Shown here: one piece after another, positions 1 through 64,000 of the stretch
Position numbering within the stretch: position 1 is the stretch's first letter
How the letters are laid out: each line of letters starts with the position of its first letter
IMG/VR virus record: IMGVR_UViG_3300031547_000001
DNA: 64,000 nt
DNA from: an uncultured virus (IMG/VR IMGVR_UViG_3300031547_000001)
Taxonomy: Duplodnaviria > Heunggongvirae > Uroviricota > Caudoviricetes
Strand: one strand, 5' to 3'
Translations under genes and position numbers: made by a program
Notes under the pieces: model-generated
What the model was told of the DNA's origin: nothing
The model's input: only the letters and a program-made list of their open reading frames with translations
The model's database searches: none

Positions 1-54
1 CAGACGATCGGCACCGCAGTCGAGCTGTTCAAGACCCCGATCGTTCCCCTGTAG
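1..54 (+). CDS. 3' end of upstream gene (probably minor tail protein), partial
   Basis: Open frame QTIGTAVELFKTPIVPL* ending TAG at 54, followed by RBS GGAGG of the next gene. Confidence 0.5.
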   Translation, partial: QTIGTAVELFKTPIVPL

Positions 55-62
55 GAGGGCAG

Positions 63-482
63 ATGACCAACTGGCTCGCCGGGATGCGGCTCACCGCCGA
101 CCGGCTCAACGACAACACGCTCCAGACCACCACCACTACCGGTGCAACTGCATCCGCCGGATTCACTCTGGTGTCCTTCAGCGGGCGCAAGGTGAACGGC
201 ATCACCACCATCCAGATCGTCTGCTCTCGCTCCGGAGCTGGCATCGGCCAGTCCGCAGCGGACTCCGGCGACCTGAACCCCGACGTCAACATGGCGACGC
301 TCCCTGTCGGTTGGCGTCCTCCGGAGCAGATCCAGGCTCTCTGGAACTCCAGCGCGGCGGACGGCGGAGCCATCATCTCGACGGCCGGAGTCGTCCAGCT
401 CCAGACGGTATCGGGCAACACCGGTATCGCCAACGGGCATGCACCGCGCGTGTATGCATCCTGGATCAGCGAGAACGGATAA
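63..482 (+). CDS. minor tail protein (putative)
   Basis: RBS GGAGGG; N-terminal WLAGMRLTADRLN motif and LPVGWRP motif typical of actinophage tail-tip proteins; position before the lysis genes. Confidence 0.6.
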   Translation: MTNWLAGMRLTADRLNDNTLQTTTTTGATASAGFTLVSFSGRKVNGITTIQIVCSRSGAGIGQSAADSGDLNPDVNMATLPVGWRPPEQIQALWNSSAADGGAIISTAGVVQLQTVSGNTGIANGHAPRVYASWISENG

Positions 483-584
483 CCCTCCGATTCGGATTTC
501 CTCCTGCCAGGATATGATTCAATTCGTCGGCCAAGGGGTGGTCGTGCGGGGGAATGCATATAACACCAAGCAGGAGGAAATCCA

Positions 585-788
585 ATGGCACAGGACAATG
601 GCCCGGACATAGGAGAGCGCCTCGCTACGATCGAGGCGAAGGTCGACTATCTCGTAGAGCGGGCCACCGAGGACCGCTCAGACTTCCGGGGCCGCATCCG
701 TGCCCTGGAGCTCTGGCGGTACGGGACGGGTGCCGCGATGATCGCGTCCACCATCAACCTCTTCGGAGGATCTGTCCCGAAGCCGTAG
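585..788 (+). CDS. small coiled-coil/membrane protein (lysis-associated?)
   Basis: RBS AGGAGG; ERLATIEAKVD coiled coil plus hydrophobic C-terminus; upstream of the endolysin. Confidence 0.6.
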   Translation: MAQDNGPDIGERLATIEAKVDYLVERATEDRSDFRGRIRALELWRYGTGAAMIASTINLFGGSVPKP

Positions 789-921
789 GCGGCCGTGTAA
801 GCCCTCGCCGCCGACGACTGAGGCCCGCGTACCGGCCCTGCTCCGTTCGGGCCTTACGCGGGCCTCTACGCATCCCTACGGGGTCATCCCGCGTAGGATA
901 GTAGCAACCGCAGGAGGAATC

Positions 922-1848
922 ATGTCAAATCCGATGACTCACGACCAGTTCGTCAAGGCTCTTCGAGTCGAAGGCGTCAAGGTCGTGGAGGTCGACGGAT
1001 GGCGGGATCACGAGCGCGACGACGAGACGGGCAAGGCATTCGGCCCCGTCCACGGCGTGATGATCCACCACACCGTCACCAAGGGCACTCAGAACACCAT
1101 CGACATCTGCTGGGACGGCTACGACGAGCTGCCCGGACCGCTGTGCCACGGCGTCATCGCCAAGGACGGCACGGTCTATCTCATCTCGGGTGGACGCGCC
1201 AACCACGCCGGTGCAGGCGACCCGGACGTCCACGACGCGGTCATCGCCGAGAACTACGGCGACAAGCCGCCTGCCAGCGACGTGCACGACGGCGAGTCCG
1301 GCGGAGTCGACGGCAACGACTGCATGTACGGATTCGAGTGCGAGAACATGGGAGACGGCAAGGACCCGTGGCCGCAGGTCCAGCTCGACGCCATCGAGCG
1401 CACGGCCGCTGCCATCTGCCGGTTCTACGGCTGGACCGCCAAGTCCGTGATCGGCCACAAGGAGTGGAGCGACTGGAAGTCGGACCCCACCTTCTCGATG
1501 ACCGAGATGCGCAACAAGGTCCAGGCTCGTCTCGTCGGTACGCCTTCGACTCCGGCTCCCAAGCCCGAGCCGAAGCCCGAACCCTCCAAGCCGAAGTACC
1601 AGCCGTTCCCCGGCGAGGCGTTCTTCAAGTCGCAGCCCAACAGCCCCATCATCACGGCCATGGGCAAGCGACTCGTCGCCGAGGGTTGCAGCCGGTACAA
1701 CTCCGGCCCCGGACCTCAGTGGACGGAGTCGGACCGCAAGTCGTACAGCCGCTGGCAGAACAAGTGCGGGTTCTACGGGAGCCGCGCGGCCGACGGTTGG
1801 CCGGGCAAGGTCACCTGGGACCAGCTCAAGGTCCCGTTCGTCAAGTAG
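922..1848 (+). CDS. endolysin, N-acetylmuramoyl-L-alanine amidase (Amidase_2) with C-terminal cell-wall-binding domain
   Basis: GVMIHHT, ANHAG, GFECEN, VIGHKEW..K.DP motifs; Pro/Lys linker; C-terminal ADGWPGKVTW. Confidence 0.9.
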   Translation: MSNPMTHDQFVKALRVEGVKVVEVDGWRDHERDDETGKAFGPVHGVMIHHTVTKGTQNTIDICWDGYDELPGPLCHGVIAKDGTVYLISGGRANHAGAGDPDVHDAVIAENYGDKPPASDVHDGESGGVDGNDCMYGFECENMGDGKDPWPQVQLDAIERTAAAICRFYGWTAKSVIGHKEWSDWKSDPTFSMTEMRNKVQARLVGTPSTPAPKPEPKPEPSKPKYQPFPGEAFFKSQPNSPIITAMGKRLVAEGCSRYNSGPGPQWTESDRKSYSRWQNKCGFYGSRAADGWPGKVTWDQLKVPFVK

Positions 1849-1857
1849 GAGGACAGC

Positions 1858-2076
1858 ATGAAGAAGAGCACGAAGCAGACCACCAGAACCGTCATCCAGG
1901 CGGGTATCGGCATCGCCGTCGCTCTGCCCGGCCTGGTCGCGGCCACGGGTGTTGACGAGACGATCCCGTGGGTCGCCGGAGGCCTGGCGGTCTCCGCTGC
2001 GGTCACCCGGCTCATGGCCGTGCCCCAGGTGCAGAAGTTCCTGGGCTGGCTGAACACCGACGACGAAGAGAAGTAG
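1858..2076 (+). CDS. holin (putative)
   Basis: Two hydrophobic segments with charged termini; directly after the endolysin. Confidence 0.7.
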   Translation: MKKSTKQTTRTVIQAGIGIAVALPGLVAATGVDETIPWVAGGLAVSAAVTRLMAVPQVQKFLGWLNTDDEEK

Positions 2077-2086
2077 GAGCACCAAC

Positions 2087-5000
2087 ATGGCTATCCCCTC
2101 TGGGGTGGAGACCGTCACGATCTCGTCGGGCGAGCCCCTGACGACTCCGGACGGCAGCTTCATGCGAGGCCACATCAGGTGGGTGGCTCCGCCGCTCGCC
2201 CTGTCGCCGTCTGACAACTACACCTTCGGAGGGGAGGCCGTCGCCGAGCTCGTGGACGGAATGTTCACGATCACGGTGGTGGCCCCCGATGCCACAGGCA
2301 TCAACCCCACCGGATGGAACTACGCCGTCATCGGCGAGTTCACCAATGCGCCGGACTGGGAGACCTTCGCCACGGTCACCAAGGACAGTCCGACGGTGTT
2401 CTTCGCGGACGTCATCGACCCCATCGGCACGGCTCCGGCGTTCCCCAGTGGCTTCTTCGTCCTCAAGGCGGGCGACACCATGGAGGGTCCGCTGATCCTC
2501 GCTGGCGACCCTGACTCCGACCTTGAGGCGGCGACGAAGCAGTTCGTCGTCAACAAGGACGTCCAGAACGTCAAGCTCACGGGTAACCAGACCGTCGCCG
2601 GGATCAAGACCTTCACGTCCATCCCGGTCGGACCGGCGGCGAACCCGACCGACGCCAACCAGCTCGCTCGCAAGGCGTATGTCGACCTGACTCAGACCGA
2701 GGTCGACAACCTGGAGACGCAGGTTGCGACGCTCGACGCACAGAACGTCAAGATCACCGGAGACCAGACGGTCAACGGCATCAAGACGTTCGGCTCGATC
2801 CCGGTGCTGCCCGGCTCCGACCCGATCGCCGCGAACGAGGCGGTCCGGAAGGCGTACGTCGACACGCTGGACGCGCAGAACGTCAAGATCACTGGACCGC
2901 AGTCGGTTGCTGGAGCAAAGACCTTCACCGACCCGTTCAAGGTGCAGTCCTCGCTCGACACCAACCTCCTGACGGTCCAGCAGGACAACACCGGGGCAAG
3001 TGCCGGTGTAATGAGGCTCGTCGGCGGCTCCGCGACCAACCAGGCATTCCTCGGAACCTACCAGGGTGCAGCCGCGAACTCCTGGGCCATCCGCTCCGAC
3101 GGCCGGTTCGAGGTAGGATCCGGCGCAGGTGCCCGCGACGCGCTCATCACACGCGCTGGTGTTGGCGTGTTCGAGGTCACCAACCAGATCCGAGCCCTGG
3201 GTGCAACGCCGCTCACGGCCGCTGACCTGACCCGCAAGGACTACGTGGACGCGGCGGACAGCCTGCGCCTTCTGAAGACGGCCAACCTGTCCGACCTGCA
3301 AGACGCCTCCATTGCGCGGACCAACCTCGGTCTCGGCAACAGTGCGACGCGAGATGTCGGCATTCTCACCGGACAGGTCGCGGACGGCGAGCTCAACGGC
3401 CTCACCACCGGCGTGATCTACGGCGGCGAGCTCAGCGTCAACGGAAGCAACCCGCTGCATCTCGACATCGGTGCGACCGTCGGCATCATCGCCAACTACA
3501 CGAGTGTTCCCGGAACTCCGACCTTCACCCGGGTCTCTGTTGGACCTCAGACGATCCCGCTGGCCGATCTGGTCAACCCGATCACCTGGTGGCTGATGGA
3601 CTCGGTCGGAACCGTGACCCAGCAGTCCACGCGGCCGACCAACTCTCAGCGCCGGACGCACCTCCAGCTCGGCGCCACGGTCCAGAGTGGCGGAGCGGCG
3701 ATCATCATCGATCAGTCTCTTCCGGTCATCCAGTACCAGCCGATCAACCAGCTGTACGACCTGATGTACGCGCTCGGGGCCTTCTCCATCTTCGGCAACA
3801 CGATCACGTCTTCCGGTGCAACGCTCAACTTCTCCAAGACGGCTGGCGACGTGTTCGCGACGTCGTTCAACAAGTTCGCCGGTTCGACTCTGACGAACGA
3901 CCCGCACGTCTCGCCGACGGCCGCGCAGAGTCCGGCTCAGTTCCGCTACATCTTCCAGAACACCAACCCTGTGCCGCCCACGAGGACGGCGATCGACCCG
4001 GCCAACTACGACGTCGGCGGCGTGCTCACGGCCGTCCCGGGCGGTGCTGGCTCGGCAACCATCCAGCGCGTCTACCTGTTCGCGTCCAACGCCACGCCCG
4101 ACCAACTCCTCATCCAGTATGGCCAGAACGTCTACGGCTCTCTCGATGCAGCCGTGGCCGCGATCTCGACCGAGAGCTTCATCACCAATCCGACTGCGGC
4201 CGCCAACGGCGTTCTCATCGGCTTCATCGTCGTCACCAAGAGTGCAACCGCCCTCAACAACCCGGCTCAGGCCCGGTTCGTCCAGGCATCGAAGTTCTCG
4301 TCCGGCTCTGCAGGCTCCAGCGTGGCCGACCTCACTGGCTTCGCCCTGCTCTCCGGAGCGACGTTCACCGGCACCGTCGGCGGAACCCTCGCGTCCGCCA
4401 TCACGGTGGCGAACTCCTCGCTCGTCACGGGCGACACCTTCGACCGCTTCCGCCGGTACACGGACGGAGCGATGGAGTGGGGGCCGGGCAACCTGACTCG
4501 GGACGTTCGTCTGGAGCGATCCAGCGCCGACAACATGACCTCGCCCGACACCTGGAACTTCGGCGAGGCCACCATCGGCACGACGGCCCAGGTCGTCAAC
4601 AGGCAGGTCGCGACGAAGGCCTCCACCTTCTTCAACCAGAGCGACTTCCGCGTCGCTCACCGGGGCTCCGGAGACGAGTTCCCCGAGCACACCCTCGCGT
4701 CGTACGAGAGCGCGGTGGCGGCTGGTGCCACGGCGATCGAGGTCTCCTGTCAGCTCACTGCAGATGGCGTGTTGGTCTGCATGCACGACACGGACATCGA
4801 GCGCATGACCGGTGTGACCGGGGCATCCGTCAGCACGTTCACCTACGCCGCTCTCCGTGAGCAGATCCGGGTCAACGCCAAGGGCTATCTCGGAGACGGC
4901 TGGAGCCTTCAGGAAGTCCCCACGGTCCGTGAGGTGTTGGACCGATTCTTCGGTCGCGTCGTCATCTTCATCGAGCCCAAGACCAACCCCGCCGTCACGC

Positions 5001-5971
5001 CGCTGCAGAACCTGCTGACCGGCGGCCAGTATCCGCGTGCCAATCAGACGGTCGTGTGGAAGGTCCACTACACCAGCACGACGAAGGCGTGGGCCATCAG
5101 CAACGGGTTCGCCGTCTGGGCCTACATCGACACGGGCACGACGGCCGGTCAGATGGACGCGGTGGACTCTCAGGTCACGTTCTGGGGCGTCCCGATCGAG
5201 GCCACGGACGCCAAGATCTCCGAGGTCGTCGCGAGGCCGGGCGGGAAGTCGGTCATGGTCTGGGCCATCCGTCGTCGGCTCGACTACGACAGGGTGCACG
5301 CTCTCGGCGTCAAGGGCAAGATGACGTCCAACTGGCTGTACCTGTACAACAATCCGATCCTCCCGGAGAGTCGCTGGAACCTGCACAAGACCGTTGAGCC
5401 GGGATCCCTCGGCAAGGTCAAGGAGAGCGTGAACTACTCGCTCCACTACGACGCCAACGGACGCGGCTACATCCCGGCTGCTGCTCTTCCGAACAACGCC
5501 ATCCTGATGGGTGGTCGCTCGGCCTCCATCGCACAGGCGGCGGGCACCTACAAGATCAAGTACACGATGACCTGGGACACCATCCCGGCGTCGAACCTGC
5601 ACTCCGGCATCGCCTTCGCCCGGCCGGACGACAGCGACTACGTGTTCAGCGCGGCGAACTCCGTCGGCGGATACCACGTCGTGTTCCGCAACACCGGCCA
5701 GCTGCAGCTCTTCCGTCACGACCCCGGCGTCACGTCGGGCGTCCTGCTCGGGAACCTCGCCACGACCAGCACCCCGGTCAACGGTGTGCCGATGACCTTC
5801 GAGGTGGACGTCACGCCTACAACGGTCTCGGTCACCAGGACGGACGCGGGCGGACCGTACACGGTAAGCTCTAACGACACAACCTACCGTGGCCGGTACT
5901 GGCACCTCTCCGCCGGTTCGGTGGCGCTGGATGCACAGAAGCCCTTCTTCGAAACGGTGAGCTTGACATGA
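2087..5971 (+). CDS. tail fibre / receptor-binding protein with glycerophosphodiester phosphodiesterase (GDPD) domain
   Basis: Three QNVK(L/I)TG.Q(T/S)V.G.KTF fibre repeats and RK.YVD repeats; VAHRG..DEFPEHTLASY...IEV...LTADGVLVCMHD GDPD motif; C-terminal beta-rich domain. Confidence 0.8.
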   Translation: MAIPSGVETVTISSGEPLTTPDGSFMRGHIRWVAPPLALSPSDNYTFGGEAVAELVDGMFTITVVAPDATGINPTGWNYAVIGEFTNAPDWETFATVTKDSPTVFFADVIDPIGTAPAFPSGFFVLKAGDTMEGPLILAGDPDSDLEAATKQFVVNKDVQNVKLTGNQTVAGIKTFTSIPVGPAANPTDANQLARKAYVDLTQTEVDNLETQVATLDAQNVKITGDQTVNGIKTFGSIPVLPGSDPIAANEAVRKAYVDTLDAQNVKITGPQSVAGAKTFTDPFKVQSSLDTNLLTVQQDNTGASAGVMRLVGGSATNQAFLGTYQGAAANSWAIRSDGRFEVGSGAGARDALITRAGVGVFEVTNQIRALGATPLTAADLTRKDYVDAADSLRLLKTANLSDLQDASIARTNLGLGNSATRDVGILTGQVADGELNGLTTGVIYGGELSVNGSNPLHLDIGATVGIIANYTSVPGTPTFTRVSVGPQTIPLADLVNPITWWLMDSVGTVTQQSTRPTNSQRRTHLQLGATVQSGGAAIIIDQSLPVIQYQPINQLYDLMYALGAFSIFGNTITSSGATLNFSKTAGDVFATSFNKFAGSTLTNDPHVSPTAAQSPAQFRYIFQNTNPVPPTRTAIDPANYDVGGVLTAVPGGAGSATIQRVYLFASNATPDQLLIQYGQNVYGSLDAAVAAISTESFITNPTAAANGVLIGFIVVTKSATALNNPAQARFVQASKFSSGSAGSSVADLTGFALLSGATFTGTVGGTLASAITVANSSLVTGDTFDRFRRYTDGAMEWGPGNLTRDVRLERSSADNMTSPDTWNFGEATIGTTAQVVNRQVATKASTFFNQSDFRVAHRGSGDEFPEHTLASYESAVAAGATAIEVSCQLTADGVLVCMHDTDIERMTGVTGASVSTFTYAALREQIRVNAKGYLGDGWSLQEVPTVREVLDRFFGRVVIFIEPKTNPAVTPLQNLLTGGQYPRANQTVVWKVHYTSTTKAWAISNGFAVWAYIDTGTTAGQMDAVDSQVTFWGVPIEATDAKISEVVARPGGKSVMVWAIRRRLDYDRVHALGVKGKMTSNWLYLYNNPILPESRWNLHKTVEPGSLGKVKESVNYSLHYDANGRGYIPAAALPNNAILMGGRSASIAQAAGTYKIKYTMTWDTIPASNLHSGIAFARPDDSDYVFSAANSVGGYHVVFRNTGQLQLFRHDPGVTSGVLLGNLATTSTPVNGVPMTFEVDVTPTTVSVTRTDAGGPYTVSSNDTTYRGRYWHLSAGSVALDAQKPFFETVSLT

Positions 5972-6891
5972 GAGTTGTCATCCTGGGAGCCCCTCGCGGT
6001 CTGCACGAGAACAGGTGGAAGGACGACATCGCGGAAGCGGCGGAGTCCCTCGGCTGGAAGGCCGATCACCTGGATGCGCGAGGAGCTCCCACGGATGACG
6101 TCATCAGGCTGTGCGAGGGTGCGGACCTCTTCATCTGGGCCCGCACCCACGGGCACGAGCCGCTGGGGGACGCCAACAGGATGCTCCGCGACATCGAGCG
6201 CCTCGGCGTCCCCACGGTCGGCATCCACATGGACCTCTACTGGAGCATCGAAGCGCGAGAAGCCCGCGTAGGCGTCGAGCCCTGGTGGTCCTGCCAGTAC
6301 GTCTTCACGGCGGACGGCGGCTCGCAGGAGCGCTTCGAGGAGCGCGGCGTGAACCACTTCTGGATGCCTCCTGCGATGGGTGTCCGCTTCTTCGGGCTCC
6401 GAGGTGCACCGCCGAACGATCGCCTGTACAAGACCAAGGCCGCGTTCGTTGGCACCAGCTCGCACCCAGTTCATGGCGAGCATCGCCAACAGCTCATCGC
6501 CTTCGGCAAATCCAAGTACAAGAGCTTCTTCCGCCTGTACGGTCGGAGCAAGAAGATCTACGGCATCCATCTCAATCATCTGTACGCAGGAGCCCGCTTC
6601 ATCCTGGGCGACTCGGCACCGGCGGACTACTACTGGTCGGACCGCGTGCCGATCACCATGGGTCGCGGAGCTGTGCTCGCCTATCCCAGGACCGTCGGCA
6701 TGGAGGAGTGGGGCTTCAACGACACCAACATGGTGCTGTTCGATCGCTTCAACTTCACTGAGCTGTCTGACAAGTTGGACGCCATGAAGGATCGGGACGT
6801 CGCAGAGATGCGACAGGCCGCGCTCAAGCTCATCGGCGAGCGCCACATGTGGACGCACCGACTTCAGCAGATCATGGAGACCATCGCATGA
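5968..6891 (+). CDS. glycosyltransferase (GT-B, CgeB/Glyco_trans_1_2-like)
   Basis: AAFVG, YWSDRVPITMGRG and HMWTHRLQQIM C-terminal motifs; ATGA-coupled to the fibre gene. Confidence 0.7.
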   Translation: MRVVILGAPRGLHENRWKDDIAEAAESLGWKADHLDARGAPTDDVIRLCEGADLFIWARTHGHEPLGDANRMLRDIERLGVPTVGIHMDLYWSIEAREARVGVEPWWSCQYVFTADGGSQERFEERGVNHFWMPPAMGVRFFGLRGAPPNDRLYKTKAAFVGTSSHPVHGEHRQQLIAFGKSKYKSFFRLYGRSKKIYGIHLNHLYAGARFILGDSAPADYYWSDRVPITMGRGAVLAYPRTVGMEEWGFNDTNMVLFDRFNFTELSDKLDAMKDRDVAEMRQAALKLIGERHMWTHRLQQIMETIA

Positions 6892-7541
6892 GGATCATCA
6901 TCGCGGCGAGCGGCAGCCAGCACAAGTGGAACGAGCACCTAGACGTGCCGTCGCATCTGTGCCCGCTCACGCGCCACGGAGGCATCCCTCTTCTGCACCG
7001 CACCATCGAGCAGTGCCTGCGGTACAGCGACCAAGTCATCACGACCATCCCGATGTTGGACGAGCGCTACATCTCCGTGCCCGGCCACCACTGGTTCGCC
7101 CCTCCGGAGTCCCGCAGCGAGTTCGAGTCGAGCCAGGGGCTGTGGCACGAGAGCGGCCGGACCGTCCTGCTCCTCGGCGATGTGTACTTCACCGACGAGG
7201 CCCTCGACACGATCATGTGGTCCAAGTCCAAGAGCTACCAGGCGTTCGGCCGTTACAAGGCCAGCGAGATCACGGGGACGCCCTATGGCGAGCTGTTCGC
7301 GGCGAGCTGGTGGAGCTCCGACCACTACGAGCTCCTGCGCAAGATGGATCTCGTCCACGAGACGCGGGCCTCGGGCCGGATCACGCGTCCGCCGGGCTGG
7401 ATGATGCTCCGCGCATGGCAGGGCACGCCGCTCAGCAAGCACCTCGTCGACCCGCGCTGGTTCACCGAGATCAACGACGAGACCGACGACATAGACTTCC
7501 CTGCGGACTACGACCGCCACCCAGCAACGAGGAGCAACTGA
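6888..7541 (+). CDS. nucleotidyltransferase / GT-A-fold sugar-activating enzyme (putative)
   Basis: MRIIIAASG..KW, PLLHRTIEQ, VLLLGDVYF and TDDIDFP.DY motifs; ATGA overlap with the previous gene. Confidence 0.6.
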   Translation: MRIIIAASGSQHKWNEHLDVPSHLCPLTRHGGIPLLHRTIEQCLRYSDQVITTIPMLDERYISVPGHHWFAPPESRSEFESSQGLWHESGRTVLLLGDVYFTDEALDTIMWSKSKSYQAFGRYKASEITGTPYGELFAASWWSSDHYELLRKMDLVHETRASGRITRPPGWMMLRAWQGTPLSKHLVDPRWFTEINDETDDIDFPADYDRHPATRSN

Positions 7542-8170
7542 TGGGTACTGTGTTCAAGGACTTCCCCGCTCTCCTGGAGGATCTCGGCATCGAGCCGCTC
7601 CACATCATCCATGTGGGAGCGCACCAGGGCGAGGAGATGCCGTTCTACAAGGAGGCAGGGGTGAGCCGCATCACGCTGGTCGAGCCGCTCCCGCTTCTCG
7701 CCGCCGGGCTGCGTGACCGGTTCCCCGAGGCCAACGTCATCCAGGTCGCCTGCGGCAAGGAGGAGGGCACGGCGACGCTGAACATCATGTCGCGCACGAA
7801 CCTCTCCACGCTCGTCGATCCGACCGAGGACGACAAGGTCGTCCGCAAGATCGAAGTGCCGGTCTTCCGCCTGGCCGACATCCAGGAGGACGCCAACATC
7901 GCCGTGATCGACGCGCAGGGCCTGGAGATCGAGGTGCTGAGGGCGGCCCACATGGACCGATTCGACCTCGTCATCGTGGAGACCTGCACCGTCGACGACC
8001 GTACGATCGCTGCCCCGCACGACGCCACGGTCGCGTTCATGGAGGACATGGGCTTCGTCCCGGTCAACACCTGGTCCCGGGACTACCAGTGGATCGCCCG
8101 CTGGGGCCGTGGCCAGGCCACCAGGACCAAGGGCGAGGTCCGAGACGTCGCGTTCGTGAAGGCGGGCTGA
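7541..8170 (+). CDS. FkbM-family methyltransferase
   Basis: IIHVGAHQGEE, LVEP and VIDAQGLEIEVL motifs; TGATG coupling. Confidence 0.8.
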   Translation: MGTVFKDFPALLEDLGIEPLHIIHVGAHQGEEMPFYKEAGVSRITLVEPLPLLAAGLRDRFPEANVIQVACGKEEGTATLNIMSRTNLSTLVDPTEDDKVVRKIEVPVFRLADIQEDANIAVIDAQGLEIEVLRAAHMDRFDLVIVETCTVDDRTIAAPHDATVAFMEDMGFVPVNTWSRDYQWIARWGRGQATRTKGEVRDVAFVKAG

Positions 8171-8171
8171 C

Positions 8172-8384
8172 ATGACCGAGGCAGATGCAGTCTGGGGCGT
8201 CCTGTTCCTGATCGGCGGCGTGTACGAGGCCCAGGCCCTCCTGCGCAACAAGGACGACGACACCCTGTCGAGACGGACCCGCTTCTGGTTCAAGGTCCGC
8301 ACGAGGCCGGGAGCGCTCACCTTCGGCGTGGCCTGGGTGGCCTTCGCGGGCTGGTTCCTCTGGCACATCCTCTGGCAGCGGTAG
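8172..8384 (+). CDS. small membrane protein
   Basis: Two hydrophobic helices around DTLSRRTR. Confidence 0.65.
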   Translation: MTEADAVWGVLFLIGGVYEAQALLRNKDDDTLSRRTRFWFKVRTRPGALTFGVAWVAFAGWFLWHILWQR

Positions 8385-8402
8385 AAGATTGTTTGCTGGA
8401 GA

Positions 8403-8449
8403 GGGTTTCCATTCCGTGGACTCCAGGGTAGAGTTCTACTCGTAAGCGA
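8403..8449 (+). promoter_or_regulatory. phage early-type promoter copy
   Basis: GGG-TAGAGT-TCTACTCGTAAGCG, matching the repeated promoter motif on the minus strand at 28.8-44.5 kb. Confidence 0.75.
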
Positions 8450-8474
8450 ACGAACACCAACCAGGGAGCCTCAG

Positions 8475-9053
8475 ATGAACCTCATCCACTCGATCCGCGA
8501 GATCCGCTTCAACTGCTTCGTCGTCGTCGACACCGAGACCGGCCAGGACATCTCCTCCGAGCTCACCTACGACAAGGCGGTCGACCTGGTCTTCAAGTTC
8601 GAGAACGGCCTCCGCTGGAACGCTGGCCTCCCGCTCCTGACCGTCGAGGACCTCCCGGCCCTCCGCTCCGAGCTCGCCGGGGACGACGCAGAGAAGGCCC
8701 AGGAGGCGGTCGCCGCCCACATCTGGAACACCTGCGAGACCGGCTGCACCCCGGGCGGGCGCAAGTGCGGCGTCTACAACCAGCTGTGGGAGGCGGCCCA
8801 CCGCCTGGCGAACAACTGGACCCGCGCCCCCTTCGCCACCATCAACCGCTGGGGCACCCGCCGGGGCCACATGAGCATGGCGGTCGCTCTGGCCGACGTC
8901 TGGATGAACGGCGGCGAGGTCATCACCGCTCCGGCCGGTGCCGCTGAGGCCGAGGAGGCCCGCCGGGTCGAGGAGAAGAAGGCGGCCGACGAGCGCCTCG
9001 CCGCTCGCCGGGCCTCCGGCGTCCGCACCCGCCGCCCGGGTCGCCGGTACTGA
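8475..9053 (+). CDS. hypothetical protein
   Basis: RBS GGGAG, strongly GC3-biased codons, own promoter and terminator. Confidence 0.75.
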   Translation: MNLIHSIREIRFNCFVVVDTETGQDISSELTYDKAVDLVFKFENGLRWNAGLPLLTVEDLPALRSELAGDDAEKAQEAVAAHIWNTCETGCTPGGRKCGVYNQLWEAAHRLANNWTRAPFATINRWGTRRGHMSMAVALADVWMNGGEVITAPAGAAEAEEARRVEEKKAADERLAARRASGVRTRRPGRRY

Positions 9054-9067
9054 GTCCAGAAACAGAA

Positions 9068-9102
9068 GAAGCCCCGACCCTGGAAAGGGTCGGGGCTCTT
9101 TT
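9068..9102. terminator. intrinsic terminator between convergent arms
   Basis: AGCCCCGACCC-TGGAAA-GGGTCGGGGCT followed by CTTTT. Confidence 0.75.
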
Positions 9103-9239
9103 GCGTTCCGGAATCGGAGCTGTCCGCCGGTTCGCACCCGGCATGCGGCCTAGGCGGCGACGTAAGGGCCGAACTCCCTGGGGTCGGTGACCTTGTCCGA
9201 CCGGCCGGAGTTCGGCCCTTACGCGGCCATACGCGGGTT

Positions 9240-11054
9240 CTACCGGTTGATGAACGCGGCCTTGAGATGGGTCGACATCTGCGGCAGGCTCCGCTGCATC
9301 ACCTTCTGGAACCGGCCGTCACAGACCACCACGATGCCATAGTCCCTCGGAGTGCGGAGCAGACGGCCGATGCCCTGGACCAGCCGGGTGTGCATGCACT
9401 CCATGGAGTAGCCGATCTGCTGCTCCTTGGTCCGCCCGCCTATGGCCTTGTGCAGGAGGCTCGGCACCTCGTAGGGGAGCTTCCAGATGGCGACGAGGGA
9501 CAGGGCCTCACCCTGGACGTCCACGCCCTTCCAGAAGCTCTCGACGCCGATGAGGATGGCGTTCCCGTTCTCCTTGAACTGCTTGATGAGGTACGGGTTC
9601 CCGGCCGTGTTGCCCGGCTCCTGGACCAGCACGAGGCGCCCCGGGAACGAGCGACGAGCCAGGGTGCCGAGCCGCTCAGCGTCGGCGTTCGAGGTCGCCA
9701 GGATCAGCGCACCACCGGGCGTCGACTTGAGCAGCCCCTCCAGGTCGGCCCAGCGCTCCTGCCACCAGCCCTTGGACTGCCAGTCGCTCGGGTCGTAGTG
9801 CGACGGGAAGATGTAGCCCTTGCAGTCGTTCCGCCAGTCGAACATCTGCGGGATGAACTGCGGGGTCACGCCGCTGAAGCCGGTCCGCCGGGGGAGCGAT
9901 CCAGGGACGGTGGCGGACACCATCTTGGGCGCCCATCCACGGCACGTACTGGCCACGGTAGGACCAGCGTTGACGACGTCCCAGTGAATGCCGTCCTTGT
10001 CGATCCAGGTGAGCGCGTAGTTCTTCTCGTGCTCGTCCGCCTCGGAGACCGAGAATGCGTCCATGCGCCGAGCCACGAACTGCACCGGCGTCTCGTGGTC
10101 GTCGTAGTCGCTGGGGTCCTCCTGCTCATCCTTCATCTGCTCGTTGAGCGACTTGAACAGTTGGTACAGGAGCTGTCGCTCGTCGTCCCGTAGCACGCGG
10201 TCCTGGAACTTCTTCGACGGGCTCGGGGCGTCCTCGGTCCGACCGGCCTCGGTCTCCTCGCGGATGTACTGCATCATGATGGCGTCAAGGCCATCCAGCA
10301 TCTGCTCCTTGAGGTCCTTGGGCAGGCCGTTGCCGGACTTCTTGTTGAGGGCCCAGCCGAGGGCGGACCGGACGGTTGCCGGCAGGAGCTGCGCCTCGTC
10401 CACGTACGACTGTCCGAACGGGATCAGGTGCACCGATCCGTCCGTCTGGTCGTACAGGTCCGAGTTGATCAGCCACAGCGAGGTGTTGGTCAGGACGACG
10501 TCCGCCTCGTGCGAGAGGAACCGGGCACGCTTGGCCCAGCAGATGCCCGCGTCGTGGTCGCAGTCGTCCCGCTGGCACAGGTCCGAGCCGACGCAGGAGA
10601 CGCAACGTCCGCCGCCGTTGCAGTAGTTGATCTCCTCGGTGGGCTTGGCGTACTCGGGGCCACGGAACTTGGGAGCGCTCAGTGCACGCTCCAGCATGGC
10701 CTGGTACTCCTCGTTGTCCTCGTTGTTGGCGGAGGCGCAGGCGTAGTGGCGACGCCCCTTGACGACTGCATAGGTGAAGTCGTTTCCGTCCTGCATGCGG
10801 GGCAGGTCCTTGCGGGCGTACTGGTCGAGCAGGGTGTTGTCGGCGGCGATGATGACCGAGACGTCGCCCGTGATCATGGCCGTGGCGACGGCGTGAGCGA
10901 TCACCGCGAACGACTTGCCGACGCCGGTGGGCGCCTGGACGTAACGGGGCTGCTTGCCCGACAGCATCTTCAGCAGATCGATCTGAGCCGGACGCGGCTT
11001 GATGCCTGCATTCTCCATGATCTCGATCGCGTCAGCGACCGTGGTCTCATTCAT
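9240..11054 (-). CDS. DinG-family SF2 helicase
   Basis: QAPTGVGKS Walker A, VKGRRHYAC, VDEAQ, SAT, FWKGVDVQG, KLPY, QGIGRLLR, Cys cluster; start taken at the ATG after an RBS. Confidence 0.85.
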   Translation of the reverse strand: MNETTVADAIEIMENAGIKPRPAQIDLLKMLSGKQPRYVQAPTGVGKSFAVIAHAVATAMITGDVSVIIAADNTLLDQYARKDLPRMQDGNDFTYAVVKGRRHYACASANNEDNEEYQAMLERALSAPKFRGPEYAKPTEEINYCNGGGRCVSCVGSDLCQRDDCDHDAGICWAKRARFLSHEADVVLTNTSLWLINSDLYDQTDGSVHLIPFGQSYVDEAQLLPATVRSALGWALNKKSGNGLPKDLKEQMLDGLDAIMMQYIREETEAGRTEDAPSPSKKFQDRVLRDDERQLLYQLFKSLNEQMKDEQEDPSDYDDHETPVQFVARRMDAFSVSEADEHEKNYALTWIDKDGIHWDVVNAGPTVASTCRGWAPKMVSATVPGSLPRRTGFSGVTPQFIPQMFDWRNDCKGYIFPSHYDPSDWQSKGWWQERWADLEGLLKSTPGGALILATSNADAERLGTLARRSFPGRLVLVQEPGNTAGNPYLIKQFKENGNAILIGVESFWKGVDVQGEALSLVAIWKLPYEVPSLLHKAIGGRTKEQQIGYSMECMHTRLVQGIGRLLRTPRDYGIVVVCDGRFQKVMQRSLPQMSTHLKAAFINR

Positions 11055-11165
11055 TTGGATCCCTTGTCGGAGTGCCTGCTGCATATCCATTGGCGGATAT
11101 CCAGATTGACCTTACCCATCATACCCCGGACGGGGCGGATTCGGCAAACCCGCCCCGTCCGTAAG

Positions 11166-11771
11166 CTACTTGCTATTCCTCAGGATCTCGACCCGCTGCT
11201 TGCGGAGCCACAGGATCGCGTGTCGCGTCGCATCCCTCGCGTGGTCCGGACCCGGAGTGTACATGCACATCGACTGGAGCCTGGTGTCGTTCACGACGTT
11301 CTTCGCGTCGTTGGCCGACTGCCACGAGGGCTCGATCTTCCGCCGCTGTCCGGTTGCATCCTTGAACCCGCGCCACAACTGGTAATCAATCTTGTGGCCG
11401 ATGCGAACCGGCGACAGGAGCTCGCGCCCCTTGATCGCCGATCGGAGGATGAAGTCCTCGATGACGACGTCGGACTCCTCGATGGAGCGCTCCGAGATCC
11501 AGCGCATCACCTGGAGCGTCTGCTCGTTCTCCGAGCCGTTCAGGCACTCGGCCTGCCAGCCCATGAGGCAGTGCTGGAGCGGAAGGTTCGCCGCTGCCAG
11601 CCCCTCCGGCCAGTACCAGATGGTACAGATGCCGGTCGATCCGCCGGGGTCCACGGCCGTGATCGTAGCGAACGCGGTGATGTCCTCGTCCTCCTCGATC
11701 CTCAGCTGCTGGATCCCGTTGGACGTTCCTCTCGAAGGCTCCACCTCCGAGAGGCTCCAGTTCATGCTCAC
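11166..11771 (-). CDS. RuvC-like Holliday junction resolvase
   Basis: AVDPGGSTG, VVIEDF and HARDATRHA motifs. Confidence 0.75.
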   Translation of the reverse strand: MSMNWSLSEVEPSRGTSNGIQQLRIEEDEDITAFATITAVDPGGSTGICTIWYWPEGLAAANLPLQHCLMGWQAECLNGSENEQTLQVMRWISERSIEESDVVIEDFILRSAIKGRELLSPVRIGHKIDYQLWRGFKDATGQRRKIEPSWQSANDAKNVVNDTRLQSMCMYTPGPDHARDATRHAILWLRKQRVEILRNSK

Positions 11772-12028
11772 AGGCCGCCCCTCCACCCATCGACCCAAGC
11801 GATGTACTTGAACTCGAACTCTCGACTCTTTACCTTGCCCGACTTGTCCCGCCGGACGATCTCGGCAGCATGTCCAGTGCCGCCAAGCATCATGGCGATG
11901 GTCTTCAGGTCGCAGGCCAGGTGCCTCCACTCGCCCTCCTGAAAGTCCTTGCCCTCCTCCATCATCCAAGGGCCACCGTCCCAGATCTGTTCGGGCTCGC
12001 TGCTCGCCACGTGCAGTCCCTTCGCCAT
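11768..12028 (-). CDS. hypothetical protein
   Basis: Coupled ORF in the operon (TGATG overlap). Confidence 0.6.
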   Translation of the reverse strand: MAKGLHVASSEPEQIWDGGPWMMEEGKDFQEGEWRHLACDLKTIAMMLGGTGHAAEIVRRDKSGKVKSREFEFKYIAWVDGWRGGL

Positions 12029-12243
12029 CAGAGGTTCTTCATGAGGGCTCGCCACATCTTCACCTCGGCGATGGACGCCGGGCGGGTGAGGCCCTCTCGC
12101 GGACCGTTGTGCTCCGTGTCGCCCGCCGCGAACGTCACGTTCGCCAGGGAGCCGCCGGTTGCCCCGCGTCCGCCTCCGCCCTTGCGGATGACGAAGCCGA
12201 GCTCGACCCCCAGCTGCTTCTCACGGTCGTTGATCCACTGCAT
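12028..12243 (-). CDS. hypothetical protein
   Basis: RBS AGGAG; coupled ORF. Confidence 0.6.
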   Translation of the reverse strand: MQWINDREKQLGVELGFVIRKGGGGRGATGGSLANVTFAAGDTEHNGPREGLTRPASIAEVKMWRALMKNL

Positions 12244-12256
12244 GCCTTGCTCCTTG

Positions 12257-12505
12257 CTAATTACAGTCGTTGACGCCTAGGCCGGATACGCCATCCCAGT
12301 CGTCGCCCTTGTCCTGGTTGCACTGCTCGCACAGCAACTGCAAGTTACCGATGGCTCGTTGGTGGCCCCCTTTGGAGATAGGCCGTATGTGGTCGAGGGT
12401 AAGTAACCTGATCCCGAACACGCCCCGGCATCTCTGGCAGAAGGGGCCGGTCCTGGCGAACAGGATCTTCTTCTTGCGGGCCAGCCCCTTCCGTATTCGT
12501 TTCAC
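12257..12505 (-). CDS. HNH endonuclease
   Basis: CQRC...LDHIRPISKGG...NLQLLCEQCNQDK. Confidence 0.9.
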   Translation of the reverse strand: MKRIRKGLARKKKILFARTGPFCQRCRGVFGIRLLTLDHIRPISKGGHQRAIGNLQLLCEQCNQDKGDDWDGVSGLGVNDCN

Positions 12506-12510
12506 TGGAG

Positions 12511-12708
12511 CTAGCCCTCTTCCGATCCGGTCCAGACGATCCTGGATCCGCTAGAGAGCCTGCACCAGTTGATGAACTCGGAGACCGCCTTCTCGTCCTG
12601 AAACCTCGCGATCGCGCTCATGACGGAGCCCCTCTGGATGTAGAGGTACTTCCCGGTACGACCCGGTGCTCCGCTGATCACGAGGTCTCCCATCGGATCT
12701 TCAGCCAT
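12511..12708 (-). CDS. hypothetical protein
   Basis: ORF MAEDPMG... with RBS GAGGA. Confidence 0.55.
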   Translation of the reverse strand: MAEDPMGDLVISGAPGRTGKYLYIQRGSVMSAIARFQDEKAVSEFINWCRLSSGSRIVWTGSEEG

Positions 12709-12889
12709 CGTCCTCGTCCTTGTGCTCCGCGTGCTCCCAGCCGCCCTCGCCATCGGACCGGGCGCCTTCGCCCTTCTCGATGTCGTTGCCGCAGTAGCTG
12801 CAGATGGACTCGTACTGCGCCGTGAACTCGGGGCCCTTGATCGGCCCGTCTCCGCCTCCGACGCCGAACGACATTACCGGCGCCATCAC
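12701..12889 (-). CDS. hypothetical Zn-ribbon-like protein
   Basis: A.YESICSYCG.DIEKGE...W.H motif. Confidence 0.55.
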   Translation of the reverse strand: MMAPVMSFGVGGGDGPIKGPEFTAQYESICSYCGNDIEKGEGARSDGEGGWEHAEHKDEDDG

Positions 12890-12990
12890 TTGCCCTTCTT
12901 GCTCACGGCCACGAGGAGGATCACGGCGACGACGGCTCCGAACACGATGCCCTGCCCGTAGTCGTTCGCCTGGTTCTCCGTGGCCAGCAT
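12886..12990 (-). CDS. small membrane protein
   Basis: MLATENQANDYGQGIVFGAVAVILLVAVSKKGK*, coupled to genes on both sides. Confidence 0.5.
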   Translation of the reverse strand: MLATENQANDYGQGIVFGAVVAVILLVAVSKKGK

Positions 12991-13178
12991 CAGCAGTCCC
13001 ACTTGATTCCCAATCGGTTGCAGATGGATATGGTTATCGCCCTTGCCGAGGAGTAGTGCGGCTTGGGCCTGAAGTTGTCCGGGCTCGGGACCCAGTTCTC
13101 TTCGAGAACAGCCTCTACATATTCGAGGATCTCTGCGAAGGAACCGGGTCCCGAGTCGTCCAGCCGGAGCTGCGTCAC
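12990..13178 (-). CDS. hypothetical protein
   Basis: GTGA-coupled ORF. Confidence 0.5.
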   Translation of the reverse strand: MTQLRLDDSGPGSFAEILEYVEAVLEENWVPSPDNFRPKPHYSSARAITISICNRLGIKWDC

Positions 13179-13546
13179 TTCAGTCCGGGCCGCTTACCCC
13201 AGCGAGCCTCGCGGATGCGGGCGCACTGCTCGGGCGTTCTCTTGCCGGAGGCGTTCGAGTTTCCGATCATCCGCTCCGCCACGTCCGGACGAGGCTTCCC
13301 CCTTTGGGCTTCGGACGACTTCTTCTCGAGCTCGTCGTATGCCCTGTGGCAGGGGATGCACATCGGCCTGTAGCTCTCGACCTCGTCAGGATCAGAGTCG
13401 TGCGTGTAAGCCCACTGTTGAGCCTGGCTTCCGCACTCCTTGACGCACAGATGCTCCGCTGCACGCCCCCTGACCTTGACGACGTTCTTGTGACGCCTCA
13501 GGTATCCGCCGTCCTTGTGCTCCTCCAGCGGCTTGGGCTTAGCCAT
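13175..13546 (-). CDS. HNH-like endonuclease with NUMOD3-type tail
   Basis: C..EC...QWAYTH...YRPMCIPCHRAYD; K.R..EQCARIREA DNA-binding repeat. Confidence 0.6.
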   Translation of the reverse strand: MAKPKPLEEHKDGGYLRRHKNVVKVRGRAAEHLCVKECGSQAQQWAYTHDSDPDEVESYRPMCIPCHRAYDELEKKSSEAQRGKPRPDVAERMIGNSNASGKRTPEQCARIREARWGKRPGLK

Positions 13547-14645
13547 TCTTGCTCTCCGGCCTGCGCCCGATGGTGTGGAAGATGGGGCGAAACGTCCGCT
13601 GCTCGTCCTTGGCCCAGGGCTTGTCGCACTGCCCCTCGGGGCTCTCCCAGCCCTGGAAGGTGCACTTGGCACCGGTCCGCCCCTGGCCGCCGCAGAGCCC
13701 ACAGGCACGCCCGCCGACGCCCATCTCGTAGCGCATGGCTCCGTCCGGCTCCTTCTCGATGAAGCCCGCTCCCTTGCACTCGGGGCACTCGGAGCCGGTC
13801 TTCTCGCACGAGATCTTGACGTACGGCTCCAGCCACGGGCTCTGCTCCAGGAGGGCGACGCGCATCTTGCGCATCACGTCCACCATCTCCCACATGAACA
13901 TCGAGCAGCCCCGGTAGGCGAAGACGTTGATGAACTCGCGTACGGTGTAGGTGCACTGGATGAAGTTCACCGTGGACTCCGGCAGAGCGAACCGGGCGTC
14001 CTGGTACGAGATGTCCTCGTCACAGGCGACCTGGTACGCGTTCCAGGCGGCGTGGACGGCGGCCTCGTACGCCTTCTTGGCCCGCTCGTTCCTGGCGATG
14101 CTGAGCGGCATGCGGACGTTGGGGCGGTCCCCGTAGAACGTCGCCCGCTGGCTCTGCTGGTGGAAGGCCGCGTTGCGCGAGCGGACGAGCTGGTGCGTCA
14201 GGGCACGGCTCGCTCCGAACACCTGGAAGACGATGGACTGCGTCTCAAGCGCGGACTGCAGTCCGCCTCGCATCATCTCCTCCCAGTCCCGGTTGTCGTC
14301 GCCGCCGTCCGGCTCCAGGCCGACCGTGGCCCGCGTGGCGGACGACAGGACCGCCTTGAACATCTCCTGGTCGACACCCTGGACGAGCTTGACCTCCAGA
14401 CCGGCGGTGCCCACGAGGATCTCGCCCTCGTCGTACGGACTGGTGTGCTCGCCGTCGTTGACCGAGTGCTTGTTGAAGGCGACGTCGGTCAGAGTCGGGT
14501 TGTCGATGTCGTCCGGGTTGACGGACCAGTGCGTCTGGAACGCGCCGTAGGGGTTGTACAGCGCCTCCTCGCGGTGGCCACGGAGCCACTCCGGCTCGGA
14601 GGGAACCGGCTGGGAGCTGTTACGGGTGTACTCGATGCTGCTCAC
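13539..14645 (-). CDS. thyX: flavin-dependent thymidylate synthase ThyX (variant signature)
   Basis: SALE..SIVF...GASRALTHQLVRSR..FHQQSQR and QDARFALP motifs. Confidence 0.8.
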   Translation of the reverse strand: MSSIEYTRNSSQPVPSEPEWLRGHREEALYNPYGAFQTHWSVNPDDIDNPTLTDVAFNKHSVNDGEHTSPYDEGEILVGTAGLEVKLVQGVDQEMFKAVLSSATRATVGLEPDGGDDNRDWEEMMRGGLQSALETQSIVFQVFGASRALTHQLVRSRNAAFHQQSQRATFYGDRPNVRMPLSIARNERAKKAYEAAVHAAWNAYQVACDEDISYQDARFALPESTVNFIQCTYTVREFINVFAYRGCSMFMWEMVDVMRKMRVALLEQSPWLEPYVKISCEKTGSECPECKGAGFIEKEPDGAMRYEMGVGGRACGLCGGQGRTGAKCTFQGWESPEGQCDKPWAKDEQRTFRPIFHTIGRRPESKNG

Positions 14646-14992
14646 TTGTCGTTCTCCTTCTCGCCCTTGGCGAGCTTGTGGTTGATGAAGGCGGGGTAGT
14701 CGGCGATCTCGCGGTCGCCGTTGGCCAGGTCTCGGAAGCCCTGTCCGGCCCACCACTTGATCCGGATCGTGCTCGGGACCTCGACGCGCTCGCCGGTCTG
14801 CGGGTTGCGGGCGAACCGAGGGGCGACCCACTCGGTCTCCAGGGTGCCGAAGCCGGTCCAGTTGATCTTCTCGCCGTTGATGACCGTGCGGATCATCAGG
14901 TCGAGGACCGAGTCCAGCGCCTTGCGGGCGTCGTCCGTGTTGCCGCCGTACCGGGTCTTGGCCAGCAGCTCAATGGCCTGGGTCTTGTTCAT
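14642..14992 (-). CDS. HU/IHF-family histone-like DNA-binding protein
   Basis: MNKTQAIELLA, GFGTLE and ARNPQTGE.VEVP motifs. Confidence 0.9.
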   Translation of the reverse strand: MNKTQAIELLAKTRYGGNTDDARKALDSVLDLMIRTVINGEKINWTGFGTLETEWVAPRFARNPQTGERVEVPSTIRIKWWAGQGFRDLANGDREIADYPAFINHKLAKGEKENDK

Positions 14993-15345
14993 CAGAACTC
15001 GCCTCTCTGCTTCTGTGCGATCAGGTCTTCCATCCAAGCGAGGCCCACAGCGGTGTACTGCGTGACCTCTTCCAGGATCTTGGCCTTGTCGGTCTCGGCC
15101 ATCGCCTCGAAGAACTCCTCGGCCGCGATGGTGGCCCAGTCGTCATTCTCCAAGGCGTTCTTGATGTCGCAGACGGTCTTCCACTGCTGGGCGATCGTCC
15201 CCGCGACCTTGGTGCCGGTTCCGTCGGGGTGCCTCTGCACTCCCCACTTCTGCACCTGACGCTCACGCTCCACTCGAAGCATGATCATCGCCATGTTGTG
15301 GGCGCGGTCTCCGGCGAGCTCTCCGCCGGGGTTGTTGCTGTTCAT
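14992..15345 (-). CDS. MazG-like nucleotide pyrophosphohydrolase (putative)
   Basis: ERERQ..KWG...W..I..EE..EA...EE..Q..AV...W pattern. Confidence 0.6.
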   Translation of the reverse strand: MNSNNPGGELAGDRAHNMAMIMLRVERERQVQKWGVQRHPDGTGTKVAGTIAQQWKTVCDIKNALENDDWATIAAEEFFEAMAETDKAKILEEVTQYTAVGLAWMEDLIAQKQRGEF

Positions 15346-15375
15346 CGTTTCCTCTCGGAAGCCGTAGGCGCTCGC

Positions 15376-16023
15376 CTAAGGCGTCGGGGCGACGGGGTCG
15401 GTCCCCGTGCCCAGCTTGACCTTCAAAGTCCCGTACGCGGTCGTACGGGCCGGTCCCTGGGGGTCGTACTCGGCGATCGTCCGGGCGACGGCGTTCGGAC
15501 CGGCGAACGGGAGCGGGATCTCCTGGGTCTCCTCGTTGTCGGAGCCGGGCTCCGGCTTGACGCGGACCGTCTGCACCGGCGGCTTCGGGAAGGGCAGGTG
15601 CAGATTGAACACGCCCTCCTCTGTGGTCTTGGTGGCCGAGGTGATCCGTCCTTCCGAGGTGTCGGCCGTGACGACGACCGTTCCGCCGGACGCCTTGCGG
15701 ATCATCTCCTTCTCCGCGTCCGTCCACTGGACGTTCGGCTCGGTCCGTTCGGCCGGTGCCTCCGCCTGCATCGTGGCCACGGTCGGAACCTCCCAGCCGA
15801 TCTGAGCGGCGATGATCGTCTCCAGGTCACCCGGCTGGACGAACTGCTTGTGCCCGTGCTGGTTGGTGAACTCGATCACGTAGTCCTTCATGGCCAGCTG
15901 GTACTTGAGCTCCTGCTCGAAGTCGAAGAGCTCCTGCCCCTCGTTGACGAGCTTGACCTCGGAGCGGTACGTCCGTCCCAACTTCGTGACGTACAGGGCC
16001 TGCACGTGGATCAGGCGATTCAT
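15376..16023 (-). CDS. hypothetical protein
   Basis: RBS AGGGAAG; GC3-biased codons. Confidence 0.7.
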   Translation of the reverse strand: MNRLIHVQALYVTKLGRTYRSEVKLVNEGQELFDFEQELKYQLAMKDYVIEFTNQHGHKQFVQPGDLETIIAAQIGWEVPTVATMQAEAPAERTEPNVQWTDAEKEMIRKASGGTVVVTADTSEGRITSATKTTEEGVFNLHLPFPKPPVQTVRVKPEPGSDNEETQEIPLPFAGPNAVARTIAEYDPQGPARTTAYGTLKVKLGTGTDPVAPTP

Positions 16024-16154
16024 TTGGCTTCCCTCTTGGTCTTGTTGATCTGGATGAGATGCTTGACTACTACCTTCTGGAACTTGACGGCTGCCGACCT
16101 CTGTGCGAAGGACGATTTCCGATACAGCTGCACACGACGCATTGTGTCGGTCAC
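16020..16154 (-). CDS. small basic hypothetical protein
   Basis: GTG after GGAG; ATGA overlap with the next gene. Confidence 0.45.
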   Translation of the reverse strand: MTDTMRRVQLYRKSSFAQRSAAVKFQKVVVKHLIQINKTKREAK

Positions 16155-16306
16155 GGTTTCTCCATAATCACGACAGGAACGACTATACCTCGAGATTCGA
16201 GATAAGGCAACACCAGGCTGGACATGATGGCCGAGCCCCCGAGTGCGGACCCAACGATCATGAGATTGTTGAGAGTTGTTCGCAGGATCCGCACTCGGAG
16301 GCGCAT
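16151..16306 (-). CDS. small membrane protein
   Basis: MRLRVRILRTTLNNLMIVGSALGGSAIMSSLVLPY... with RBS GAGG. Confidence 0.45.
   Translation of the reverse strand: MRLRVRILRTTLNNLMIVGSALGGSAIMSSLVLPYLESRGIVVPVVIMEKP
16182..16210 (-). promoter_or_regulatory. sigma70/HrdB-like promoter
   Basis: TTGCCT-17 bp-TATAGT on the minus strand. Confidence 0.6.
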
Positions 16307-16313
16307 GGTTACC

Positions 16314-19300
16314 TCAGTCCGGGTCGATGACCCACATCTGGTTGCAGTGGACAGTCTTGCCGTAGAACGCCTTCTTCTCGACCCGCATGATCACGAAGTC
16401 GTGGCCCAGCGCAATGTCCCACAGAGCCGCCTTCAGCTTGGGGTACATCCACCGGTTCACCTTGACCGTCATGAGGCCGGACTTGTCCTCCATGTACAGC
16501 GTCATGCTGTCCTTGAGGTGCGGGTCCTTGACGGTCTTCGGGTCCAGCTCGTCGCCGGTCCGAGACCTGTGGTTCTCGTACAGGTCCTGGAGGTTGCGGG
16601 CTCGGACCGTCCCCATCACGACGTGCGAGCTCTTCTTGGCGTCATAGGGGATGTTGTCGGCCAGCGTGTCGGGGAGCGGTATGCGTCCCAGCTTGCCCGA
16701 CTTGATCTCCGCCTCGATGGTGGCCGCGCCGTCCTTGAGCTTGTCCAGCTCGAAGGGGTCGTTCTTGGTGCAGAACTCCATGATCATTTCCATCTTGGCC
16801 GGGCCGATGCCACGGACCTTGATCAGGTCCTCCCAGGCAGTGAACCCTCCGATCTCCTCGCGCTGCTCGACGATGGCCTCGGCGTACTTCTCACCGATGC
16901 CCTTGATCTGGAGGAACCCGGCCTGTACGCCGTCCCTCTGCGGGGCGATCTCCCACGTCTCGGACGAACCCACCAGCTGAGGCGGGTACACCTTGTAGGA
17001 GCGCCCGTAGCGGTCGTCCGACATGTCTCGCATCAGCTGCACGTCGTTCATCTTCTTCGGGTCCGGCTTGGTCTTCCGGAGCTGGGCCGCGTAGAAGGCG
17101 AGCGGGTGGTGCTGCTTGAGCCACTGGCACCAGAAGGCCAGCATGGAGTAGGACACGCAGTGCGCCATGTTGAACGCGTAGGTGCCCGACGTGACGAGCT
17201 TCTTCCAGATCTTGTCGGCCAGCTCGTCCGAGATGTCCTGGGATCGGGAGCCCTCCAGGAACGTCTGGTACAGCTTGTTGAAGGCGGCCTCGCCCTTCTT
17301 CTGCGAGATCACCTTCCGGATCTCGGACGCGTGCACCCAGGGGAACTTGCCGACGTTGCGGCACAGCGCGAGGATCTGCTCCTGATAGATGATCTGGTAT
17401 TGGCTGTAGTGCGTCAGCTCGTCAACGAGCGGATGGAGATGTTCCACCTTCTGACGACCGTGCTTGACGGCGATGTAGTCACCAGTCGAACCACTGTGAA
17501 GCGGACCGGGCCGAGAGAGCGCGTTGATGTCACAGAGTTCGAGGAAGGTCGTCGGGGCAACCTCCTGGCAGACCATTCGAGTTGTACGGCCTTCGAACTG
17601 GAAGATACCCACAACGTCTGCCCGCCGAAAAGCGTCAAGAGTCTTCTCGTCCTCCATTGAGATAGCATACAAGTCCTCCAGGGACATTCCGATAAGCTCA
17701 AGGGCAATTCGAATCATGCCCATCGTTTGCAGTCCGAGAGCGTCCAGCTTCAGCAGACCCAGGTACTCGCCGTCGTACTTGTCGACCGAGAGAACCTGGA
17801 GGGTCTTCTTCTCCTTGCCGACGTTGTCCCGGGCGTACGTGGCCACGTACTCGTGCAGCGGCTTCGCTCCCACAACCACACCGGCGGCGTGGACTCCGAA
17901 GCCCTTCAGATTCCCTTCGAGCTGGATCGCTCGGTTGAGTATCGGGTACCGATCGAAGACATCCTGCGCCTGAGGGAACTGAGCGATCGTGTCTTCCAGC
18001 GACGCATCGAACCGGCTGTCACCGCCGGAACGCTCGACGAGAACCTCCTTGACCTTGTCGGCCTCGAACTTGGGGATCTCATACACACGCGCCACATCGT
18101 CGATCGAGTTCTTGCCACGGTACCGGGTGTATGTACCGATGTTGCCTACGCGGTCTGCACCGTACCGCTTGATCATGTGCTGTCGGACGTAGTCCCGCTG
18201 GTCGTCGTCGAAGTCGAGGTCGACGTCGGGGAGGTCGTGCCGGTTCGGGTCGATGAACCGCTCGAACATCATCTGCGGGTACAGCATCGGGTCGATCTCC
18301 GTGATGCGGAGAAGGTAGCAGACCAGCGATGCAGCTGCGGAGCCTCGGGCCGGTCCCACGGGGATACCGGCGTCCTTGGTGGCTCGAACCGCATCGGACA
18401 GCATGAGGAAGTAGTCGACGAAGTCCTTGCTCACGATCAGGCCGAGCTCGTACTCGACCCGCTCAACATATGCCCGCTGCTTGTCCTTGGGCATCTTGTT
18501 GAACTTGCGATACTTCCAGCCGTCGTTGAGCCAGACGCGGATCATGTCGACGTTGGACATCCCCTCCTTGAACGAGGACTCCACCTCAAGCGGGTAGCGC
18601 ACCCGGTCCATCGTCGGGAGCGTGACGTTGCAGCGGTCGAAGATCTCGCTGGTCGAGTCGATCGCCTGCTGCGCTCCGGACGCGCTCAGCCCCGTGCCAC
18701 GGAGCCTGTCGAAGATGAACTTGTCCGAGGTCGGCAGCGTGAGGCGGATGTCGTACTCCCAACCAGCCTCTGCCGCTGCCACCGTGCCCGTGTTACGACC
18801 GGCGGCGTGCAGGATCTTCTGCATCTCGTTGTCGTCAGGGAACGGATAGTGGCAGTCGGACGTGGCGGCGAGCTTGAGCCCTGTCCGCTTGGCCTCCTGC
18901 TCCAGCCACGTGTTGATCTCGCCGGAGCGCTTCAGCTCGGGAAACTGCTGGGTCTCCAGGTAGTACCGGTCACCGAAGATCCGCTGGAAGCGCTGCATGA
19001 CCTTGCGAGCCGCACGCTCGTCCCCGCGCTCGATCCACTTCCCTCCCAGCAGAGTTGAGGACAGCATCGAGTCCGCGCACCCCGACAGGCAGATGAGTCC
19101 CTCGTGGTGATCCAGGAGCATCTGCCCCGTGACGGTCGGCCACCTGTAGTAGCCCTCGGCCCAGGACCGCGTCACGATCTGGTTCAGGTTGTGCAGGCCG
19201 GTCTCATCCATCGCCAGGAGCGTGAGGTGCATCTTCCGGGACATTCCGGTCCTGGTGTTGCCCTTGGCATCCTTGTACTGCATCGTCCGCATGTCGGCCG

Positions 19301-19511
19301 GAGCGGTGTAGGCCTCCAGGCCGAACATCGGCTTGATCCCGTACTTCTGGCACGACAGCATGTGCTTGACGTGGGACGAGATGTTGCCGTGCTCCGTCAG
19401 AGCGAGCCCGCGCATCCCCAGGTCTGCCGCCCGCTTCGCATGCGTGTCAGGAGAGCCGTAGCCATCCATATACGAATACGTAGTGTGGTGGTGGAGGGAA
19501 ACGTACTTCAT
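16314..19511 (-). CDS. dnaE: DNA polymerase III alpha subunit (DnaE-type)
   Basis: PHP domain HHHTTYSYMDG, TEHG, TSDCHY; GPARGSAAASLV, PDVDLDF, HAAG, KLDALGL, GIFQFE, YQEQ, YAFN.AH. Confidence 0.95.
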   Translation of the reverse strand: MKYVSLHHHTTYSYMDGYGSPDTHAKRAADLGMRGLALTEHGNISSHVKHMLSCQKYGIKPMFGLEAYTAPADMRTMQYKDAKGNTRTGMSRKMHLTLLAMDETGLHNLNQIVTRSWAEGYYRWPTVTGQMLLDHHEGLICLSGCADSMLSSTLLGGKWIERGDERAARKVMQRFQRIFGDRYYLETQQFPELKRSGEINTWLEQEAKRTGLKLAATSDCHYPFPDDNEMQKILHAAGRNTGTVAAAEAGWEYDIRLTLPTSDKFIFDRLRGTGLSASGAQQAIDSTSEIFDRCNVTLPTMDRVRYPLEVESSFKEGMSNVDMIRVWLNDGWKYRKFNKMPKDKQRAYVERVEYELGLIVSKDFVDYFLMLSDAVRATKDAGIPVGPARGSAAASLVCYLLRITEIDPMLYPQMMFERFIDPNRHDLPDVDLDFDDDQRDYVRQHMIKRYGADRVGNIGTYTRYRGKNSIDDVARVYEIPKFEADKVKEVLVERSGGDSRFDASLEDTIAQFPQAQDVFDRYPILNRAIQLEGNLKGFGVHAAGVVVGAKPLHEYVATYARDNVGKEKKTLQVLSVDKYDGEYLGLLKLDALGLQTMGMIRIALELIGMSLEDLYAISMEDEKTLDAFRRADVVGIFQFEGRTTRMVCQEVAPTTFLELCDINALSRPGPLHSGSTGDYIAVKHGRQKVEHLHPLVDELTHYSQYQIIYQEQILALCRNVGKFPWVHASEIRKVISQKKGEAAFNKLYQTFLEGSRSQDISDELADKIWKKLVTSGTYAFNMAHCVSYSMLAFWCQWLKQHHPLAFYAAQLRKTKPDPKKMNDVQLMRDMSDDRYGRSYKVYPPQLVGSSETWEIAPQRDGVQAGFLQIKGIGEKYAEAIVEQREEIGGFTAWEDLIKVRGIGPAKMEMIMEFCTKNDPFELDKLKDGAATIEAEIKSGKLGRIPLPDTLADNIPYDAKKSSHVVMGTVRARNLQDLYENHRSRTGDELDPKTVKDPHLKDSMTLYMEDKSGLMTVKVNRWMYPKLKAALWDIALGHDFVIMRVEKKAFYGKTVHCNQMWVIDPD

Positions 19512-19774
19512 GCAGGATTCTTCCTTACCCATCCGAACGGCTCTTCAAGTTCGCCTATCCTACGGCCCGTTGCGACCTCGTCAGCGACCCACTTCATATA
19601 GCGGTCGAGGTCGGACCGGCTGACTCGAAGAAGCCTTGACGCCGTGGCCGCGAGCGCGATCCGACGACCGCTGATGTATCGGTCTCGGCTTCCCGCGTTG
19701 ATCTGGACGTCGGCCTGGAGGATCTCGCCTACCAACCAGACGACATCCCCTCTGCTAAGGCTGCCACTGGACAT
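19508..19774 (-). CDS. hypothetical protein
   Basis: ATGA-coupled to dnaE; RBS AGGA. Confidence 0.55.
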   Translation of the reverse strand: MSSGSLSRGDVVWLVGEILQADVQINAGSRDRYISGRRIALAATASRLLRVSRSDLDRYMKWVADEVATGRRIGELEEPFGWVRKNPA

Positions 19775-19836
19775 TCAGTTCCTTTCGAAGACGGAGGCCG
19801 CCCGTGACCCTCGCCACGGGCGGCCAGCGGGTTGGA

Positions 19837-20913
19837 CTAGTAGCCCCGGATGATCCGCTCGAACCGGCTCAGCAGCGCGCGCTGCTGGTCGGACTTCTTG
19901 AAGATCTTGTCGAGGATGACCTTGGCCTCTCCCTTCAGGGCCTCGTCGGTGACGCCGTCCACGAGCTCTCCGAGACTGGCGAGCAGCGGGTCACGCTCGG
20001 CGGCCTCCTCCTCGCGGATCGCCTCGTCCATCTCATCCTCGTCCGGGTCCTGCGGGTGCACCGGGTCGTCGTCCCGCTTCGGCAGAAGCGAGTTGCCCTC
20101 GTTGTCGTGGCAAGTGCAGGCCTTGACGACGCTGATGTCGGTGACGCCGCCCCTGGCGACGAGGTAGTCGCCGTCCATCTCCAGCGATCCGCTGATGGTG
20201 AGCTTGTCGCCCACCTTGAGCGGGACGTGCTGCGCCTGGTCGGCCTCGCCGAACTCGGAGCTCGACATGCTGGCGAACGCGTCCGCGATCCTGTTCTGCA
20301 GCAGCTTGCCCCGGCTCATCAGCAGAGGCTCGTCGCGGTCGTTCGTCATGCCCGCGTCCCGGAGGCGCTGAGTGGCCTCCTCCAGGCTCAGAGACGGGTC
20401 GGAGCACCGGGCGGCCATCTCCTCCCGGGCGTCGTCCTCCATCTGCTTCGAGGCCCTCGCACGGACCATGTCACCGAAGGGCGGCGTCAGCCCGTACGAC
20501 AGCTGATACGCCTTGCTCGCGTCGCCGCCCACCATGCGGAAGATCGCGTCGACGGCGGCGTCGTCCTCGCTGTAGGCATAGACCCGGTTCGCCTCCTCCT
20601 TCATGGCGCGCATGTGCAGCGTCAGGAACAGGTGGCCGATCAGGTCGCTGATGATCTCGTCCGTGCTCTCGAAGTCCAGCTCCTCGCCGTCCCACATGGC
20701 CCGCTTGAGCTTGATCATCTTGCGGTGGATGTCGGAGTACTGCCCGCGCTCGCCGAGCTCGAAGGCGGAGCCGCTGCCGTAGTCGGCGTTCTTCTTGGCG
20801 AACAGCCGGAGCCACTCCGGCATGTAGGTCCCGGCGATCGCCAGGAGCTCGGCGCTGTCGCCCTCGCCGGGGATGATCTCGACGCGGCCCGAGGTTCCGT
20901 TAGCGACTCGCAT
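19837..20913 (-). CDS. Nmad1/DUF1599-like nucleotide-modification-associated protein with C-terminal extension
   Basis: FAKKNADYG...K..KLK...DE...DLIGH pattern. Confidence 0.6.
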   Translation of the reverse strand: MRVANGTSGRVEIIPGEGDSAELLAIAGTYMPEWLRLFAKKNADYGSGSAFELGERGQYSDIHRKMIKLKRAMWDGEELDFESTDEIISDLIGHLFLTLHMRAMKEEANRVYAYSEDDAAVDAIFRMVGGDASKAYQLSYGLTPPFGDMVRARASKQMEDDAREEMAARCSDPSLSLEEATQRLRDAGMTNDRDEPLLMSRGKLLQNRIADAFASMSSSEFGEADQAQHVPLKVGDKLTISGSLEMDGDYLVARGGVTDISVVKACTCHDNEGNSLLPKRDDDPVHPQDPDEDEMDEAIREEEAAERDPLLASLGELVDGVTDEALKGEAKVILDKIFKKSDQQRALLSRFERIIRGY

Positions 20914-21544
20914 AGCTGGGTCCCATTTCCTTGTACTGGTCGATCTTGGCGAGGATGATGCAGCGGGCCATCACGAGGTCGGACGCGGTGAGCTGCGTCG
21001 GCCCCGGGACGAACTGCCGGTTGGCGTCGTTGAGACGCATGATGGTGGAGATGCCGAGCTGGTTGGCGACCTTGATCTGGGACAGGTCATCCTCCAGAGC
21101 GCAGATGACCCGCTCCTTGCCGACGCCCTTGACCAGGTCCCTGTACTTGTGCTCGCCGTACAGGATGCCGTCGACCTGAAGACCGTTGCGGCGGAGCCAG
21201 TGCTGGGTGTCGCCGTCGATGGTCGTCATCTGCAGGTACGGACGCGTCGTGCACGCCGTCACCATGACGCCACGGCGCCGGATGGCGATGGTCAGGTCAC
21301 GAGCCGCCTCGAACACGGGCATGGACCGCTTCATGCCGCCCATGCGATAGGCGAGCTTGCACTTGCGGTACAGCGCCTTGCTCATGCCGAGCTGGGCCGC
21401 GAACGAGCCCTTGATCTCCGGATCCCACACGATCTCGCGGCCCGTCCACATCGTGGCGAACCGGCGGAAGTGCTCGTGGTAGTCGCCCAGGGTTCCGTCG
21501 AGGTCGAGCGCCACGACGGGCGCCTCGATGCCGGGTCGCTTCAC
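20900..21544 (-). CDS. HAD-superfamily phosphatase (5'-nucleotidase-like)
   Basis: VALDLDGTLGD motif I, TTR motif II, LEDD motif IV. Confidence 0.8.
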   Translation of the reverse strand: MKRPGIEAPVVALDLDGTLGDYHEHFRRFATMWTGREIVWDPEIKGSFAAQLGMSKALYRKCKLAYRMGGMKRSMPVFEAARDLTIAIRRRGVMVTACTTRPYLQMTTIDGDTQHWLRRNGLQVDGILYGEHKYRDLVKGVGKERVICALEDDLSQIKVANQLGISTIMRLNDANRQFVPGPTQLTASDLVMARCIILAKIDQYKEMGPSYASR

Positions 21545-22326
21545 TGGGTGTTCCCTCCGTGCTCGATGCGGTCCAGCAGGTTGTTGGTCTCGTCCCAGGC
21601 CTCGTGGGACAGGACGCCCTTCTTCCACTGGCCGTACCGGCCCATGCGGGTGACGGCGGGGAAGCAGTTGCAGTTCGTCGTGATGGGCTTGGTGACCTCC
21701 CACACACGGCTCATGGCCATGTCCGGCGCGGGCCTGTACATCGCGGGCCACTCGGTGTTCTGATACTCCTGGATCCTGGAGGACCGGTACCAGGGGATCT
21801 GCTCGTCACCCTGGCACAGCACCGTATTGTTGCGGATCTGGCCATGGGCGAACTCGGTCGCGTGAACCATGGCGTACTCGAAGTCGTGCTTCCGGGCGCA
21901 CAGGTACGGCGCCGGGATCGTCGAGATCACCTGGTCCGGGCGGACGCGGCGCATCCGGTTCAGCAGGTGGTCCGGGCTCGCCTCGAACGGGTTGACCAGC
22001 TGCATGTACTGGTCCCACAGCCAGTTGTACGCCTCGCGGATGTCCCAGGCCGGGTGCTGGCCGACGAGCGACTCGGGGCTCACCTCGACCTCGGAGTCCG
22101 GGCCGTACACCTTGTTCCGGTACCCCGCCACGTCCCCGGCCAGCTGGTAGTTGATCGTGAACTCGGGCAGAGTGTTTGCGTCCGGGATGGGAGCGTGCAG
22201 GTACTGCGCCCCGTTCATCTTGGACTTACGCGGCTTGCTGGCGATGACAACGTCATGCCCGCGCTTGACTGCCGCGTGCGCTGCGATGAGTCCCGCCGGA
22301 CCGCATCCCAGGATCAGGATCTTCAC
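21541..22326 (-). CDS. FAD-dependent oxidoreductase
   Basis: KILILGCGPAGLIAA Rossmann motif; GAQYLH, ISTIP, GRYGQW. Confidence 0.75.
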   Translation of the reverse strand: MKILILGCGPAGLIAAHAAVKRGHDVVIASKPRKSKMNGAQYLHAPIPDANTLPEFTINYQLAGDVAGYRNKVYGPDSEVEVSPESLVGQHPAWDIREAYNWLWDQYMQLVNPFEASPDHLLNRMRRVRPDQVISTIPAPYLCARKHDFEYAMVHATEFAHGQIRNNTVLCQGDEQIPWYRSSRIQEYQNTEWPAMYRPAPDMAMSRVWEVTKPITTNCNCFPAVTRMGRYGQWKKGVLSHEAWDETNNLLDRIEHGGNTQ

Positions 22327-22523
22327 TAGAGCTCCTTGATGATTCGCTCGACTGCTTTCTGGTCGAGCTCGTGAACGATGGACTTGTACGGGGCGGGCTG
22401 ATCGTCCCGATTGTCCAGTATATGCTGCGGGCACCCCTCGGTGAAGAAGTGGACCCCACCACAGACGGCCGCACGCTCGCAGATGCAGCGGCTGTCAGCG
22501 GTGACACAACAGATGAGCGCCAT
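22326..22523 (-). CDS. Cys-rich hypothetical protein
   Basis: Coupled ORF. Confidence 0.5.
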   Translation of the reverse strand: MALICCVTADSRCICERAAVCGGVHFFTEGCPQHILDNRDDQPAPYKSIVHELDQKAVERIIKEL

Positions 22524-22744
22524 CAGTGGTCAATCCCGCACTCGGGGCACGCCTTGCGCTCGGTCAGCTTGCGGAGACCGGCTCGCATCCACCGGGCCGG
22601 GAAGCCCCACATCACGGCGTCCCACTCGGTGGCGTGCGTCTTGTTGTAGTTGATGATGTCGAGGATCTCGTCCTGGAGCCGACGGTCCTTGGCCATCCGC
22701 AACCGAATGCGAAGGTACTCCTCGACCTGCGGGCTGCTAGCCAT
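22523..22744 (-). CDS. hypothetical protein
   Basis: Coupled ORF with C-terminal CPECG. Confidence 0.55.
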   Translation of the reverse strand: MASSPQVEEYLRIRLRMAKDRRLQDEILDIINYNKTHATEWDAVMWGFPARWMRAGLRKLTERKACPECGIDH

Positions 22745-23282
22745 CCAGATTCACCACCCTTGCCCTTACGTCGTCCGGGAGCCACAGGTCGTCCCGGCTC
22801 ATGGCCTCTCGGTCTCGCTTGCTGACCATGAGGTGGTAACCCCCGGTCGTGGCGACGGGCCACAGCGTCGGCCAGAACCCGTCTTCCTCGTCCAACTCTA
22901 CCCTGTGGAGATCGGATCTCCAAAATCCGCCCCGTGTCATGGCGGCGATGTGCGAGATGTGCACGTCCTCGTCGTCGTGCCACGGCGGCAGCTGGAACCT
23001 GTGCCCCTCCTCAGCGAGCTTCCTCCCTGGCGTCCCGAAGTCCGCGAAGAAGTCGGCGTCCAGCCCGCGCTTGTGGTTGGCCTCGATGCAGAGGATCGCG
23101 CCGTACGCGTGAAGGGCGAGCACATGGTTCTCCCACATCCGCCCTACGGCCGGGAGCTCTCCGCCGCGCCACAGCAACCGGCGCAGGGACAGGGTCGTCT
23201 GGATCGTCGCCAACAGAGCCTCGTCGCTGATGCGGTCGAGCCACATGCTCGGCAGCGTATCAAGCCACCATGTGACCTTCAC
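22737..23282 (-). CDS. pyrimidine-dimer DNA glycosylase / endonuclease V-like family protein (divergent)
   Basis: PAV..MWE.H..AL..YG...C.E and LPPW..DE.VH.SH motifs. Confidence 0.55.
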   Translation of the reverse strand: MKVTWWLDTLPSMWLDRISDEALLATIQTTLSLRRLLWRGGELPAVGRMWENHVLALHAYGAILCIEANHKRGLDADFFADFGTPGRKLAEEGHRFQLPPWHDDEDVHISHIAAMTRGGFWRSDLHRVELDEEDGFWPTLWPVATTGGYHLMVSKRDREAMSRDDLWLPDDVRARVVNLDG

Positions 23283-23464
23283 TTGTACAACCTCGCAATC
23301 TCCTCGGGCGGGGTGCCCAGCTTGCACTCTACGATGTCGAGGATCTCGACACCCTGGTCTTCCATCTCGTCAGCCAGGTCGTTGGCGAGGTCCTCGGTGT
23401 AGCTGCACACCGTGGCACGAGGCTTCCCGTCGGCGTGGCGGTAAGCGACCTTGAACGACTTCAT
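23279..23464 (-). CDS. hypothetical protein
   Basis: Coupled ORF. Confidence 0.6.
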   Translation of the reverse strand: MKSFKVAYRHADGKPRATVCSYTEDLANDLADEMEDQGVEILDIVECKLGTPPEEIARLYK

Positions 23465-23796
23465 CGCTTGCGCATCTCCAGTTCAATGCAGTTGGACGAC
23501 GTGGGCGTCATGCTGGGTGCCGAGGTACAGTAGATCTTGAGGACGTCGCCCTCGATGTGCACCTCGAATGCATTGTTCCATGTCGCCCGAGTCGTCACGA
23601 ATCGGATCCGCGTGTCCTTGCCGAGGGCCTCATCCTCAATCGGATACTGCGCCTTGCGGAACGTGTTGCTGTCGCTGACGTCCTGCTCAAGCTCGGCCTG
23701 CTGCGTCCGGATGGTCGACCGCAGCGAGTTGATGTGGTCCTGGACCCACTTGGGCAGGCCCTTCTCACGAGGGTCGATCTTGTAGTAGTTGCCCAT
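23461..23796 (-). CDS. hypothetical protein
   Basis: MGNYYKIDPREKGLPKWVQD..., coupled on both sides. Confidence 0.6.
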   Translation of the reverse strand: MGNYYKIDPREKGLPKWVQDHINSLRSTIRTQQAELEQDVSDSNTFRKAQYPIEDEALGKDTRIRFVTTRATWNNAFEVHIEGDVLKIYCTSAPSMTPTSSNCIELEMRKR

Positions 23797-24053
23797 CAGG
23801 ACATCCCCATCCCGAGGTCGAGGGCCACCCTCGCCTTCTCGATCGGCAGGCTCCTGAGCCAGTCGTTGAACTCGATGTGCTCCTTCCAGGTCTTCTTCTT
23901 GGTCGGGATCAGGATCGGCTCGCTCATGATGTCGGGCGCCTCCATGGTCCAACTTCCGCCGCAGCTCATCTGGTTGCACAAGTGCCTTCCGTCGCACTTG
24001 CCCTTCTCGATGGTGCAGATGCATCCAGATATCTTCACTCCGCAGATCTCCAT
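23796..24053 (-). CDS. Cys-rich hypothetical protein
   Basis: RBS AGGAGG. Confidence 0.6.
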   Translation of the reverse strand: MEICGVKISGCICTIEKGKCDGRHLCNQMSCGGSWTMEAPDIMSEPILIPTKKKTWKEHIEFNDWLRSLPIEKARVALDLGMGMS

Positions 24054-24071
24054 GATCCACCTCCTTCAAGA

Positions 24072-24109
24072 CCGCGCCCCTGCTCCGCCCTGGTGAGCAG
24101 GGGCGCGGC
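24072..24109 (-). terminator. GC-rich hairpin (terminator or stability element)
   Basis: CCGCGCCCCTGCTC...GAGCAGGGGCGCGG. Confidence 0.55.
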
Positions 24110-24123
24110 GTTCAAGGGACGGC

Positions 24124-24795
24124 TCAGAAGTTGGCCACGTGCCGCAGGAAGTTGTCGCGGTCGCCCTGCTTGACGTCCACCTTGCTGTCGGACACGCGGA
24201 GCGTCCAGTGCTCGGCGACGTCGGCGGTCGCGGGCTGTCGGGTGAGCACCGCCACGCCTATGGTGTTGCGGACGTTCAGGAGCGAGGGCTCGATGAACGC
24301 CACAGCGTCCTTGCTGTTGCCAGTGCAGTCGTACAGCGTGACCGTGATGTTCTTGGCACGCTTCATGGACGAGCCCGGCTTGAAGGCCGTGGCGGTGAGC
24401 ACGACCTTGTTGTACCGGCGCGGGATGTCGCTCAGGCGGAGCCGGACAGTCTCGTCGTCGCCCTCGCCCTCGCCGGTCTGGTTGTCGCCGGAGTGGACGG
24501 CCGCACCGGGCGCGTCGCTGAAGGCGTCCAGCTCGTCCCAGCCGAGGTACTTCTTCGGCTCGCCGTTGGTGTAGAAGATCGCGATGCCGTCGAGGTCCGA
24601 GCCGACCTTCCGGTTCAGCCATCCGACGACGCCGCCCGCACCGGCCGTGGACTTGTCCCAGGCGAGGCCCATCTCGAGGACCTCGACTCCGGCGAGCGAG
24701 TTCTCTTCGCCGTCGAGGGCGAGCGGTGCGCCCAGCGCCTCGTAGTCGACCTGGACGGTCTGGGGCACGAACGCGGGCTTGGCGAGGTTAGCCAT
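24124..24795 (-). CDS. TerD-family protein
   Basis: MGLAWD, SDLD and HSGDNQTGEGEGDDE motifs. Confidence 0.85.
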   Translation of the reverse strand: MANLAKPAFVPQTVQVDYEALGAPLALDGEENSLAGVEVLEMGLAWDKSTAGAGGVVGWLNRKVGSDLDGIAIFYTNGEPKKYLGWDELDAFSDAPGAAVHSGDNQTGEGEGDDETVRLRLSDIPRRYNKVVLTATAFKPGSSMKRAKNITVTLYDCTGNSKDAVAFIEPSLLNVRNTIGVAVLTRQPATADVAEHWTLRVSDSKVDVKQGDRDNFLRHVANF

Positions 24796-24841
24796 TGCTA
24801 TCTCCTGATTGTGTGGGACAACGGGTAAGCACCCGATGCAG

Positions 24842-24924
24842 TCTCCGAGACGGGACTCGAACCCGCGACTTCCCTCCCTCTGCTGGATGCCAGGGAGATA
24901 GCTCTGCCGCTGAGCTACTCGGAG
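24842..24924 (-). ncRNA. tRNA-like RNA with non-canonical anticodon arm
   Basis: Acceptor stem CUCCGAG/CUCGGAG, U8A9, D arm GCUC-AGCGGCA-GAGC, T arm GCGGG-UUCGAGU-CCCGU; anticodon arm has a 7-bp stem and 12-nt loop; no encoded CCA. Confidence 0.75.
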
Positions 24925-25058
24925 AAGCGCTACGCGCCGTTCTAAGGCCCGATCGGCCCGGGGTCGGTCCCTTTGCTCGGCGGACCGCCCCGGAGCCGCG
25001 AGAGGCCCCAAAGAATCGCTTCCCGGGGCCTCTCAGGTGGTTGTGCTACCCGCGAGGG

Positions 25059-25991
25059 TTAGAACGGCGGCTCGTCCTCGCCGCCCTCGGCCTCGACGAT
25101 CTCGTCCTCGACGAGCTTCGCCAGCAGCTTCTTCTTGCCCGCCGGTCCCTTGTAGGGGGCCAGCTCCTCGGCGGTGTACTCGAACTCGACGGCGAGCTTC
25201 TTCAGCTCGACCAGGGACATGGCGGAGGCGTCCTCGTAGGAGACGACGTCGTCAGCGTCCTCGCCGTCGCCGTCCTCACCCGCGTCCTCCGGCTCGTCCT
25301 CTTCGTCGTCCTCGTCCTCCTCCGGCTCCTCTTCGGGCTCCGGCTCGGCGACGGGCTCGGCCTTGCGACGGCGGCTGACCGGGACGGGCGTCGGAGTCGG
25401 GTCCTCCTCGACCTCGTCCTCCTCTTCCTCCTCGTCGAAGTCCTCGTCCAGGTCCTCCTCGTCCTCGTCGTCCTCCGGCTCGTCGTCGACCGGGGCGGCG
25501 GACGCCTTCGGCTTCCAGCCGGGGATGATGTCGGCGGACTCGGCCTTCCAGGGGGCCTCCTCGCCCTCCGGCACGCCGTAGGTGTCGCGCTTCCGCTGGA
25601 AGGTCATGCCCGCCGTCGCACCGACCGGGTTGCGGGTGCCGACCTTGGTGATCTTGCCGCCGTCGTCGATGTCGTCGTGCGTGAGGTCGGCCGCGTTCTT
25701 GCCGCAGACCGCCTGCATGTACTGGGCCACGCGGGCCTGCTGGATCTCGTGCTCGCCCGGGACGACGTTGTGCCAGACGGTGAAGCCCTTGCACTCGCCG
25801 CCGGTGATCTCCCACATCGAGCGGATGTACGGGGTGCCCGGGTTCTTGGAGTTCTCGCCGGTCAGGCGGACGGCCGCCGACTTCTGGGTGACCGGGTAGA
25901 TCACGCCGTTCTTCGGGATGGGGCCGTCATAGGGGGAGAACCCGGTGTCCGTGGAGACCTTGTCGCCAACGCCGAACTTCGTCTTCGCCAT
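25059..25991 (-). CDS. ssDNA-binding-like protein with very acidic C-terminus
   Basis: Follows the Sak4-like ATPase; N-terminal beta-rich domain, long D/E tract, ends EDEPPF. Confidence 0.55.
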   Translation of the reverse strand: MAKTKFGVGDKVSTDTGFSPYDGPIPKNGVIYPVTQKSAAVRLTGENSKNPGTPYIRSMWEITGGECKGFTVWHNVVPGEHEIQQARVAQYMQAVCGKNAADLTHDDIDDGGKITKVGTRNPVGATAGMTFQRKRDTYGVPEGEEAPWKAESADIIPGWKPKASAAPVDDEPEDDEDEEDLDEDFDEEEEEDEVEEDPTPTPVPVSRRRKAEPVAEPEPEEEPEEDEDDEEDEPEDAGEDGDGEDADDVVSYEDASAMSLVELKKLAVEFEYTAEELAPYKGPAGKKKLLAKLVEDEIVEAEGGEDEPPF

Positions 25992-26005
25992 GCTGTTACT
26001 ACTCT

Positions 26006-26782
26006 CTACTTGGCAGCGGTCGCCGGGCGGCGAACTGCAGTCTTCTTGGCGGCCGTGCGAGCGGCCGGAGCCTGGATGATGGCCTGCATCTGCGGGACGG
26101 TGATGTCGTCCTTGTACCGACCGAGCTTGTTGAACCGGTCCTTGCCACGGAGACCACCGGCGTGCGAGAAGTACATCCTGCGCACTTCCTTGCCGTTGAC
26201 CTCCTTGGTCACGCCGTAGCCCGCGACGTTGAAGTGACCGAGGGCCTGCTGTGCGACCTCGCCCTTGCCGCCGTGGACGTACGGGAGCGTGTAGGTCTCG
26301 CCCTCGTCGTCTTCCAGGTGCATGGGGTGGGCGGTGAAGAGGCTGTTCATGGGCAGGTCGTTGAACATCATGATGAACTTGATGATCTGGATCTGCGCCT
26401 TCTGGTGCACGTCCATGGACGGAACGTCCGGGTCGCGCTTGCCGGGGTTGGCCTTGTACGAGGCCTCCAGGGCGGACCTCTGCAGGATCCGCTGGGCTCC
26501 GCCGACCGTGTCGACGATCACCCAGTCGTACTCCTCGTGTCCTTCGTCCCGCAGCCACTTGTAGGCCTCTTCGAGGTCCTTGGTGCTGCGGATGACCCAC
26601 TCGTCGGCGTCCGAGCCGAGCGAGGAGGCGGACAGGGTTCCCTCCGGGTCGCAGACGAGGAACAGGCCTCGATCTGCAGTACCGGCGAACACCGTCTTGC
26701 CCCATCCCGCGTCGGCCACGATCACCGCGTGGATGTAAGCCTTCTTGCCCTTCACCGGCTTGATGGCGCTAGGCCGTGGCAC
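26006..26782 (-). CDS. AAA_24 / Sak4-like ATPase (recombination)
   Basis: ADAGWGKT, VIVDT, FTAH and KDR motifs. Confidence 0.75.
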   Translation of the reverse strand: MPRPSAIKPVKGKKAYIHAVIVADAGWGKTVFAGTADRGLFLVCDPEGTLSASSLGSDADEWVIRSTKDLEEAYKWLRDEGHEEYDWVIVDTVGGAQRILQRSALEASYKANPGKRDPDVPSMDVHQKAQIQIIKFIMMFNDLPMNSLFTAHPMHLEDDEGETYTLPYVHGGKGEVAQQALGHFNVAGYGVTKEVNGKEVRRMYFSHAGGLRGKDRFNKLGRYKDDITVPQMQAIIQAPAARTAAKKTAVRRPATAAK

Positions 26783-26945
26783 TCGTCGTCTCCTTCATCG
26801 TGCCGATCCTCTCCTCGATCTCGTCGAGTCGCACGCGCATGAAGTCGTGGTCCTCCTGCGAGATGTGCTTGGCGCCGAGCGCCCGTCCGATCCTACGTCG
26901 GAGCCGGTTGCACTCCTCGACCCCCGCGTCCTTCACGCTTCTCAT
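26769..26945 (-). CDS. hypothetical protein
   Basis: MRSVKDAGVEECNRLRRRIG..., ATGA overlap. Confidence 0.5.
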   Translation of the reverse strand: MRSVKDAGVEECNRLRRRIGRALGAKHISQEDHDFMRVRLDEIEERIGTMKETTSATA

Positions 26946-27937
26946 GCGCTCTTCCTGTTCTCTCGGTGATCCGCGTACGGGTCACGCTTGCGGTATACGG
27001 CCTCCTTGTACTCCTCCACATCAGCCCCCGCCTCGTGAAGCAGGCACATCTTGTAGAACTCGCAGCGCCACTTGCAGTCGCGGGTGGGCCGCTTGTACAT
27101 CGGAAGGAGTCCGGAACGGAACGCCTCCATGTGAAGCGCTTCGTTCTGAATTCGTTCTTCCATAATCTTACGCTCTTCGGCCGACCTCCAGATTTCCTCT
27201 CGCAGGAAGTTCGCAGGAGGCTGGTTCTTGCTGACCGAACCGTTCTTGTTGAGTGCCTCGCCCTTTGCATTCCGTGGCCTGTCGTCGGCCAAGCCCTTTC
27301 GCATGAAGTTGTACATGATGCCCGAGATGGACTCACGCGGCCCGATGAGGCCCTGCTTGCGGAGGACTCGCGTCGCGACCATCCAGTATGAACCGGCCTG
27401 GTCGTCGAGCGGGAGATGCTGGGTGTCGATGCTCGCGGCGGTCTTGTGCTCCATGAGAAAGATCTCGCCGGTCCGCAGGTCCCTATAGACCCCGTCGAAC
27501 GTGCCGACGTAGCGGACCAGAGCCTTCAACTTGTCGCCGGGCTTGCGGAGTTGGCGAGGGTCGGCGATGAGGAGGCGGAACGTCTGCTCCGTGGCGATGA
27601 CGTCCCAGTGGTCATCCTCGCCGTAGTGCTCGACGTACCCCTCCATCATCGCCTCGCCCAGGGCCTTGGCGTCCATGTACTTGCGCTCATCCTCGTCGTA
27701 CTCCATGGGGATGAAGCGCTGCTCATCGGCGCAGAAGTCCTCCCAGGTGTCAGCCGGGTGAGGTCCTCGTTCACGACCCTTGCGGTACCACTCCGCCAGA
27801 GCGATGTGGATACCCTGGCCGAACCAGAGCGGGTTCGAGTCCCGCTTTGCGGCCAGTCCCTCGTTGTTGCCCCACTGCCACTTCTGGGGGCACTCCTTGA
27901 AGCTCCCCCGCTCGGAGGTGCGGAGCATCTGGACCAT
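26942..27937 (-). CDS. Cas4/RecB-like PD-(D/E)XK exonuclease
   Basis: S...FKECP, GTFDG, EHKT, Q...Y, C.WRCEF..MC. Confidence 0.85.
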   Translation of the reverse strand: MVQMLRTSERGSFKECPQKWQWGNNEGLAAKRDSNPLWFGQGIHIALAEWYRKGRERGPHPADTWEDFCADEQRFIPMEYDEDERKYMDAKALGEAMMEGYVEHYGEDDHWDVIATEQTFRLLIADPRQLRKPGDKLKALVRYVGTFDGVYRDLRTGEIFLMEHKTAASIDTQHLPLDDQAGSYWMVATRVLRKQGLIGPRESISGIMYNFMRKGLADDRPRNAKGEALNKNGSVSKNQPPANFLREEIWRSAEERKIMEERIQNEALHMEAFRSGLLPMYKRPTRDCKWRCEFYKMCLLHEAGADVEEYKEAVYRKRDPYADHRENRKSA

Positions 27938-28158
27938 TACAGCTTCAGCTCCTCGTTGGCGAAGAACGGGATGATCTGGCTGTAGCTCACCAGGGAGCCC
28001 TCGTGCGACTGACTCCAGCCGAGCTGAGGACCGGTCGACCAGGTGCCCTTGAGCATCGGGTCGTGGACCTCGGCCTTGTGCCGGGTCGTGAAGGCGCCAC
28101 GGAAGATCGGGGCACCCTCAGCGGGTCTGGTGACGAGGGCGAACAGCGGAAGTGACAT
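27937..28158 (-). CDS. hypothetical protein
   Basis: RBS AGGAG; TAATG coupling. Confidence 0.6.
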   Translation of the reverse strand: MSLPLFALVTRPAEGAPIFRGAFTTRHKAEVHDPMLKGTWSTGPQLGWSQSHEGSLVSYSQIIPFFANEELKL

Positions 28159-28177
28159 GATGTGCTCCTGGTGCGCG

Positions 28178-28217
28178 AGGAGCCCCTGGCCGATTCAGCA
28201 GTGGGCCAGGGGCTCCT
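28178..28217 (-). terminator. hairpin
   Basis: AGGAGCCCCTGGCC...GGCCAGGGGCTCCT. Confidence 0.5.
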
Positions 28218-28250
28218 TGTTCTGTGTTGGTGGTACGGCGGACGTGCGAC

Positions 28251-28784
28251 CTACAGGTCGTCGTCCTCGTCGAAGTCGTCCTCGACGACCGGCGCGGCGG
28301 GAGCGGCCTTGGCGCGACGGCGACGGGTGGACGGCTTGGGAGCCTCCTCCTCGACCGGCGCGGCAGGGGCAGCGGCACCGCGACGACGACGCGAGGGCTT
28401 GGCGGGGGCGTCGTCCTCGTCGGCGGCGGGAGCAGCGGCCTTCGCAGCGGCGTCCGCCTCCTTCTTGGCCTTCGCGGCGGCGGCACGGGCGGCCTTGTCC
28501 TTCTCGGCCTGCTCGCGCTTCTCGGCACGCTCCTGGGCCTTCTGCGCCCGGGTCTCGACCGCCTTCTCCGCGTCCGCTCGGCGCTTCTCCAGGGCCGCCT
28601 GGTTCTCCGGCGACTTCTGGAACTCGATGCGCAGGGAGCAGGCGAGCTGGACCGTCTTCAGGTCGACCTCGTCCTCCTCCAGGCCGACGTGCTCGACGAG
28701 CCAGGCAGCGAACCGGCGGTGCAGCTCGGTGGGCTCCTTGTCGGCCAGATGTGCGAACTGCGGGCCGTCTTCGGTGTTCGTCAT
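28251..28784 (-). CDS. PTELH-family protein, paralogue 1 (Ala/Lys/Arg-rich tail)
   Basis: PTELH.RFA.W...DLKTVQLA...R..FQ.S..NQA motif shared with 35222-35722 and 39599-40225. Confidence 0.8.
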   Translation of the reverse strand: MTNTEDGPQFAHLADKEPTELHRRFAAWLVEHVGLEEDEVDLKTVQLACSLRIEFQKSPENQAALEKRRADAEKAVETRAQKAQERAEKREQAEKDKAARAAAAKAKKEADAAAKAAAPAADEDDAPAKPSRRRRGAAAPAAPVEEEAPKPSTRRRRAKAAPAAPVVEDDFDEDDDL

Positions 28785-28807
28785 GAGGTTAATCTCCATC
28801 GTCGATT

Positions 28808-28850
28808 CGCTTACGAGTAGAACTATACTCCGAAAAGTCGAAGCGAGTTC
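28808..28850 (-). promoter_or_regulatory. phage promoter copy
   Basis: TATAGT-TCTACTCGTAAGCG on the minus strand. Confidence 0.7.
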
Positions 28851-28855
28851 CGCTC

Positions 28856-29023
28856 TTATTTGGTGTCCTTTTGGACATGGCACTGGCAGTAGCGGAGTCG
28901 AATTCCCTCTGCAGCTTTGAACCTGGCCAGGGCGTCTTTCTGTCCCAGTCGATAGCCCACCTTGCAGGCGATCGGGGGCAAGGTCATGATCGAGATGAGG
29001 ACGAATGCATCGAGCGGACTCAC
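28856..29023 (-). CDS. small membrane-anchored protein
   Basis: GTG overlapping the helicase stop; hydrophobic N-terminus. Confidence 0.45.
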   Translation of the reverse strand: MSPLDAFVLISIMTLPPIACKVGYRLGQKDALARFKAAEGIRLRYCQCHVQKDTK

Positions 29024-30918
29024 TTGGTCTCCTTCAGCAATCGGATTGCAAACTCAACCCCTCGACGGCCGTCGAGAAGAATCTTCTGCACCTCGTCCTT
29101 GCCGATGTTGCTCGCGGCGATGCGCTCATCGATCGAGCCACGGGCGTACAGGTAGTGGATCATCACATTGTGGATACGGGACACGCGGTGGATGCGGCCC
29201 TCTACCTGCTCCTGATCGTCTGGGACGTAGGTCTCATCCATGAAGAACAGCTCGTCGCAGTGCTGGTCAAGGTCGATGGCGACACCGCCTGCCAGCGTGT
29301 TGATCAGCATGATCCGTGGCCCGCCCGGGGCCTGGAAGATCTCCTGCGCCTTGAGCCTCTGAGCCGGGGTGACCGCACCGGTGATGCGCATGGTGGGCAC
29401 CTTGAGCTTCTCGAATTCGTCCGCCATCGCGTTGATCACCTTGGTGAACTGCGAGGCGATGACGTACTTCTTGCCGTCGTCGTACCGGCTCGATGCGGGG
29501 CCTACGATGCCGCGTTCCTCCAACAGCTCAAGCAATACGTTCCACTTGCAGCTCTTGGAGAGAACCGGTCCGCTGGTCCCCTGGTACGCCGTCGCGATCT
29601 GCTTGAGCATCGTGAGCTCGGCCAGCGCACCTGTGATCGTCATGTACTTCTTGCCGAACATGGCCTCGCCCGCTTCGCGCATCTCGTCATACTGACGCTG
29701 CTGCTCGGGGCTGGGGTCGCACCAGTGCTCGACGAGTTGGCGCGGCGGGAGGTCGGGGGCGACTTCCGCCTTGGTCCGGCGGAGCATCACGTAGTCCAGC
29801 GAGCGATACAGGGCCTCGCGCCTGTGCTCCGCGATGCCCCCGATCGTGTTGCCGAACTTGCCCTCCTTGACCTCCAAGTACTGCTGCGACCATGTCCACT
29901 TGGAGGTATACCGCTTGGGGTTGAGCCAGTGCAGCACGCCCCAGAAGTTCGCCGGGATGCCCTTGATGGGCGTCCCGCTCAGGGCCACCTTGAGCCCCTC
30001 GTCGCCGTCGGCGACATCCAGACGACACAGACCCTCGCCCACCTGGGTCTTGTTGTGCGTGCCCTTGATCCCGCTGAGGAACCGGTGCGCCTCATCGACG
30101 GTCACCGACGTCCAGCGGAAGTCGAACAGGCCGGGGAACTTGGTCTCCCAGGGGCGAGGCTGCGTCTTGTGCTGGTCGTCTCGGTGGTCGATGTCCTGCT
30201 GAGGCTCAGTGAAGTCCTCCTCAAACATCTTGCACTTGGGGCACCAGCGCCCCATCTTGATCCGAGCGGTCTCGGGATTGATGATGAGGAACCGAGGACC
30301 GTCCGCAGCCTTGGCAGCCTCGATGGCTGCAGCCTTCTGCTTGGGCGAGCCATGCGCCGTGAACACCTGGAAGTCAGTCCACTTGCGAACCTCCTTCTCC
30401 CAGGTGATGCGGATGGCCGTGGCCGGACATGCCACGAGATGCGCACCGTCCTCGATTCCTCGCTCGACGATCCCACCCAGAGTCTGGATAGTCTTGCCGA
30501 GCCCCGGCTCGTCGGCGAGCAGGACCCCTCCGTCAGGCTGACGCGCCATGAAGGCCGCGCCCACCCGTTGATATGTCCTGCTCGACATCGCACCGGCGAT
30601 CTTGGGGAGGATGTCGGCCACCCGGTCGAGCTCGGTGTCCGAGAGCTGGCCGAGGGCCCGCATCTCCTGCTCCTGCCGAGTCGCCTTCCAGGCCCACTTG
30701 GTGAGCCGGGGACGAACGATGAGCATGTCCGTGAACACGACGCGCAGGAGCCGACACGTCTGCAGCGAGAGCGGATAGGACCAGGTCCCCCGCGTCTTGC
30801 TCCAGCTCGCACCCGGCACTGCCTGGCACATCTCGCTCACGCCCATGAAGTAGGGGCTGCGCAACTCGATGCGCTCCCCATCCTCGGACAAATCGATCCT
30901 GACCATCGGACCCGACAC
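29020..30918 (-). CDS. SNF2-family helicase
   Basis: LLADEPGLGKT, DEAH, LSGTP, LRRTK, QVEGRIHR. Confidence 0.9.
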   Translation of the reverse strand: MSGPMVRIDLSEDGERIELRSPYFMGVSEMCQAVPGASWSKTRGTWSYPLSLQTCRLLRVVFTDMLIVRPRLTKWAWKATRQEQEMRALGQLSDTELDRVADILPKIAGAMSSRTYQRVGAAFMARQPDGGVLLADEPGLGKTIQTLGGIVERGIEDGAHLVACPATAIRITWEKEVRKWTDFQVFTAHGSPKQKAAAIEAAKAADGPRFLIINPETARIKMGRWCPKCKMFEEDFTEPQQDIDHRDDQHKTQPRPWETKFPGLFDFRWTSVTVDEAHRFLSGIKGTHNKTQVGEGLCRLDVADGDEGLKVALSGTPIKGIPANFWGVLHWLNPKRYTSKWTWSQQYLEVKEGKFGNTIGGIAEHRREALYRSLDYVMLRRTKAEVAPDLPPRQLVEHWCDPSPEQQRQYDEMREAGEAMFGKKYMTITGALAELTMLKQIATAYQGTSGPVLSKSCKWNVLLELLEERGIVGPASSRYDDGKKYVIASQFTKVINAMADEFEKLKVPTMRITGAVTPAQRLKAQEIFQAPGGPRIMLINTLAGGVAIDLDQHCDELFFMDETYVPDDQEQVEGRIHRVSRIHNVMIHYLYARGSIDERIAASNIGKDEVQKILLDGRRGVEFAIRLLKETK

Positions 30919-31316
30919 TAGCTTCTCCAGACCACGTGTTCCTTGCTGAACCCCGAGTTGAGGATCTTAGCCCAACATCCCGTGCACGGCTCACGAGTTG
31001 TGTACAGCATCATGCCAGGCTCGTAGTAACCCCACGACTCCAGCATCTTGTCGATCGCGTTGACCTCGGCGTGGATGGCGCAGCAGTCGTGGTAATCACC
31101 GCCACGGGGCTGTTCCTCCAGGCTCTTGAACCCTCGCGGACACCCGCCCTGGTCACAGTTGACCTGGCCGCTCGGCGGACCGTTGTAGCCGATCCAGACG
31201 TGGTAGTTGTCGAGGACGACAACCGCTCCGACCTGGCACCGGACACACGAGCTCCGAGTCGCCATCGCATCTGCAACCGCCAGCCAGACTTCGGTCCAGG
31301 GTCTACGGGAAGTCAA
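30918..31316 (-). CDS. dCMP deaminase
   Basis: RSSC...QVGAV, GYNGPPSG, HAEVNA, PC..C. Confidence 0.9.
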   Translation of the reverse strand: MTSRRPWTEVWLAVADAMATRSSCVRCQVGAVVVLDNYHVWIGYNGPPSGQVNCDQGGCPRGFKSLEEQPRGGDYHDCCAIHAEVNAIDKMLESWGYYEPGMMLYTTREPCTGCWAKILNSGFSKEHVVWRS

Positions 31317-31506
31317 TCTGGATCACCAGCCAGAAGTAGTAGGCGCTCGTGAAGATCGCGAGTGCACCGGGGACGGCGAACGACTGGTACTCATCGGGGC
31401 GGAGGAAGAACTTCCGCTGCACCCAGAGGGTCAGACTCGCCACGCCGATGCCGAGCAGCAGCTGGCCGAGGATGACGAGGATTCCGATGAGGCCGATGGA
31501 GCTCAT
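31303..31506 (-). CDS. membrane protein
   Basis: Two hydrophobic helices. Confidence 0.6.
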   Translation of the reverse strand: MSSIGLIGILVILGQLLLGIGVASLTLWVQRKFFLRPDEYQSFAVPGALAIFTSAYYFWLVIQIDFP

Positions 31507-31524
31507 TGTGTTGTGCTTCTCCCG

Positions 31525-31734
31525 CTAGTTCTTGGCGATGGGCGACGAGACCGGGGCAACCGGCTTGTCCGGCTTGTCGATCTCGACGGTCGTGGTGGTC
31601 TGGAGGAAGAGGACGAGACAGGCGCCGGTCACAACGCCTGCCACGAAGTTCTTCGCTCCGCCGGTGCGCAGCTTCTCGAGGTCACCCTTGGACATCGAGA
31701 CGGACGATCTGGCCGGAAGGTCCTGCCACTTCAT
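31525..31734 (-). CDS. membrane-anchored hypothetical protein
   Basis: RBS AAGGAG; one hydrophobic segment. Confidence 0.6.
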   Translation of the reverse strand: MKWQDLPARSSVSMSKGDLEKLRTGGAKNFVAGVVTGACLVLFLQTTTTVEIDKPDKPVAPVSSPIAKN

Positions 31735-31743
31735 TTGGACTCC

Positions 31744-32001
31744 TTAGGGGAGGACGACCATGCGCGTCGCTCCCGTGATCGGGTCGACCTGCGAAGCCAC
31801 TGCCTCGCCGATCTGGGGTTCCGGGGACTCCCCCGGCTCCGGGTGCGGCACCACGTTGAGCGTGTACTCCGAGCCCATCGGGATGCCGAGCCTGGCCGCC
31901 TCAGCGACCTGGACGAAGAAGACGCCACCGAGAACGAGGGCGGCTCCAGCGAACGTGTTGATCGCCGTGATGCAGATGTCTCGGAACAGTCCGTGCTTCA
32001 T
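31744..32001 (-). CDS. membrane-anchored hypothetical protein
   Basis: RBS GGAGGGGAG; hydrophobic N-terminus. Confidence 0.6.
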   Translation of the reverse strand: MKHGLFRDICITAINTFAGAALVLGGVFFVQVAEAARLGIPMGSEYTLNVVPHPEPGESPEPQIGEAVASQVDPITGATRMVVLP

Positions 32002-32138
32002 GTCGCTCCCCTCCTCGGGGTGTCTGGCAGGCGGACCCCGCCCCGGGCCGCTACGGGGTCGTAGGGCTGAGACGGGGACCGCCTGAGTACCTTGGCCCAC
32101 CGGACCGGAGATCGGCCCTTAGGGATCATCCTACGGCG

Positions 32139-32738
32139 TTAGCCGTTCAGCTTGCCCCAGCAGATATCGCCAACACCCCGTTCCCGGGTGTGCTGTTGGG
32201 TGAGCGGGGACGAGCACACGCCGCACTGCCCGACCCTCTGGCCGAACAGAGCGAACGCGGCCTTGTGGTCGGCGGCGATCCTCTTGAGGATGCCGTCGTA
32301 CCTGTAGATCCGCTGCTTGCGGAACTCGCCGGGCGCACCGATCAGGGCGTTGACCCAGCGCGGCGTTCCCTCAGCGAGGATCTTGCCCACCTGGTAGAAC
32401 TTGACGTCGCCGTCGTCGGTCTCCAGGGCGTACTTGCCGGGCGGCACCTCGGGGAAGTCCCCGAAGGACACCGGCTCCAGCTTGGACTGCAGGAGCATCA
32501 GGCGGATGAACTCGGCGCACTGGCCAGCGTTCATCTCGTCGATCATCCTGTGGTAGTCACTCGCCTCCATGGCGACGTGGTCGGCCAGGCGAACCCGCTC
32601 ACGAGTCAGGGCCTGCGCCAGGCCACGGCGCCGTTCGCTCGGCGGCATCTCCTTCCAGGAGGGGCGCTCGATGCACGCCTTGACCTCCTTGACCGAGGCG
32701 TGGATGCCTCGGCAGTGGGCGCATCGGATCCTGGCCAT
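32139..32738 (-). CDS. DUF6011-like Zn-finger protein
   Basis: C-terminal CGVC..PLT...RERGVG..C. Confidence 0.6.
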   Translation of the reverse strand: MARIRCAHCRGIHASVKEVKACIERPSWKEMPPSERRRGLAQALTRERVRLADHVAMEASDYHRMIDEMNAGQCAEFIRLMLLQSKLEPVSFGDFPEVPPGKYALETDDGDVKFYQVGKILAEGTPRWVNALIGAPGEFRKQRIYRYDGILKRIAADHKAAFALFGQRVGQCGVCSSPLTQQHTRERGVGDICWGKLNG

Positions 32739-33736
32739 CAGCCCTCCAGGGCGGTGCGCGAGCCGTCGGTGATGTCGCCCGCACGCCGACCCAGATCCGC
32801 GCGCTTGCCCTCGGCGGAGCCCCGGTCGTACGCGCTCCAGTCCATCTTGGGCGCCTTGTACTTGGCCTTGGACTTCTTGCCGTCGTCCTTGCGCTGGGAG
32901 GCGTGCAGACCGTGGAGCATCTCCAGGTCCTCCATCGCCTTCTTGACGCGGTCCTTGCGGCCGACCAGGGCGAGCTCAGCGCCGGATCCTGCCGTGCTGC
33001 GGACCTCCTTGCCGACCTTCTCCAGGTCCCACAGGCGCGTCCGGATCTCGCTGACGAACCCGTCGGCGAACGACCGGCGGAACTTCTTCGGGTCGGCGAT
33101 GGCCACGTACTCCAGGCCGTTGTCGCGGCAGTGACGCTTGGCCGCTCGGATCAGTCGGCCGCCGTCCTTCTTGCCCTGGCCGCGCCCGTCGACCTCCCAG
33201 GGGGTGATCGGCCAGGACTCGGCCAGCGAGCGAACCGGCGCGTTGTACCGCGCCTGCTCCATCATGTGGGCGATGGACTGCCACTTGATCCCGGCCTCGT
33301 GCAGGGTGTAGACGTTCTCGTCGTAGCCCTTGTTCGGGTCGGCCTTGGGGTCGACGCGCTGGAGGAGCTGGAGACGGATGGAGGCGTACATCATCTCCGC
33401 GTAGTCCAGGTCCTTCTCGTAGCCGACCATGTAGCCCTCGCCGGACCAGAAGCCCAGGAACTCGCAGCCGGTGTGGTTGGCCGTGGCGGAGATCAGGGAG
33501 AACAGCTGCTCCAGCAGCGGGCTGAAGCCCTCGGCGAAGGTGATGCGGCGGGTGTCCGGCTTGTCGTCGATGCCCTGGGCCATCTTGGCCTGGGCCAGCA
33601 TCGCCTCGTCGATCTGGTACTTCTTCATGATGCGCTCGGCGGCCTCGCGGTACGTCTGGGCCTCAGCCTCGATGTCGGTCGCCTCGGCCTTGTTCAGCAT
33701 CGCCTGGACGCGCGCCATCAGGTTGTTGTCAGTCAC
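32738..33736 (-). CDS. DUF2786-domain protein
   Basis: RV..ML.KAE.T..EAEA.....AE.IM.KYQID; RRSF..GF. Confidence 0.7.
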   Translation of the reverse strand: MTDNNLMARVQAMLNKAEATDIEAEAQTYREAAERIMKKYQIDEAMLAQAKMAQGIDDKPDTRRITFAEGFSPLLEQLFSLISATANHTGCEFLGFWSGEGYMVGYEKDLDYAEMMYASIRLQLLQRVDPKADPNKGYDENVYTLHEAGIKWQSIAHMMEQARYNAPVRSLAESWPITPWEVDGRGQGKKDGGRLIRAAKRHCRDNGLEYVAIADPKKFRRSFADGFVSEIRTRLWDLEKVGKEVRSTAGSGAELALVGRKDRVKKAMEDLEMLHGLHASQRKDDGKKSKAKYKAPKMDWSAYDRGSAEGKRADLGRRAGDITDGSRTALEG

Positions 33737-33747
33737 GGTTACTCCCT

Positions 33748-33804
33748 GGACTCCTCAGCATGGGTACCTTACCCACGGACACCGCTGGGTGCGGTGTTTC
33801 GTCC
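33748..33804 (-). ncRNA. hammerhead ribozyme type II (HH1)
   Basis: GGAC-GAAA-CACCGC/GCGGUG-UC^-CGUGGG/CCCAUG-CUGAGGA-GUCC; cleavage predicted between 33778 and 33777. Confidence 0.92.
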
Positions 33805-33817
33805 TGGTCGGGATGGA

Positions 33818-33952
33818 TCAGTCGAGCACTACATTCAGCAGGACCGTGAACAGGATCCCTGCTGCGAACCCGGTGCCCACGACGACGAGGAGCAGAAGCC
33901 CGAAGGCTCTTGCGCAACCCTCGCCGTCCGGCTGCTGGAACTTCTCGCTCAC
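33818..33952 (-). CDS. small membrane protein
   Basis: GTGA-coupled; hydrophobic C-terminal half. Confidence 0.5.
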   Translation of the reverse strand: MSEKFQQPDGEGCARAFGLLLLVVVGTGFAAGILFTVLLNVVLD

Positions 33953-34236
33953 TGGAGCGCGTCCCAGAGGGTGCGCGGCGCGTAGGAGCTGTACGGGCTG
34001 GAGCCGGACACGCCGTCCAGAGCGAGCCATACGGCGTTGCGTTCCAGGTCGGCCAGCGGACGCTCCTCGCAGTAGTCGGCGAGCTCCTCTCCGGAGATCG
34101 CGCCGACGACGACGTTCGTGAGCGGGTAGGACGGCTGCACGCCGCAGAGCACCTGGACCTCGGCGGGGTCGATCCCGCTCTCTTCCAGGTCAAGGGCGAT
34201 GGCCGCGAGCTTGTCGAGCAGCTCACCAAGCTTCAT
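33949..34236 (-). CDS. hypothetical protein
   Basis: RBS GGAGG. Confidence 0.65.
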   Translation of the reverse strand: MKLGELLDKLAAIALDLEESGIDPAEVQVLCGVQPSYPLTNVVVGAISGEELADYCEERPLADLERNAVWLALDGVSGSSPYSSYAPRTLWDALQ

Positions 34237-34636
34237 GCTTCCTCCACGATCTCGTCAGCACCCGTGCCTTACGGGCGGACCGCCGTGACTGGCTGCCACG
34301 GGGTTTCGATCTGGCTGTGGATCAGGTACCGGTCAGGCCCTTGATTGCGCTCAGCAGCAGGACACCGGCGATGATGCCGACCATGCAGCAGAGCAGGAAC
34401 TTGCCCATCACTTCCCTCCCACTGCTGCAGCGAAATTGTACAGGAGGATGAACAGAACGGCTCCGGCGAGGATCGCCTTGGGCCAGCTCATGGAAACTCC
34501 TACTGGTTGTTGGGGTCGGTGTCGTGCTGCTCGTGTACCAACGGCGGACCGGCGGGCTGCCCCTGGTTGCTGATGGGCAGGCTGATCATCGGCTGGACGC
34601 CCTGCTCGGGCAGGTCCCTGGGGCAGGCCTCGTCGC

Positions 34637-35092
34637 TCACAGCTCGGTCTCCACGAAGCCCGCACCGTCCAGGGCGGACTGTACCGGGTCATGCCCGAGG
34701 ATCCAGCGCTGCGGCGGGTCGAGCCGGAGGATCCGGCCGTCGATGCGGATCTTCTCGTTCGTGAGGCGCTCCACCTCGAAGCAGAGCCACTCGATGTTGA
34801 GCCACGCCGGGACCGTCGCGCTGCTGTGCGTGAATATCGAGGAGACGGCCGCGTGCACGAACGGGTCGGTGGCCACATCGGCCAGGGCCGGACCCAGGCC
34901 CAGCTCCTCGTTGCGCGGGTTGGACCGCTTGTTGTCGAGGTACCAGGACATGTCGTCGTCCGCCATCGACTTGAGCCGCTGCACCTCGTGTGCGCGCTCC
35001 GTGGCCTCGGGGCCGGTGAACAGCGCCACGAGTTCGGCGTCGTCGCACCCCTCGGTCGCCTTGTACAGGAGGACGACCTTCTCTTGATCCAT
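34637..35092 (-). CDS. hypothetical protein
   Basis: RBS AAGGAG just after HH2. Confidence 0.7.
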   Translation of the reverse strand: MDQEKVVLLYKATEGCDDAELVALFTGPEATERAHEVQRLKSMADDDMSWYLDNKRSNPRNEELGLGPALADVATDPFVHAAVSSIFTHSSATVPAWLNIEWLCFEVERLTNEKIRIDGRILRLDPPQRWILGHDPVQSALDGAGFVETEL

Positions 35093-35104
35093 TTGTACTC
35101 CTTG

Positions 35105-35157
35105 AGAGCTCCTCAGCACCGGCTCTTACCGGCGGACACCCGAAGGTGTTTCGCTCT
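35105..35157 (-). ncRNA. hammerhead ribozyme type II (HH2)
   Basis: AGAGC-GAAA-CACC-UUCG-GGUG-UC^-CGCCGG/CCGGUG-CUGAGGA-GCUCU; cleavage 35135/35134. Confidence 0.93.
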
Positions 35158-35221
35158 TGTGGACAGCGCCCCGGGAGGTTGGGGTGGTCGTCCTCCCCCG
35201 GGGCGCTGCCGTCTGTGGGTG

Positions 35222-35722
35222 TTACTTGACCGGCTCGGCGCCAACCGTCCGGCGGGAGCGACGGGCTCGGGGCTTGGGCGCCTCCTCGACCTTCGGCTCC
35301 TCAGCGGCCTGCTCGGTGACCTCCGCCTTGACCTCGACCTCGGCGGCGACGGGCGCCTCTTCGGTCTTGGCCTCGTCCTCGGCGGGCTTGTCCTCCGCCT
35401 TGGGCTCCTCGGTGGCCGGAGCCGCCTCGGTGACGACCGCGCTGCTCAGCTTGGCCAGCTCCTTCTCCAGAGCCGCCTTGCGCTTGGCGACACGCTCGGC
35501 CTCCTTGGCAGCCGCCGCGTCCTTCTTCGCCTTGAGGGCGGCCTGGTTGTCGTCGCTCGCCTGGAAGTCCATGCGGAAGGCGACGGCCAGCTGGACCGTC
35601 TTGAGGTCCGCCTCGACCCCGGTCTGCTCCAGGATCCACTTGGCGAAGCGCTCGTGCAGCTCCGTGGGGGCGGAGGCAGCGCGCTCGGCGAAGGACTTCT
35701 TCTTGCTGTTGTTGTCGGTCAT
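35222..35722 (-). CDS. PTELH-family protein, paralogue 2
   Basis: Shared N-terminal motif; RBS AAGGAG after HH3. Confidence 0.8.
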   Translation of the reverse strand: MTDNNSKKKSFAERAASAPTELHERFAKWILEQTGVEADLKTVQLAVAFRMDFQASDDNQAALKAKKDAAAAKEAERVAKRKAALEKELAKLSSAVVTEAAPATEEPKAEDKPAEDEAKTEEAPVAAEVEVKAEVTEQAAEEPKVEEAPKPRARRSRRTVGAEPVK

Positions 35723-35735
35723 GACTTGCTCCTTG

Positions 35736-35806
35736 GGACTCCTCAGCACCGGCGCTCTACCGGCGGACCATCGGGGCGGCCTTGCGACCGCCCCTAGGTT
35801 TCGTCC
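35736..35806 (-). ncRNA. hammerhead ribozyme type II (HH3)
   Basis: GGAC-GAAA-CC..GGGGCGGUC-GCAA-GGCCGCCCC..GG-UC^-CGCCGG/CCGGUG-CUGAGGA-GUCC; cleavage 35766/35765. Confidence 0.92.
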
Positions 35807-35858
35807 TGTCTATGTTGTCGTGCTTCTCACGCACCCGCCGGGACCTACCGGCTGCTTG

Positions 35859-36062
35859 TGCGAGGCGCGTCAGGCAGTCGATTACCTGAGCTTCGGGTTT
35901 TGTGGAGGACCCGTTCCTGTCTCCAAGGCTGCATTTGCTGCTACCGACCTCTTGCCTGGCCGCCCTGCTCGGTGCTCGCGGTCTCCGGCTCGGAAGCTTC
36001 GTCTCAACCTCGTACTCGGCGCTGCGGCCGTTCCGGGGAGTCGCTTCCTGCCCTCTCGCTTA
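35859..36062 (-). ncRNA. structured leader RNA, copy B (homologous to 39099-39303)
   Basis: Collinear conserved blocks shared with copy A; 5' GCGAG can pair with 3' CUCGC; lies between a promoter and HH3. Confidence 0.6.
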
Positions 36063-36099
36063 CGAGTAGAACTATGCCCCATATCGGCGCCGGAGGCAA
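36057..36099 (-). promoter_or_regulatory. phage promoter copy
   Basis: TTGCCT-17 bp-CATAGT-TCTACTCGTAAGCG. Confidence 0.75.
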
Positions 36100-36105
36100 C
36101 CCCTC

Positions 36106-36196
36106 GTCTACCTGCGCATTCATCACGTTTGCCCTGGTAGGAGGCTCGCGAAGTTTCTCCATCTTTTTTGGAGAAGTTTCAAATGCGCAGGTAGAC
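36106..36196. repeat. 15-bp inverted repeat plus third half-site upstream of promoter
   Basis: GTCTACCTGCGCATT (36106-36120) / AATGCGCAGGTAGAC (36182-36196); TTTGCCCTGGTAGG lies between them. Confidence 0.75.
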
Positions 36197-36255
36197 CTGA
36201 GTGCGACGCGTCTACGGCGATTCACCGTGGGCCAGGGCGAATCGGGCGAAACACC

Positions 36256-36621
36256 CTAGAGAGGCAGGAGCTTCCACAGGTTGCCGTTGGGCGTGCGCAC
36301 CACATCCTGGCCGTCGTTGGTCTTGCCGACCATCTCGATCAGCAGGGTGTCGGCCTTCCTCGGCGCCTCGGGAACGGGCACGACCTCGACCGCCTTGGCC
36401 TTGCGGGCCCCGGGGATGTTGCCGACCTCCCACGTGTTGCCACGATTGACGACCTTGATGTAGTTACCCAGGGACGTCTTCTCCAGGGTCCGACGCATGG
36501 CGTAGCGGACCTGCTCGCCGGTCAGGCCGGTTGCGGCCACGATCTCGGTTGCCGTCACCACCTCGTTCGCGCGGGTCTTCAGGTAGGCAATGACGTCGTT
36601 GGAGATGTTCTGTGCGGGCAC
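36256..36621 (-). CDS. winged-helix DNA-binding protein (putative)
   Basis: VIAYLK...VTATEIVAATGLTGEQVRYAMRR; RBS AAGGAG after HH4. Confidence 0.6.
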   Translation of the reverse strand: MPAQNISNDVIAYLKTRANEVVTATEIVAATGLTGEQVRYAMRRTLEKTSLGNYIKVVNRGNTWEVGNIPGARKAKAVEVVPVPEAPRKADTLLIEMVGKTNDGQDVVRTPNGNLWKLLPL

Positions 36622-36639
36622 TGTTACTCCTTGTTGATT

Positions 36640-36708
36640 GAGCTCCTCAGCACGGGCCATTACCCGTGGACACCGTGGCGGCTGTCGGGCCACCCCGGTG
36701 TTTCGCTC
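36640..36708 (-). ncRNA. hammerhead ribozyme type II (HH4)
   Basis: GAGC-GAAA-CACCG...CGGUG-UC^-CACGGG/CCCGUG-CUGAGGA-GCUC; begins immediately after the upstream stop codon; cleavage 36669/36668. Confidence 0.92.
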
Positions 36709-36945
36709 TCATCGCTCGTTGGTGTCGATCTGCACCGTCACGGGAACGTTGAACCTGGACGGGTGCGAGCCGTCGTTGTCGTCTTCCATCCAGGCCACGT
36801 CTGCGAGTTGCAGGAAGTCAACGAACCGGGCGGCCATCAGCATGTTGGGGAACGTGAAGCTCCTGATGCCGAGAGTGTTGAACCCCAGCTCGCCGTTGAA
36901 CGCCGTCACGGAGTCCAGCATCCGCGAGATCTGACTCTCGTTCAC
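36709..36945 (-). CDS. hypothetical protein
   Basis: RBS GAGGAGGA; stop abuts HH4. Confidence 0.6.
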   Translation of the reverse strand: MNESQISRMLDSVTAFNGELGFNTLGIRSFTFPNMLMAARFVDFLQLADVAWMEDDNDGSHPSRFNVPVTVQIDTNER

Positions 36946-37267
36946 GTCTCTCGTCCTCCTCGCTGTTGCGCTCCCGGTACATCCGGAAGGCTCGGCGCAG
37001 CGTACCCGGCAGGACGCCGTAGGAGCGCGCTAGGGCGGCCTGCGAGCCGTTGCCGGTCCCGGCGGCCAGCCACTCCGCGTAGAGCTCCTCTACGGGCTTA
37101 GGGAGCTTCACGTATCGGTGCGCGGTGCCTGTGATCCGGCGTACCCGCTTGCGCACCTGGGACTCGTTGCAGCCATACACGGCGGCCGTGCGGGTGTTGT
37201 CGTTCCCGCACAGCGCGCGCATGGCCATGAGTTCCGCATCCGACTCGGGCAGGATGCGAGCCGTCAT
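36818..37267 (-). CDS. double helix-turn-helix protein (putative)
   Basis: TRTAAVYGCNESQVRKRV and QAALARSYGVLPGTLRRAF; 3' end overlaps the next gene. Confidence 0.55.
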   Translation of the reverse strand: MTARILPESDAELMAMRALCGNDNTRTAAVYGCNESQVRKRVRRITGTAHRYVKLPKPVEELYAEWLAAGTGNGSQAALARSYGVLPGTLRRAFRMYRERNSEEDERRERESDLADAGLRDGVQRRAGVQHSRHQELHVPQHADGRPVR

Positions 37268-37348
37268 GTCAGTGGTCCTTTCCGCCTGTCGTCCCGCTGC
37301 CGCCGTTGTCCTGTCCGTCGTTGGTCTTGCCGTGCTCGTCGCCGCCCA

Positions 37349-37507
37349 TCAGTACGCCTCTCCGTACAGGTCGGTGGCGTCCGCGTCCGGCGGCTGCACC
37401 TGCTCGGTGGGCGTGTGGCCTCGGGTCTCCGCCTGCACGATCGACAGAGCCTCGTTGGGTCCGGCGGGCTCGTGGGTCACGTTGTGGCCACGGGGTACGT
37501 CAGGCAT
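37349..37507 (-). CDS. small hypothetical protein
   Basis: RBS GAGGAG; MPDVPRGHNV... Confidence 0.5.
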   Translation of the reverse strand: MPDVPRGHNVTHEPAGPNEALSIVQAETRGHTPTEQVQPPDADATDLYGEAY

Positions 37508-37748
37508 TGGTCTCCTCGCTGATGTCGAACTGGATGACGACGGGCTTGTCGAACGCGACCTGGCTCACGCCGTTCTCGTCGCTCCGGATCCGGGCGACCT
37601 TACGGAGCCCCGACAGGAGGATGTAGTCGGACGCGCACAGCAGGTCCTCGAACTCGACGTCCATCATGTAGCCATCGTCGCCCAGGATCTTGCCACCGAA
37701 GTGGACGCAGTTGCGCTCCACCGTCGCCTTGATGCTGGCACCGCTCAT
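37500..37748 (-). CDS. hypothetical protein
   Basis: RBS AAGGAG after HH5. Confidence 0.65.
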   Translation of the reverse strand: MSGASIKATVERNCVHFGGKILGDDGYMMDVEFEDLLCASDYILLSGLRKVARIRSDENGVSQVAFDKPVVIQFDISEETNA

Positions 37749-37762
37749 AGCTCTCCTTCTCG

Positions 37763-37827
37763 GGACTCCTCAGCACAGCCTCTTAGCTGCGGACCATCGG
37801 GCCCTTGGAGGGCCCTAGGTTTCGTCC
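37763..37827 (-). ncRNA. hammerhead ribozyme type II (HH5)
   Basis: GGAC-GAAA-CC..GGGCCC/GGGCCC..GG-UC^-CGCAGC/GCUGUG-CUGAGGA-GUCC; cleavage 37792/37791. Confidence 0.92.
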
Positions 37828-37835
37828 TTACGGCC

Positions 37836-38468
37836 TTACGCGCCGAACTCAGCCCGGCGCATGACCGACTTGATGCCGTGGCTCTTGACGAGCTCCGTCG
37901 CCCGCTGGAAGCACGCCTCCTCGTCGAGCGGGTCGATGACCTCCAGGCGCTCCGTGTCGACCGTGGCCGGGTAGCGGAAGCCCTCCATGTTGTCGACCTT
38001 GAACACGCCCACCTTGCCGTAGCGGTTGAAGTCGGAGGGCTTGATCGCCTCGATGACGCCCTCGCACCCGACGTACCGGCCCTTGGTCGTCTTGGACTTG
38101 ACGCGCTTCCCGTAGGAGGGCGTGCTCCACTCGCGGATGTACTGCTCGGTCAGGTTGGCGATCATGATCGCCTCAGCCGCCGCGATGACCTCGGGGGTTG
38201 CGTCGATGGCGCAGTGGTTGTGGTAGGTCCAGCCACGAGTCGTCGCGTACTGGACGACCTTGACCTTGCCCTCTTCCTTGTCGAGGACGATCGCCATGAA
38301 GTCGCTGTCGTCGTACATGTTGCGCTCGAAGGTGTCGATGACGCAGTCGACATAGGTGACCTCGTGGGCCTGCTCGACGTGCGCCTGGAACAGGCCGTTC
38401 TGCTCGCTGTACGAGTTGGGGTTGTAGCCCTCCGGCAGGTTGGGGTTGATGCACGTGATGATGGGCAC
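37836..38468 (-). CDS. hypothetical protein
   Basis: GTG after AGGAGG; GC3-biased codons. Confidence 0.7.
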   Translation of the reverse strand: MPIITCINPNLPEGYNPNSYSEQNGLFQAHVEQAHEVTYVDCVIDTFERNMYDDSDFMAIVLDKEEGKVKVVQYATTRGWTYHNHCAIDATPEVIAAAEAIMIANLTEQYIREWSTPSYGKRVKSKTTKGRYVGCEGVIEAIKPSDFNRYGKVGVFKVDNMEGFRYPATVDTERLEVIDPLDEEACFQRATELVKSHGIKSVMRRAEFGA

Positions 38469-38481
38469 GGGATCCTCCTGG

Positions 38482-38548
38482 GGACTCTTCAGCAGCGCCT
38501 CTGTAGCGCCGGACCGTCGCCCCGGTTGCCCGGGGCTAGGTTTCGTCC
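38482..38548 (-). ncRNA. hammerhead ribozyme type II (HH6)
   Basis: GGAC-GAAA-CC..GCCCCGG-GCAA-CCGGGGC..GG-UC^-CGGCGC/GCGCUG-CUGAAGA-GUCC; cleavage 38512/38511. Confidence 0.92.
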
Positions 38549-38551
38549 TGG

Positions 38552-38794
38552 TTACTTCTCCATGCTCTGGCCGATGAGGCACCAGGCGCACTCTTCGGAG
38601 AGCTCGGGGAACTCCCGCTTGATCTGCACGAAGAGCTTCTGCGCCTCCGCGTCCTGCTCCGCCCATGCCGGCATGCAGCCGGGCAGCGGGATGGGCTGGC
38701 CCAGCGAGAGGGCCATCGCGTCGAAGTCGGCCGCCAGCATCAGCGTCGCGTCGTCGGCGGGCTTGTCGGTGATGACCTGGGCTACCGCGTACAT
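38552..38794 (-). CDS. hypothetical protein
   Basis: RBS AGGAGG after HH7; stop 3 nt before HH6. Confidence 0.65.
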   Translation of the reverse strand: MYAVAQVITDKPADDATLMLAADFDAMALSLGQPIPLPGCMPAWAEQDAEAQKLFVQIKREFPELSEECAWCLIGQSMEK

Positions 38795-38805
38795 GCTTCC
38801 TCCTG

Positions 38806-38879
38806 GAGCTCCTCAGCAGCGCCGTTCAGCGCCGGACGGCCGGAGCCCCGCTGGCTGCGGGGCCCGGACCGTTTCGCTC
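38806..38879 (-). ncRNA. hammerhead ribozyme type II (HH7)
   Basis: GAGC-GAAA-CGG..GCCCCGC/GCGGGGC..CCG-UC^-CGGCGC/GCGCUG-CUGAGGA-GCUC; cleavage 38835/38834. Confidence 0.92.
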
Positions 38880-39010
38880 TACTGCTTCGGCGGGTTCGCG
38901 ACCTCGACTACAGCCGCGTCCTCGCCCCACCCGGCCTGTGCGGCGGGCAGATCAGCCGGAAGCTGGATGACCTCGGCGTCGTTCCCGAGGTGCTGCTCGT
39001 TCTCGGCCAT
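38879..39010 (-). CDS. 43-aa acidic peptide
   Basis: MAENEQHLGNDAEVIQLP...; RBS AAGGAG; exactly fills the gap between HH8 and HH7. Confidence 0.6.
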   Translation of the reverse strand: MAENEQHLGNDAEVIQLPADLPAAQAGWGEDAAVVEVANPPKQ

Positions 39011-39022
39011 GTTCTCTCCTTG

Positions 39023-39088
39023 AGACTCTTCAGGACCGCCGTTCAGCGGCCGACCCTCGGGGCTTGTGCAGCCCCTCGGGTTTCGTCT
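39023..39088 (-). ncRNA. hammerhead ribozyme type II (HH8)
   Basis: AGAC-GAAA-CCC..GGGGCU/AGCCCC..GGG-UC^-GGCCGC/GCGGUC-CUGAAGA-GUCU; cleavage 39052/39051. Confidence 0.92.
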
Positions 39089-39098
39089 TAGTTGGTTT

Positions 39099-39303
39099 CG
39101 CGAGGCGCCTTGCCCCGCGCTTCGGCGTTACCGCCTACCGGTTTTGTGGAGGTCCGGTGCCTGTCTAGAGTCAGCGGCCCTTGCGGGGCGCGATCGCAGC
39201 CGTCTCTCTTGGCTGTCCTACCGGGGCTCGCGGTCTTCGGGCGGATCCTCGACCGTCGGCTGGAGTCGCCGTCCCGGGAGTTCCTGTCCTGCCCTCTCGC
39301 TTA
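39099..39303 (-). ncRNA. structured leader RNA, copy A (homologous to 35859-36062)
   Basis: Collinear conserved blocks; lies between a promoter and HH8. Confidence 0.6.
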
Positions 39304-39341
39304 CAGGTAGAACTTTACTCCATGTCGACAGAAACGCAAAA
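39298..39341 (-). promoter_or_regulatory. phage promoter copy
   Basis: TTGCGT...TAAAGT-TCTACCTGTAAGCG. Confidence 0.7.
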
Positions 39342-39346
39342 CAGCT

Positions 39347-39433
39347 CCTACCTGGTCAAACGCGCGTTTGCCCTGGTAGGGGGCTTGCAAAGTTTCTTGA
39401 AGTTTTTTCCGGAAGTGCGAATGCCCTGGTAGG
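39347..39433. repeat. upstream module with three GC(C/G)C(T/A)GGTAG-type half-sites
   Basis: CCTACCTGGTCAAA, TTTGCCCTGGTAGG and AATGCCCTGGTAGG; same layout as 36106-36196. Confidence 0.7.
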
Positions 39434-39598
39434 CGGCTTGCGGCCCTACGCGCTCGCGTAAGGGGCTAGGGAGCGCCCGATGGGCCAGGGGCCCGGACTG
39501 CCGGCATGCGGCCGTTACGCGGCCACGTAGCCCGGCGCACGACCCCGGAACGCAGGACAGCCCCGGCTGGTAGGCCGGGGCTGTCGGAGCGGGGCTGG

Positions 39599-40225
39599 TC
39601 AGTCGTTCAGGCGACCGGCGCAGGGCAGGGTGTTGTAGGCCATGTAGTTCTCCTTGACCGAGTCCTCGCCGAACTCCTCCGGGGAGTAGATGTGGGCGGT
39701 GATCTCGGTGTGGGAGTGAGCCATCAGGGTCTCCTTGGAGTAGCCCTGCTTGCGGGTCTTCTTCTTGAGGTCGGCGCACCCGAAGGCGTGGACCTCGGGC
39801 TCGCCCATCCCGCCGTAGACGAGGGTCAGCTTGACCGGGGTCGTGTCGATCTCCTGCTCGGCGACAGCGGCCTTGACCTCGGCCTCGTCGTCGCTGAGGG
39901 CCTGGTCGGCCTCGGAGTCGTACTCCTCGGTCGCCGCGACCTTGCCGGTCAGCTTGGCGAGCTCGGCCTCCAGCTTGGCCTTCTTGCGGGCCGCGCTGGC
40001 CTTCTTGGTGGCGGCTGCAGCGGCCTTCTTGGCGGCCAGGACGGCCTGGTTCTCGGGGGAGGCCTGGAAGTCCATCCGGAAGATCACGGCGAGCTGGACG
40101 GTCTTGAGGTCGGGCTTGATGCCGGTCTCGGCCTCGATCCACTCGGCGAAGTGGCGGTGGAGCTCGGTCGGCTCGACAGCTGCGCGCTCGGCGATGGTCT
40201 TCGCGGTGGCGGTGGTCTTGTTCAT
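39599..40225 (-). CDS. PTELH-family protein, paralogue 3
   Basis: Shared N-terminal motif; extra C-terminal H...C..L domain; RBS GAGGAG. Confidence 0.8.
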   Translation of the reverse strand: MNKTTATAKTIAERAAVEPTELHRHFAEWIEAETGIKPDLKTVQLAVIFRMDFQASPENQAVLAAKKAAAAATKKASAARKKAKLEAELAKLTGKVAATEEYDSEADQALSDDEAEVKAAVAEQEIDTTPVKLTLVYGGMGEPEVHAFGCADLKKKTRKQGYSKETLMAHSHTEITAHIYSPEEFGEDSVKENYMAYNTLPCAGRLND

Positions 40226-40324
40226 CGTGATCTCCTCGGTGGTGTTCCCTCTTGCTTACAGAGAGAACTCTACGCCAGTCCAGTCCAGTTGGCTACCTCC
40301 AACCGCGACTTTCTTGAAGATTCT

Positions 40325-40597
40325 TTACGCGATGCCGAGGAGGTCGGCCCACGCCTCCAGCTCGACGTCCGTCATCCAGTTGATCCGCTGCTGGTCGAAG
40401 GGCGACACGGCCACCTCGGCCAGGAGGCCCATCCGGATCTGCGCCTGGCGGCTGCGGGGACCGGCCGTGAGGGCGACGGCGTCGCGCAGGAGCTCCGTGT
40501 GACCGAGCAGCGCACCGCCCTTGTCGAAGGCCGAGTAGGACCGGTTGCCGCCGATGACGTAGCCCTTGGCGTACTCGCGACGCTTGAACATCTGCAC
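40325..40597 (-). CDS. early hypothetical protein
   Basis: Own promoter; RBS AGGGAG. Confidence 0.65.
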   Translation of the reverse strand: MQMFKRREYAKGYVIGGNRSYSAFDKGGALLGHTELLRDAVALTAGPRSRQAQIRMGLLAEVAVSPFDQQRINWMTDVELEAWADLLGIA

Positions 40598-40680
40598 TCC
40601 CTGGTGTTGGTCTCGCTTACAAGAAGAACTCTACTCCATTCGGGGTGGAGGCGCTACCCTCCACCCCGACCTATTTCGGA

Positions 40681-40947
40681 TCAGGCGAGCGGGGCCAGCA
40701 GCTCGGCCCAGTCCTCCAGCTCGATGGCGCCCATCTCGTTGACCTTGGCGACCTCCATCGGGGTCTCGAGGGCGAACTCCCGGATCAGCGCCCGGCGGAT
40801 CGCACCCTCGTAGGTGCCGACCTCGTCGGCGTCCTCGGCGCGGTCCCAGTCGTTGGTCCGGACCTGCAGCGCGCCATCGGCGGTGAAGACCGAGTAGCAG
40901 CCGAGGTTCGAGGTGATGAAGCCGTTGGTGGTGTCGATGCGGGCCAT
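40681..40947 (-). CDS. early hypothetical protein
   Basis: Own promoter; RBS GAGGAGG. Confidence 0.7.
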   Translation of the reverse strand: MARIDTTNGFITSNLGCYSVFTADGALQVRTNDWDRAEDADEVGTYEGAIRRALIREFALETPMEVAKVNEMGAIELEDWAELLAPLA

Positions 40948-41071
40948 GGAGTCCTCCTCGTTGGTGTTCCTGCCGTCCTTACAAGAAGAACTCTACCCTG
41001 TGGAGGTGCAGAAGGCAAGCAATTGCAGTGACCAATTCTTTGGGGGCGTAGGCGCCCGACTGCAGGCCACG

Positions 41072-41088
41072 GCATAGGTTAAAGCCCA
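41072..41088. repeat. 17-bp repeat, copy 1 of 3
   Basis: GCATAGGTTAAAGCCCA, also at 42817-42833 and 43612-43628. Confidence 0.85.
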
Positions 41089-41170
41089 GCTGTGTGCAGT
41101 CGCTCGTTACACGGCCGTGCACATGCCGGCAGCCCGCCTCCTCCAGGGAGACGGGCTGCGGTCGGCTGGG

Positions 41171-41443
41171 CTACTTCGAGTCGGTCTGGATCAGGTGGGC
41201 CAGGTTGAGGTCCATCGAGTCGGGGTAGGTCATGTCGATCTCGACCATGTCGTACCGGGCGAGGGCCTTGGGGTTGAGGCGGACCCAGTAGGCGTAGAAG
41301 GTGCCGCGCCCCTCCTCGTCCTCGCCCTCCTCGAAGATCTCGACCCAGGCGCCGATCACGCGGCCGGAGGAGATGTTGGCGTCGACCTCGCAGGACTCGC
41401 GGACCAGGTGGACGAGGAGCTGGGGGTCGGTGATCTCGCTCAT
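41171..41443 (-). CDS. early hypothetical protein
   Basis: Own promoter; RBS AAGGAG. Confidence 0.7.
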   Translation of the reverse strand: MSEITDPQLLVHLVRESCEVDANISSGRVIGAWVEIFEEGEDEEGRGTFYAYWVRLNPKALARYDMVEIDMTYPDSMDLNLAHLIQTDSK

Positions 41444-41571
41444 TTGGACTCCTTAGTGGTGTTCCCTGTCTTACGAGAGTAACTCTACTCCACCTGCAAC
41501 CGTATGGCTACCCTCCAGTGCAACTATTTTGCAGCCGGAGGGGCGGGCCCCGGAGGACCCGCCCGGCCAGA

Positions 41572-41874
41572 CTAGGAGCGGTAGGCGCACGCGGCGCACG
41601 AGGCGCCGAAGCCAACCACCGGCGCGCAGTCGGCGCCACAGCCGACCCCGGCGACCCAGGGGCGGAGGTGGGAGGCGGGGACGACATCGGATGCGACCCG
41701 ACGCCAGTTAAGGTCGAACCAGTGGCAGCCGACCCGGCCGCCGTTTACCGACTGGACCACACCGATAAGGCCCCGGCAGCCGACGGAGGCGTAGGACCAA
41801 CCAGCGCGGGTAAACGAGGTACCCGGGACGTAGACGAGCGAGCCGATGGCGGGGAGAACGGGCAGACCGGACAT
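41572..41874 (-). CDS. early hypothetical protein
   Basis: Own promoter; RBS AAGGAG; less typical codon use. Confidence 0.55.
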   Translation of the reverse strand: MSGLPVLPAIGSLVYVPGTSFTRAGWSYASVGCRGLIGVVQSVNGGRVGCHWFDLNWRRVASDVVPASHLRPWVAGVGCGADCAPVVGFGASCAACAYRS

Positions 41875-41953
41875 TTGGACTCCTTGGTGTTGGGCTTACG
41901 AGTAGAACTCTACTCCACTGGAGGGCAGTTGGCTACCCTCCAGTGGAGATTGT

Positions 41954-42106
41954 TTACAGCGGGTTGCCCTCCGGGTCGTGCAGGTGACGGGACAGGATGG
42001 TCAGCTCGTCGATGACGGCCTGCCGCCGGTTGGTCGCCTGCTCGATCTGGTACAGCGTCTCGGAGTCGGTCGACTGGTCCGGGTTGGTGTTGTCCTCGTT
42101 GTTCAT
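41954..42106 (-). CDS. 50-aa protein, probably leaderless
   Basis: ATG 6 nt after the -10 box TAGACT; no RBS. Confidence 0.5.
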   Translation of the reverse strand: MNNEDNTNPDQSTDSETLYQIEQATNRRQAVIDELTILSRHLHDPEGNPL

Positions 42107-42248
42107 AGGTAGAGTCTACCTCAACTCCAGTTGCAGCGCTACCCCTTGTCGAGAATCAGTACGTGGCCGTGTAAGGGCCTGCGGACGCGCGAGAGGCCAC
42201 GGGTACCGGGTTGGTACCGCGCGGCCTCGTAGTGGGCGAGGAGACGGC

Positions 42249-42512
42249 CTACTGGCCGTACTCGCAGTGCTCGCAGTAGATGCGCTCGCAGTCCCAGCAG
42301 TGCTTGTCGAGCGGATAGTCGTGCTCCTCGCACATCCCGTAGTCCGTCTTCGGCCCGCACAGCTCGACCGACAGGACCTCGACCTCCTTGTCCGGCCACT
42401 TCATCTGGACGTCGACCCGCGCGTTGTCCTCGGACGTCGCCTTGACGAGCGTCTGCGACCAGCTCTCCCATCCCCGGATCTGGATCTTGACGAGGTACTG
42501 CGACCAGCTCAT
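42249..42512 (-). CDS. early protein with C-terminal Cys cluster
   Basis: RBS AAGGAG; CEEH...HCWDCERIYCEHC. Confidence 0.65.
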   Translation of the reverse strand: MSWSQYLVKIQIRGWESWSQTLVKATSEDNARVDVQMKWPDKEVEVLSVELCGPKTDYGMCEEHDYPLDKHCWDCERIYCEHCEYGQ

Positions 42513-42573
42513 GGCGTGCTCCTTGTTGGTGTTGGGGCGGAGGGGCCACCCTGGTTGGGGTGGCCCCGGGGTC

Positions 42574-42708
42574 CTACTCGGTGGGCTGGGACAGGGTCTC
42601 CGGCCGCATCGGCTCGGTGGTCGCCTGGACCCAGATGACCTCCGGCTGAGCCGGGGTCTCGTCGCACCAGGGCTCGGCGTCGAAGTCGGGGTTCGGGGTA
42701 CCGGGCAT
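42574..42708 (-). CDS. small acidic peptide
   Basis: MPGTPNPDFDAEPWC...; RBS GAGGAGG; own promoter. Confidence 0.5.
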   Translation of the reverse strand: MPGTPNPDFDAEPWCDETPAQPEVIWVQATTEPMRPETLSQPTE

Positions 42709-42816
42709 CTCATCCTCCTCGTTGTCGATAGGACAACTCTACCTCATGGACATGGAGTTGGCTACCCTCCACAGCGACCAATTGTATGGCCGTCTGCCGG
42801 CATGGCGTGTGCAGGT

Positions 42817-42833
42817 GCATAGGTTAAAGCCCA
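42817..42833. repeat. 17-bp repeat, copy 2 of 3
   Basis: GCATAGGTTAAAGCCCA. Confidence 0.85.
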
Positions 42834-42890
42834 GCCATGTGCACCGTGTGGAGGGGCGGCCTCCTAGGAGGCCGCCCGGGGTCGTGTGGA

Positions 42891-43121
42891 CTAGAAGGAG
42901 AAGCCGACCCAGTAGGTCGCGGAGCAGGCGCCCCACGAGACGCCCTCGGCCCCGTTGGCCTTGGCCCAGTTGGCGACCTCGACCAGCGTGTCGGCGTTGT
43001 TGGCCACGGTGAAGGTGTTGAGGACCTCGGTGGAGCTGGAGTAGCCCTGCTTGACGATGACCGAGGCGCGCTTGCGACGGTCGGCGGGGCAACGGACCTC
43101 GAAGCGGGTCTGCTTGTTCAT
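42891..43121 (-). CDS. early hypothetical protein
   Basis: Own promoter; RBS AGGAGG. Confidence 0.7.
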   Translation of the reverse strand: MNKQTRFEVRCPADRRKRASVIVKQGYSSSTEVLNTFTVANNADTLVEVANWAKANGAEGVSWGACSATYWVGFSF

Positions 43122-43225
43122 GGGATCCTCCTGGTTGGTGTTCCTGCTTACAAGAGTAACTCTACCTCATGGAGGTGGAGAAGGCAAGCCCGGGGCCGGT
43201 CCAGTTTTGGACCGGCCCCGAGGGG

Positions 43226-43483
43226 TCAGGCGAGCCGGGCGGCGATGGCCTTGGCCGGGTCGCGGAACAGGAACTCGGTGGAGGCGTCCACCTGACCGGC
43301 GCGGAGCACGACCGCCTGGACCCGGTCGATGAACTGGGACCGGGTCACCGGCTGGCCCTTGGCGATGGCCTCGACGGTGACGTCCAGCTCGCGGGTCGCG
43401 GCCAGGAGCTTGGCGGAGCGGGTCCGGTTGGCCTCGGCCACGGTCGCGTCGATCAGGTCCTGGATCGCCTTGGTGTTGATCAT
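43226..43483 (-). CDS. early hypothetical protein
   Basis: Own promoter; RBS AAGGAGG. Confidence 0.7.
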   Translation of the reverse strand: MINTKAIQDLIDATVAEANRTRSAKLLAATRELDVTVEAIAKGQPVTRSQFIDRVQAVVLRAGQVDASTEFLFRDPAKAIAARLA

Positions 43484-43611
43484 TTCGTCCTCCTTGGTGT
43501 TCCCTCGCTTACAGTAGTAACTATACTCCAGTTGGAGGTGCACCGCTACCCCTTTCTGCACTTTTCTTGGATCGGATCTTTGGGGCCTAGCGGGCGTGCC
43601 GGCATGGAGGT

Positions 43612-43628
43612 GCATAGGTTAAAGCCCA
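43612..43628. repeat. 17-bp repeat, copy 3 of 3
   Basis: GCATAGGTTAAAGCCCA. Confidence 0.85.
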
Positions 43629-43696
43629 CAGGCTGTAGAACGTGGCGTAGGGCCGCTCCCTGGCTCGGGGCGGCCCTACTGGAGGTGGCGCAGCTA

Positions 43697-44056
43697 CTAC
43701 GCTGCACCCTTGCGGTACTCGCCGTACTCCTTGAGACGATCGAGGTCGAGCGCGTTGAGTGCGTCGTACAGGGCCTGCTTCGCCTCGGCCTCGCTGCCCT
43801 CGGTGCCCTTGACGAGGCCGGTCTTGACGAGCCGGTAGTCGTGCTCGAAGCGGAGCAGCGCCTCGTAGGGCTCCATGGCCTTGACGACCGCCTCGCAGGC
43901 CTCGCCGAGCTCCGGGGTCGTGCGGTACGCCACGAGGAAGCTCTGGGCCAGGTAGACGGTGAAGCGACCCGCGACGATGTCGTCGAGGCGAGCGAGCTCC
44001 TCGGTGCCCATCTCGGGCAGGAGGGCCTTGAGGTTCTCGATCGCGTTGTTCAGCAC
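43697..44056 (-). CDS. early hypothetical protein
   Basis: Own promoter; RBS AAGGAG. Confidence 0.7.
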   Translation of the reverse strand: MLNNAIENLKALLPEMGTEELARLDDIVAGRFTVYLAQSFLVAYRTTPELGEACEAVVKAMEPYEALLRFEHDYRLVKTGLVKGTEGSEAEAKQALYDALNALDLDRLKEYGEYRKGAA

Positions 44057-44186
44057 TTGGGGCTCCTTCGTGTTGTGGTTACGAGTAGAACTCTACCCTG
44101 TGGACGTCGAGGTGGCTACCCCTCTCCACAAGATTGTTTCGGCGGAGGGGCGCCCCCACCCGCGAGGGGCAGGGGCGCCGGACCGA

Positions 44187-44444
44187 CTAGAGGTCGAAGG
44201 GGAGGACTTCCAGGTCGGAGGCCAGCCAGGCGTCCAGGTAGGCGTCGGTGGGGGCGGAGCCGTCCGACGGGTCGGGGGCGTCCACGACCTCGTAGGAGTC
44301 CCCGGCCGGGCGGGCCCAGAACATGAAGCCCGCGCCCGGGATGGCTTCGTAGAACTCGACCCACGACCCGGCAGTGCGGCCGGTGGGCTGGGTGGTACCG
44401 GGGACCTCGTCCCCAGCGGCGACGAGAGCGGCGAGCTTGTCCAT
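44187..44444 (-). CDS. early hypothetical protein
   Basis: Own promoter; RBS AAGGAG. Confidence 0.65.
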   Translation of the reverse strand: MDKLAALVAAGDEVPGTTQPTGRTAGSWVEFYEAIPGAGFMFWARPAGDSYEVVDAPDPSDGSAPTDAYLDAWLASDLEVLPFDL

Positions 44445-44655
44445 TTTGACTCCTTGGTTTCGGGGGCTTTCCCGCCCCTTGTAGTTTAAGTATACCTTGT
44501 GGACTCCAGTTGCACTACCCCTTTGGGCGGAAATATCCAATTAATCTTTTTTTGGTCCAGGGGGTAGCGGACTGGACCTCCATGAGGTAGAGTAGTTGTT
44601 GTAGGGAGGCGGGCAAGGGGCCTGCCGACCGCCACAACACCATAGAGGAGTCCAA

Positions 44656-44856
44656 ATGGCTGACAAGGCGACGCGCGAGATGACCAAGCGCGAGCTGGCC
44701 GACTGGCTGGCCAACAAGTGGTACGGGGGCACGACCCACGTCGACTGGGCCACCAAGCAGTACCTCAAGGACACCAAGGACCAGCTGGCCGAGCAGGTCG
44801 AGCACGCCCGGGGCGAGAGGGCCTCGCACGAGCTGACCTACAAGTACGACCACTAG
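44656..44856 (+). CDS. early hypothetical protein (divergently transcribed)
   Basis: Promoter at 44561-44593; RBS GAGGAG; hairpin at 44869-44900. Confidence 0.7.
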   Translation: MADKATREMTKRELADWLANKWYGGTTHVDWATKQYLKDTKDQLAEQVEHARGERASHELTYKYDH

Positions 44857-44907
44857 TCTGGACATGCGGAGGCCCCACCTGGGCGACTGGGTGGGGCCTC
44901 TGTGCGT

Positions 44908-45174
44908 CTACTGCTGCTTGGCGGCGTCCTGGCGGGCACGCCTGGCACGGCACGGCGCCTCTATGTCGCACCGCCACCGGCCCCGGGTCATGGGGCGCCC
45001 CGTGTCGCCTAGGGCCTCCTGGCAGATGGCGCAGTTGGTGCGCTTGCGGGCGCGGCGCCTGGCTGCGCGCGTCGTGAGGGCGGGCTTGGGCTGCGCCTGG
45101 GTCGGAGCGGCTCGGGTGTTCCAGTCCTGCATGAACTCGTTCCAGCCGTCGTCAGCTGGTGGGCGTATCGGCAT
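44908..45174 (-). CDS. basic hypothetical protein with CxxC
   Basis: RBS AAGGAG. Confidence 0.55.
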   Translation of the reverse strand: MPIRPPADDGWNEFMQDWNTRAAPTQAQPKPALTTRAARRRARKRTNCAICQEALGDTGRPMTRGRWRCDIEAPCRARRARQDAAKQQ

Positions 45175-45334
45175 CCGTCTCCTTGTAGTGTGAGATGTCG
45201 GGAAGGACGTCTTCCGTCCACTTGCGCTTCTTGAGAGGCGGCTCCGTGTCGGCGTCGGCCCCCACGCACGGCGCCACGTCGGGGCTGGGGCAGTCCCACA
45301 TGCACCATGAACACTGCCCCAACCGGCCGGTCAT
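45152..45334 (-). CDS. Cys-rich hypothetical protein
   Basis: ATGA-coupled. Confidence 0.5.
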   Translation of the reverse strand: MTGRLGQCSWCMWDCPSPDVAPCVGADADTEPPLKKRKWTEDVLPDISHYKETDADTPTS

Positions 45335-45597
45335 CGCTGGCCTTGCACCTTGGGCTGCGCCACGCCGAACACCTGAAACATCGTCGCCTCGATGTTCCGC
45401 ATGTACTTGGTGATCGAGATCAGCGCGCCGGTCTCGCTCAGCACCAGGGCCTCGACCTCGTCGGGATGAGCGAACGAGGTGGACGAGCCGACCATCAGCA
45501 CATGGATGGTACGCGGATCCTTGGAGTCCTCGACCCAGTAGCGCACGGCCAGCCAGACCGGCGTGCCCATCTGGTGCTGCGCATAGTTGTTATCCAT
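45331..45597 (-). CDS. hypothetical protein
   Basis: RBS AGGAGAGG. Confidence 0.6.
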   Translation of the reverse strand: MDNNYAQHQMGTPVWLAVRYWVEDSKDPRTIHVLMVGSSTSFAHPDEVEALVLSETGALISITKYMRNIEATMFQVFGVAQPKVQGQR

Positions 45598-45605
45598 GAC
45601 CTCTC

Positions 45606-46544
45606 CTACTTCAGACGGTAGACGGTGGGCTTCTCGATGAGCGGCATGTCCTCGGGGCCGCGCACGTGCTCCTCGATCCACTTCGGCCGGTGCACGCCTC
45701 GGCTCGGATACCACTGGTTCCGCCAGTGGCCACGGACCGACCAGCGATGGTCGTACTCGCGAGCGTACGACTCACGCCCCTGGCTGGGGTACCTCTTACG
45801 ACGAACGTCGATCAGGCGCACAGCAGAAGGCTCTCGCCCCTGTCGGCGCATGCGCTTGGCCGAGTTGCGAGACGGCTCGGCCGAGGAAGACTCTACGATC
45901 TCTTCCTGACGCATCAGTAGCCAGGTGGCCTTGAGGAGCGCCATTGTCTCGAGAGGCTCCACGGAAGAGGACTTCATCCGCTCACGAGCGTCCGCTCCCT
46001 TGGGCACGATCCAGGGCACGAAGCTCGTCGTAGCGAGTCGCGATCCGAGCATCATGGATCGCATGCCCTCTCGCATACTTGACTTGTACGGGAATTCGCT
46101 CCCTGAGCGGAAGTCGATGTGATAACCGATCTCCAGCAGAAGAACGTCTCCCATGTCAGCCATCCCCCAGGAGATGGCTGATGAAGTCCTCTTCTTACGC
46201 CCATCGTCCCATGGAGACTGCTCCAGTCCTTCGAAGTAGATCATCCCCTCGGGTACCGGGACATCCTCCTTCTCCAGGAGCCACTCGGGCATCGTCTTGC
46301 TGGCCTCGATGGCCTTCTCGGTCATCTCGCGAGTCGAGTGGAAGAGAACTCGAGAGTCCGAAGCGGCGCGATAGCGGGCAGCCATCTCTACGAAGGCCGG
46401 ACCCTCGATCACGATGTCTTCCCAGCCCTGTGCAGATCCGGGTCCCATCAGATTGGCGAAGTCTGCCGCCCCCATGGACTTGTACATGATGTCCATGTCC
46501 TGCACTGCCTCGGGGAGGTCCCGAGGGTCCATTGCGAACTCCAT
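45606..46544 (-). CDS. hypothetical protein with C-terminal VRGHWRNQW motif
   Basis: TAATG-coupled to the primase; WSVRGHWRNQWY...WI..HVRGP motif seen in phage proteins of unknown function. Confidence 0.7.
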   Translation of the reverse strand: MEFAMDPRDLPEAVQDMDIMYKSMGAADFANLMGPGSAQGWEDIVIEGPAFVEMAARYRAASDSRVLFHSTREMTEKAIEASKTMPEWLLEKEDVPVPEGMIYFEGLEQSPWDDGRKKRTSSAISWGMADMGDVLLLEIGYHIDFRSGSEFPYKSSMREGMRSMMLGSRLATTSFVPWIVPKGADARERMKSSSVEPLETMALLKATWLLMRQEEIVESSSAEPSRNSAKRMRRQGREPSAVRLIDVRRKRYPSQGRESYAREYDHRWSVRGHWRNQWYPSRGVHRPKWIEEHVRGPEDMPLIEKPTVYRLK

Positions 46545-49027
46545 TACGGTGCTGCCTTCACTTTGGGGCCGTCTCCGGCCGACTCGTTGATGTTGATGCC
46601 TGTGATGACGCGGACCTGGGATCCATCCACGTCTCTGAACGCCTTGCCCATCTCGCCACCCAGCCGGGTCACGATCGGAGCGAGCTTGCGCGGAAGCCAG
46701 TTGGGGTTACCCGCCTTCATCTCCTGGGCTTCACACCAGGACTTCCAGAGCTGCACGAGATGCGCATGCATGCACCATGCATCCTCGTCCCCGGCGGGCG
46801 GGATCGTGCAGTACGTCTTGAGGAACTGCTCGTGCGGACTTGCGCCCTCCTCCAGCGTGTCGATATAATTCTGCGCGCTTGCCGGTTGGATAAGCTTACC
46901 GGTTTTCTCCAGATCGGCAAGTCCTTCGAGCGCCCAATTGAAGATTCCCTGGACTTCGGCGATGACCCTGCCCTTAAGCGTGTGGTCCTCCTTGTCCAGG
47001 AAGGACTTGCGCATCTTCAGCATCACCATTCGACGGTTGATTGCATTCGAGGAGTCCATGAACGAGGGGAGCTCGTTCGACATGATGATCGGTCGAACAC
47101 CCAGCCTGACCGAGATGGGCAACAGCCCCTTCCGGTTGACGATGATCTTGTCGTTGGCCGAGATGCTCAGCAGTCGCTCAATGGCGGTCTGCATGTCCTC
47201 GGCCTTCATGGCGCTACGAGAGTCGGCCGCGATCATGACCGACTTGCCCACGAGGTTCTGCAGGCCGAATTCGCCAGCAAGAGACTTCAGCGTGAACGAC
47301 TCGGTCGTCTTGCGCCCCATCATCGCCTCGACGACGTCCGCGATGGTGCCCTTGCCGGAACGGGGCGGTCCGATGAGAGCCAGGATCTTCTCGAGGTCGG
47401 TCCTGGAGGAGACCAGGTATCCGAACCATTGCTTCAGCGTCCGGATCGACTCCGGGTCGCCCTCGAACACGTCCTCCAGGAAAGCCAGCCAGTCGGGGCA
47501 CTGAGCCTCGGGGTCGTAGTCGAAGGGCAGCGACCAGGTGCTGAAGTAGCGAGGCGTAGAGGGTCGTAGGACGGCCCCGGAGATGCTGAGGATACCGTTC
47601 GCCATGGGCACGTGCGCGCCGTGGCTAGGGGCGTCCTCCTGCCACGCGTTGAAGTCAGGCAGCTCGTTCCTGTAGTGCGAGGTGCGCACCGCGCTCGTGA
47701 GGTTGCTGATCTTCATCCCGGTCGGAGCCCAGCGCTGGGGCTTCCACTCGCCATCGACGAGCTTGAGAACCATCTCCTTGTCCATGCGCTTGTACAGTCG
47801 CGCCTCAAGCCGCGCCTTCTTGACCATCTCCCAGTGGGTCCCGTTGTACAGCCACAGGTCGTCGTCCGACACGATGAGCGTCTCCGCGTCGTCCTCGTGA
47901 ACGAACTCGTCGTGGATGTGCCGGGCCACCTCCATAGGGTCGGCGGCGTCAGGAGCGAACGCGCGGCCGTCCTCAGCCTCGTCGGGCTTCGGACCGGACT
48001 CGGTCTTGACCTTGCTGGAGTCGAAGAGGTCGTATACGCGGATCCCGAGGAACTCGCAGATCTGCTTGGTGCCCTCCTTGCCATAATTGCACTGGCCGGA
48101 CTCGCACGTCATAACGACGCCCTTGTTGCCCTGCTCGAATTCGAACGAGGGGTTGTGGTCGTCGTGGTCCGGATGCGGGCAGTTGGTCTTGTACCGCGTC
48201 GGGCCGATCTTCTCCAGAAAGAACCCCTTGGCCTCCAGCGCCTTGACAAACCGCTGCATGCCGGGGCCCTCGGGCATGTCCGCCACGGAGAGCTGGAGAG
48301 TCGCGGAGCGCTTGTTTCCGGCCTCGATGGGAGCGCGCGCCTTGATGGTGTCCAGCGTCACCTTCTTGAGCTGCGCGACCGTCTTACCAGCCTCCAGGTG
48401 ATCCCGGATGTCCTTGCCCTTGACGGCCTCTCGGAAGAACGCCTTGACGCCCACTGCCTTCAGCGCGCGCCAACGCCGGAGAGCCGATGCAGCGCCAGGA
48501 TAGTCCTTGCGCTTGGATTCGTCCTCGTGATTGAAGCGCGCCTGGTGCTCGGGATCGAGGTGGTCCCTGTCAACCAGAATATACACAGTGCCCTGGTAGC
48601 CCCGGAAGTGCTCGGCAACCTCCAGGGGGAATCGGGTGCCCAGGTGCGTAGTCGTGGCGTAGACGTCGGCCAGGGCCCATGCGGCCTCGCAGTCCGGGCA
48701 TCCCTCCACGAGGAACATGTGCGGAACGCGGTTGGCGATGGCCTCTTTGACGCGGGGCAGGCCGTAGATCAGCGCCACGTGCTCCGGGTTGGTCCGGTCG
48801 TAGTGGTGGCAGTACCGGAACGTCTTGTCGACGTGATCGGTGAAGCCGGAGGGGTCGGCGATGGTGTAGCGGAACCGGCTGAAGACCCGGGTGCCCTCCG
48901 CGTTGTAGTACGGGAAGAGGTGCGTGAGGGTGCCGAAGTCCTTCTGGCTGTTAGCTCGGGTGCACTTGCACTCGTCGAGAGGGGACGGCTGCGGCGCGTA
49001 CTTCTCGCGCTGCTTAGCTGCTGCCAT
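46544..49027 (-). CDS. DNA primase-helicase (TOPRIM + Zn-binding + D5/P4-type SF3 helicase)
   Basis: LVEGCPD, VDRD, GKDIRD; CPHPDHDDHNPS; GPPRSGKGT, SNELP, RRM. Confidence 0.85.
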   Translation of the reverse strand: MAAAKQREKYAPQPSPLDECKCTRANSQKDFGTLTHLFPYYNAEGTRVFSRFRYTIADPSGFTDHVDKTFRYCHHYDRTNPEHVALIYGLPRVKEAIANRVPHMFLVEGCPDCEAAWALADVYATTTHLGTRFPLEVAEHFRGYQGTVYILVDRDHLDPEHQARFNHEDESKRKDYPGAASALRRWRALKAVGVKAFFREAVKGKDIRDHLEAGKTVAQLKKVTLDTIKARAPIEAGNKRSATLQLSVADMPEGPGMQRFVKALEAKGFFLEKIGPTRYKTNCPHPDHDDHNPSFEFEQGNKGVVMTCESGQCNYGKEGTKQICEFLGIRVYDLFDSSKVKTESGPKPDEAEDGRAFAPDAADPMEVARHIHDEFVHEDDAETLIVSDDDLWLYNGTHWEMVKKARLEARLYKRMDKEMVLKLVDGEWKPQRWAPTGMKISNLTSAVRTSHYRNELPDFNAWQEDAPSHGAHVPMANGILSISGAVLRPSTPRYFSTWSLPFDYDPEAQCPDWLAFLEDVFEGDPESIRTLKQWFGYLVSSRTDLEKILALIGPPRSGKGTIADVVEAMMGRKTTESFTLKSLAGEFGLQNLVGKSVMIAADSRSAMKAEDMQTAIERLLSISANDKIIVNRKGLLPISVRLGVRPIIMSNELPSFMDSSNAINRRMVMLKMRKSFLDKEDHTLKGRVIAEVQGIFNWALEGLADLEKTGKLIQPASAQNYIDTLEEGASPHEQFLKTYCTIPPAGDEDAWCMHAHLVQLWKSWCEAQEMKAGNPNWLPRKLAPIVTRLGGEMGKAFRDVDGSQVRVITGININESAGDGPKVKAAP

Positions 49028-49072
49028 GCTCTTGGTTCTCCTGTGGTGCTTGTTGGGGCGGGGCAGCGGTTG

Positions 49073-49438
49073 TTACAGTTCCTGCTCTTCGTCCTCGAAC
49101 TCCTCTTCCTCTTCGAGGTCGCTCATGTCGTCCTGCTCGTCCTCGACGTCCTCCTGGATCTCGGCGTCGTTGAGGGTGTCGGTGTGGACGAGATGGGCCA
49201 GGAAGGAGCGGGCTTCCGGCGTGAGGAACTCGCGGTGCACCAGGATCGCGTTCTCGACGTGAGCGGCTGCGAACTCCTCACGCCCCTTCTGCTCCATGTC
49301 GGGCTTACCGAGGCGCACACCTGAGGCGATCAGGCTGGAGGCCGACTTGATTCGGCTGTACACATTCTCGTTGGCGGTCTTCATACCCATGAGAAGGGGG
49401 TCCATTCTGCTGCTGGGGAACGGGGTTGGGTCGTTCAA
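49073..49438 (-). CDS. hypothetical protein with acidic tail
   Basis: ORF upstream of the primase; promoter-like TATAGT at 49451; start uncertain. Confidence 0.55.
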   Translation of the reverse strand: MNDPTPFPSSRMDPLLMGMKTANENVYSRIKSASSLIASGVRLGKPDMEQKGREEFAAAHVENAILVHREFLTPEARSFLAHLVHTDTLNDAEIQEDVEDEQDDMSDLEEEEEFEDEEQEL

Positions 49439-49582
49439 GGCTACGTCAGAACTATACCCTCAACGGCCCCGGGTCGAAAGCGTGCCGTGTCGATATGAGA
49501 TCTCGACAGAAAATGGGCAACGGCTCAGGAGCGTTGGGCGGATTCCGATGATTGAATCCGATGCGGCCTCTGATGGGAAAAT

Positions 49583-49824
49583 CATCCGTTTGCGCAGGTA
49601 GGCATCAGTTTTAGGTCGGATGACGGCGGATGGCTGCCTATTCCCGCCGCCCCTTACGTTAGGCAGGCAGGCGTATAGGGGGCGGCAGGGGTAACGAGTA
49701 GGCTGTCCTCGTTCGAGGCTACTTTCTCTTATTCATCCGATCATCCGAAGAGAAGAGAGTGAAATAGGGTTCTACCAGCGGTTTCATGTCGATCGGATGA
49801 ATTGGGCGCATCCGAGAGCATCCG
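49583..49824. repeat. cluster of CATCCG/CGGATG hexamers in a non-coding divergence region
   Basis: Copies at 49583, 49617, 49627, 49734, 49742, 49794, 49809, 49819. Confidence 0.65.
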
Positions 49825-49945
49825 AGGATTCATCGGATTGGTCGGGGTCGACAGGGCGATGGCGGCTTGTGCAGTGACGCAAAAAAGGGGATGGGGTATA
49901 GTTGGTGTGTCGGAAATGGATGTAAAAAGGGCATTGGAGTGCACG

Positions 49946-50452
49946 GTGACGACAAATTCGGTGCCGACGGGGCGTGGGAGCGGCAGGAGGCATGACCTCA
50001 CCGAGCAACTCAAGACGCAGATCGCAACACGAGCTGCACGTCTCCGTGTGCTGAGCTACACGTGGAAGCAGTGCCACGCCAAGATCCAGGAGGAGTTCCC
50101 TGAGGCCAATGTGTCGGAGAGCTCCATCATCAAGTGGGTCAACGAGCACATCAAGCCTGCGGCTGAGATTGCCGTTGAGGATTATCGACAGCAGCAGCTC
50201 GCTCAGATCGAGTTGGCCAAGCGGGCTATCATGCCACGTGTACAGAAGGGTGACGACAAGGCCATTGCCTCGTTGAATGCTCTGATGAATCGCGAGGCCA
50301 AGCTGCTCGGGATGGATGCGCCGGTTCAGGTGCAGCTCGAAACCAAGCAGGTCAATGACGAACTCGAAGTTCAGCGGATGCTGGCGGGCTTCATGGGCCA
50401 CGTCATACCGGGTGAGGTTGTGAAGCCTGCTGAACTGGAATCGGGCGAATAG
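49946..50452 (+). CDS. terminase small subunit / HTH protein (putative)
   Basis: RA.RLRV.SYTW HTH-like segment; REAKLLGMDAP motif; first gene of the late arm. Confidence 0.6.
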   Translation: MTTNSVPTGRGSGRRHDLTEQLKTQIATRAARLRVLSYTWKQCHAKIQEEFPEANVSESSIIKWVNEHIKPAAEIAVEDYRQQQLAQIELAKRAIMPRVQKGDDKAIASLNALMNREAKLLGMDAPVQVQLETKQVNDELEVQRMLAGFMGHVIPGEVVKPAELESGE

Positions 50453-50628
50453 GGCGAGGCCGCGTATGGGCGCGTAACGGCCTATCTCGGAGGGGTTGGG
50501 GCAAGGGGGCTCGGACGGGGTACGGGGCTGTGAGAGCCCCCAAAGAATCCGTTCTCGGGTGTGATACGGACGGCGGGTGGTCGCTGTGACGGAGTGTTCG
50601 TGGTGCGGGAAGCAGATCACTGAGGAAG

Positions 50629-51069
50629 ATGGGGAGGTATGGAGTGGACAGTTCGAATGCCGGGACAAGTGGCAGTGTGAGTTGCGCGTTGCCCTGCGAG
50701 GCCACGGTGTTGACGGAGTTCGAGACGGCATGGGCTGACTGGTTCGCCCGGAATCCTGGAGTGGTCGCCTCGTACCGCAAGGCGATGGGAGAGTGGCCCA
50801 TGGAGTACAGGGATGCCCCGGCTTGTGCCACGTGTCGACGGCATGAGTGCAAGAATGTCGAGTGCAGGCGTATCACGTACAGGGCGATTGACCAGTCCAA
50901 CTGGCCGTGCCCCTCCTGCGGCGGTCCATGCCACGTGTTGTTGGCACAGCACAGGACAGCGGTGTGTCGACACGACAAGGCTGAGAAGAAGCGGAAGCCC
51001 TATCGGCGCTACGCGCCACGTACCGTTGTCCGCAAGGGCGACGAGGAGGAGGTGAACAATGCCTGCTAA
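50629..51069 (+). CDS. Cys-rich hypothetical protein
   Basis: Several CxxC motifs; start uncertain. Confidence 0.45.
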   Translation: MGRYGVDSSNAGTSGSVSCALPCEATVLTEFETAWADWFARNPGVVASYRKAMGEWPMEYRDAPACATCRRHECKNVECRRITYRAIDQSNWPCPSCGGPCHVLLAQHRTAVCRHDKAEKKRKPYRRYAPRTVVRKGDEEEVNNAC

Positions 51070-51229
51070 GCGATACAAGGACGGGTGGATATGGGACGAC
51101 AACAAGTCGACCATCTACAAGTCCAAGGCCGCTGCCGAACAGGCCAATGCCGCGACGAACTCCAGTGGAGCTCAGCACTCGGTGTACTGGCCTGCCAGGA
51201 AGCCGCTCAGCAAGAAGAAGCCTGGCTGA
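51059..51229 (+). CDS. small hypothetical protein
   Basis: RBS GGAGGAGG; MPAKRYKDGWIW... Confidence 0.55.
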   Translation: MPAKRYKDGWIWDDNKSTIYKSKAAAEQANAATNSSGAQHSVYWPARKPLSKKKPG

Positions 51230-51591
51230 TGAAGATCTGCACAGGTTGTGTATTCCACGATGGCAAGTCGATGTCTGGTGCGCAGTGGTGCTACTGCTGC
51301 GCGCTGGGCCACGGTAATGGAGAAGACATGGCAGTGATCGCGTACGACCCGACGATCCACGGCGAGGACGACGTGCGTCGCAACCGGCTGAGGGAATGGC
51401 TGGAGGCGAATGGCCTCGACACGCGGTTCATCTCGGTGAACGGCACGATCCGAGTGGAGGGTTCACACATCCACTTCCTGGGCTATGTCCTGGACAAGGA
51501 CGGCGTCAAGGTGCACGGGGACAAGGGTCCTCTGATGGCGGGCATGTCGGCCCGTCTCAAGGTCGAGTGGACGGAGCCGGACAATGGCTGA
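51229..51591 (+). CDS. hypothetical protein
   Basis: TGATG-coupled; an alternative start at 51328 is possible. Confidence 0.55.
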   Translation: MKICTGCVFHDGKSMSGAQWCYCCALGHGNGEDMAVIAYDPTIHGEDDVRRNRLREWLEANGLDTRFISVNGTIRVEGSHIHFLGYVLDKDGVKVHGDKGPLMAGMSARLKVEWTEPDNG

Positions 51592-52048
51592 GCTGGGTGT
51601 GACGGTGTCGGCGGCAGTTGAGCTGGAGGTTGGTGAGCGAACCCGAGCCTGGCTGATCTCCATGGGCTGGACGCCGCCTCAGGAGGAAGGCGCGGTCGAG
51701 ACGCGAAAGGTTGTGGACCGGCTCGGCTCTCAGGGCGCAGCGATGGACAGGACCGCTGCCAAGGCTCGCCGCATCGCCCGGTTCTACAGGCAGGCCATGG
51801 ACACCAGGACGCGTGGAGCGATCGACATGCTCCTGCTGGAGCTGGGTGTGGAGATCAAGGAGCTGGACTCCGGCAAGAACGAGGGCTGGTCCTGGCTCGC
51901 TTCCGAGGCCCGCCACTCCAAGGCCAAGCAGCTGTACGACTCGCTGACCGAAGGGTCGCAGGCCGCCAAGGACGACCTGAACGAACTCCTGGACCTCGTG
52001 GGCATCGACCTGGGCGAGTTCCTCCGGCCGACGGTCATCAAGCGGTGA
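51584..52048 (+). CDS. hypothetical protein
   Basis: Coupled ORF. Confidence 0.65.
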   Translation: MAELGVTVSAAVELEVGERTRAWLISMGWTPPQEEGAVETRKVVDRLGSQGAAMDRTAAKARRIARFYRQAMDTRTRGAIDMLLLELGVEIKELDSGKNEGWSWLASEARHSKAKQLYDSLTEGSQAAKDDLNELLDLVGIDLGEFLRPTVIKR

Positions 52049-52320
52049 CGACACAAGAAGACCTCGATCAGGCGCACCGGGAACTCGAGAGGGCAATCGA
52101 GAACCTGTCGCGCCTGATCGGTGCCGAAGGGGTTATCTCGGAATGGACCGCTGTGGTGTCCTTCCAGTCCTTCGGCGCTAATCGAGGAGAAGGCACCACA
52201 CAGATCATCCGCCTGTTCCCTGACGACGTGCCATATCACAGGAGCATGGGGCTCCTGGATTACGCGCTCACCAGGATGCGCCACAACATCGGAAGGCTCG
52301 ACAATGACGATGACGATTGA
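52045..52320 (+). CDS. hypothetical protein
   Basis: GTGA-coupled. Confidence 0.6.
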   Translation: MTTQEDLDQAHRELERAIENLSRLIGAEGVISEWTAVVSFQSFGANRGEGTTQIIRLFPDDVPYHRSMGLLDYALTRMRHNIGRLDNDDDD

Positions 52321-53890
52321 CGGCTATCTCCAGGAGGTGGCTGATACCTACACCGATGGCAATCGACAGGCGATGTCCTTCCTGCTGGGGACGGAATCCG
52401 GCCGACGCCATCTCACCAAGGATGAGCCGCTCCTGTTCGCCTTGACCTACATGGCCAACTCCCTCAAGATGCCCGCTCCCATCGCTGAGGCGGAAGGCGC
52501 GCAGTCTGAGGAGGGCGTCATCTCGATGTGTGAGTTCCACTGGGAGCTCTGCGAGAAGGCGCGTGACTGGAGCGAGAAGCCTGCCAGCCAGTACGGACCG
52601 GCCGAAGCGCGCGACGCCTACATCGCTCCGCGTGACGCGGGCAAGTCCACCTGGCTGTTCAAGATTCTGCCCCTTTGGGCGGCTGCACACGGACACGCCA
52701 AGTTCATTGCGGCCTTCGCCGACTCGGGGCCCCAGGCCAAGAAGCACCTGTCCTCCTTCAAGCGCGAACTGGAGACCAACGCACTTCTGCAGGCAGACTA
52801 TCCCTTGCTGTGCCAGCCCATGAAGAGGCGCGGCAACGTCACGGTGTCCGACACCCAGGAGATGTACCAGGCGCAGAGCGGCTTCGTGTTCGCCGCAACT
52901 GGAGCGGACACCTCAGTCCTGGGTATGAAGGTCGAGGACCAGCGACCCGACCTCATCATCCTCGACGACCTGGAGCCCGACGAGTCCAGCTACTCCGCGT
53001 ACCAGGCAGGCCAGCGACTCAACACCCTGACGGACGCCATCCTGCCCCTGAACATCCGGGCGCGAGTTGTCCTGTCTGGAACCGTCACCATGCCCGGCTC
53101 GATCACGCACCAGCTCGTCAAGACCGTCCTGAACAAGGACGAGGAACCGGCCGAGTGGATCGTCACCGAGAAGTTCAAGGTGCACCACTTCAAGCCGATC
53201 CTCCAGAACGAGGACGGCACTGAGCGCAGCATGTGGCCGGAGAAGTGGCCCATGTCCTGGCTGGAGACCGTGCGCCACACCCGATCGTTCGCCAAGAACT
53301 ACAACAACGACCCCATGGCGATGGACGGCCAGTACTGGACGCGCGACGACTTCACATACGGCTCGCTGCCTTGCGCCAAGACCGTGCTGTCCATAGATGG
53401 CGCCGTGACCAACAAGGGCGGTAGCGACTTCACTGCGCTGGCCGTCGTTGGCGCCACGGGACACCCTGCTGGACATCCCGATCGTAAGTGCGAGGTCAAG
53501 TACGGCGTGGCCGTCAAGCTGTTGGGCGCAGCGCTGCGGAAGAAGGTCCTGGACATTCTCGAGATGTACCCCGAGATCAGCCTGATCCTGATCGAGGGAA
53601 ACCAGGGCGGAGAGCTCTGGCGAGAAGTCCTGCATAACATGCCTGTGCGCATTTCCATATTCAGCAATTCGGAACCCAAGGAGGTTCGGGCCGGTCGAGT
53701 GCACGCGCTCTATCAGCGCATCCCGACGCGGGTCGTTCACACCGCCCGGCTTCAGGCCGTCGAGGAGAACATGGTGGGCTTCCCCAAGCTCAAGCACGAC
53801 GACCTCGTGGACGCCGTGGGCAATCCCATCCTGAAGTTCCTCAAGCCGAAGCAAGCGCAAAGGCGGAGCGCTCGATCAGTGGGATACTGA
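52304..53890 (+). CDS. terminase large subunit
   Basis: APRDAGKST Walker A, RPDLIILDDLE, SGT, SIDGA, SDFTA, HDDLVDA. Confidence 0.9.
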   Translation: MTMTIDGYLQEVADTYTDGNRQAMSFLLGTESGRRHLTKDEPLLFALTYMANSLKMPAPIAEAEGAQSEEGVISMCEFHWELCEKARDWSEKPASQYGPAEARDAYIAPRDAGKSTWLFKILPLWAAAHGHAKFIAAFADSGPQAKKHLSSFKRELETNALLQADYPLLCQPMKRRGNVTVSDTQEMYQAQSGFVFAATGADTSVLGMKVEDQRPDLIILDDLEPDESSYSAYQAGQRLNTLTDAILPLNIRARVVLSGTVTMPGSITHQLVKTVLNKDEEPAEWIVTEKFKVHHFKPILQNEDGTERSMWPEKWPMSWLETVRHTRSFAKNYNNDPMAMDGQYWTRDDFTYGSLPCAKTVLSIDGAVTNKGGSDFTALAVVGATGHPAGHPDRKCEVKYGVAVKLLGAALRKKVLDILEMYPEISLILIEGNQGGELWREVLHNMPVRISIFSNSEPKEVRAGRVHALYQRIPTRVVHTARLQAVEENMVGFPKLKHDDLVDAVGNPILKFLKPKQAQRRSARSVGY

Positions 53891-53944
53891 GGGCTAAAGT
53901 AGACTGTGCGCGAACGCGCAATTGACCAGCCTCAGGAGTTAGCA

Positions 53945-55507
53945 ATGCCCAATCTCGCTCTCCTGCGGAAGTCCCTCGTGGAACTGGACAAGGCCAAGCC
54001 TGCCTACATCGAGGCTGGTCAGTTCTACGACGGGACGTTCGCAGAGCCGTTCCAGTCGCTCATGATGCAGCGCATGCTCATCCTGGCGAACCCCAACTAC
54101 AAGATGGTCCTCAGCGCCGTGCCGGTTGACGCCGTCGTGGAGAAGCTGGAGATCGTCGACGTTCAGGCGTCAACCCCTGAGGGCACCGAGGTCCTTCAGG
54201 ACGACATCTGGAAGCCGAACAACCTTCGGCTGGAGCACAAGCCCGCCATCCTCGCTGCCGAGAAGTACGGCGACGCCTACCTGTTCGTGTGGCCCGAGGA
54301 CACCGAGTACGAGGTGGTCGAGTCCGACAACGAGGACGTCGCTGCCGAGGAGGCTGCTGACGAGGTAGAGGTCGAGACCTCCATCTCGATCACGTACCAG
54401 TCGCCCTTCAAGGTGCGTGTGTTCTACGACGAGGCCAACCCGCGCAAGAAGACGCACGCCGTCAAGCGGCTCAAGACCGGCAAGGGCAAGCAGGAGTGCG
54501 CCTGGCTGTACTACGCCGACGGCCGCATCGAGAAGTACGAGACTCCCGTCAACAAGTGCACCATCGACGCGTTCTACTACGTCGAGGACGTCGAGAACGA
54601 GATGGACGAGATCCCCTTCGTCCACCTGCGCAACGACTTCCCGTATGGTCGGCCCCTGCACGAGAAGGCGTACGGCCCGCAGAACGCGCTGACCAAGCTC
54701 ACGGTCAACCAGCTCAGCGGCTCCGACTTCGACGCGTTCCCGCAGCGCTGGGCTCTGGCCAAGACCAAGGGCCTGACCGGCGGAGACGACATCGACTGGG
54801 ATGGCGACGACAGCACCGTGCCGGACAAGGAGGGCAACACCCTGTCGACGCTCACCAGCGGACCCGGGCGCATCTGGGACCTGTCGGGCTTCGACTCGGT
54901 GGGGCAGTTCTCCACGGGTGACGTCGGCCAGTTCCTGGAGCCGATGGACTACTACGTCAAGCTGATGGCTAGCGCCACGGGTACGCCGCTCCACTACTTC
55001 ACCTCGGACACCTCGGGTGGTGGAACGCCCACGGGCGAGTCGATCCGCCAGCGTGACGCGCGCCTGAACACCAAGGCGGAGTGGCACCAGAAGACTCTGA
55101 GCAACGGCTTCGAGGAAGCCCTGCTCATGGGCATGGATTACCTGGGCTACGAGGACGAGTCGGTCAGCATCAAGTGGAAGCCGATCGAGTACGTCACCGA
55201 GGAGGAGAAGCTCGCCCTCGTCGAGAAGAAGGTCGCCATCGGCATCCCGCTCGCCGTGGCCCTGGCTGAGGCCGGGTACGACGAGGACACCGTCCGCCAG
55301 TGGACCACCGGACAGCCCAACGAGGACGAGCTCACGGCCCGAATCGCGATGCTGGCTCAGATGGGTGACGCGCTCCAGAAGATCGGTACCGCCGCCACCC
55401 TGGGCATCGACATGACCGACGTCAACGAGATCGTCAAGGCGCTGCTGGGCAAGTTCCAGGGGCTCAACGACCAGGACGACGCGGAAGAGGAAGAGCAGGA
55501 GGCGTAA
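53945..55507 (+). CDS. portal protein (SPP1 gp6-like)
   Basis: Follows the terminase; V..V.EKL, YGDAYL.VW, IPFVHL.N, FPQRW, TGES motifs. Confidence 0.85.
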   Translation: MPNLALLRKSLVELDKAKPAYIEAGQFYDGTFAEPFQSLMMQRMLILANPNYKMVLSAVPVDAVVEKLEIVDVQASTPEGTEVLQDDIWKPNNLRLEHKPAILAAEKYGDAYLFVWPEDTEYEVVESDNEDVAAEEAADEVEVETSISITYQSPFKVRVFYDEANPRKKTHAVKRLKTGKGKQECAWLYYADGRIEKYETPVNKCTIDAFYYVEDVENEMDEIPFVHLRNDFPYGRPLHEKAYGPQNALTKLTVNQLSGSDFDAFPQRWALAKTKGLTGGDDIDWDGDDSTVPDKEGNTLSTLTSGPGRIWDLSGFDSVGQFSTGDVGQFLEPMDYYVKLMASATGTPLHYFTSDTSGGGTPTGESIRQRDARLNTKAEWHQKTLSNGFEEALLMGMDYLGYEDESVSIKWKPIEYVTEEEKLALVEKKVAIGIPLAVALAEAGYDEDTVRQWTTGQPNEDELTARIAMLAQMGDALQKIGTAATLGIDMTDVNEIVKALLGKFQGLNDQDDAEEEEQEA

Positions 55508-55510
55508 CAG

Positions 55511-56566
55511 ATGGCCCAGGTCGATCCCGAGGCTCTCATCGAGCTGATTCAGGGCAAGCAGATCGAGGCGCTCCAGACGATCGAGAACCGGGCGGTCCGC
55601 TCTGCTACCCTGGCGGGCTTCACGGAGATCGACGACGCCATCCGCACCGCAACCCAGAACTGGGTCAAGGCGTTCGGCTCGGCCTCTGCAGAAGGAGAGG
55701 CCGGGTCGGCGCTGGCGTCCATGATCCGGGAAGCAGGCGGCTCCGTCACCAAGTCTCTGGCTGGCGTCCATGGTGGCGCGGTCAAGGCGATGAACGGCGC
55801 AATGGAGGAGGCGATGAAGCTCGCCCTCGGCCAAAGCGCTACGCTGGTCGCTCAGGCCTCGGGAGAGGCCGCCCCTCAGGTTTCCCTTCCCGACCCGCCC
55901 GCAGCCGCTAAGGCGGACGCTCAGGCCGCAGGGAAGACCGTCAAGGCGGCTGAGGCGACGGCCAAGAAGCTGCTGAACCCGACGACGGTGCTCCGACTTG
56001 GACTGCGAGGGCTGCTGGCACCACTGGCCACGGCTCGTTCTGCAATCACCGCTATCCAGCGAATGATCTCCGTGAACGTCAACAGAGCTGTGGACGAGGC
56101 AACCAAGGCGACAGCCAAGGCTCTGCCCAAGGACGACGAGCCCAAGCTCGAAGTCTGGGTATGCAGCCGAGATGCCTGCGTTCGGTGCACAGCCTATGCT
56201 GGAGAGATTATCGCTGAGGGGAAGAACTTCCCCGGCGGCCTGTCGTGGGATCCAAAGTCCCGTGAAAAGAGCGCTCCTGCTGTGCGCCCTCCTCTCCATC
56301 CCAATTGTCGATGCCGGACTGTTCCATGGAAGGCATCGTGGAAGAAGCCGGGGCAGGTATCCTTGCCCGAGGCCGCACGACGAGAGGCCGAGCGATCGAT
56401 AGCACGAGGATTCTCGCTGCCTTCCGAAAGCAACGCATCTCGAGTTCGTGCACTGAAGGAATTGTTGAAGACGAATCCTCAACTGCCTAAGACTGTTCTC
56501 GAGTCCGCTCGCAAGGCGGCCGAGAAGGGGACCTTCCCCAAGGGTCGGAGCGTTCCGACTCCATAA
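55511..56566 (+). CDS. MuF-like minor head / capsid maturation protein
   Basis: DAC.RC...G and PPLHPNCRC. Confidence 0.8.
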   Translation: MAQVDPEALIELIQGKQIEALQTIENRAVRSATLAGFTEIDDAIRTATQNWVKAFGSASAEGEAGSALASMIREAGGSVTKSLAGVHGGAVKAMNGAMEEAMKLALGQSATLVAQASGEAAPQVSLPDPPAAAKADAQAAGKTVKAAEATAKKLLNPTTVLRLGLRGLLAPLATARSAITAIQRMISVNVNRAVDEATKATAKALPKDDEPKLEVWVCSRDACVRCTAYAGEIIAEGKNFPGGLSWDPKSREKSAPAVRPPLHPNCRCRTVPWKASWKKPGQVSLPEAARREAERSIARGFSLPSESNASRVRALKELLKTNPQLPKTVLESARKAAEKGTFPKGRSVPTP

Positions 56567-56581
56567 CAAGGAGATACGCGT

Positions 56582-57433
56582 ATGTCGAAGAACCTGGTAC
56601 GCCCCGGCATGGCGCCTGCTCTGTCCGCCCCGTCTCTCCTGGAGGGTGGCGTCGAGGAACTGGTGACCGGCTGGGCCCACCCGTACTCCGTGTCCGACCC
56701 GTTCATGCCCTGGCACGCCGACGGCGGCGAGGCAGAGGACGAGGACGAGGGCGAGGAGGACGACAAGGGGTCGGAGGAAGACGACACCGAGGACGACGAC
56801 CTCGAAGACGACGAGGACGCGGGCAAGAGCCCCGAGGAACTCGCCGCCGAGGTCAAGCGACTCCGTGCCGCCTACCTGAAGAAGCTCCGCCAGGGCAAGA
56901 ACCGCTCGACCCGCATCCAGGCTCTGGAGGCGGACAAGCAGACCTACGACACCAAGCTCGCCGAGCTGACCGAGGAGCTCAAGTCTCTCCGGGAGCAGGG
57001 CGGTGCATCGGGCGAGGTCGACAAGGCCGCTCAGGATCGCATCAACGACCTGATCGCTGCGGCCAAGGAGGAGGGCAAGAACTCCTTCAAGCCGGTGGTC
57101 ATTCGGATGGCCGCGCGTTCGGAGCTCATGGCTGCGGGCGCTCGTGCCACGGTGGTGGACCGCCTCGTCAGGATGGTGGACGTTGAGGACGTCGACATCG
57201 ACGACGAGGACGGGTCCATCGACCTGACTGACCAGGTCCTCCAGCTCAAGAAGGAACTCCCGGAGCTCTTCGGCCCCGTCCGTGCCCGCACCAAGACCAA
57301 GCCCAAGGGCGAGGCCAGCACCTCCGCCAAGGCGAAGGCTGCCGGTGGCGGGGACGGCGGGGACGAGGGTGCCCAGGAGGTCGTCAAGACCGCGACCCAG
57401 AAGGCAGCCGACCGGCTGCGCGGGATCAAGTAG
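56582..57433 (+). CDS. scaffolding protein
   Basis: Acidic N-terminus, coiled coil, LK...PELF; before the capsid gene. Confidence 0.8.
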   Translation: MSKNLVRPGMAPALSAPSLLEGGVEELVTGWAHPYSVSDPFMPWHADGGEAEDEDEGEEDDKGSEEDDTEDDDLEDDEDAGKSPEELAAEVKRLRAAYLKKLRQGKNRSTRIQALEADKQTYDTKLAELTEELKSLREQGGASGEVDKAAQDRINDLIAAAKEEGKNSFKPVVIRMAARSELMAAGARATVVDRLVRMVDVEDVDIDDEDGSIDLTDQVLQLKKELPELFGPVRARTKTKPKGEASTSAKAKAAGGGDGGDEGAQEVVKTATQKAADRLRGIK

Positions 57434-57448
57434 CACGAGGAGCAGGAC

Positions 57449-57709
57449 ATGGCGATCGGCGCGGCTGAGGCCAAGTTCATCGCTGACCTGAAGGCGCACT
57501 GTGCGGCCGGAGCCAAGATCGCTGAGAACTACCTCAAGGCGAGCGACAGCTCCGACCGCCCGGCATCCGTCGTCAGCAGGGCGGCCAACATGATCTCCAG
57601 TCAGGCATACGAGATAGAAGAACTCGGACGCCTGGAGAAGTATCTCGAAGAAGGACCGAACGCCTCCAAGGAGGCAGCGGCTCGCCTTATGGGTGGGTAC
57701 GACTACTGA
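57449..57709 (+). CDS. hypothetical protein
   Basis: RBS GAGGAG. Confidence 0.65.
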   Translation: MAIGAAEAKFIADLKAHCAAGAKIAENYLKASDSSDRPASVVSRAANMISSQAYEIEELGRLEKYLEEGPNASKEAAARLMGGYDY

Positions 57710-57839
57710 TATCCCGCAATGGGGTATCATCTCCTTAGCGTCCGGTCGCTTGGCCGTGCGGAATGGCTCTGGTGGGTACCAGAAATGGGGTCCATCGGGG
57801 CCATTTGCATTTGACAATCTACGACAGAAGGAGTGGAGA

Positions 57840-58916
57840 ATGTCGGACATTCTCAACGCCCTCCAGGCCAAGCAGGCGCTGCGTGACGCCGAGCTGCAGG
57901 CCGCGAAGGTGTGGACCGAATTCGAGCCCGGCGACATCGTCGGCTACCGGAAGAACGGCCAGCCGATCTTCCACATCGCCGGTGGTGCGGCGGACAACTT
58001 CGACGACTGGATCCCGGAGGAGATGGACTCCGCTGTCATCCAGCGGGTCAACCAGGTCTCCGTCGTCGAGGCCCACGCGCGGCACACCCCGATGGGTACC
58101 GCGACCAAGAACGTTCCGCGCTCCAGCGGCATGGCCGTCAAGACCCTCAACAAGTCCGGCGCCTACGTCTCCTCGGACGACGAGAACGACGACATCCTGC
58201 TCACCGCGCGGAAGCACACCGGCCTCCTGACCGTCGCGGAGGAGGACCTGAACGACTCCGCCGCCGACATCATCGAGACCAAGAAGGTCGACTGGGCGAC
58301 TTCCTACGCGAAGTACTTCGACAACGCCTGCGTCGCCACCTCCGGCGCCGAGTCCTCGCCGACCGTCCCCTACACCTCTGTGTACCGGACGCTCACGCAG
58401 ACCGACGCGCCGCTGGGCTACACCGCCAACCAGAACATCAACGGCTCCGTGGTCGCCGGTCAGGTCTCGTACGACGAGCTGTCCGACACCTTCGGCGTCT
58501 ACGAGGACGGCGACTACTTCGACGAGTCGATGACCATCGTCCTCGCTCACCCGACGTTCCGCAAGCAGCTCCGCAACGTCAAGGACGACCAGGGCATGCC
58601 CATCTTCGTCCGTGGCCAGGGCGGCGACCGTGGGACGCCGGACACCCTGTTCGACGCGCCGATCTACTGGAGCAACGGCCTCCGCGTGTCCGCCACGGCG
58701 ACCGCGACCCCTGCCGGTGCCCCGCTCCTGGTGGTCTGCAACCGGGAGTACCTGGTCGTCGGTGACCGTTCGCCGGTCGAGACCCAGCCGATCCCGGCCG
58801 CGATCTCCACGACCGACGAGGCCAACATCAAGACCCGAGTCCGCAAGGGCTTCGCGGTCGGCCACCCGCGTGCGTTCGCGATCCTCATCGACGACGGCTC
58901 CGGCCTGAACTCGTAA
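57840..58916 (+). CDS. major capsid protein (HK97 fold)
   Basis: IPEE, EEDLNDS, LRNVKDDQG.PIF, R.GF.V.HP.AF; strong codon bias. Confidence 0.9.
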   Translation: MSDILNALQAKQALRDAELQAAKVWTEFEPGDIVGYRKNGQPIFHIAGGAADNFDDWIPEEMDSAVIQRVNQVSVVEAHARHTPMGTATKNVPRSSGMAVKTLNKSGAYVSSDDENDDILLTARKHTGLLTVAEEDLNDSAADIIETKKVDWATSYAKYFDNACVATSGAESSPTVPYTSVYRTLTQTDAPLGYTANQNINGSVVAGQVSYDELSDTFGVYEDGDYFDESMTIVLAHPTFRKQLRNVKDDQGMPIFVRGQGGDRGTPDTLFDAPIYWSNGLRVSATATATPAGAPLLVVCNREYLVVGDRSPVETQPIPAAISTTDEANIKTRVRKGFAVGHPRAFAILIDDGSGLNS

Positions 58917-58929
58917 GGCGCGGCCCTAC

Positions 58930-59007
58930 GTGGGCGCCTAAGGCCCGAACACGGACGGCCCGGTACCCGGCGAGGGTGCCGGGCCGTTCGCTCGTTACGC
59001 GCCCACC
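58930..59007 (+). terminator. long hairpin after the capsid gene
   Basis: GTGGGCGC...ACGGCCCGGTACCC-GGCGA-GGGTGCCGGGCCGT...GCGCCCAC. Confidence 0.55.
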
Positions 59008-59037
59008 TAGCCCGCATTACGACCCGAGGAGGGCGGC

Positions 59038-59496
59038 ATGGCAAGCACCTGGGCGACGCCCGTTGAGGCGTCACAGATCGCCGGTGTTGCGATCTATCAG
59101 TCGGACCTGGACAGCGCCCAGTCCATCATCGACCTGTTCACCGACATCCACTATGGCATCAAGGATCAGCTGGAGGACCGCACCCTCCGCATCCTGAAGC
59201 AGGCTGTCTCCTGGCAGGCCAAGTGGCAGAAGGAGCACGGCGACGAGTTCGGCACGACAGGGCCGGAGAAGACCAGCGAGACTCTCGGCGACTACAGCTA
59301 CAGCAATGCATCTCCGGGTGCAGGTAGCGGCGGATCGACCGAGGACCAGGCGATCATCTCGCCGATCGCTCAGCGCTGGCTCACCAAGCTCAAGTGGAAG
59401 CGGACCCGCACGATCGACCCGCTCACGCCCGGCGAACGCTGGACGGCTGAGAACGGCGACCTCGACGGGCTGATCCCCTGGAGGCCGGTGCTGTGA
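59038..59496 (+). CDS. head-to-tail adaptor
   Basis: Synteny; SETLGDYSYS motif. Confidence 0.75.
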   Translation: MASTWATPVEASQIAGVAIYQSDLDSAQSIIDLFTDIHYGIKDQLEDRTLRILKQAVSWQAKWQKEHGDEFGTTGPEKTSETLGDYSYSNASPGAGSGGSTEDQAIISPIAQRWLTKLKWKRTRTIDPLTPGERWTAENGDLDGLIPWRPVL

Positions 59497-59840
59497 CCAG
59501 CATGACGTCGCACCTGTTGAAGCAGCGAGCGGACATCTACAGGCGGACCCAGGTCAGCGATGGCCAGGGCGGCTACACCACCTCGATGTCCCTCGTCAGC
59601 GCCAACGTCCGGTGCAAGATCGACCAGGCGTCCGGCGCCGAGCAGTTCGAGGCCCAGCAGGCCGGGGGCACCATGACCCACAAGGTCTATCTGGAGCACG
59701 ACGAGAACATCCGGCGCGGTGACGAGGTTCGCCGCCTGGGGAAGGCGTACCGCGTCGATCTCGTCTACGAGCCCAGCACCCCCGGCGTCTATCGGCGCGC
59801 GGACTCCGAGCTTCTCCAAGAGGAAGGCGAGGACATCTGA
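59493..59840 (+). CDS. head-to-tail stopper
   Basis: SDGQGG, IRRGDEV; synteny. Confidence 0.75.
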   Translation: MTSMTSHLLKQRADIYRRTQVSDGQGGYTTSMSLVSANVRCKIDQASGAEQFEAQQAGGTMTHKVYLEHDENIRRGDEVRRLGKAYRVDLVYEPSTPGVYRRADSELLQEEGEDI

Positions 59841-60187
59841 TGGGCATCAACGCACGCGGCATCGGCGGGGCTCGTCGCCGTCTGGAGCAGATCGCCGACC
59901 GCATCGCTGGCGCCACCGACAAGGCCTGCGAGGAGTTCGCAGAGGAGGCCAAGGACCACATGAAGGGCATTGTGCCTGTGGACACCGGCGTCCTGAAGGA
60001 ATCCATCGAGGTCGTGAAGGTCGGCGACACGTGGACGGTCGGACCGCGCGGAGTCGACTACGCGGTGTTCGTGGAGAACGGTACGAGCCGTTCTCCGGCC
60101 CAGCCGTATGTCGAGCCTACGATTCAGTGGGCCAAGCAGGTTGGACCCAAGAGGATCGCTCGTAAGATCGAGGGGGCGATCACGTGA
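59840..60187 (+). CDS. HK97 gp10-like neck/tail component
   Basis: PVDTG.LK.SI, YA.FVE.GT, AQPY. Confidence 0.85.
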   Translation: MGINARGIGGARRRLEQIADRIAGATDKACEEFAEEAKDHMKGIVPVDTGVLKESIEVVKVGDTWTVGPRGVDYAVFVENGTSRSPAQPYVEPTIQWAKQVGPKRIARKIEGAIT

Positions 60188-60591
60188 CGACCGCGCTGAT
60201 CCCGTTCAACGAGCTGCAGAAGCAGATGTTCACCGCGCTCAACGGCAACATCTCGGCTGCGGTCTACGACAATGTGCCGGAGAACGTCACCAAGCCGTGG
60301 GTCATCATTGGCGAGGCGACTGGAATTCCGGACAACTGGCACGGTGGTTTTGGCTGGGACGTAACCGCCACGGTCCATGTGTGGACGAAATCCCGAGGAT
60401 TCAAGTCCGCTCTGGATATCGCGGCTGAGGTGATTGCCATCTTCGATCACCAGATCGAGAGCCTGGCAGTGCCAGCATCGTGGTCGGTAGTCTCCATCCG
60501 ATTCATGCAGCTCCAGACGCTGCGCGACCCTGACCCCGAGATCCGCCACGTGCCGGTACAATTCGGGATAGTGATTCACCAAGAGGCGTGA
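60184..60591 (+). CDS. tail terminator (DUF3168-like)
   Basis: VYDNVP...PWV.IGE, VHVW, RDPD..RH. Confidence 0.8.
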   Translation: MTTALIPFNELQKQMFTALNGNISAAVYDNVPENVTKPWVIIGEATGIPDNWHGGFGWDVTATVHVWTKSRGFKSALDIAAEVIAIFDHQIESLAVPASWSVVSIRFMQLQTLRDPDPEIRHVPVQFGIVIHQEA

Positions 60592-60649
60592 GCCTATGCC
60601 ATCTCGGTGTACCGGTAGAGTTCATCCCAGTAAGGAAAGGTAGAACGAC

Positions 60650-60994
60650 ATGGCTAACCTCACGACCATCCCGATCCTTCCGTCGGTCGGCCGCGTGGAT
60701 GTCGTGGCTGCTCTCGTAGCGGCTGCGTCCCTCGGCGACTCGGCGGAGGTCGGGACGGGCAAGTTCCTCGCGGTGAACAACGGCGGTGGCTCGCCCATCA
60801 CCGTCACCATCGCCACCCCGGGCACGACTAAGGGCTTCGCCATCGCGGACGGCTCCTACGCCGTGGCGGCGGGCAAGCTCTGCATCGTGCCCCTGAACGA
60901 CGTCTTCCGTGGCGGTGACGGCCGTGCCGCCATCACCTACTCCGGCGTGACCTCCGTGACCGTCGGCGTGTTCGACATCGGGACGGTGATCTAA
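60650..60994 (+). CDS. virion structural protein (putative)
   Basis: Small beta-rich protein before the tail tube gene; V.NGGGSPITVT. Confidence 0.6.
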   Translation: MANLTTIPILPSVGRVDVVAALVAAASLGDSAEVGTGKFLAVNNGGGSPITVTIATPGTTKGFAIADGSYAVAAGKLCIVPLNDVFRGGDGRAAITYSGVTSVTVGVFDIGTVI

Positions 60995-60995
60995 C

Positions 60996-61430
60996 ATGGC
61001 TGGACAGGACGCATGGGGTACCCAGTTCAAGCGGGACTCCACCGGCGGCGGCGTGTACGTCGTCATCGCGAACGTCACGGACATCTCGGGTCCGAGCCGT
61101 GAGCGGGAGGCCATCGAGGTCACCGCGCACGACTCGCCGAACCAGTACCGCGAGTTCGTCAAGGGCCTCAAGGACGGCGGCGAGGTCGAGCTCACGCTCA
61201 ACTACCAGCCGAACGTCGCCTCCGTCGCCGCGCTCGACGCGGACTTCGAGGAGGACGACCTCCGCAACTACCAGATCGTCATCAACCCCGGCAAGGCGGG
61301 CAGGGAGTTCACCTGGACGTTCTCGGGCCTCATCACGTCTCTTGGGGACGAGTTCCCCCATGACGACAAGGCTGAGCGCACCGTGACGGTCAAGATCTCC
61401 GGTAAGCCCCTCCTGGCCCAGACCGCGTAA
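60996..61430 (+). CDS. major tail (tube) protein
   Basis: I.GP...E.IEVT, REF..GLKDGGE, TVKISGKP. Confidence 0.85.
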   Translation: MAGQDAWGTQFKRDSTGGGVYVVIANVTDISGPSREREAIEVTAHDSPNQYREFVKGLKDGGEVELTLNYQPNVASVAALDADFEEDDLRNYQIVINPGKAGREFTWTFSGLITSLGDEFPHDDKAERTVTVKISGKPLLAQTA

Positions 61431-61442
61431 GGGATCAGCATC

Positions 61443-61847
61443 ATGGCACTTCTGGGCAAGGACCAGATCAACGCAGTAGTGGACCGCAAGTGGGAAGACG
61501 TGCCCGTCCCCGAGTGGGGCGGCGACGTGCGACTCATGGAGCTCTCCGCTGCGGATCGCGGATACATCGAAGCTGGGTCCGTTGTGGCCCAGGGGCAGAC
61601 GCCGCAGCTGCGGGTCGAGTCGCTCAAGACGTACCGCGAGAAGCTCGTCATGTTCGGCCTGGTGGACGAGAACTTCAACCGGCTGTTCTCCAACAAGGAG
61701 ATCGTCGACCTGGGGAAGAAGTCCGGTGCCGTCATCGAGCGTCTGGCCGCCAGGATCCAGGAGCTGTCCGGCATGGGCCGCTATGCACAGAAGGCAGCGG
61801 AGGGAAACTCCGACGCCGTCCCGAGCGGCTCTTCCGATTCCGACTAG
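61443..61847 (+). CDS. tail assembly chaperone (gpG)
   Basis: VPVPEWGG.V; between the tail tube and tape measure genes. Confidence 0.85.
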   Translation: MALLGKDQINAVVDRKWEDVPVPEWGGDVRLMELSAADRGYIEAGSVVAQGQTPQLRVESLKTYREKLVMFGLVDENFNRLFSNKEIVDLGKKSGAVIERLAARIQELSGMGRYAQKAAEGNSDAVPSGSSDSD

Positions 61848-62155
61848 CCGAGCATCTCGGCATGACGGTGGCTGACCTGGAGTCTCGTCTCGGGTCGGCC
61901 GAGCTGACCGAGTGGATGGCATTCGAAAGGATGACCGGTCCACTCGGTCGGCGTCGGCAGGACATCCAAGCAGCCACCATCGCGGCGACAGTCGCCAATG
62001 CGAACAGGGGCAAGAAGTCCAAGCCCTTCAAGATGCAGGACTTCCTGATCCCGTACGGAGAGAGCCGGGAGAAGACCCCGGACCAGATGCTGGAGGCCAT
62101 CCGCCAGCTCAATGCGTCAATGGGAGGTGAAGAAATTGTCGGATGTAGTGATTGA
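61802..62155 (+). CDS. tail assembly chaperone gpGT extension via -1 frameshift
   Basis: Slippery G GGA AAC at 61802-61808 in frame; the -1 frame is open to 62155 (RLAEHLGMTV...EL.EWMAF). Confidence 0.85.
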   Translation, partial: GKLRRRPERLFRFRLAEHLGMTVADLESRLGSAELTEWMAFERMTGPLGRRRQDIQAATIAATVANANRGKKSKPFKMQDFLIPYGESREKTPDQMLEAIRQLNASMGGEEIVGCSD

Positions 62156-63878
62156 GATCGATGCCGACCTCGGCGCCACGTCCCAGACAATCAACAGCGC
62201 GGCCGACAGCCTGGACGACCTGGGCGACGCGGCCAATGCTGCGGGCTCCGACCTTGACGCGGCGGGGCAGGATGCCCAGGACAGCGGCCGTGGAATGCAG
62301 GCGATGGGCGTCGCCGCGCTGGGTGCAGGAGCCGCGATGGCTGACCTCGGTCAGACCGTCCAGGCGGCCTCCGACCTGTACAACATCGCCGACCGCCGGG
62401 CAGCCGCCCTGGCACAGGCACAGCTCGATGTTGAGCAGTCCTCGCAGGACATGGAGCAGGCTCAGCGTGATGCGAGCCAGGCGACCATCGACCTGAAGCA
62501 GGCGAACGTCGACCTCAAGCAGGCGACGCTGGATGTCAACCAGGCCCAGAAGGACGGAGTCCAGGCGGGCATCGACGTCGAGCAGGCGGCCATCGACAAG
62601 AGGGCCGCGCAGGAGGACTACAACGACGCGGTCAAGGAGTTCGGCCCGGCCTCGGTTGAGGCGGCTCAGGCCGCGCTCGACATGAAGCAGGCGGACGCCG
62701 ACGCGGCTCAGGCCAAGCAGGACATGGAGCAGGCAACCCTCGACGGCGAGCAGGCTCTCACCGACGGCCTGAACGCGCAGGAGGCCAGCAAGCAGGCCGT
62801 CATGGACGGCAAGCAGGCGACTCTCGATGCCAAGCAGGCACAGCTGGATCTCAACGAGGCTCAGCGAGCGGCATCGGCTGCAGAGCTCAACAGCTCATGG
62901 ATCGGCATCGCGTCGTCTCTGACCTCCACGCTCTTCGGCCTCGTCGGCATGTTCTCCATCCTCGGCACGGCCTGGATCGGCACTGCCGCTACTGCCGTCG
63001 CCACGGCTGCGACCACCGCCACGGCCTGGGTAGGCTCGATGCTGACGATGGCGGCAACGGCCGTAACCACCGCTGTAACGACCGCAACGGCATGGGTGAG
63101 TGCCTGGGTCACGATGGGCGTGCAAGCGCTCGCTAACGCGGCCAGGGTGGCCCTCGCATGGATCATCGCGATGGGTCCGATCATCCTGATCATCGCGGCC
63201 GTCGTCGCACTGGTGGCCCTGATCATCTACAACTGGGACACCATCTGGGCCTACACCAAGAAGATCTGGGGATACGTCTGGGAGTTCCTCAAGGGGCTCT
63301 GGGACATGATCGTCAAGGTCTTCGTCGGTGCATTCGATCTGATCAAGTACCTGTTCTTCAACTTCAACCCGCTGGGCATCATCATCAAGAACTGGGGTCC
63401 GATCACGGACTTCATCAGTCAGCAGTGGGACAACATCGTGCGCAAGGTCTCGGGTGCCGTCTCCAGCATCAAGGGATTCTTCCACGGCATGTGGGACGGC
63501 GTTGTGGCGGGCCTCAAGTGGGCGCTCAACAACATCATCTCCACGCTCAACAATGGCATCTACGGAGTCAACCGGCTCATCGGTGGTGCTAACCGAATCC
63601 CTGGCGTCAACATTCCGTTCATTCCCTACATCCCCTTCCTCGCAGAGGGCGGCGTCACGACCGGGCCGACAATGGCCATGATCGGTGAAGGCCGTGAGCA
63701 GGAAGCCGTCCTTCCGCTGAGCAAGCTCCAGGGTATGCTTGACATGGCGGGAAGCGGCGGCGGACAGGCCGGACTCGTGTTCGAGTTCCGAGGTGGAAGC
63801 CGTGCCTTCCGGGAGTTCTTCCAGGAGTCCGTCCGCACCACCGCCGGTGGAAGTGTAGTCAAGTTCGCGGAGGGATAA
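62136..63878 (+). CDS. tape measure protein
   Basis: Ala/Gln-rich helical repeats, hydrophobic W-periodic region, LAEGG..GPT.AMIGE; TTG start after GGAGG. Confidence 0.85.
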   Translation: MSDVVIEIDADLGATSQTINSAADSLDDLGDAANAAGSDLDAAGQDAQDSGRGMQAMGVAALGAGAAMADLGQTVQAASDLYNIADRRAAALAQAQLDVEQSSQDMEQAQRDASQATIDLKQANVDLKQATLDVNQAQKDGVQAGIDVEQAAIDKRAAQEDYNDAVKEFGPASVEAAQAALDMKQADADAAQAKQDMEQATLDGEQALTDGLNAQEASKQAVMDGKQATLDAKQAQLDLNEAQRAASAAELNSSWIGIASSLTSTLFGLVGMFSILGTAWIGTAATAVATAATTATAWVGSMLTMAATAVTTAVTTATAWVSAWVTMGVQALANAARVALAWIIAMGPIILIIAAVVALVALIIYNWDTIWAYTKKIWGYVWEFLKGLWDMIVKVFVGAFDLIKYLFFNFNPLGIIIKNWGPITDFISQQWDNIVRKVSGAVSSIKGFFHGMWDGVVAGLKWALNNIISTLNNGIYGVNRLIGGANRIPGVNIPFIPYIPFLAEGGVTTGPTMAMIGEGREQEAVLPLSKLQGMLDMAGSGGGQAGLVFEFRGGSRAFREFFQESVRTTAGGSVVKFAEG

Positions 63879-63881
63879 GAG

Positions 63882-64000
63882 ATGCCGAGTCTGCCCCCGG
63901 ACGTGAAGGGGTATCTGTTCTACGACGGCGTGTGGAACGACGTCAGCAACAAGATGCGCCAGACCAGTCCGATCACCATTACCCGTGGCGCCGATAGCGA
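63882..64000 (+). CDS. minor tail protein, partial
   Basis: Directly after the tape measure gene; W.DVS...ITITRG. Confidence 0.7.
   Translation, partial: MPSLPPDVKGYLFYDGVWNDVSNKMRQTSPITITRGADS

Follow-up and report, generated by a model that had tools for sequence, protein, structure and literature searches.

Nine Type II Hammerhead Motifs Between Small Genes of a Probable Yara-Like Streptomyces Phage

Hammerheads in a 64-kb Viral Window

The window, by which the whole 64-kb stretch of DNA analysed here is meant, carries nine type II hammerheads (HH1 to HH9), all on the minus strand at 33751-39085 and packed within 5.3 kb (Table 1). They were found with a search pattern for the type II core, CGAAAC..GTC..CTGANGAG, for which the chance expectation was 0.00 in 100 dinucleotide shuffles of the window. 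A preliminary description of this DNA had counted eight. Those eight were recovered, and the total rises by one because the copy at 34248-34311 had been missed. At its gathering score of 37, the Rfam Hammerhead_II model detects 0/9 of the window copies; five of the nine appear below that threshold at 22.6-26.9 bits, HH2 having the lowest of these scores and HH1 the highest.

Seven of the nine hammerheads come after coding sequence, not after a promoter. The fit to the upstream gene is often tight, with the stop codon -1 to 13 nt from the ribozyme in 6/9 copies. The UGA stop of the gene at 36709-36945 directly abuts stem II of HH5, and the UAG stop of the gene upstream of HH8 shares 1 nt with stem II. 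Ahead of HH3, past the stop of the upstream gene, lies a strong hairpin at about 35161-35211, and this hairpin-bearing gap of 59-67 nt is kept in 5/5 of the related phages introduced below. The remaining two hammerheads, HH4 and HH9, stand between a promoter-derived leader and a ribosome-binding site (RBS), exactly the place of the synthetic insulator RiboJ.

Table 1. Hammerheads, downstream genes, leaders and promoter-like sites in the window. The second number of each predicted cut is the first nucleotide of the predicted 3' product; UTR is the distance from cut to start codon; CM, covariance model.
Feature	Coordinates	Strand	Cut or start	UTR (nt)	Product, basis or detail
HH1, type II hammerhead	33748..33804	-	33778/33777		pattern match; CM R1, 65.1 bits
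Gene downstream of HH1	32738-33736		33736 GTG	41	332 aa, DUF2786
HH2	34248..34311	-	34278/34277		core CUGACGA; pattern match; CM, 73.2 bits
Gene downstream of HH2	33949-34236		34236 ATG	41	95 aa
HH3	35106..35156	-	35135/35134		pattern match; CM
Gene downstream of HH3	34637-35092		35092 ATG	42	151 aa
HH4	35736..35806	-	35766/35765		3' end of ~300 nt promoter leader; pattern; CM, 82.6 bits
Gene downstream of HH4	35222-35722		35722 ATG	43	166 aa
HH5	36640..36708	-	36669/36668		pattern match; CM
Gene downstream of HH5	36256-36621		36621 GTG	47	121 aa
HH6	37763..37827	-	37792/37791		pattern match; CM
Gene downstream of HH6	37500-37748		37748 ATG	43	82 aa
HH7	38482..38548	-	38512/38511		core CUGAAGA; pattern match; CM
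Gene downstream of HH7	37836-38468		38468 GTG	43	210 aa
HH8	38806..38879	-	38835/38834		pattern match; CM
Gene downstream of HH8	38552-38794		38794 ATG	40	80 aa
HH9	39023..39088	-	39052/39051		core CUGAAGA; end of ~250 nt promoter leader; pattern; CM, 78.4 bits
Gene downstream of HH9	38879-39010		39010 ATG	41	43 aa
Promoter-like site	36071..36099	-			-35 TTGCCT, 17 nt spacer, -10 CATAGT; motif repeat, conserved in relatives
Promoter-like site	39312..39340	-			-10 TAAAGT; motif repeat
Conserved non-coding leader, released by HH4 if cut	35767..36064	-			alignment and alifold, 9 copies, 5 phages
Second copy of conserved leader, released by HH9 if cut	39053..39305	-			alignment and alifold, 9 copies, 5 phages

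The promoter-like motif near 36.1 kb occurs as nine repeats on the minus strand of the window. Judged by sequence, this site is the putative driver of the leader that ends in HH4, and the site near 39.3 kb that of the leader that ends in HH9. The 3' end of the HH4 leader carries the stem III hairpin, and an internal hairpin at 35894-35913 has the loop UCCUCCACAAAA; the second copy has a hairpin at 39138-39157 with the loop ACCUCCACAAAA. A search of the HH4 leader against Rfam gave no match at E<=10, and no open reading frame in it both reaches 60 codons and passes the GC3 filter.

Fold and Conservation

Covariance model R1 was searched in the window and in the Yara-like Streptomyces phages Yara, Dryad, Wentworth and Lizz. 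It returned 38 strong matches (E<=1.3e-12), every one on the gene strand: nine in the window, eight in Yara, seven in Dryad, six in Wentworth and eight in Lizz. These were aligned with one weak match, giving 39 sequences from the five phages, the window counted as one of them. Standard pairs fill 465/465 stem pair cells of the alignment, compared with 27-46% paired in controls slid out of register, and compensatory double changes occur at 8/12 pairs. The Yara orthologues give examples: for HH1 both stem I and stem III have compensatory changes, and for HH3 a stem III pair goes from A-U to G-C. The catalytic core is invariant in all nine window copies, and three bases outside it are invariant as well: the A on the 5' side of stem II, the U that opens loop I, and U2.2. 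One core segment reads CUGAGGAG in six window copies, CUGAAGAG in two and CUGACGAG in one; a U4C core change is present in the leader-ending hammerheads of three relatives. These sequence comparisons show the motifs to be genuine type II hammerheads, with a layout under selection as a ribozyme.

The stems differ in how much they vary. Stem I is uniform, an 18-19 nt hairpin of 6-8 bp (-7.6 to -11.1 kcal/mol), while stem III can be anything from 14 to 37 nt long, with folding energies of -5.6 to -32.6 kcal/mol. Because position 1.1 of stem I pairs with 2.1, each 3' product would open flush on the stem I hairpin, and folding predicts that the 5' nucleotide of the cleaved product is paired with a median probability of 0.79. 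A stem III that exceeds catalytic need fits a 3'-protective role. Stem II is short (4-5 bp) and open, and a Watson-Crick loop I contact is obvious in only 2/9 window copies, so activity is not guaranteed. The sub-threshold Rfam scores and the U4C change in three relatives likewise count against the cleavage reading given below.

Distance From Cut to Start Codon

The eight cut-to-start distances in the preliminary description are all correct, and the ninth copy falls among them. Across the five related phages, a start codon preceded by a Shine-Dalgarno sequence (SD) lies 40-47 nt past the cut in 38/38 strong hammerheads. The SD of the window copies (AGGAG, GGAGG or GGGAG) has its first base 1-8 nt past stem II, and the distance is 1-3 nt in 34 of the 38. 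The depositors' independent annotations agree with these starts, putting 27/29 of them 41-46 nt past the cut, and alignments to PHROG profiles begin at residues 1-5 for four predicted proteins. For the gene after HH7, an alternative longer in-frame reading (to 38666) would cross HH7 and extend into the upstream gene. Fold, conservation, spacing and start codons are what this analysis shows.

The constancy of the 5' UTR length has a largely geometric origin. The ribozyme fold itself sets about 29-30 nt, made up of 18-19 nt of stem I, 7 nt of core and 4 nt of stem II, and the remaining 11-18 nt are the SD and a spacer of 3-11 nt. In a set of 87 viral type II hammerheads unrelated to these, the ribozyme is separated from the stop codon before it by a median of 2 nt (IQR 0-8) and from the start codon after it by a median of 25 nt, so a snug fit on both flanks is a general rule. 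An SD-preceded start 35-70 nt past the cut was found for 72/91 unrelated viral type II hammerheads, compared with 7/89 on the opposite strand. Across phages the distance spans 35-70 nt (median 54), so no single length holds as a universal standard.

Presence and Absence Among Relatives

Three gene families keep their hammerhead in 5/5 phages despite divergence of the stems. Of 14 hammerhead-bearing families with at least two members each, six have some homologues in relatives without one. At these homologues the genes overlap, are joined by a spacer of up to 44 nt or by a longer gap, or the gene has its own promoter instead of the ribozyme. Because homologous genes do without it, the hammerhead is not required for expression. 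At the Yara junction that corresponds to HH6 there is no hammerhead, and the homologue follows the previous gene across a 1-nt gap. The stop codon that precedes HH6 is the exact position of a mosaic boundary.

What Cleavage May Do

The explanation that we consider probable is that the hammerheads punctuate early transcription units and self-cleave into hairpin-capped messages. The window would belong to a Yara-like Streptomyces siphophage whose minus-strand early region forms two transcription units, each headed by one of the promoter-like sites (at about 39.3 kb and about 36.1 kb), with the nine hammerheads punctuating both. Each would fill the entire spacer from a stop codon, or from a leader of about 250-300 nt, to the next SD. 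Co-transcriptional self-cleavage after GUC would split the polycistronic RNA into messages of one to three genes. The downstream piece would carry a 5'-OH on the flush stem I hairpin, followed by 11 freed bases (core and stem II strand), an SD 1-8 nt further on and a start codon 40-47 nt from the end. The 3' end of the upstream piece would be the stem III hairpin with a 2',3'-cyclic phosphate, and HH4 and HH9 would additionally detach the conserved leader RNA. We infer cleavage in vivo, as well as any effect on half-life or translation; the soil metatranscriptome contigs looked at for RNA ends were short and shallow.

A rival account, unlikely overall and still with an appreciable chance of being right, is that the constant 40-47 nt is a functionless by-product of fixed ribozyme geometry in a compact genome with no spare intergenic bases, the hammerheads simply separating adjacent genes on the RNA, perhaps above all so that the upstream message gains a protected 3' hairpin end. 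The fold-set portion of the 5' UTR, the equally tight upstream stops, the snug fit in unrelated viruses, the wider spread of distances across phages and a stem III often far beyond catalytic need all agree with it. What it explains poorly is the asymmetry in the five related phages, where the downstream distance stays at 40-47 nt in 38/38 cases and the upstream one runs from -1 to about 790 nt. The HH6 junction, with ribozyme and gene in the window and no ribozyme in Yara, also hints that the hammerhead belongs to the downstream unit. It is improbable, at the low end of the scale, that the units of hammerhead and SD are selfish or recombinogenic linker cassettes that spread between junctions and aid mosaic exchange with little benefit to expression. 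Such cassettes would account for presence and absence at homologous genes of close relatives, for the invariant bases beyond the core and for the boundary before HH6. However, the sequence common to the copies (core and a few bases) is short and poor for homologous recombination, stem covariation keeps the catalytic fold across long divergence, and we know of no transposition mechanism for such units.

Two further alternatives concern the downstream message. The preliminary description proposed that cleavage may open the RBS region. In the version weighed here, the uncut fold would hinder the 30S subunit at the SD, and after cutting the 4-bp helix II would fall apart and turn translation on. 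The SD does lie close to stem II in nearly all copies, and in eukaryotic RNA viruses self-cleavage of a 5' UTR ribozyme is reported to be necessary for initiating translation. In thermodynamic modelling, mean predicted SD accessibility goes from 0.46 with the ribozyme fold enforced to 0.57 in the cleaved product, but this difference falls short of significance (21 up, 12 down; Wilcoxon p=0.067) in a model that leaves out steric effects. The SD lies outside the helices whether cut or uncut and homologous genes are expressed without a ribozyme, and we regard this proposal as distinctly unlikely. The opposite effect, negative control in which the 5'-OH marks the mRNA for 5'-to-3' decay by RNase J and limits early genes, is very unlikely. 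RNase J is present in Streptomyces. In B. subtilis, RNase J1 degrades the 5'-OH fragment that the glmS ribozyme leaves (PMC3328962, a review). For these two reasons cleavage could destabilise rather than protect the downstream mRNA, and slow core variants such as U4C in the relatives could tune the rate. The glmS case resembles the window hammerheads in that a self-cleaving ribozyme in the 5' UTR of a bacterial mRNA gives the coding fragment a 5'-OH; it differs in being ligand-dependent with an accessible 5' end, whereas the window hammerheads have no ligand-sensing domain and a 5' end predicted to be buried in a stable hairpin, a well-known barrier to 5'-end-dependent decay. It would also be wasteful to place nine constitutive destabilisers before strong SDs. 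The earlier argument for slower decay thus loses its 5'-OH premise, which is not general, and keeps the flush hairpin, which alone argues for protection.

Relation to Known Systems

RNase III sites between the early genes of phage T7 are intergenic hairpins that yield individual mRNAs with stabilising end hairpins. Like the window hammerheads they split a polycistronic early transcript; there a host enzyme cuts, whereas here the RNA would cut itself. A close published likeness is the clustered prophage hammerheads of Perreault et al. 2011 (PMC3088659), where several copies, type II included, are interspersed on a single transcript with small phage genes that mostly lack names. Cleavage of such clusters during in vitro transcription was shown, three tandem arrangements having been put to this test, and the authors proposed that polycistronic RNA is turned into gene-length mRNAs. 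The present case differs in being from an actinophage, in having its nine copies below the Rfam threshold, mostly without the canonical pseudoknot of loop I with the 3' tail, and in the spacing rule across five phages, for which the excerpted text of that paper has no counterpart. HHphage of haloviruses HF1 and HF2 stands at the beginning of an early polycistronic transcript, 13 nt ahead of a start codon, with a mapped 5' end at most 3 nt from the cleavage site (PMC3088659). As described in that excerpt, it is a single, variant-core, high-salt-dependent ribozyme of an archaeal virus, not an intergenic series. Three type II hammerheads of Desulfovibrio vulgaris cleave in vivo by cyPhyRNA-seq (PMC8782182) and likewise lie beside phage-like and hypothetical genes, so that cutting by ribozymes of this type is directly documented in living cells; they are three dispersed chromosomal copies, and the portion of the paper drawn on states no spacing to start codons.

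RiboJ combines the sTRSV hammerhead with a 23-nt hairpin and raises transcript about 2-fold and protein 2-10-fold, possibly via the terminal hairpin (Clifton et al. 2018, PMC6206723, in the part cited). Both layouts place a hammerhead between upstream RNA and RBS, where cutting gives, or in the window would give, every message the same hairpin-bearing 5' end. RiboJ has its added hairpin between ribozyme and RBS, whereas the window copies keep only stem I, at the extreme 5' end. The suggestion of a natural RiboJ-like insulator is upheld as to layout, selection as a ribozyme and the position of HH4 and HH9, and weakened by the geometric origin of the constancy and by homologues that dispense with the hammerhead.

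Hammerhead arrangements of this kind have been known in phages since 2011, and the window adds a well-documented further case. The most likely benefit to the phage would be defined, hairpin-protected mRNA ends made independently of the host, which may uncouple the stability and translation of adjacent small early genes.

Hammerhead ribozymes of the Yara-like phages

Both strands of the window were searched with a pattern for the hammerhead core, which returned nine matches, all on the minus strand, against an expectation of 0.00 from 100 shuffles. The required catalytic bases (C3 U4 G5 A6 N7 G8 A9; G12 A13 A14; A15.1–U16.1; H17) are present in all nine copies, and the core reads CUGANGA ... 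GAAA ... GUC throughout, with the variants CUGAGGAG in six copies, CUGAAGAG in two, and CUGACGAG in one. Every copy follows the order stem II 5' strand, GAAA, stem III hairpin, GUC, stem I hairpin, CUGANGA, and stem II 3' strand, which is the type II topology with stems I and III closed by loops and stem II open. The eight copies of the preliminary description are all among them, but its total is one short because HH2 (core CUGACGA) had been overlooked; the copies are numbered HH1 to HH9.

A covariance model built from the nine window copies was run on 123 kb, made up of the window and four named relatives, Yara, Dryad, Wentworth, and Lizz. The model gave 38 strong matches (E ≤ 1.3e-12), all 38 on the gene strand: nine in the window, eight in Yara, seven in Dryad, six in Wentworth, and eight in Lizz. 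One weak match (E 0.54) was dropped from later counts, yet kept in the 39-row pairing alignment. In this alignment, 465 of 465 cells over the 12 modelled pairs are standard pairs, a value that a model-fitted alignment favours; sliding the partner by 1–3 columns leaves 27–46% paired. Compensatory changes on both sides occur at 8 of the 12 pairs across the 39 rows from five phages, and the G10.1–C11.1 pair is invariant. The interiors of stem III also pair in single-sequence folds, and compensatory changes in stems I and III distinguish orthologous copies, as seen when HH1 and HH3 are compared with their Yara counterparts. Judged from sequence and fold, the nine window copies are very probably genuine ribozymes that are predicted to be catalytic.

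The full core is found in 35 of the 38 copies, with U4C in three and GUA in two. The U4C change (CCGA for CUGA) leaves an otherwise intact ribozyme and is carried by the hammerhead that ends a long leader in Dryad, Wentworth, and Lizz, which may be a slow or conditional variant. Position N7 is G in 17 of 38 family members compared with 1 of 87 listed unrelated viral hammerheads. The idea that N7=G (CUGAGGAG) is a selected Shine–Dalgarno (SD) mimic was set aside, as the base is not conserved between orthologues (HH3 has G in the window and C in Yara).

Three bases outside the core are invariant: the A directly 5' of stem II, the U that opens loop I, and U2.2. The first two could form a non-Watson–Crick contact. 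In some subclasses, loop I could plausibly form Watson–Crick pairs with the flank of stem II. Loop I GGY matches RCC 5' of stem II over 3–4 bp in 10 of 10 copies with such loops (two in the window), and UGG matches CCA just 3' of stem II in 7 of 12 UGGAUG loops, none of these matches being in the window. Seven of the nine window copies show no such match.

The Rfam Hammerhead_II model (RF02276) has no window match at its gathering threshold of 37 bits. Below the threshold, five of the nine copies score 22.6–26.9 bits and the other four are unlisted at E ≤ 10. The gathering score is the threshold of one model and not a structural criterion.

Genomic setting and transcription units

The approximately 7-kb region matches Streptomyces phage Yara at ~81% identity across 77% of its length; weaker matches are to other Streptomyces phages (~69 kb). 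The hammerhead series is located among the small genes of the minus strand. Structural genes occupy the plus strand and continue across the window ends, so the window is permuted relative to the Yara record. Very small ORFs (26–46 codons) are found between hammerhead-preceded genes, and this run includes three strongly hydrophobic products; its members are linked through stop and start codons that overlap or almost touch (GTGA, TGATG, TGAcATG).

Features of the window and its relatives, with positions in the window unless a relative's locus is named
Feature	Position	Strand	Remarks
Core pattern matches (HH1–HH9)	33751–39085	minus	nine matches
HH2	34248–34311	minus	ninth copy
U4C hammerheads	L151:5676–5765; L152:5678–5763; L153:8742–8827		loci in Dryad, Wentworth, and Lizz
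Promoter-like repeat	-10 at 44095, 43164, 41912, 41487, 40995, 40633, 39317, 36076, 28827	minus	nine copies of a repeat motif
Conserved non-coding leaders	35767–36064; 39053–39305	minus	two copies per genome, ~250–430 nt; also in relatives (L001, L151, L152, L153)
25-nt repeat	36125–36149; 39364–39388; 39417–39441		plus-strand coordinates
HTH-like protein	36818–37267		
GC-rich hairpin	35161–35211	minus	no U tract
Paralogous genes	35222–35722; 39599–40225		217-nt repeat, 73% identity
Very small ORFs	33818–33952; 34322–34410; 34407–34493; 34500–34640; 37271–37348		
tRNA match	24842–24924	minus	42.5 bits; within the replication module; 28-nt stretch where the model expects 17
D5-like primase–helicase, then many small genes of unknown function, then replication/nucleotide module	~49 kb down to 9 kb	minus	gene order
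Replication/nucleotide module members		minus	dCMP deaminase, SNF2 helicase, PD-(D/E)XK nuclease, DNA polymerase III alpha, HU, ThyX
Structural genes	1–9000; 51500–64000	plus	portal, scaffold, capsid, tail tube; then lysin, baseplate-like

A promoter-like motif is repeated along the same strand, with a -35 of TTGCCT/TAGCCA, a 17-nt spacer, a -10 of TAGAGT/CATAGT/TAAAGT, and then TCTACTCGTAAG. Most copies have an SD and start codon ~30–40 nt downstream, and the copies form a series of small single-gene cassettes ~360–500 nt apart. Two of them instead precede long non-coding leaders: the copy with its -10 at 39317 leads into a leader ending in HH9, and the copy at 36076 into one ending in HH4. 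This promoter–leader–hammerhead arrangement recurs in relatives. About 18 genes lie downstream of the two leader promoters: a hammerhead stands before nine of them, and at the remainder the stop and start codons overlap or nearly abut. A scan with an E. coli-type model, which is uninformative for Streptomyces, found no promoters and one terminator-like site on the wrong strand at the HH7 edge.

Hammerhead cleavage would free each leader as an RNA, predicted at about 250 and 300 nt for the two window copies, with the stem III hairpin as its end. The leaders have no Rfam match. They contain a hairpin that covaries (CGGG/CCCG versus CCGG/CCGG) and presents a conserved 12-nt loop, (A/U)CCUCCACAAAA, resembling the anti-SD of 16S rRNA. 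Two partners for the loop were considered and rejected. Pairing with the downstream SD has a summed probability of at most 0.04 in all eight full-length folds, and pairing with the ribozyme core appears in only two of the eight, with no consistent interaction. A 25-nt repeat (GCCCTGGTAGG.GGCT.GC, with the related inverted CAGGTAGAC) is confined to positions immediately before the two long-leader promoters. These repeats look like operator sites for a regulator, which is possibly the HTH-like protein encoded at 36818–37267.

Contigs from four soil metatranscriptome runs, containing 8–12% of the region's words, gave 71 short pieces (83–266 nt, depth 2–6), and among the 32 listed none crosses a predicted cut; RNA ends are not visible in contigs. 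Many of the contigs on 32000–41000 are identical to the window.

Spacing between ribozyme and start codon

The preliminary description proposed that cleavage would leave a standardised 5' untranslated region (UTR) of 40–47 nt behind each ribozyme, and its eight distances were reproduced exactly. The first product bases are predicted at 33777, 34277, 35134, 35765, 36668, 37791, 38511, 38834, and 39051. Measured from the first base 3' of GUC, the start codons of the nine copies lie 41, 41, 42, 43, 47, 43, 43, 40, and 41 nt away, with an SD (AGGAG, GGAGG, or GGGAG) 3–11 nt before each start. The placement of the starts downstream of the ribozymes is supported by the independent depositor annotation of the four named phages, which puts them 41–46 nt past the predicted cut in 27 of 29 cases. 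The two exceptions, a Yara gene called straight through the ribozyme and a Dryad gene begun at a GTG within stem I, both possess an SD-preceded start at the expected position. In addition, PHROG profiles align from residues 1–5 in four window proteins. The longer in-frame ORFs that can be listed mechanically start within ribozymes or overlap the preceding gene.

Much of this distance comes from the fold. Stem I (18–19 nt in 38 of 38 copies), the core (7 nt), and stem II (4 nt) have constant lengths and set 29–30 nt of the distance; the remaining 11–18 nt is SD and spacer. The SD begins 1–3 nt past stem II in 34 of the 38 copies across the five phages (1–8 nt in the window), and this is the true regularity. 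On the other side, six window copies have the upstream stop codon at -1 to 13 nt from stem II, and at HH3 it is 65 nt away. The gap at the HH3 junction is 59–67 nt in all five phages, and it contains a long GC-rich hairpin, conserved in position, after the stop of the upstream gene, for which it could act as a 3' stabiliser or terminator. The standard spacing thus reflects mostly ribozyme architecture and genome compaction.

A similar fit is found in unrelated viruses. Searching IMG/VR with the same pattern identified at least 132 stretches, and among the matches listed, 91 non-redundant viral type II hammerheads passed stem checks. An SD-preceded ORF start lies 35–70 nt past the cut in 72 of these 91 (median 54), compared with 7 of 89 in the opposite-strand control. 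For the 87 listed hammerheads with enough flank, the upstream stop has a median position 2 nt before the ribozyme (IQR 0–8) and the start a median of 25 nt after it (IQR 20–31). These tight distances indicate that phage hammerheads as a rule fit closely between stop and SD, and the Yara-like family is at the tight end of this rule. Many of the listed unrelated hammerheads (for example L073, L057, L123, L125, and L127) have CGUCAG or CAUCAG right after stem II, which is the reverse complement of the ribozyme's own CUGACG/CUGAUG core and is not seen in the window's family. Given this complementarity, the cleaved product could refold as a hairpin that hides the core.

Hammerheads, promoters, and coupling at homologous genes

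Three gene families keep a hammerhead in all five phages. In six others, only some members have one, and the rest show overlap, a spacer of at most 44 nt, or a longer gap. For example, HH6 is found in the window and is absent at the matching Yara junction, where the homologue follows the previous gene after a 1-nt gap. In one paralogous family, some members carry a hammerhead (UTR 43–45 nt) and others a promoter of their own, whose -10 element ends 41 nt ahead of the start. Its protein family has 10 members in the five phages; of the two window paralogues, one is behind a hammerhead and the longer copy is behind its own promoter. Wentworth gene 90 was considered as a homologue, driven by a promoter, of the gene that HH7 precedes; it was rejected, the proteins being unrelated (E = 0.13). 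Hammerheads and promoters appear to be alternative means of setting an RNA 5' end near the SD. That some homologous genes go without a hammerhead suggests that the ribozyme tunes expression and is not required for it.

What cleavage might do

Several consequences of cleavage can be weighed against the sequences. The preliminary description suggested that cleavage opens the ribosome-binding site beside stem II. Thermodynamic folds give no clear sign of this: predicted SD accessibility is 0.46 when the ribozyme fold is imposed and 0.57 once the RNA is cleaved, rising in 21 copies and falling in 12 (p = 0.067). The same description invoked the 5'-OH as an end that slows decay, which does not hold as a general principle, since the glmS ribozyme product is degraded via its 5'-OH by RNase J1 (PMC3328962). 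The stem I hairpin alone is predicted at -7.6 to -11.1 kcal/mol with the first product base paired (median probability 0.79), which is compatible with 5'-end protection. Stem III, at 14–37 nt and down to -32.6 kcal/mol, is far more than catalysis needs and is compatible with a protective 3' hairpin on the upstream piece. A different outcome, gene-length RNA circles formed by hammerhead ligation, would require the 3' half of stem II in one copy to pair with the 5' half of stem II in the copy that follows. Read from the alignment, the strands are compatible in one of seven neighbour pairs within the two units (HH7 to HH6), and the candidate was rejected. Phage RNA end-healing and ligation enzymes (RtcB, kinase, and 2H phosphoesterase) are absent among 77 ORFs scanned against Pfam.

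The likeness to RiboJ, a synthetic insulator based on a hammerhead, is fair for the layout. A ribozyme stands between variable upstream RNA and the ribosome-binding site and would leave an identical 5' end in nine of nine window copies and 38 of 38 in the five phages, a similarity of layout only. The comparison is literal for HH4 and HH9, which follow promoter leaders, but it fails for the extra hairpin that RiboJ has between ribozyme and binding site to keep the latter exposed: here stem II and SD are 1–8 nt apart, with no added hairpin. RiboJ raises transcript and protein levels, possibly via its terminal hairpin (PMC6206723), and in some eukaryotic RNA viruses self-cleavage in the 5' UTR is needed for translation.

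With more doubt than confidence, it can be proposed that the phage type II hammerhead and its adjoining SD form a general, host-independent "post-transcriptional promoter" selected as an expression module. After the cut, stem I would serve as a cap-like hairpin flush with the 5' end and just beyond the ribosome footprint, stem III would seal the preceding message, and self-cleavage would both raise and insulate the expression of the genes on either side. In that case the Yara-like phages would hold the tightest known version (40–47 nt, 38 of 38), with the module alternating with a promoter and short leader in one paralogous family.

Relation to known phage hammerheads and significance

Clustered phage hammerheads were already described in 2011, and the arrangement found here is a further, well-documented case. 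Perreault et al. 2011 (PMC3088659) report prophages with multiple hammerheads flanking single genes or short blocks and propose that the transcripts are processed to mRNAs the length of an operon or a gene; three tandem arrangements were tested there for cleavage while being transcribed in vitro. The paper further describes a hammerhead in a halovirus, 13 nt ahead of a start codon, with a cleavage site matching a mapped 5' end. Reviews repeat the processing idea for prophages, and the role of bacterial and phage hammerheads is called an open question there. Three type II hammerheads of D. vulgaris cleave in vivo (PMC8782182). No papers on hammerheads in Streptomyces phages, or on a spacing rule to the SD or start codon, were found in the literature searched.

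The original observation is confirmed and extended, with nine window copies and a total of 38 across the five phages. All nine window copies are missed by standard Rfam annotation, so ribozymes of this kind are probably under-counted in actinophage genomes. The Yara-like family offers an unusually clean test system for what phage hammerheads do, with 38 ribozymes in constant geometry to the SD, homologous genes that have a ribozyme, a promoter, or simple coupling, and hosts that can be cultivated. If catalysis does not stabilise or insulate the flanking messages, the arrangement is another instance of the 2011 observation. If it does, a widespread ribozyme class would gain a function, and the RiboJ design would already be present in nature.

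Follow-up and report, generated by a model that had tools for sequence, protein, structure and literature searches.

Nine predicted type II hammerhead ribozymes in series along two leftward operons of a Yara-related Streptomyces phage

In the early operon of bacteriophage T7, host RNase III cuts double-stranded stems between the cistrons, which yields several mRNAs with hairpin ends. The insulator RiboJ, presented by Lou et al. in 2012, is said to be an engineered form of a satellite-RNA hammerhead to which a hairpin was added, and synthetic ribozyme insulators are the subject of a further article (PMC6206723). In prophages, several hammerheads were found to flank genes or short gene blocks, and processing of polycistronic RNA was proposed as their role (Perreault et al. 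2011, PMC3088659). According to the account given there, such clusters occur in Clostridium scindens, Azorhizobium caulinodans, and Agrobacterium tumefaciens; three tandem arrangements were tested in vitro, where the hammerheads cleaved, and one set also did so in vivo. The same article describes HHphage of the haloviruses HF1 and HF2, which lies 13 nt ahead of the start codon of the first ORF in an early polycistronic transcript, and whose transcript has a mapped 5' end at most 3 nt from the cut site (PMC3088659). Three type II hammerheads near hypothetical or phage-like genes of Desulfovibrio vulgaris cleave in cells, as detected by cyPhyRNA-seq, and leave 5'-OH and 2',3'-cyclic phosphate ends in vivo (PMC8782182).

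Here, we analysed a 64,000-nt stretch of an uncultured virus (IMG/VR record IMGVR_UViG_3300031547_000001), hereafter the window. Between 33.7 and 39.1 kb, its minus strand carries nine type II hammerheads, each with a full catalytic core and a GUC triplet (Table 1), and no further hammerhead was found in the window downstream of HH9. The pattern GAAA-N8-38-GTC-N8-38-CTGANGA matched the window nine times, always on the minus strand, while 100 shuffled windows gave a mean of 1.67 and a maximum of five matches, and none reached nine. When a covariance model was trained on the nine copies, it scored these at 64-80 bits and the next best match in the window at 16 bits, a comparison that is circular because the model stems from the same copies. 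All eight minus-strand hammerheads listed in the first-pass annotation were recovered in place, but the count had to be raised to nine because the element at 34313-34246 had been overlooked. The sequences of stem I and the positions of the eight expected cuts were reproduced exactly as listed, and the UUCG and GCAA tetraloops that the annotation mentioned were located on stem III of HH7 and on stem III of HH3 and HH6, respectively. Its assignment to type II agrees with an open stem II, capped stems I and III, and a complete core. The proposed check against the Rfam hammerhead models is a point against the assignment. At the gathering threshold, the Rfam scan found none of the nine elements; in E-value mode, RF02276 matched five of them at 22.6-26.9 bits, below its gathering score of 37 bits, which is a database cut-off and no biochemical criterion, and the other four gave no match to RF02276 at E <= 10.

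Table 1. Predicted hammerheads (HH), leaders, and associated hairpin of the window, in the direction of transcription; nine-copy scores are those of the model built from the same nine elements.
Feature	Position	Strand	Predicted cut	Nine-copy model (bits)	RF02276 (bits)	Stem II	Core	Stop codon to stem II	Next start codon	Remarks
Promoter-like motif and leader 1	39091..39318	(-)								Motif 39318-39300; leader core 39304-39132; ends at HH1
HH1	39021..39090	(-)	39052/39051	71.8		AGAC/GUCU	CUGAAGA		ATG 39010	SD AAGGAG begins 1 nt past stem II; directly after leader 1
HH2	38804..38881	(-)	38835/38834	64.1	22.7	GAGC/GCUC	CUGAGGA	1-nt overlap (stop 38881-38879)	ATG 38794	
HH3	38480..38550	(-)	38512/38511	70.6		GGAC/GUCC	CUGAAGA	3 nt	GTG 38468	
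HH4	37761..37829	(-)	37792/37791	80.5		GGAC/GUCC	CUGAGGA	8 nt	ATG 37748	
HH5	36638..36710	(-)	36669/36668	67	25.4	GAGC/GCUC	CUGAGGA	0 nt (stop 36711-36709)	GTG 36621	
Promoter-like site and leader 2	35809..36099	(-)								Motif match 36077-36059; leader core 36063-35888; ends at HH6
HH6	35734..35808	(-)	35766/35765	78.6		GGAC/GUCC	CUGAGGA		ATG 35722	Directly after leader 2
GC-rich hairpin, ~15 bp, without U-run	35164..35208	(-)								Between ORF end 35222 and HH7; by-eye reading
HH7	35104..35158	(-)	35135/35134	64.2	24.8	GAGC/GCUC	CUGAGGA	65 nt	ATG 35092	
HH8	34246..34313	(-)	34278/34277	68.1	22.6	GAUC/GAUC	CUGACGA	10 nt	ATG 34236	Overlooked by the first-pass annotation
HH9	33746..33806	(-)	33778/33777	64.3	26.9	GGAC/GUCC	CUGAGGA	13 nt	GTG 33736	Start codon of 332-aa DUF2786 protein

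A survey of related phages for the array had been suggested, and it yielded six to eight copies in each of six genomes. With the nine-copy model at E <= 0.01, the Streptomyces phages Yara, Rooney, Dryad, Wentworth, Lizz, and phiRKBJ001 together gave 42 hammerhead matches at 48.7-76.7 bits, confined in each genome to one strand and one 8-kb region. One extra match in Dryad, at 21.7 bits, was weak and is not a hammerhead. Yara aligns to 75% of the region and the other eight matching phage records to 2-7% only; the five searched phages among the latter have nevertheless kept six to eight hammerheads each. The same motif occurs at more than 146 loci in IMG/VR, where at least seven other viral contigs carry one-strand arrays of five to eight hammerheads, and 62 of 88 distinct copies precede an SD-like motif and a start codon.

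The minimum-energy fold of each of the nine window elements was a three-helix junction with a common order of parts: 5' strand of stem II, GAAA, hairpin III, GUC, hairpin I, CUGANGA (C3 U4 G5 A6 N7 G8 A9), and 3' strand of stem II. Across 48 distinct family copies, GAAA was present in all, the core read CUGANGA in 45 and CCGANGA in three, with any of the four bases at N7, and the cleavage triplet was GUC in 45 and GUA in three, so that H17 was never G. The core-adjacent pairs G10.1-C11.1 and A15.1-U16.1 (columns 10/75) were likewise kept in 48/48. In the same set, 97.9% of the paired cells could pair, as against 73.9% after shuffling and 34-41% for slid controls, and stems I and II were paired to 100%. 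Compensatory cells numbered 144 versus 41 in shuffles, a value as high as the observed one occurring in none of 500 shuffles, and 10 of the 14 modelled pairs had double-sided changes. Because all three stems covary around an invariant core, this comparison of 48 distinct copies shows that the predicted catalytic fold is under selection.

The minus-strand ORFs around the hammerheads have GC3 values of 0.80-0.97, and the homologous genes in the Yara annotation all lie on the hammerhead strand; both results agree with the earlier placement of the elements on the coding strand. One hammerhead indeed precedes each cistron block, and the proximity of several elements to an upstream stop codon was borne out for HH2, HH5, and HH3. 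HH1 and HH6 follow non-coding leaders instead. On the downstream side, the SD begins 1-7 nt past stem II in all nine window elements, and in 48/48 distinct copies GGAG or GAGG lies 1-9 nt past stem II and is followed by a start codon. Cleavage would therefore leave a uniform 5' UTR, predicted at 38-47 nt for the 48 copies. A scan for terminators did not pick up the hairpin upstream of HH7.

Two conserved structured leaders of ~170 nt each both end at a hammerhead. Each displays a C-rich, anti-Shine-Dalgarno-like loop (ACCUCCACAAAA). For the promoter-like site of leader 2, we read by eye a -35 element TTGCCT and a -10 element CATAGT at 36076-71.

We conclude that the nine type II hammerheads, distributed over two leftward operons of a Yara-related Streptomyces phage from soil, probably let the early transcripts cut themselves into gene-block mRNAs. 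From the data above we infer self-cleavage, its end chemistry and timing, a stabilising effect on the products, and independence from host RNases; the designation of the transcripts as early follows from promoter type and map position and is thus presumptive. Each operon would open with a host-type promoter and a structured leader. During transcription, the three-helix junction would fold and the RNA would cut itself 3' of the C in GUC. The 3' end of the upstream product would then be formed by the GC-rich hairpin of stem III, bearing a 2',3'-cyclic phosphate. The downstream product would carry a 5'-OH at the foot of hairpin I, and CUGANGA, the 4-nt stem II strand, the SD, and the start codon would come next in that order. 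As only the 4-bp stem II would hold the cut products together, they should separate, making cleavage effectively irreversible. In this way, two long early transcripts would give rise to two free leaders and to nine mRNAs, one per gene block. All of these mRNAs would possess a standard 5' UTR of 40-47 nt and hairpin-protected ends, so that translation and decay of each block could be uncoupled from those of its neighbours.

A tentative and rather unlikely extension is that the array serves the ribozyme-driven maturation of both mRNAs and non-coding RNAs, with the freed leaders acting alone, in trans or as antitermination RNAs. If so, cleavage at HH1 and HH6 would release the leaders as RNAs of roughly 250-300 nt, which could regulate the translation of host or phage genes in trans. 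Alternatively, they might be polymerase-modifying antitermination RNAs that permit passage through nine GC-rich ribozyme hairpins.

The elements could also have the shape of hammerheads yet be largely non-catalytic inside the cell, where host nucleases or a phage protein would read them as signals for RNA stability or processing. Such a role would be in keeping with a stem II of just 4 bp and with the lack of a tertiary-contact signal between loop I and the 3' flank: the mean run of Watson-Crick complementarity was 2.06 versus 2.00 in shuffled pairings for the 48 copies, and 2.30 versus 2.29 for 87 IMG/VR copies. A pseudoknot between these two parts stabilises many natural type II hammerheads; given that no signal of it was seen, the ribozymes could be slow at cellular Mg2+. 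Furthermore, one conserved copy has retained a U4-to-C core change in five relatives with compensated stems; this change should weaken catalysis, and its conservation suggests that the structure may matter apart from cleavage. Contigs from four soil RNA libraries, from which RNA ends are not resolvable, add a weak hint of processing. In two studies, contigs break off at 34314 and 34316, where HH8 has its 5' edge, and show no loose end, and another contig spans 35803-36048 in the region of leader 2; the contig ends coincide with hammerhead 5' edges and not with the predicted cuts, and DNA carry-over in the libraries is possible. What makes a non-catalytic role improbable, in our view, is that at least 11 unpaired core bases are invariant across the 48 copies, with N7 free and G excluded from H17, which is what catalysis but not a hairpin needs. 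Moreover, similar type II hammerheads of prophages and bacteria are active (PMC3088659, PMC8782182).

Quite improbable, too, is a function chiefly as cassette boundaries at which recombination swaps small accessory genes, with RNA cleavage as a secondary matter. Gene content between the hammerheads is poorly conserved although six to eight hammerheads are kept, and their presence varies, as the covariance-model search found no orthologue of HH4 in Yara. The common sequence is, however, a split core of ~20 nt between diverged stems, a poor substrate for homologous recombination, and the compensatory evolution of the stems speaks for selection at the RNA level; exchange of cassettes is also compatible with cleavage and does not exclude it. 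The closeness of the SD to stem II in 9/9 elements could be taken to mean that cleavage frees or hides the SD and so gates the next gene. We regard such regulated translational switches as very improbable, because the probability that the SD is unpaired is predicted to differ hardly at all, at 0.35-0.74 in the uncleaved RNA and 0.32-0.77 in the 3' product, rising in seven cases, staying the same in one, and falling in one. RtcB-type ligases accept 5'-OH and 2',3'-cyclic phosphate ends, the chemistry of hammerhead products, and the adjacent HH3 and HH4 share their stem II sequence. Circularisation or splicing of the segments between the ribozymes, by such ligases or by chimeric hammerheads, is nonetheless extremely improbable: stem II differs in seven of the eight adjacent pairs, so that chimeric ribozymes could not form there, and Perreault et al. 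reported that their search for spliced or circular products found none (PMC3088659).

Self-cleavage into gene-block mRNAs thus being the preferred reading, the array can be placed among the known systems. The T7 RNase III sites resemble it in that intercistronic cuts turn one early transcript into several hairpin-ended mRNAs, here as a prediction. The likeness is functional only, since the hammerhead core and the three-way junction rule out an identity with T7-type stems; self-cutting is predicted instead, with a different end chemistry. RiboJ and the synthetic insulators share with the array a hammerhead just ahead of the ribosome-binding site and a uniform short mRNA 5' end, but the present elements are natural type II hammerheads, nine in series. 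The Rfam family RF02276 (Hammerhead_II) has the same core, helix order, and open stem II, and five of the nine elements align to it end to end, whereas the 3' tail and the loop I consensus of the model are unmatched here. HHphage likewise lies shortly upstream of a start codon in an early polycistronic transcript, but it is a single, structurally variant hammerhead of an archaeal virus (PMC3088659). The D. vulgaris hammerheads are also of type II and near phage-like genes; they are three single chromosomal loci with in vivo data (PMC8782182), whereas the present array is known from its sequence. The first-pass annotation had considered an array of cistron separators possibly undescribed, but the layout was first described in 2011 by Perreault et al. 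(PMC3088659), and the window array is a clear new example of a hammerhead layout already in print, not a new kind. In both cases, one-strand hammerheads, with type II topology represented, lie between phage genes or gene blocks and are proposed to cut RNA into operon- or gene-length mRNAs. In comparison with the arrangements set out in that article (PMC3088659), of which the tested ones were triples, there are nine hammerheads in 5.4 kb here and six to eight per relative, they are very tightly coupled to the ribosome-binding site (1-9 nt in 48/48), and no Watson-Crick signal was found for the loop I/3'-flank pseudoknot noted there. The carriers here are, in addition, culturable Streptomyces phages, and the main value of the array is that of a culturable test system.

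The eight hammerhead elements of the first-pass annotation were all recovered on the minus strand. Reading 33600-39300, we found the order stem II 5' strand, GAAA, hairpin, GUC, hairpin, CUGANGA, and stem II 3' strand at every reported position. The count of eight is borne out for these elements but not for the array as a whole, in which a ninth (HH8; the nine are numbered HH1 to HH9) had been overlooked. Its core reads CUGACGA and its stem II GAUC/GAUC. A search of the 64-kb window with a loose pattern (GAAA, 8-38 nt, GTC, 8-38 nt, CTGANGA) gave nine matches, every one on the minus strand, compared with a mean of 1.67 and a maximum of 5 in 100 shuffles. The minimum-energy structure of all nine copies is the canonical three-way junction. 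Recomputing the eight cut sites returned identical positions, and a further site is predicted for the ninth element (see the table).

A search of the whole window against Rfam at the gathering threshold yielded no hammerhead, the sole match being a tRNA. This minus-strand tRNA gene has its anticodon/variable region extended by a long insert. In E-value mode on 30-42 kb, RF02276 (type II hammerhead) aligned over its full length with five of the nine elements, whose scores of 22.6-26.9 bits lie below the cut-off of 37; none of the nine reached the gathering score, and the remaining four had no RF02276 match at E <= 10. R1, a covariance model derived from the window's nine copies, scored these at 64-80 bits and the next best window match at 16 bits, a test that is circular for the window. 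The standard annotation route, Rfam gathering scores, overlooks all nine, and no hammerhead is annotated in the record of the related Streptomyces phage Yara. Gene 88 of Yara is drawn across a hammerhead; given the Shine-Dalgarno (SD) site and ATG just 3' of this ribozyme, the start annotated for this gene probably lies too far 5'.

Yara is ~80% identical to the region over 75% of its length, and eight other Streptomyces phages match just 2-7% of the region. The suggested survey of related phages did reveal the array: R1 found eight copies in Yara, seven in Rooney, eight in Dryad, six in Wentworth, eight in Lizz, and six in phiRKBJ001, all on the same strand and at ~52-60 kb of each genome. 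One extra, weak match in Dryad (21.7 bits) is not a hammerhead. The same nine hammerheads occur in G001, a viral record of 24.7 kb that closely matches the window almost base for base. For the covariation analysis, 67 matches at E <= 1e-10 were aligned, giving 48 distinct sequences. Standard pairs fill 97.9% of their pair cells, versus 73.9% in shuffles and 34-41% with slid partners; both partners change in 10 of the 14 modelled pairs; and there are 144 compensatory cells versus 41 in shuffles, with none of 500 shuffles reaching 144. GAAA is present in all 48 copies and CUGANGA in 45, N7 taking all four bases, and the cleavage nucleotide is C in 45 copies, A in three, and never G. Judged from these sequences, the unpaired core varies as catalysis demands. 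We conclude that the nine elements are real and, on this evidence, very probably self-cleaving; their original interpretation as hammerheads is right.

The three copies deviating from CUGANGA carry a U4-to-C change (CCGANGA) and represent one locus in five relatives. This hammerhead lies 3' of one of the two leaders described below and reads CCGAUGA or CCGAAGA; its stems are still compensated, stem III being kept by compensatory changes. It may be a slowed or regulated variant. Its counterpart in the window, HH6, has a canonical core. Copies near 59.6 kb in Lizz, Rooney, and Dryad have GUA in place of GUC, which the N-U-H rule permits. In the alignment of the 48 family copies (A3), the second pair of stem I is a G.U wobble in 42, the A directly 5' of stem II is invariant, and loop I begins with U in nearly all; these three are candidate tertiary-contact residues. 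A test for a pseudoknot between loop I and the flanks gave no signal.

The ribozymes occupy a fixed place relative to translation starts. In all nine window copies the SD site begins 1-7 nt 3' of stem II, and the predicted post-cleavage 5' UTR measures 40-47 nt. Across the family, GGAG or GAGG starting 1-9 nt past stem II is followed by a start codon in 48 of 48 copies (predicted UTR, 38-47 nt). On the 5' side, several ribozymes begin 0-13 nt past the preceding stop codon, and HH2 overlaps the stop by 1 nt; HH1 and HH6 are preceded instead by two copies of a promoter-like motif and a conserved leader. The minus-strand ORFs have a GC3 of 0.80-0.97, and in the Yara annotation every gene of the homologous arm lies on the strand corresponding to the window minus strand. 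There the array occupies the central part of a leftward arm of 40 kb, with small genes without assigned function and a primase gene 5' of it, and helicase, dCMP deaminase, Cas4-like nuclease, RecA-like, DnaE, and ThyX genes 3' of it. Pfam and PHROGs searches with 14 ORFs returned just families of unknown function and weak helix-turn-helix matches, and no known function for the genes between the ribozymes. Two paralogues, a GC-rich hairpin, and a pair of overlapping candidate ORFs with uncertain gene calls are included in the table.

Each leader, structured, conserved, and ~170 nt long, starts at the promoter-like motif GTAGAGTTCTACTCGTAAG, with its hammerhead (HH1 for leader 1, HH6 for leader 2) 41-80 nt further 3'. 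Every related phage has two leader copies, and 13 further IMG/VR loci, on contigs of the same lineage, contain one; no Rfam family matched. RNAalifold on 14 aligned leaders predicted a nested 5' domain, with compensatory changes at 5 of its 25 pairs. The 3' part forms a short hairpin, capped by the C-rich loop ACCUCCACAAAA, whose stem covaries (CCGG/CCGG, CGGG/CCCG, CCA/UGG). The motif GTAGAGTTCTACTCGTAAG has 13 matches at <=3 mismatches, versus 0.05 expected. Between 40 and 44 kb nearly all small genes have a copy of their own, with a strong hairpin 5' of it, so that this stretch relies on one promoter plus one terminator-like hairpin for each gene. In the following 5.4 kb, hammerheads replace this layout. 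The promoters are proposed from the repeated motif and from reading by eye; a scan for sigma-70 and terminator consensus sequences gave no promoter and one terminator-like site, on the wrong strand.

Coordinates of features in the window, in Yara, and in related or IMG/VR sequences (L-numbers, loci)
Feature	Location	Remarks
Predicted cut sites, eight elements reported first	39052/1, 38835/4, 38512/1, 37792/1, 36669/8, 35766/5, 35135/4, 33778/7	minus strand
Ninth element, HH8	34313-34246	minus strand; predicted cut site 34278/7
Leaders 1 and 2	39304-39132; 36063-35888	minus strand
GTAGAGTTCTACTCGTAAG matches	36059-44096 minus; 28810-28828 minus; 8428-8446 plus	motif search
Paralogues, both phrog_20596	39599-40225; 35222-35722	minus strand; E 5e-79 and 3e-47; the second is the first gene past leader 2 and HH6, Ala/Lys/Glu-rich
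GC-rich hairpin	35164-35208	minus strand; ~15 bp, no U-run; 3' of the stop codon at 35222 and 5' of HH7; may act on the preceding gene as a partial terminator or stabilise its 3' end
Overlapping candidate ORFs	37267-36818; 36945-36709	minus strand; 128 nt shared, different frames
tRNA gene	24842-24924	minus strand; 83 nt; 42.5 bits
Hammerhead matches in Yara	52146-52206; 52508-52575; 53372-53426; 53988-54062; 54848-54902; 57219-57288; 57682-57759; 57912-57983	Yara coordinates
Yara gene 88 and hammerhead	CDS L001:8766-9017; L001:8915-8986	
U4-to-C copies	L051:1501-1568; L049:1501-1568; L027:2108-2175	Dryad, phiRKBJ001, Rooney; identical copies in Wentworth and Lizz
GUA copies	L038:2544-2611; L052:1501-1568; L030:2535-2602	Lizz, Rooney, Dryad
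IMG/VR array loci	L078, L125, L130-L133, L055-L058, L099-L101, L079, L068	R1/motif coordinates

The sequence supports a model in which the RNA cleaves itself after GUC during transcription. A cyclic phosphate would follow the stem III hairpin at the end of the 5' product, and the 3' product would start with a 5'-OH where the stem I hairpin begins; this hairpin lies at the extreme 5' end in seven of nine predicted 3'-product folds. As the products would be joined by the 4-bp stem II alone, they should part after the cut. The terminal hairpins and unusual end chemistry may protect the mRNAs against decay, both 5'-end-dependent and 3'-exonucleolytic. A switch that would alternately mask and expose the ribosome-binding site (RBS) is unsupported, for cleavage barely alters predicted SD accessibility and in no consistent direction. 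Circularisation through chimeric hammerheads was rejected: among neighbours, stem II sequences are compatible at HH3-HH4 alone. That the ribozymes additionally release the leaders as functional RNAs seems unlikely to us.

RNA data came from four soil RNA libraries, which contain 7-11% of the sampled words and were placed as contigs. They cover the region sparsely (about a third of it), and the listed pieces fully explain the depth bins. None of these pieces spans any of the nine cut sites, cover being too sparse for this to count as evidence. At the 5' edge of HH8, contigs from two studies end without a loose end (34314 and 34316), a pattern that counts as a weak hint. Further ends at 38881, 35803, 35756, and 39031, one run each, fall inside or at the edges of hammerheads, and the contig 35803-36048 spans almost exactly leader 2.

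In principle, a hammerhead array as cistron separator is not new. Perreault et al. (2011; PMC3088659) describe several hammerheads often flanking genes or short gene blocks in prophages and propose that long phage transcripts are cut into operon- or gene-length mRNAs; three tandem arrangements cleaved in vitro and one in vivo, and a halovirus hammerhead lies 13 nt 5' of an early start codon. A 2019 review takes up the same processing idea and calls the purpose of bacterial and phage hammerheads still undefined and in need of further work (PMC6765202). Three type II hammerheads near phage-like genes were active in cells, according to Olzog et al. (2021; PMC8782182). For actinobacteriophages, those of Streptomyces included, our literature search found no prior description of hammerheads. 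When the motif was defined strictly, it matched >146 IMG/VR loci, and R1 gave 174 matches on 80 of these. At least seven other viral contigs hold same-strand type II arrays of 8, 8, 7, 6, 6, 5, and 5 (counted from match coordinates), each within 1.4-5.8 kb and with ribozyme GC contents of 0.44 to 0.72. An SD-like motif and a start codon follow within ~45 nt 3' of the ribozyme in 62 of 88 distinct IMG/VR copies.

This case adds a large array conserved among Streptomyces phages that can be cultured, an invariant ribozyme-RBS-start module, the failure of the Rfam cut-off on these ribozymes, and two leader RNAs terminating at a ribozyme. For Yara, Wentworth, Gibson, Rooney, Dryad, and Lizz, isolates with a named Streptomyces host exist, and the five of them that were searched (all but Gibson) carry 6-8 ribozymes each. 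Such phages offer a test system in which making core-dead mutants, mapping ends, and testing fitness are routine. Aminoglycosides, which are Streptomyces products, are noted to be ligands of a hammerhead ribozyme and to inhibit phage infection at an early step (PMC9239200); we speculate that ribozyme-dependent early expression might render such phages aminoglycoside-sensitive. Engineered ribozyme insulators have a natural parallel in the module found here, with its fixed order of ribozyme, RBS, and start codon.

What the first reader, a model, noticed from the sequence alone, without database searches (positions are those of the whole stretch)
35859..39303. Two homologous ~200-nt structured non-coding leaders, each bounded by a promoter and a hammerhead
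Seen: 39099-39303 and 35859-36062 share collinear blocks on the minus strand: GCGAGAGGGCAGGA; ACUCCC(C)GG(G/A)ACGGC; CCG(A/G)AGACCGCGAGC; CAAGAG; AGACAGG...CCUCCACAAAACC; GCGCCUCGC. The spacers vary with indels, the 5' GCGAG can pair with the 3' CUCGC, and there is no convincing RBS-led ORF. Each starts at a promoter and is followed by a ribozyme (HH8, HH3), which would release discrete RNAs of about 250 and 295 nt. Inference: an unrecognised ncRNA class, possibly a cis antiterminator for the long leftward operons (HK022 put-like) or a released decoy/sponge RNA.
Basis: partly seen in the sequence, partly recalled or inferred. Interest (0 to 1): 0.78.

Follow-up and report, generated by a model that had tools for sequence, protein, structure and literature searches.

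The report
New pseudoknotted leader RNA in Streptomyces phages
Two related, non-coding, tightly folded RNA leaders open the two ribozyme-punctuated early operons of a Streptomyces phage; they belong to an undescribed RNA family whose job, perhaps keeping the host polymerase going, is still untested.

Summary
On the minus strand, 39304-39089 and 36063-35807 are paralogous leaders. Each starts at a conserved promoter and start-site motif and ends at a canonical type II hammerhead, giving cut products of about 250 and 295 nt. All three sense frames carry stops. Rfam 15 finds nothing in them.

Every one of nine cultured relatives (cluster BN Streptomyces phages) has two copies, and metagenomic phage contigs add more: 32 distinct cores, plus seven remote relatives.

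Comparative analysis gives a fold of a long irregular hairpin (domain 1) followed by two H-type pseudoknots. In the pseudoknot region 98% of cells pair, 7 of 20 pairs change on both sides and none on one side only. Slid controls pair at 18-49%.

Single-sequence folding energy is no better than shuffles (z about 0.1), so the case for structure is comparative.

The first shared block is partly promoter consensus. A hammerhead precedes every cistron of these operons, so it is not special to the leader. Every hammerhead detected lies downstream of a leader.

Function is untested. My best guess (0.33) is a put-like RNA that modifies the transcribing polymerase. Nearly as likely (0.28) is a released RNA that acts in trans.

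The parts
39347..39380 (-). Operator-like inverted repeat upstream of the upstream leader's promoter
   Evidence: Pattern search finds it only here at 2 mismatches or fewer. A near-identical repeat with a 1-nt longer spacer lies before the other leader.
39312..39339 (-). Inferred promoter of the upstream leader (-35 TTGCGT, -10 TAAAGT)
   Evidence: Read. The -10 and start region belongs to a motif with 9 matches against 0.12 expected. It is not picked up by the strict sigma-70 scan.
39089..39304 (-). Upstream leader RNA, from the start motif to the hammerhead
   Evidence: R1 153.6 bits, E 7.6e-45. R2, built without it, scores 22.2 bits, E 1.4e-4. Stops in all three sense frames.
39239..39294 (-). 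Upstream leader, domain 1: long irregular hairpin (P2, P2a, P2b)
   Evidence: Pair counts on A2 and A5. The distal P2 strands differ between lineages yet stay complementary (read).
39167..39215 (-). Upstream leader, pseudoknot 1: P3 CAGCC/GGCUG, P4 AGAG/CUCU, with variable hairpin P5 in loop 3
   Evidence: P3 complementary in 30 of 30 sequences (4 variants), P4 in 29 of 30 (4 variants). The P5 stems are replaced wholesale between lineages.
39138..39166 (-). Upstream leader, junction AGAC plus pseudoknot 2 (S1, S2, A-rich loop 3)
   Evidence: This is the most conserved element of the family.
39100..39135 (-). Upstream leader, 3' hairpin P7 and the 3' strand of the possible closing helix P1 (pairs with 39296-39300)
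   Evidence: Present in the minimum-energy fold. No comparative support.
39023..39088 (-). Type II hammerhead after the upstream leader; predicted cut after 39052
   Evidence: Core motifs and stems found by regex plus energy filter. Folds as a three-way junction, z -2.89. Not reported by the Rfam model at E of 10 or less.
36108..36141 (-). Operator-like inverted repeat upstream of the downstream leader's promoter
36071..36099 (-). Inferred promoter of the downstream leader (-35 TTGCCT, -10 CATAGT)
35807..36063 (-). Downstream leader RNA, from the start motif to the hammerhead
   Evidence: R1, built without it, scores 35.1 bits, E 2.2e-9. R2 95.5 bits. 85.6% identical over its whole length to the downstream leader of phage Yara. 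Stops in all three sense frames.
35987..36052 (-). Downstream leader, domain 1 with its own distal helix GGAAGC/GCUUCC
   Evidence: The minimum-energy fold reproduces the comparative model. Sequence read.
35924..35962 (-). Downstream leader, pseudoknot 1: P3 CGGCC/GGUCG, P4 CAAG/CUUG, short P5
35894..35923 (-). Downstream leader, junction plus pseudoknot 2 (S1 AGGA/UCCU, S2 CGGG/CCCG)
   Evidence: both S2 positions that differ from the other sequences are changed on both sides.
35860..35889 (-). Downstream leader, hairpin P7 and the 3' strand of possible P1 (pairs with 36055-36059)
   Evidence: Read. Identical in Yara, so it cannot be tested.
35736..35806 (-). Type II hammerhead after the downstream leader; predicted cut after 35766
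   Evidence: Fold z -3.01.

Best explanation
The two stretches are paralogous members of an undescribed family of structured 5' leader RNAs. Each has a long hairpin domain followed by two H-type pseudoknots. They form the first 200-250 nt of the two hammerhead-punctuated early leftward operons of a cluster-BN-like Streptomyces phage. I put that part at about 0.9.

Mechanism, inferred only: the leader folds as soon as it leaves the host RNA polymerase and binds it, probably through the near-invariant second pseudoknot. This makes the polymerase resistant to pausing and termination across the long, hairpin-rich, partly untranslated stretches that follow. That is how HK022 putL and putR work. The leader would stay with the polymerase after the first hammerhead cuts it off. 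The confidence given below is for this mechanism.
For: Structure
- Pseudoknot region, 17 sequences: 98.0% of cells paired; 7 of 20 pairs changed on both sides and none on one side only; 0 of 500 shuffles reach the observed value on four of five measures; slid controls pair at 18-49% with 0-1 such pairs.
- P3 is complementary in 30 of 30 sequences and P4 in 29 of 30, each across 4 strand variants.

Position
- In all 37 leaders examined, the RNA sits at the head of an operon, after a terminator and promoter, and never as a free-standing gene.

Copy pattern
- Each BN phage has two homologous copies heading two successive early operons. HK022 likewise has putL and putR downstream of PL and PR (PMC9378689, introduction passage).

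Compatibility with cleavage
- The same paper states that put antitermination does not depend on the transcript tether to the polymerase, and that putL starts at the transcript's 5' end and contains an RNA triplex (passages).

Link to the ribozymes
- All hammerheads detected lie downstream of a leader on the same strand: 9 of 9 in the window, 6 of 6 in the whole Dryad genome, and 9 of 9 Rfam-threshold hits in three remote phage genomes.

Target
- Pseudoknot 2 is almost invariant in sequence across phage groups whose other modules differ. That fits binding to a conserved host surface.

No fixed gene partner
- By eye, the first gene after the leader differs in each of the remote relatives.
Against: - No experiment or RNA data bear on the mechanism.
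- No internal intrinsic terminators were found that would need overriding. In the window region the scan found 6 against 9.3 expected. In a remote relative it found 8 against 6.8, none on the operon's strand inside the operon.
- The RNA is 3 to 6 times larger than put and has a different fold.
- Six other promoters of the same phage drive operons without any such leader.
- Folding energy of each leader alone is no better than shuffles (z 0.11 and 0.06).
- Co-occurrence with hammerheads could simply mean that both are traits of one temporal class of genes.
Confidence: 0.33

Rival explanations
1. Released trans-acting RNA. The hammerhead frees a compact, nuclease-resistant RNA of about 250 or 295 nt early in infection. 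This RNA titrates or inhibits a conserved host factor, such as a ribonuclease, the ribosome or a defence sensor.
For: - A processing site follows the leader in 32 of 37 cases by regex.
- In one remote relative a tRNA-like element, not a hammerhead, sits at that place (read).
- The pseudoknot-rich fold and the near-invariant pseudoknot 2 suit a stable binding RNA.
- C-rich unpaired stretches containing CUCC could contact purine-rich sites.
Against: - The RNA is never found as an independent gene with its own terminator.
- Three remote relatives have no detected ribozyme between the leader and the first gene.
- In 10 of 11 BN 'type 1' leaders the following hammerhead has C in place of the core U in CUGA, which may slow cutting.
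- The hammerhead is generic to every cistron.
- No host homologue was found that it might mimic.
Confidence: 0.28
2. Sensor leader. Pseudoknot 2 is an aptamer for a small molecule or a phage or host protein. Through alternative pairings it sets hammerhead cleavage or expression of the first cistron.
For: - It is a small H-type pseudoknot with an A-rich third loop and very high sequence conservation.
- In the long leaders of relatives, a 3' copy of the domain-1 5' strand could compete for the same partner (read by eye).
Against: - No Rfam riboswitch model matches.
- There is no terminator or start-site-masking helix next to the pseudoknot; 60-300 nt of other structure lie between it and the ribozyme.
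- The downstream genes are unrelated in different phages.
Confidence: 0.12
3. Passive structural leader. It is a folded 5' block that protects the primary transcript from 5'-end-dependent decay or Rho loading, or that insulates hammerhead folding. It has no specific partner.
For: - It sits at the 5' end and consists of compact helices.
- The leaders vary widely in length and module content (170 to about 450 nt).
Against: - Near-invariance of about 34 nt across distant phages, including positions inside helices, is more than a generic block needs.
- Six operons of the same phage do without it.
- After cleavage it no longer protects the mRNA.
Confidence: 0.12
4. Processed antisense regulator, like the leader-derived C4 RNA of P1 or CI RNA of P4 (recalled from memory). 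The released leader pairs with target sites in its own or other phage transcripts.
For: The leader is cut out of the operon transcript, and it has exposed C-rich loops.
Against: The longest complementary matches to either strand of the 64-kb window are 11-13 nt. That is the same as for shuffled leaders, whose maxima were 11-17 nt.
Confidence: 0.05
5. Not an RNA element. The conservation reflects a peptide or DNA-level signals.
For: - The first 4-6 nt are promoter consensus.
- Antisense frames are often open, in 15 and 16 of 18 sequences, as is common at this G+C content.
Against: - Stops occur in all sense frames in both window copies, and no frame is open in all 18 sequences.
- Indels of 1, 2 and 8 nt occur between homologues.
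- Changes on both sides keep the pairing.
Confidence: 0.03

Closest known systems
HK022 putL/putR antiterminator RNAs
   Same: - Two sequence-related RNA elements sit at or near the start of the two early operons of a phage.
- They need no dedicated protein.
- putL begins at the transcript's 5' end.
- The put fold contains an RNA triplex.
- Put activity does not need the transcript tether, so a downstream cut is tolerated.
(All from PMC9378689, passages read.)
   Different: - Put is about 70 nt with two stem-loops; this RNA is 170-450 nt with a hairpin domain and two pseudoknots.
- There is no sequence likeness.
- The host is an actinobacterium.
- Polymerase binding and read-through are untested here.
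Hammerhead-punctuated prophage and phage operons (Perreault et al. 2011, PMC3088659)
   Same: Several type II hammerheads flank single genes or short gene blocks, which implies processing of long phage transcripts (passages read). The window has 9 such ribozymes.
   Different: In the passages I read, that paper describes no structured leader at the head of such operons. Here every detected hammerhead lies behind one.
Small H-type pseudoknot riboswitch aptamers such as preQ1-I, SAM-II and guanidine-III (recalled from memory)
   Same: Pseudoknot 2 has the same topology: two short stems, a short first loop and an A-rich third loop, in about 35 nt with high sequence conservation.
   Different: - No Rfam model of any riboswitch matches at E of 10 or less.
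- There is no adjacent expression platform.
- It is embedded in a much larger RNA.
Leader-derived regulatory RNAs of P1 (C4) and P4 (CI) (recalled from memory)
   Same: An RNA is cut out of the 5' leader of a phage operon transcript.
   Different: Those RNAs act by pairing with repeated target sites. No complementarity above chance was found here, and processing here is by ribozyme.

Membership tests
Any Rfam 15 family | Covariance-model match at the gathering score, or at least a low E-value | tested here: not met
   - Whole window at gathering score: only a tRNA.
- 35400-39700 at E of 10 or less: nothing inside either leader.
- Five loci holding long leaders of relatives: only hammerheads.
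HK022 put-type RNA antiterminator | Two homologous copies just downstream of the two early promoters | tested here: met
   There are two copies per genome in the window and in nine BN phages, each at a promoter. Five remote relatives have a single copy each.
HK022 put-type RNA antiterminator | About 70 nt, two stem-loops in a V shape | tested here: not met
   The fold is a hairpin domain plus two pseudoknots, with a core of 160-200 nt.
HK022 put-type RNA antiterminator | Binds the polymerase zinc-binding domain and suppresses terminators in cis | not testable with these tools
   This needs transcription assays. Terminator scans gave no internal terminators above chance.
Type II hammerhead (the flanking ribozymes) | Core CUGANGA ... 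GAAA ... cleavage triplet GUC, with stems I and III closed and stem II open | tested here: met
   Motif and stem checks. Both fold as three-way junctions, z -2.89 and -3.01.
Type II hammerhead (the flanking ribozymes) | Rfam RF02276 score at or above 37 bits | tested here: not met
   In the window only two other hammerheads are reported, at 25.4 and 22.7 bits. The two that follow the leaders are not listed. Relatives' hammerheads do pass: 46.5 bits and 42-57 bits.
Riboswitch aptamers of the H-type pseudoknot kind | Match to a known aptamer model, and an expression platform next to it | tested here: not met
   No model match. No adjacent terminator or start-site-masking helix was seen.
Leader-derived antisense RNAs (P1 C4 / P4 CI type) | Complementarity to target sites in phage transcripts | tested here: not met
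   Longest matches are 11-13 nt, against 11-17 nt for shuffled leaders.

The most novel reading that the evidence does not exclude
The leader and the hammerheads form one system of a kind not known in bacteria or phages. After cleavage the leader carries a 2',3'-cyclic phosphate end. That end is rejoined to the 5'-hydroxyl ends of the downstream cistrons, either by the reverse hammerhead reaction on hybrid ribozymes or by a host RtcB-type ligase. Each processed message would then receive the same structured leader, as in a spliced-leader scheme. Several hammerheads share identical stem II strands (GGAC/GUCC in four, GAGC/GCUC in three), so hybrid ribozymes could assemble. The thin metatranscriptome data showed no such joints but could not have excluded them.
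Probability: 0.04. Interest if true: 0.95.

Novelty: new variant of a known kind. Interest (0 to 1): 0.66.

Why it matters
This would add a covariation-supported, double-pseudoknot RNA family to the short list of structured RNAs that phages place at the head of early operons. It is the first tied to ribozyme-punctuated operons.

About ten cultured, freely available Streptomyces phages carry it, so it can be tested directly.

If it rides the polymerase, it would be the first put-like element outside lambdoid phages, in a Gram-positive host. It might also explain how operons full of stable ribozyme hairpins are transcribed to the end.

If it is a released RNA, it would be a new candidate for host takeover or anti-defence.

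Either way, the near-invariant 34-nt pseudoknot points to a specific, conserved binding partner worth finding.

Tried and rejected
- **Rfam** at gathering and E-value thresholds: nothing in the leaders.
- **First degenerate pattern on viral contigs**: it fitted only one subtype; 12 of 51 hits proved real by model R2. A second pattern gave 0 hits.
- **Protein-anchored search** with the gene after the downstream leader: only two contigs identical to the window.
- **Model R1**, built from one subtype, truncated the other subtype. I therefore counted pairs on separate MAFFT alignments and a hand-parsed table.
- **Single-sequence folding energy**: z 0.11 and 0.06, no support.
- **Bacterial and archaeal genomes**: 26 pattern hits. 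Only one is real, a 1.5-kb phage fragment binned into a MAG. I took a Streptomyces hit and a Lachnospiraceae hit as chance.
- **RNA data**: three soil metatranscriptome runs hold scattered low-depth contigs across the phage. One is a 246-nt contig over 35803-36048. These are contigs only, DNA carry-over is possible, and there are no ends or joints. This gives no evidence either way on expression, cleavage or abundance.
- **Terminator scans**: at or below chance.
- **Antisense-target search**: at chance.
- **Pfam and PHROGs on 17 neighbouring proteins**: only families of unknown function and weak helix-turn-helix hits, so no functional hint.
- **ARAGORN** on the tRNA-like element of L028: negative.
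- **Earlier findings of this scan**: nothing on this RNA, only hammerhead operons.
- **Window's own assembly**: not held.

Full report
**What is there**

The window is most of a high-G+C siphovirus genome. Its relatives are nine Streptomyces phages: Dryad, Rooney, Gibson, Yara, Wentworth, Lizz, PHTowN, ShakeNBake and phiRKBJ001. The genome announcement for phiRKBJ001 places it in cluster BN (PMC8852317, abstract in the listing).

Both leaders lie on the minus strand. Each follows an A/T-rich stretch, an operator-like inverted repeat, a -35-like hexamer (TTGCGT or TTGCCT) and a -10-like hexamer (TAAAGT or CATAGT). The -10 and start region belongs to a motif, AGTTCTACnnGTAAGCGA, with 9 matches in the window against 0.12 expected.

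- Six of those sites run straight into a ribosome-binding site and a gene after 20-30 nt.
- Only the two sites with the inverted repeat carry a long leader. That repeat is found at this stringency only once by pattern, with a 1-nt longer version at the second site.

**The flanking ribozymes**

After 216 and 257 nt each leader meets a sequence with the complete hammerhead core and the type II layout. Each folds as the expected three-way junction, with z -2.89 and -3.01 against shuffles.

The Rfam hammerhead II model reports only two other hammerheads of the region, at 25.4 and 22.7 bits, below its 37-bit cut-off. Membership of the two flanking ribozymes therefore rests on motif and fold, not on the curated score.

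**Is the likeness real, and is it coding?**

- The two copies match each other weakly by BLAST (E 1.4e-4 and 5e-4). Both match two places in each of six fetched relatives at E 1e-20 to 1e-55.
- A profile search over all fetched loci gave 51 hits and 32 distinct cores.
- Model R1, built from 12 sequences that exclude the downstream copy, scores that copy at 35.1 bits (E 2.2e-9) when every position of the window is scored. The next hit is E 0.049. There are exactly two copies in the window.
- Both leaders carry stops in all three sense frames. No frame on either strand is open in all 18 sequences tested. Homologues differ by indels of 1, 2 and 8 nt. A conserved peptide is excluded.

**The fold**

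I derived the fold by reading aligned homologues and then counted pairs. It consists of:

- **Domain 1.** A long irregular hairpin made of a proximal helix GGGC/GCCC, a distal helix, an inner helix with a conserved two-base bulge, and a terminal hairpin.
- **A conserved linker.**
- **Pseudoknot 1.** P3 is a 5-bp hairpin. Four loop bases of P3 form P4 with four bases just before a conserved AGAC. Loop 3 holds a variable hairpin, P5.
- **Pseudoknot 2.** S1 has 3-4 bp, S2 has 3-5 bp, and the third loop is A-rich.

Pair counts on the three alignments:

| Alignment | Region | Sequences | Cells paired | Pairs changed on both sides | Shuffle control | Slid controls (cells paired) |
|---|---|---|---|---|---|---|
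| A4 | both pseudoknots, one subtype | 17 (13 distinct) | 98.0% | 7 of 20, none one-sided | 0 of 500 reach it on four of five measures; 89 of 500 on 'further pair types' | 18-49%, with 0-1 such pairs |
| A2 | whole core, other subtype plus upstream window copy | 12 | 98.3% of 39 pairs | 3 | 6 of 500 | 29-48% |
| A5 | domain 1, both subtypes | 15 (14 distinct) | 92.5% | 2 of 19 | 366 of 500 on that measure; 0 of 500 on covariation score | not quoted here |

On column-based counts, domain 1 is thus the weakest part. By eye, its distal helix uses different but complementary strands in different lineages (GGA/UCC, GGAAGC/GCUUCC, GGAAC/GUUCC, GAGC/GCUC, AGCG/CGCU). MAFFT puts these in shifted registers, so the column counts miss them.

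A hand-parsed table of 30 sequences shows:

- P3 in four strand variants, complementary in 30 of 30;
- P4 in four variants, complementary in 29 of 30 (the exception keeps 2-3 of 4 pairs, depending on register);
- P5 stems replaced wholesale.

In one phage (Lizz) the outer pair of S1 changes from A-U to U-A and S2 from CCG/CGG to CCA/UGG.

Against all this, each leader's folding energy alone equals that of shuffles (z 0.11 and 0.06). Pseudoknots are invisible to that test, but it gives no support.

It occurs only in this phage and in Yara, and no variation exists to test it.

**A wider family**

Model R2 covers the pseudoknot region. It finds remote relatives in viral contigs: L028, L039, L048, L034, L014, L026 and L043, at 32-103 bits.

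- In these, domain 1 and pseudoknot 1 are altered or replaced.
- About 34 nt of pseudoknot 2 and its junction are almost letter-for-letter the same.
- All sit after a terminator and promoter at the head of an operon, with leaders of 250-430 nt.
- The relatives' leaders, including those of the BN phages, are longer than the window's and carry further conserved modules. One is a hairpin with an invariant 16-nt loop that the window lacks. The window's two leaders are therefore minimal versions.

Distribution:

- Among 50,697 phage records only the BN phages match, even when queried with the remote forms.
- A scan of 185,579 bacterial and archaeal genomes gave 26 pattern hits. Only one, a 1.5-kb phage fragment, is real by R2.
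- The family is phage-borne and rare.

**Link to the hammerheads**

Hammerheads flanking genes in prophages are known (PMC3088659, passages), and earlier reports of this scan describe the same layout. What is new is their position relative to this leader:

| Genome | Hammerheads detected | Position |
|---|---|---|
| Window | 9 (union of two regex passes) | minus strand, 33,748-39,088, all behind the two leaders and before the next promoter |
| Dryad, whole genome | 6 | all within 2.3 kb downstream of one or other leader |
| Three remote phage genomes of 60-84 kb | 9, all above the Rfam cut-off | all downstream of the single leader on its strand |
| Two other remote genomes | none detected | leader present |

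- By regex, 32 of 37 leaders are followed by a hammerhead-like motif.
- In 10 of 11 BN 'type 1' leaders that hammerhead has C in place of the U in CUGA.
- The window's 'exclusively' rests on my regex, not on a curated model.

**What it does**

Nothing here measures function.

The base-pairing regulator model is weakened. Complementarity to the rest of the window is at chance.

A riboswitch is unlikely. There is no model match and no adjacent expression platform.

The remaining evidence fits an RNA that binds a conserved host macromolecule:

- position at +1 of selected operons;
- two copies on two successive operons;
- no fixed downstream gene;
- near-invariant pseudoknot 2;
- co-occurrence with ribozyme arrays.

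I rank a put-like action on the transcribing polymerase first (0.33). A published account states that put works without its transcript tether, starts at the 5' end of the transcript and contains a triplex (PMC9378689, passages). The downstream cut is therefore no objection. Hairpin-rich, partly untranslated ribozyme spacers are also a plausible reason to need it. Against this reading, I found no internal terminators above chance, and the RNA is much larger than put.

A released, stable trans-acting RNA is almost as likely (0.28).

**Novelty**

No Rfam family matches. Five full-text searches found nothing on such a leader. I did not see supplements of the hammerhead paper, which may list these ribozymes but, judging by the text, not the leader.

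I file it as a new variant of a known kind: structured RNA elements at the head of phage early operons. The sequence and fold are new.

Noticed in passing
window 33748-39088, minus strand: Nine type II hammerheads, one before nearly every cistron of the two leader-led operons. By regex there are none elsewhere in the 64-kb window. Stem II strands recur: GGAC/GUCC four times, GAGC/GCUC three times.
   Followed up: partly
window 8432-8449 (+); 28807-28824, 40252-40269, 40613-40630, 41892-41909 and 44075-44092 (all -): A family of promoters shares a near-identical -10 and start region (AGTTCTACnnGTAAGCGA). Four of them also have a GGTAGC-type upstream element in place of the TTGC-type -35 seen at the leader promoters.
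   Followed up: partly
window 39347-39380 and 36108-36141: Operator-like inverted repeats (arms CCTACCAGG / CCAGGTAGG) occur only at the two leader promoters and are conserved in relatives. They are probably the site of a phage regulator.
   Followed up: no
window 39599-40225, 35222-35722 and the ORF starting near 28770 (all -): Three paralogous genes (PHROG 20596, unknown function, N-terminal motif PTELH..F..W) are each the first gene behind a promoter. In relatives the same family follows one of the two leaders. The third paralogue was judged by eye only.
   Followed up: partly
L028 about 930-1010: In one remote relative the place of the first hammerhead is taken by a tRNA-like element with a T-arm-like GGUUCGACUCC and a 6-bp acceptor-like stem. 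ARAGORN does not call it a tRNA.
   Followed up: partly
L001 4430-4510 and the same place in nine other BN loci: The hammerhead after the 'type 1' leader has CCGA in place of CUGA in 10 of 11 sequences. This conserved core variant may cut slowly or not at all.
   Followed up: no
L001 about 8640-8660 and other long 'type 2' leaders: Near the 3' end of the long leaders, a copy of the domain-1 5' strand could pair even better with the domain-1 3' strand. This is a possible conformational switch, seen by eye only.
   Followed up: no
L014 about 960-1060 and L026 about 940-1000: Two remote relatives share a conserved motif of about 25 nt (GGUUCGCUCGUACCUCUAAACGA). In L014 it sits inside an extended hammerhead stem III.
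   Followed up: no
window 35868-36055, seen in run X13: A contig of a 90-95% similar phage aligns on both sides of the downstream leader but not across it. That relative seems to carry a different leader version.
   Followed up: no
window 9157-9288 (+): Weak match to leader model R1 (10.6 bits, E 0.049), about 700 nt downstream of the plus-strand promoter at 8432-8449. Probably chance.
   Followed up: no
window 24842-24924 (-): A tRNA gene (Rfam 42.5 bits).
   Followed up: no
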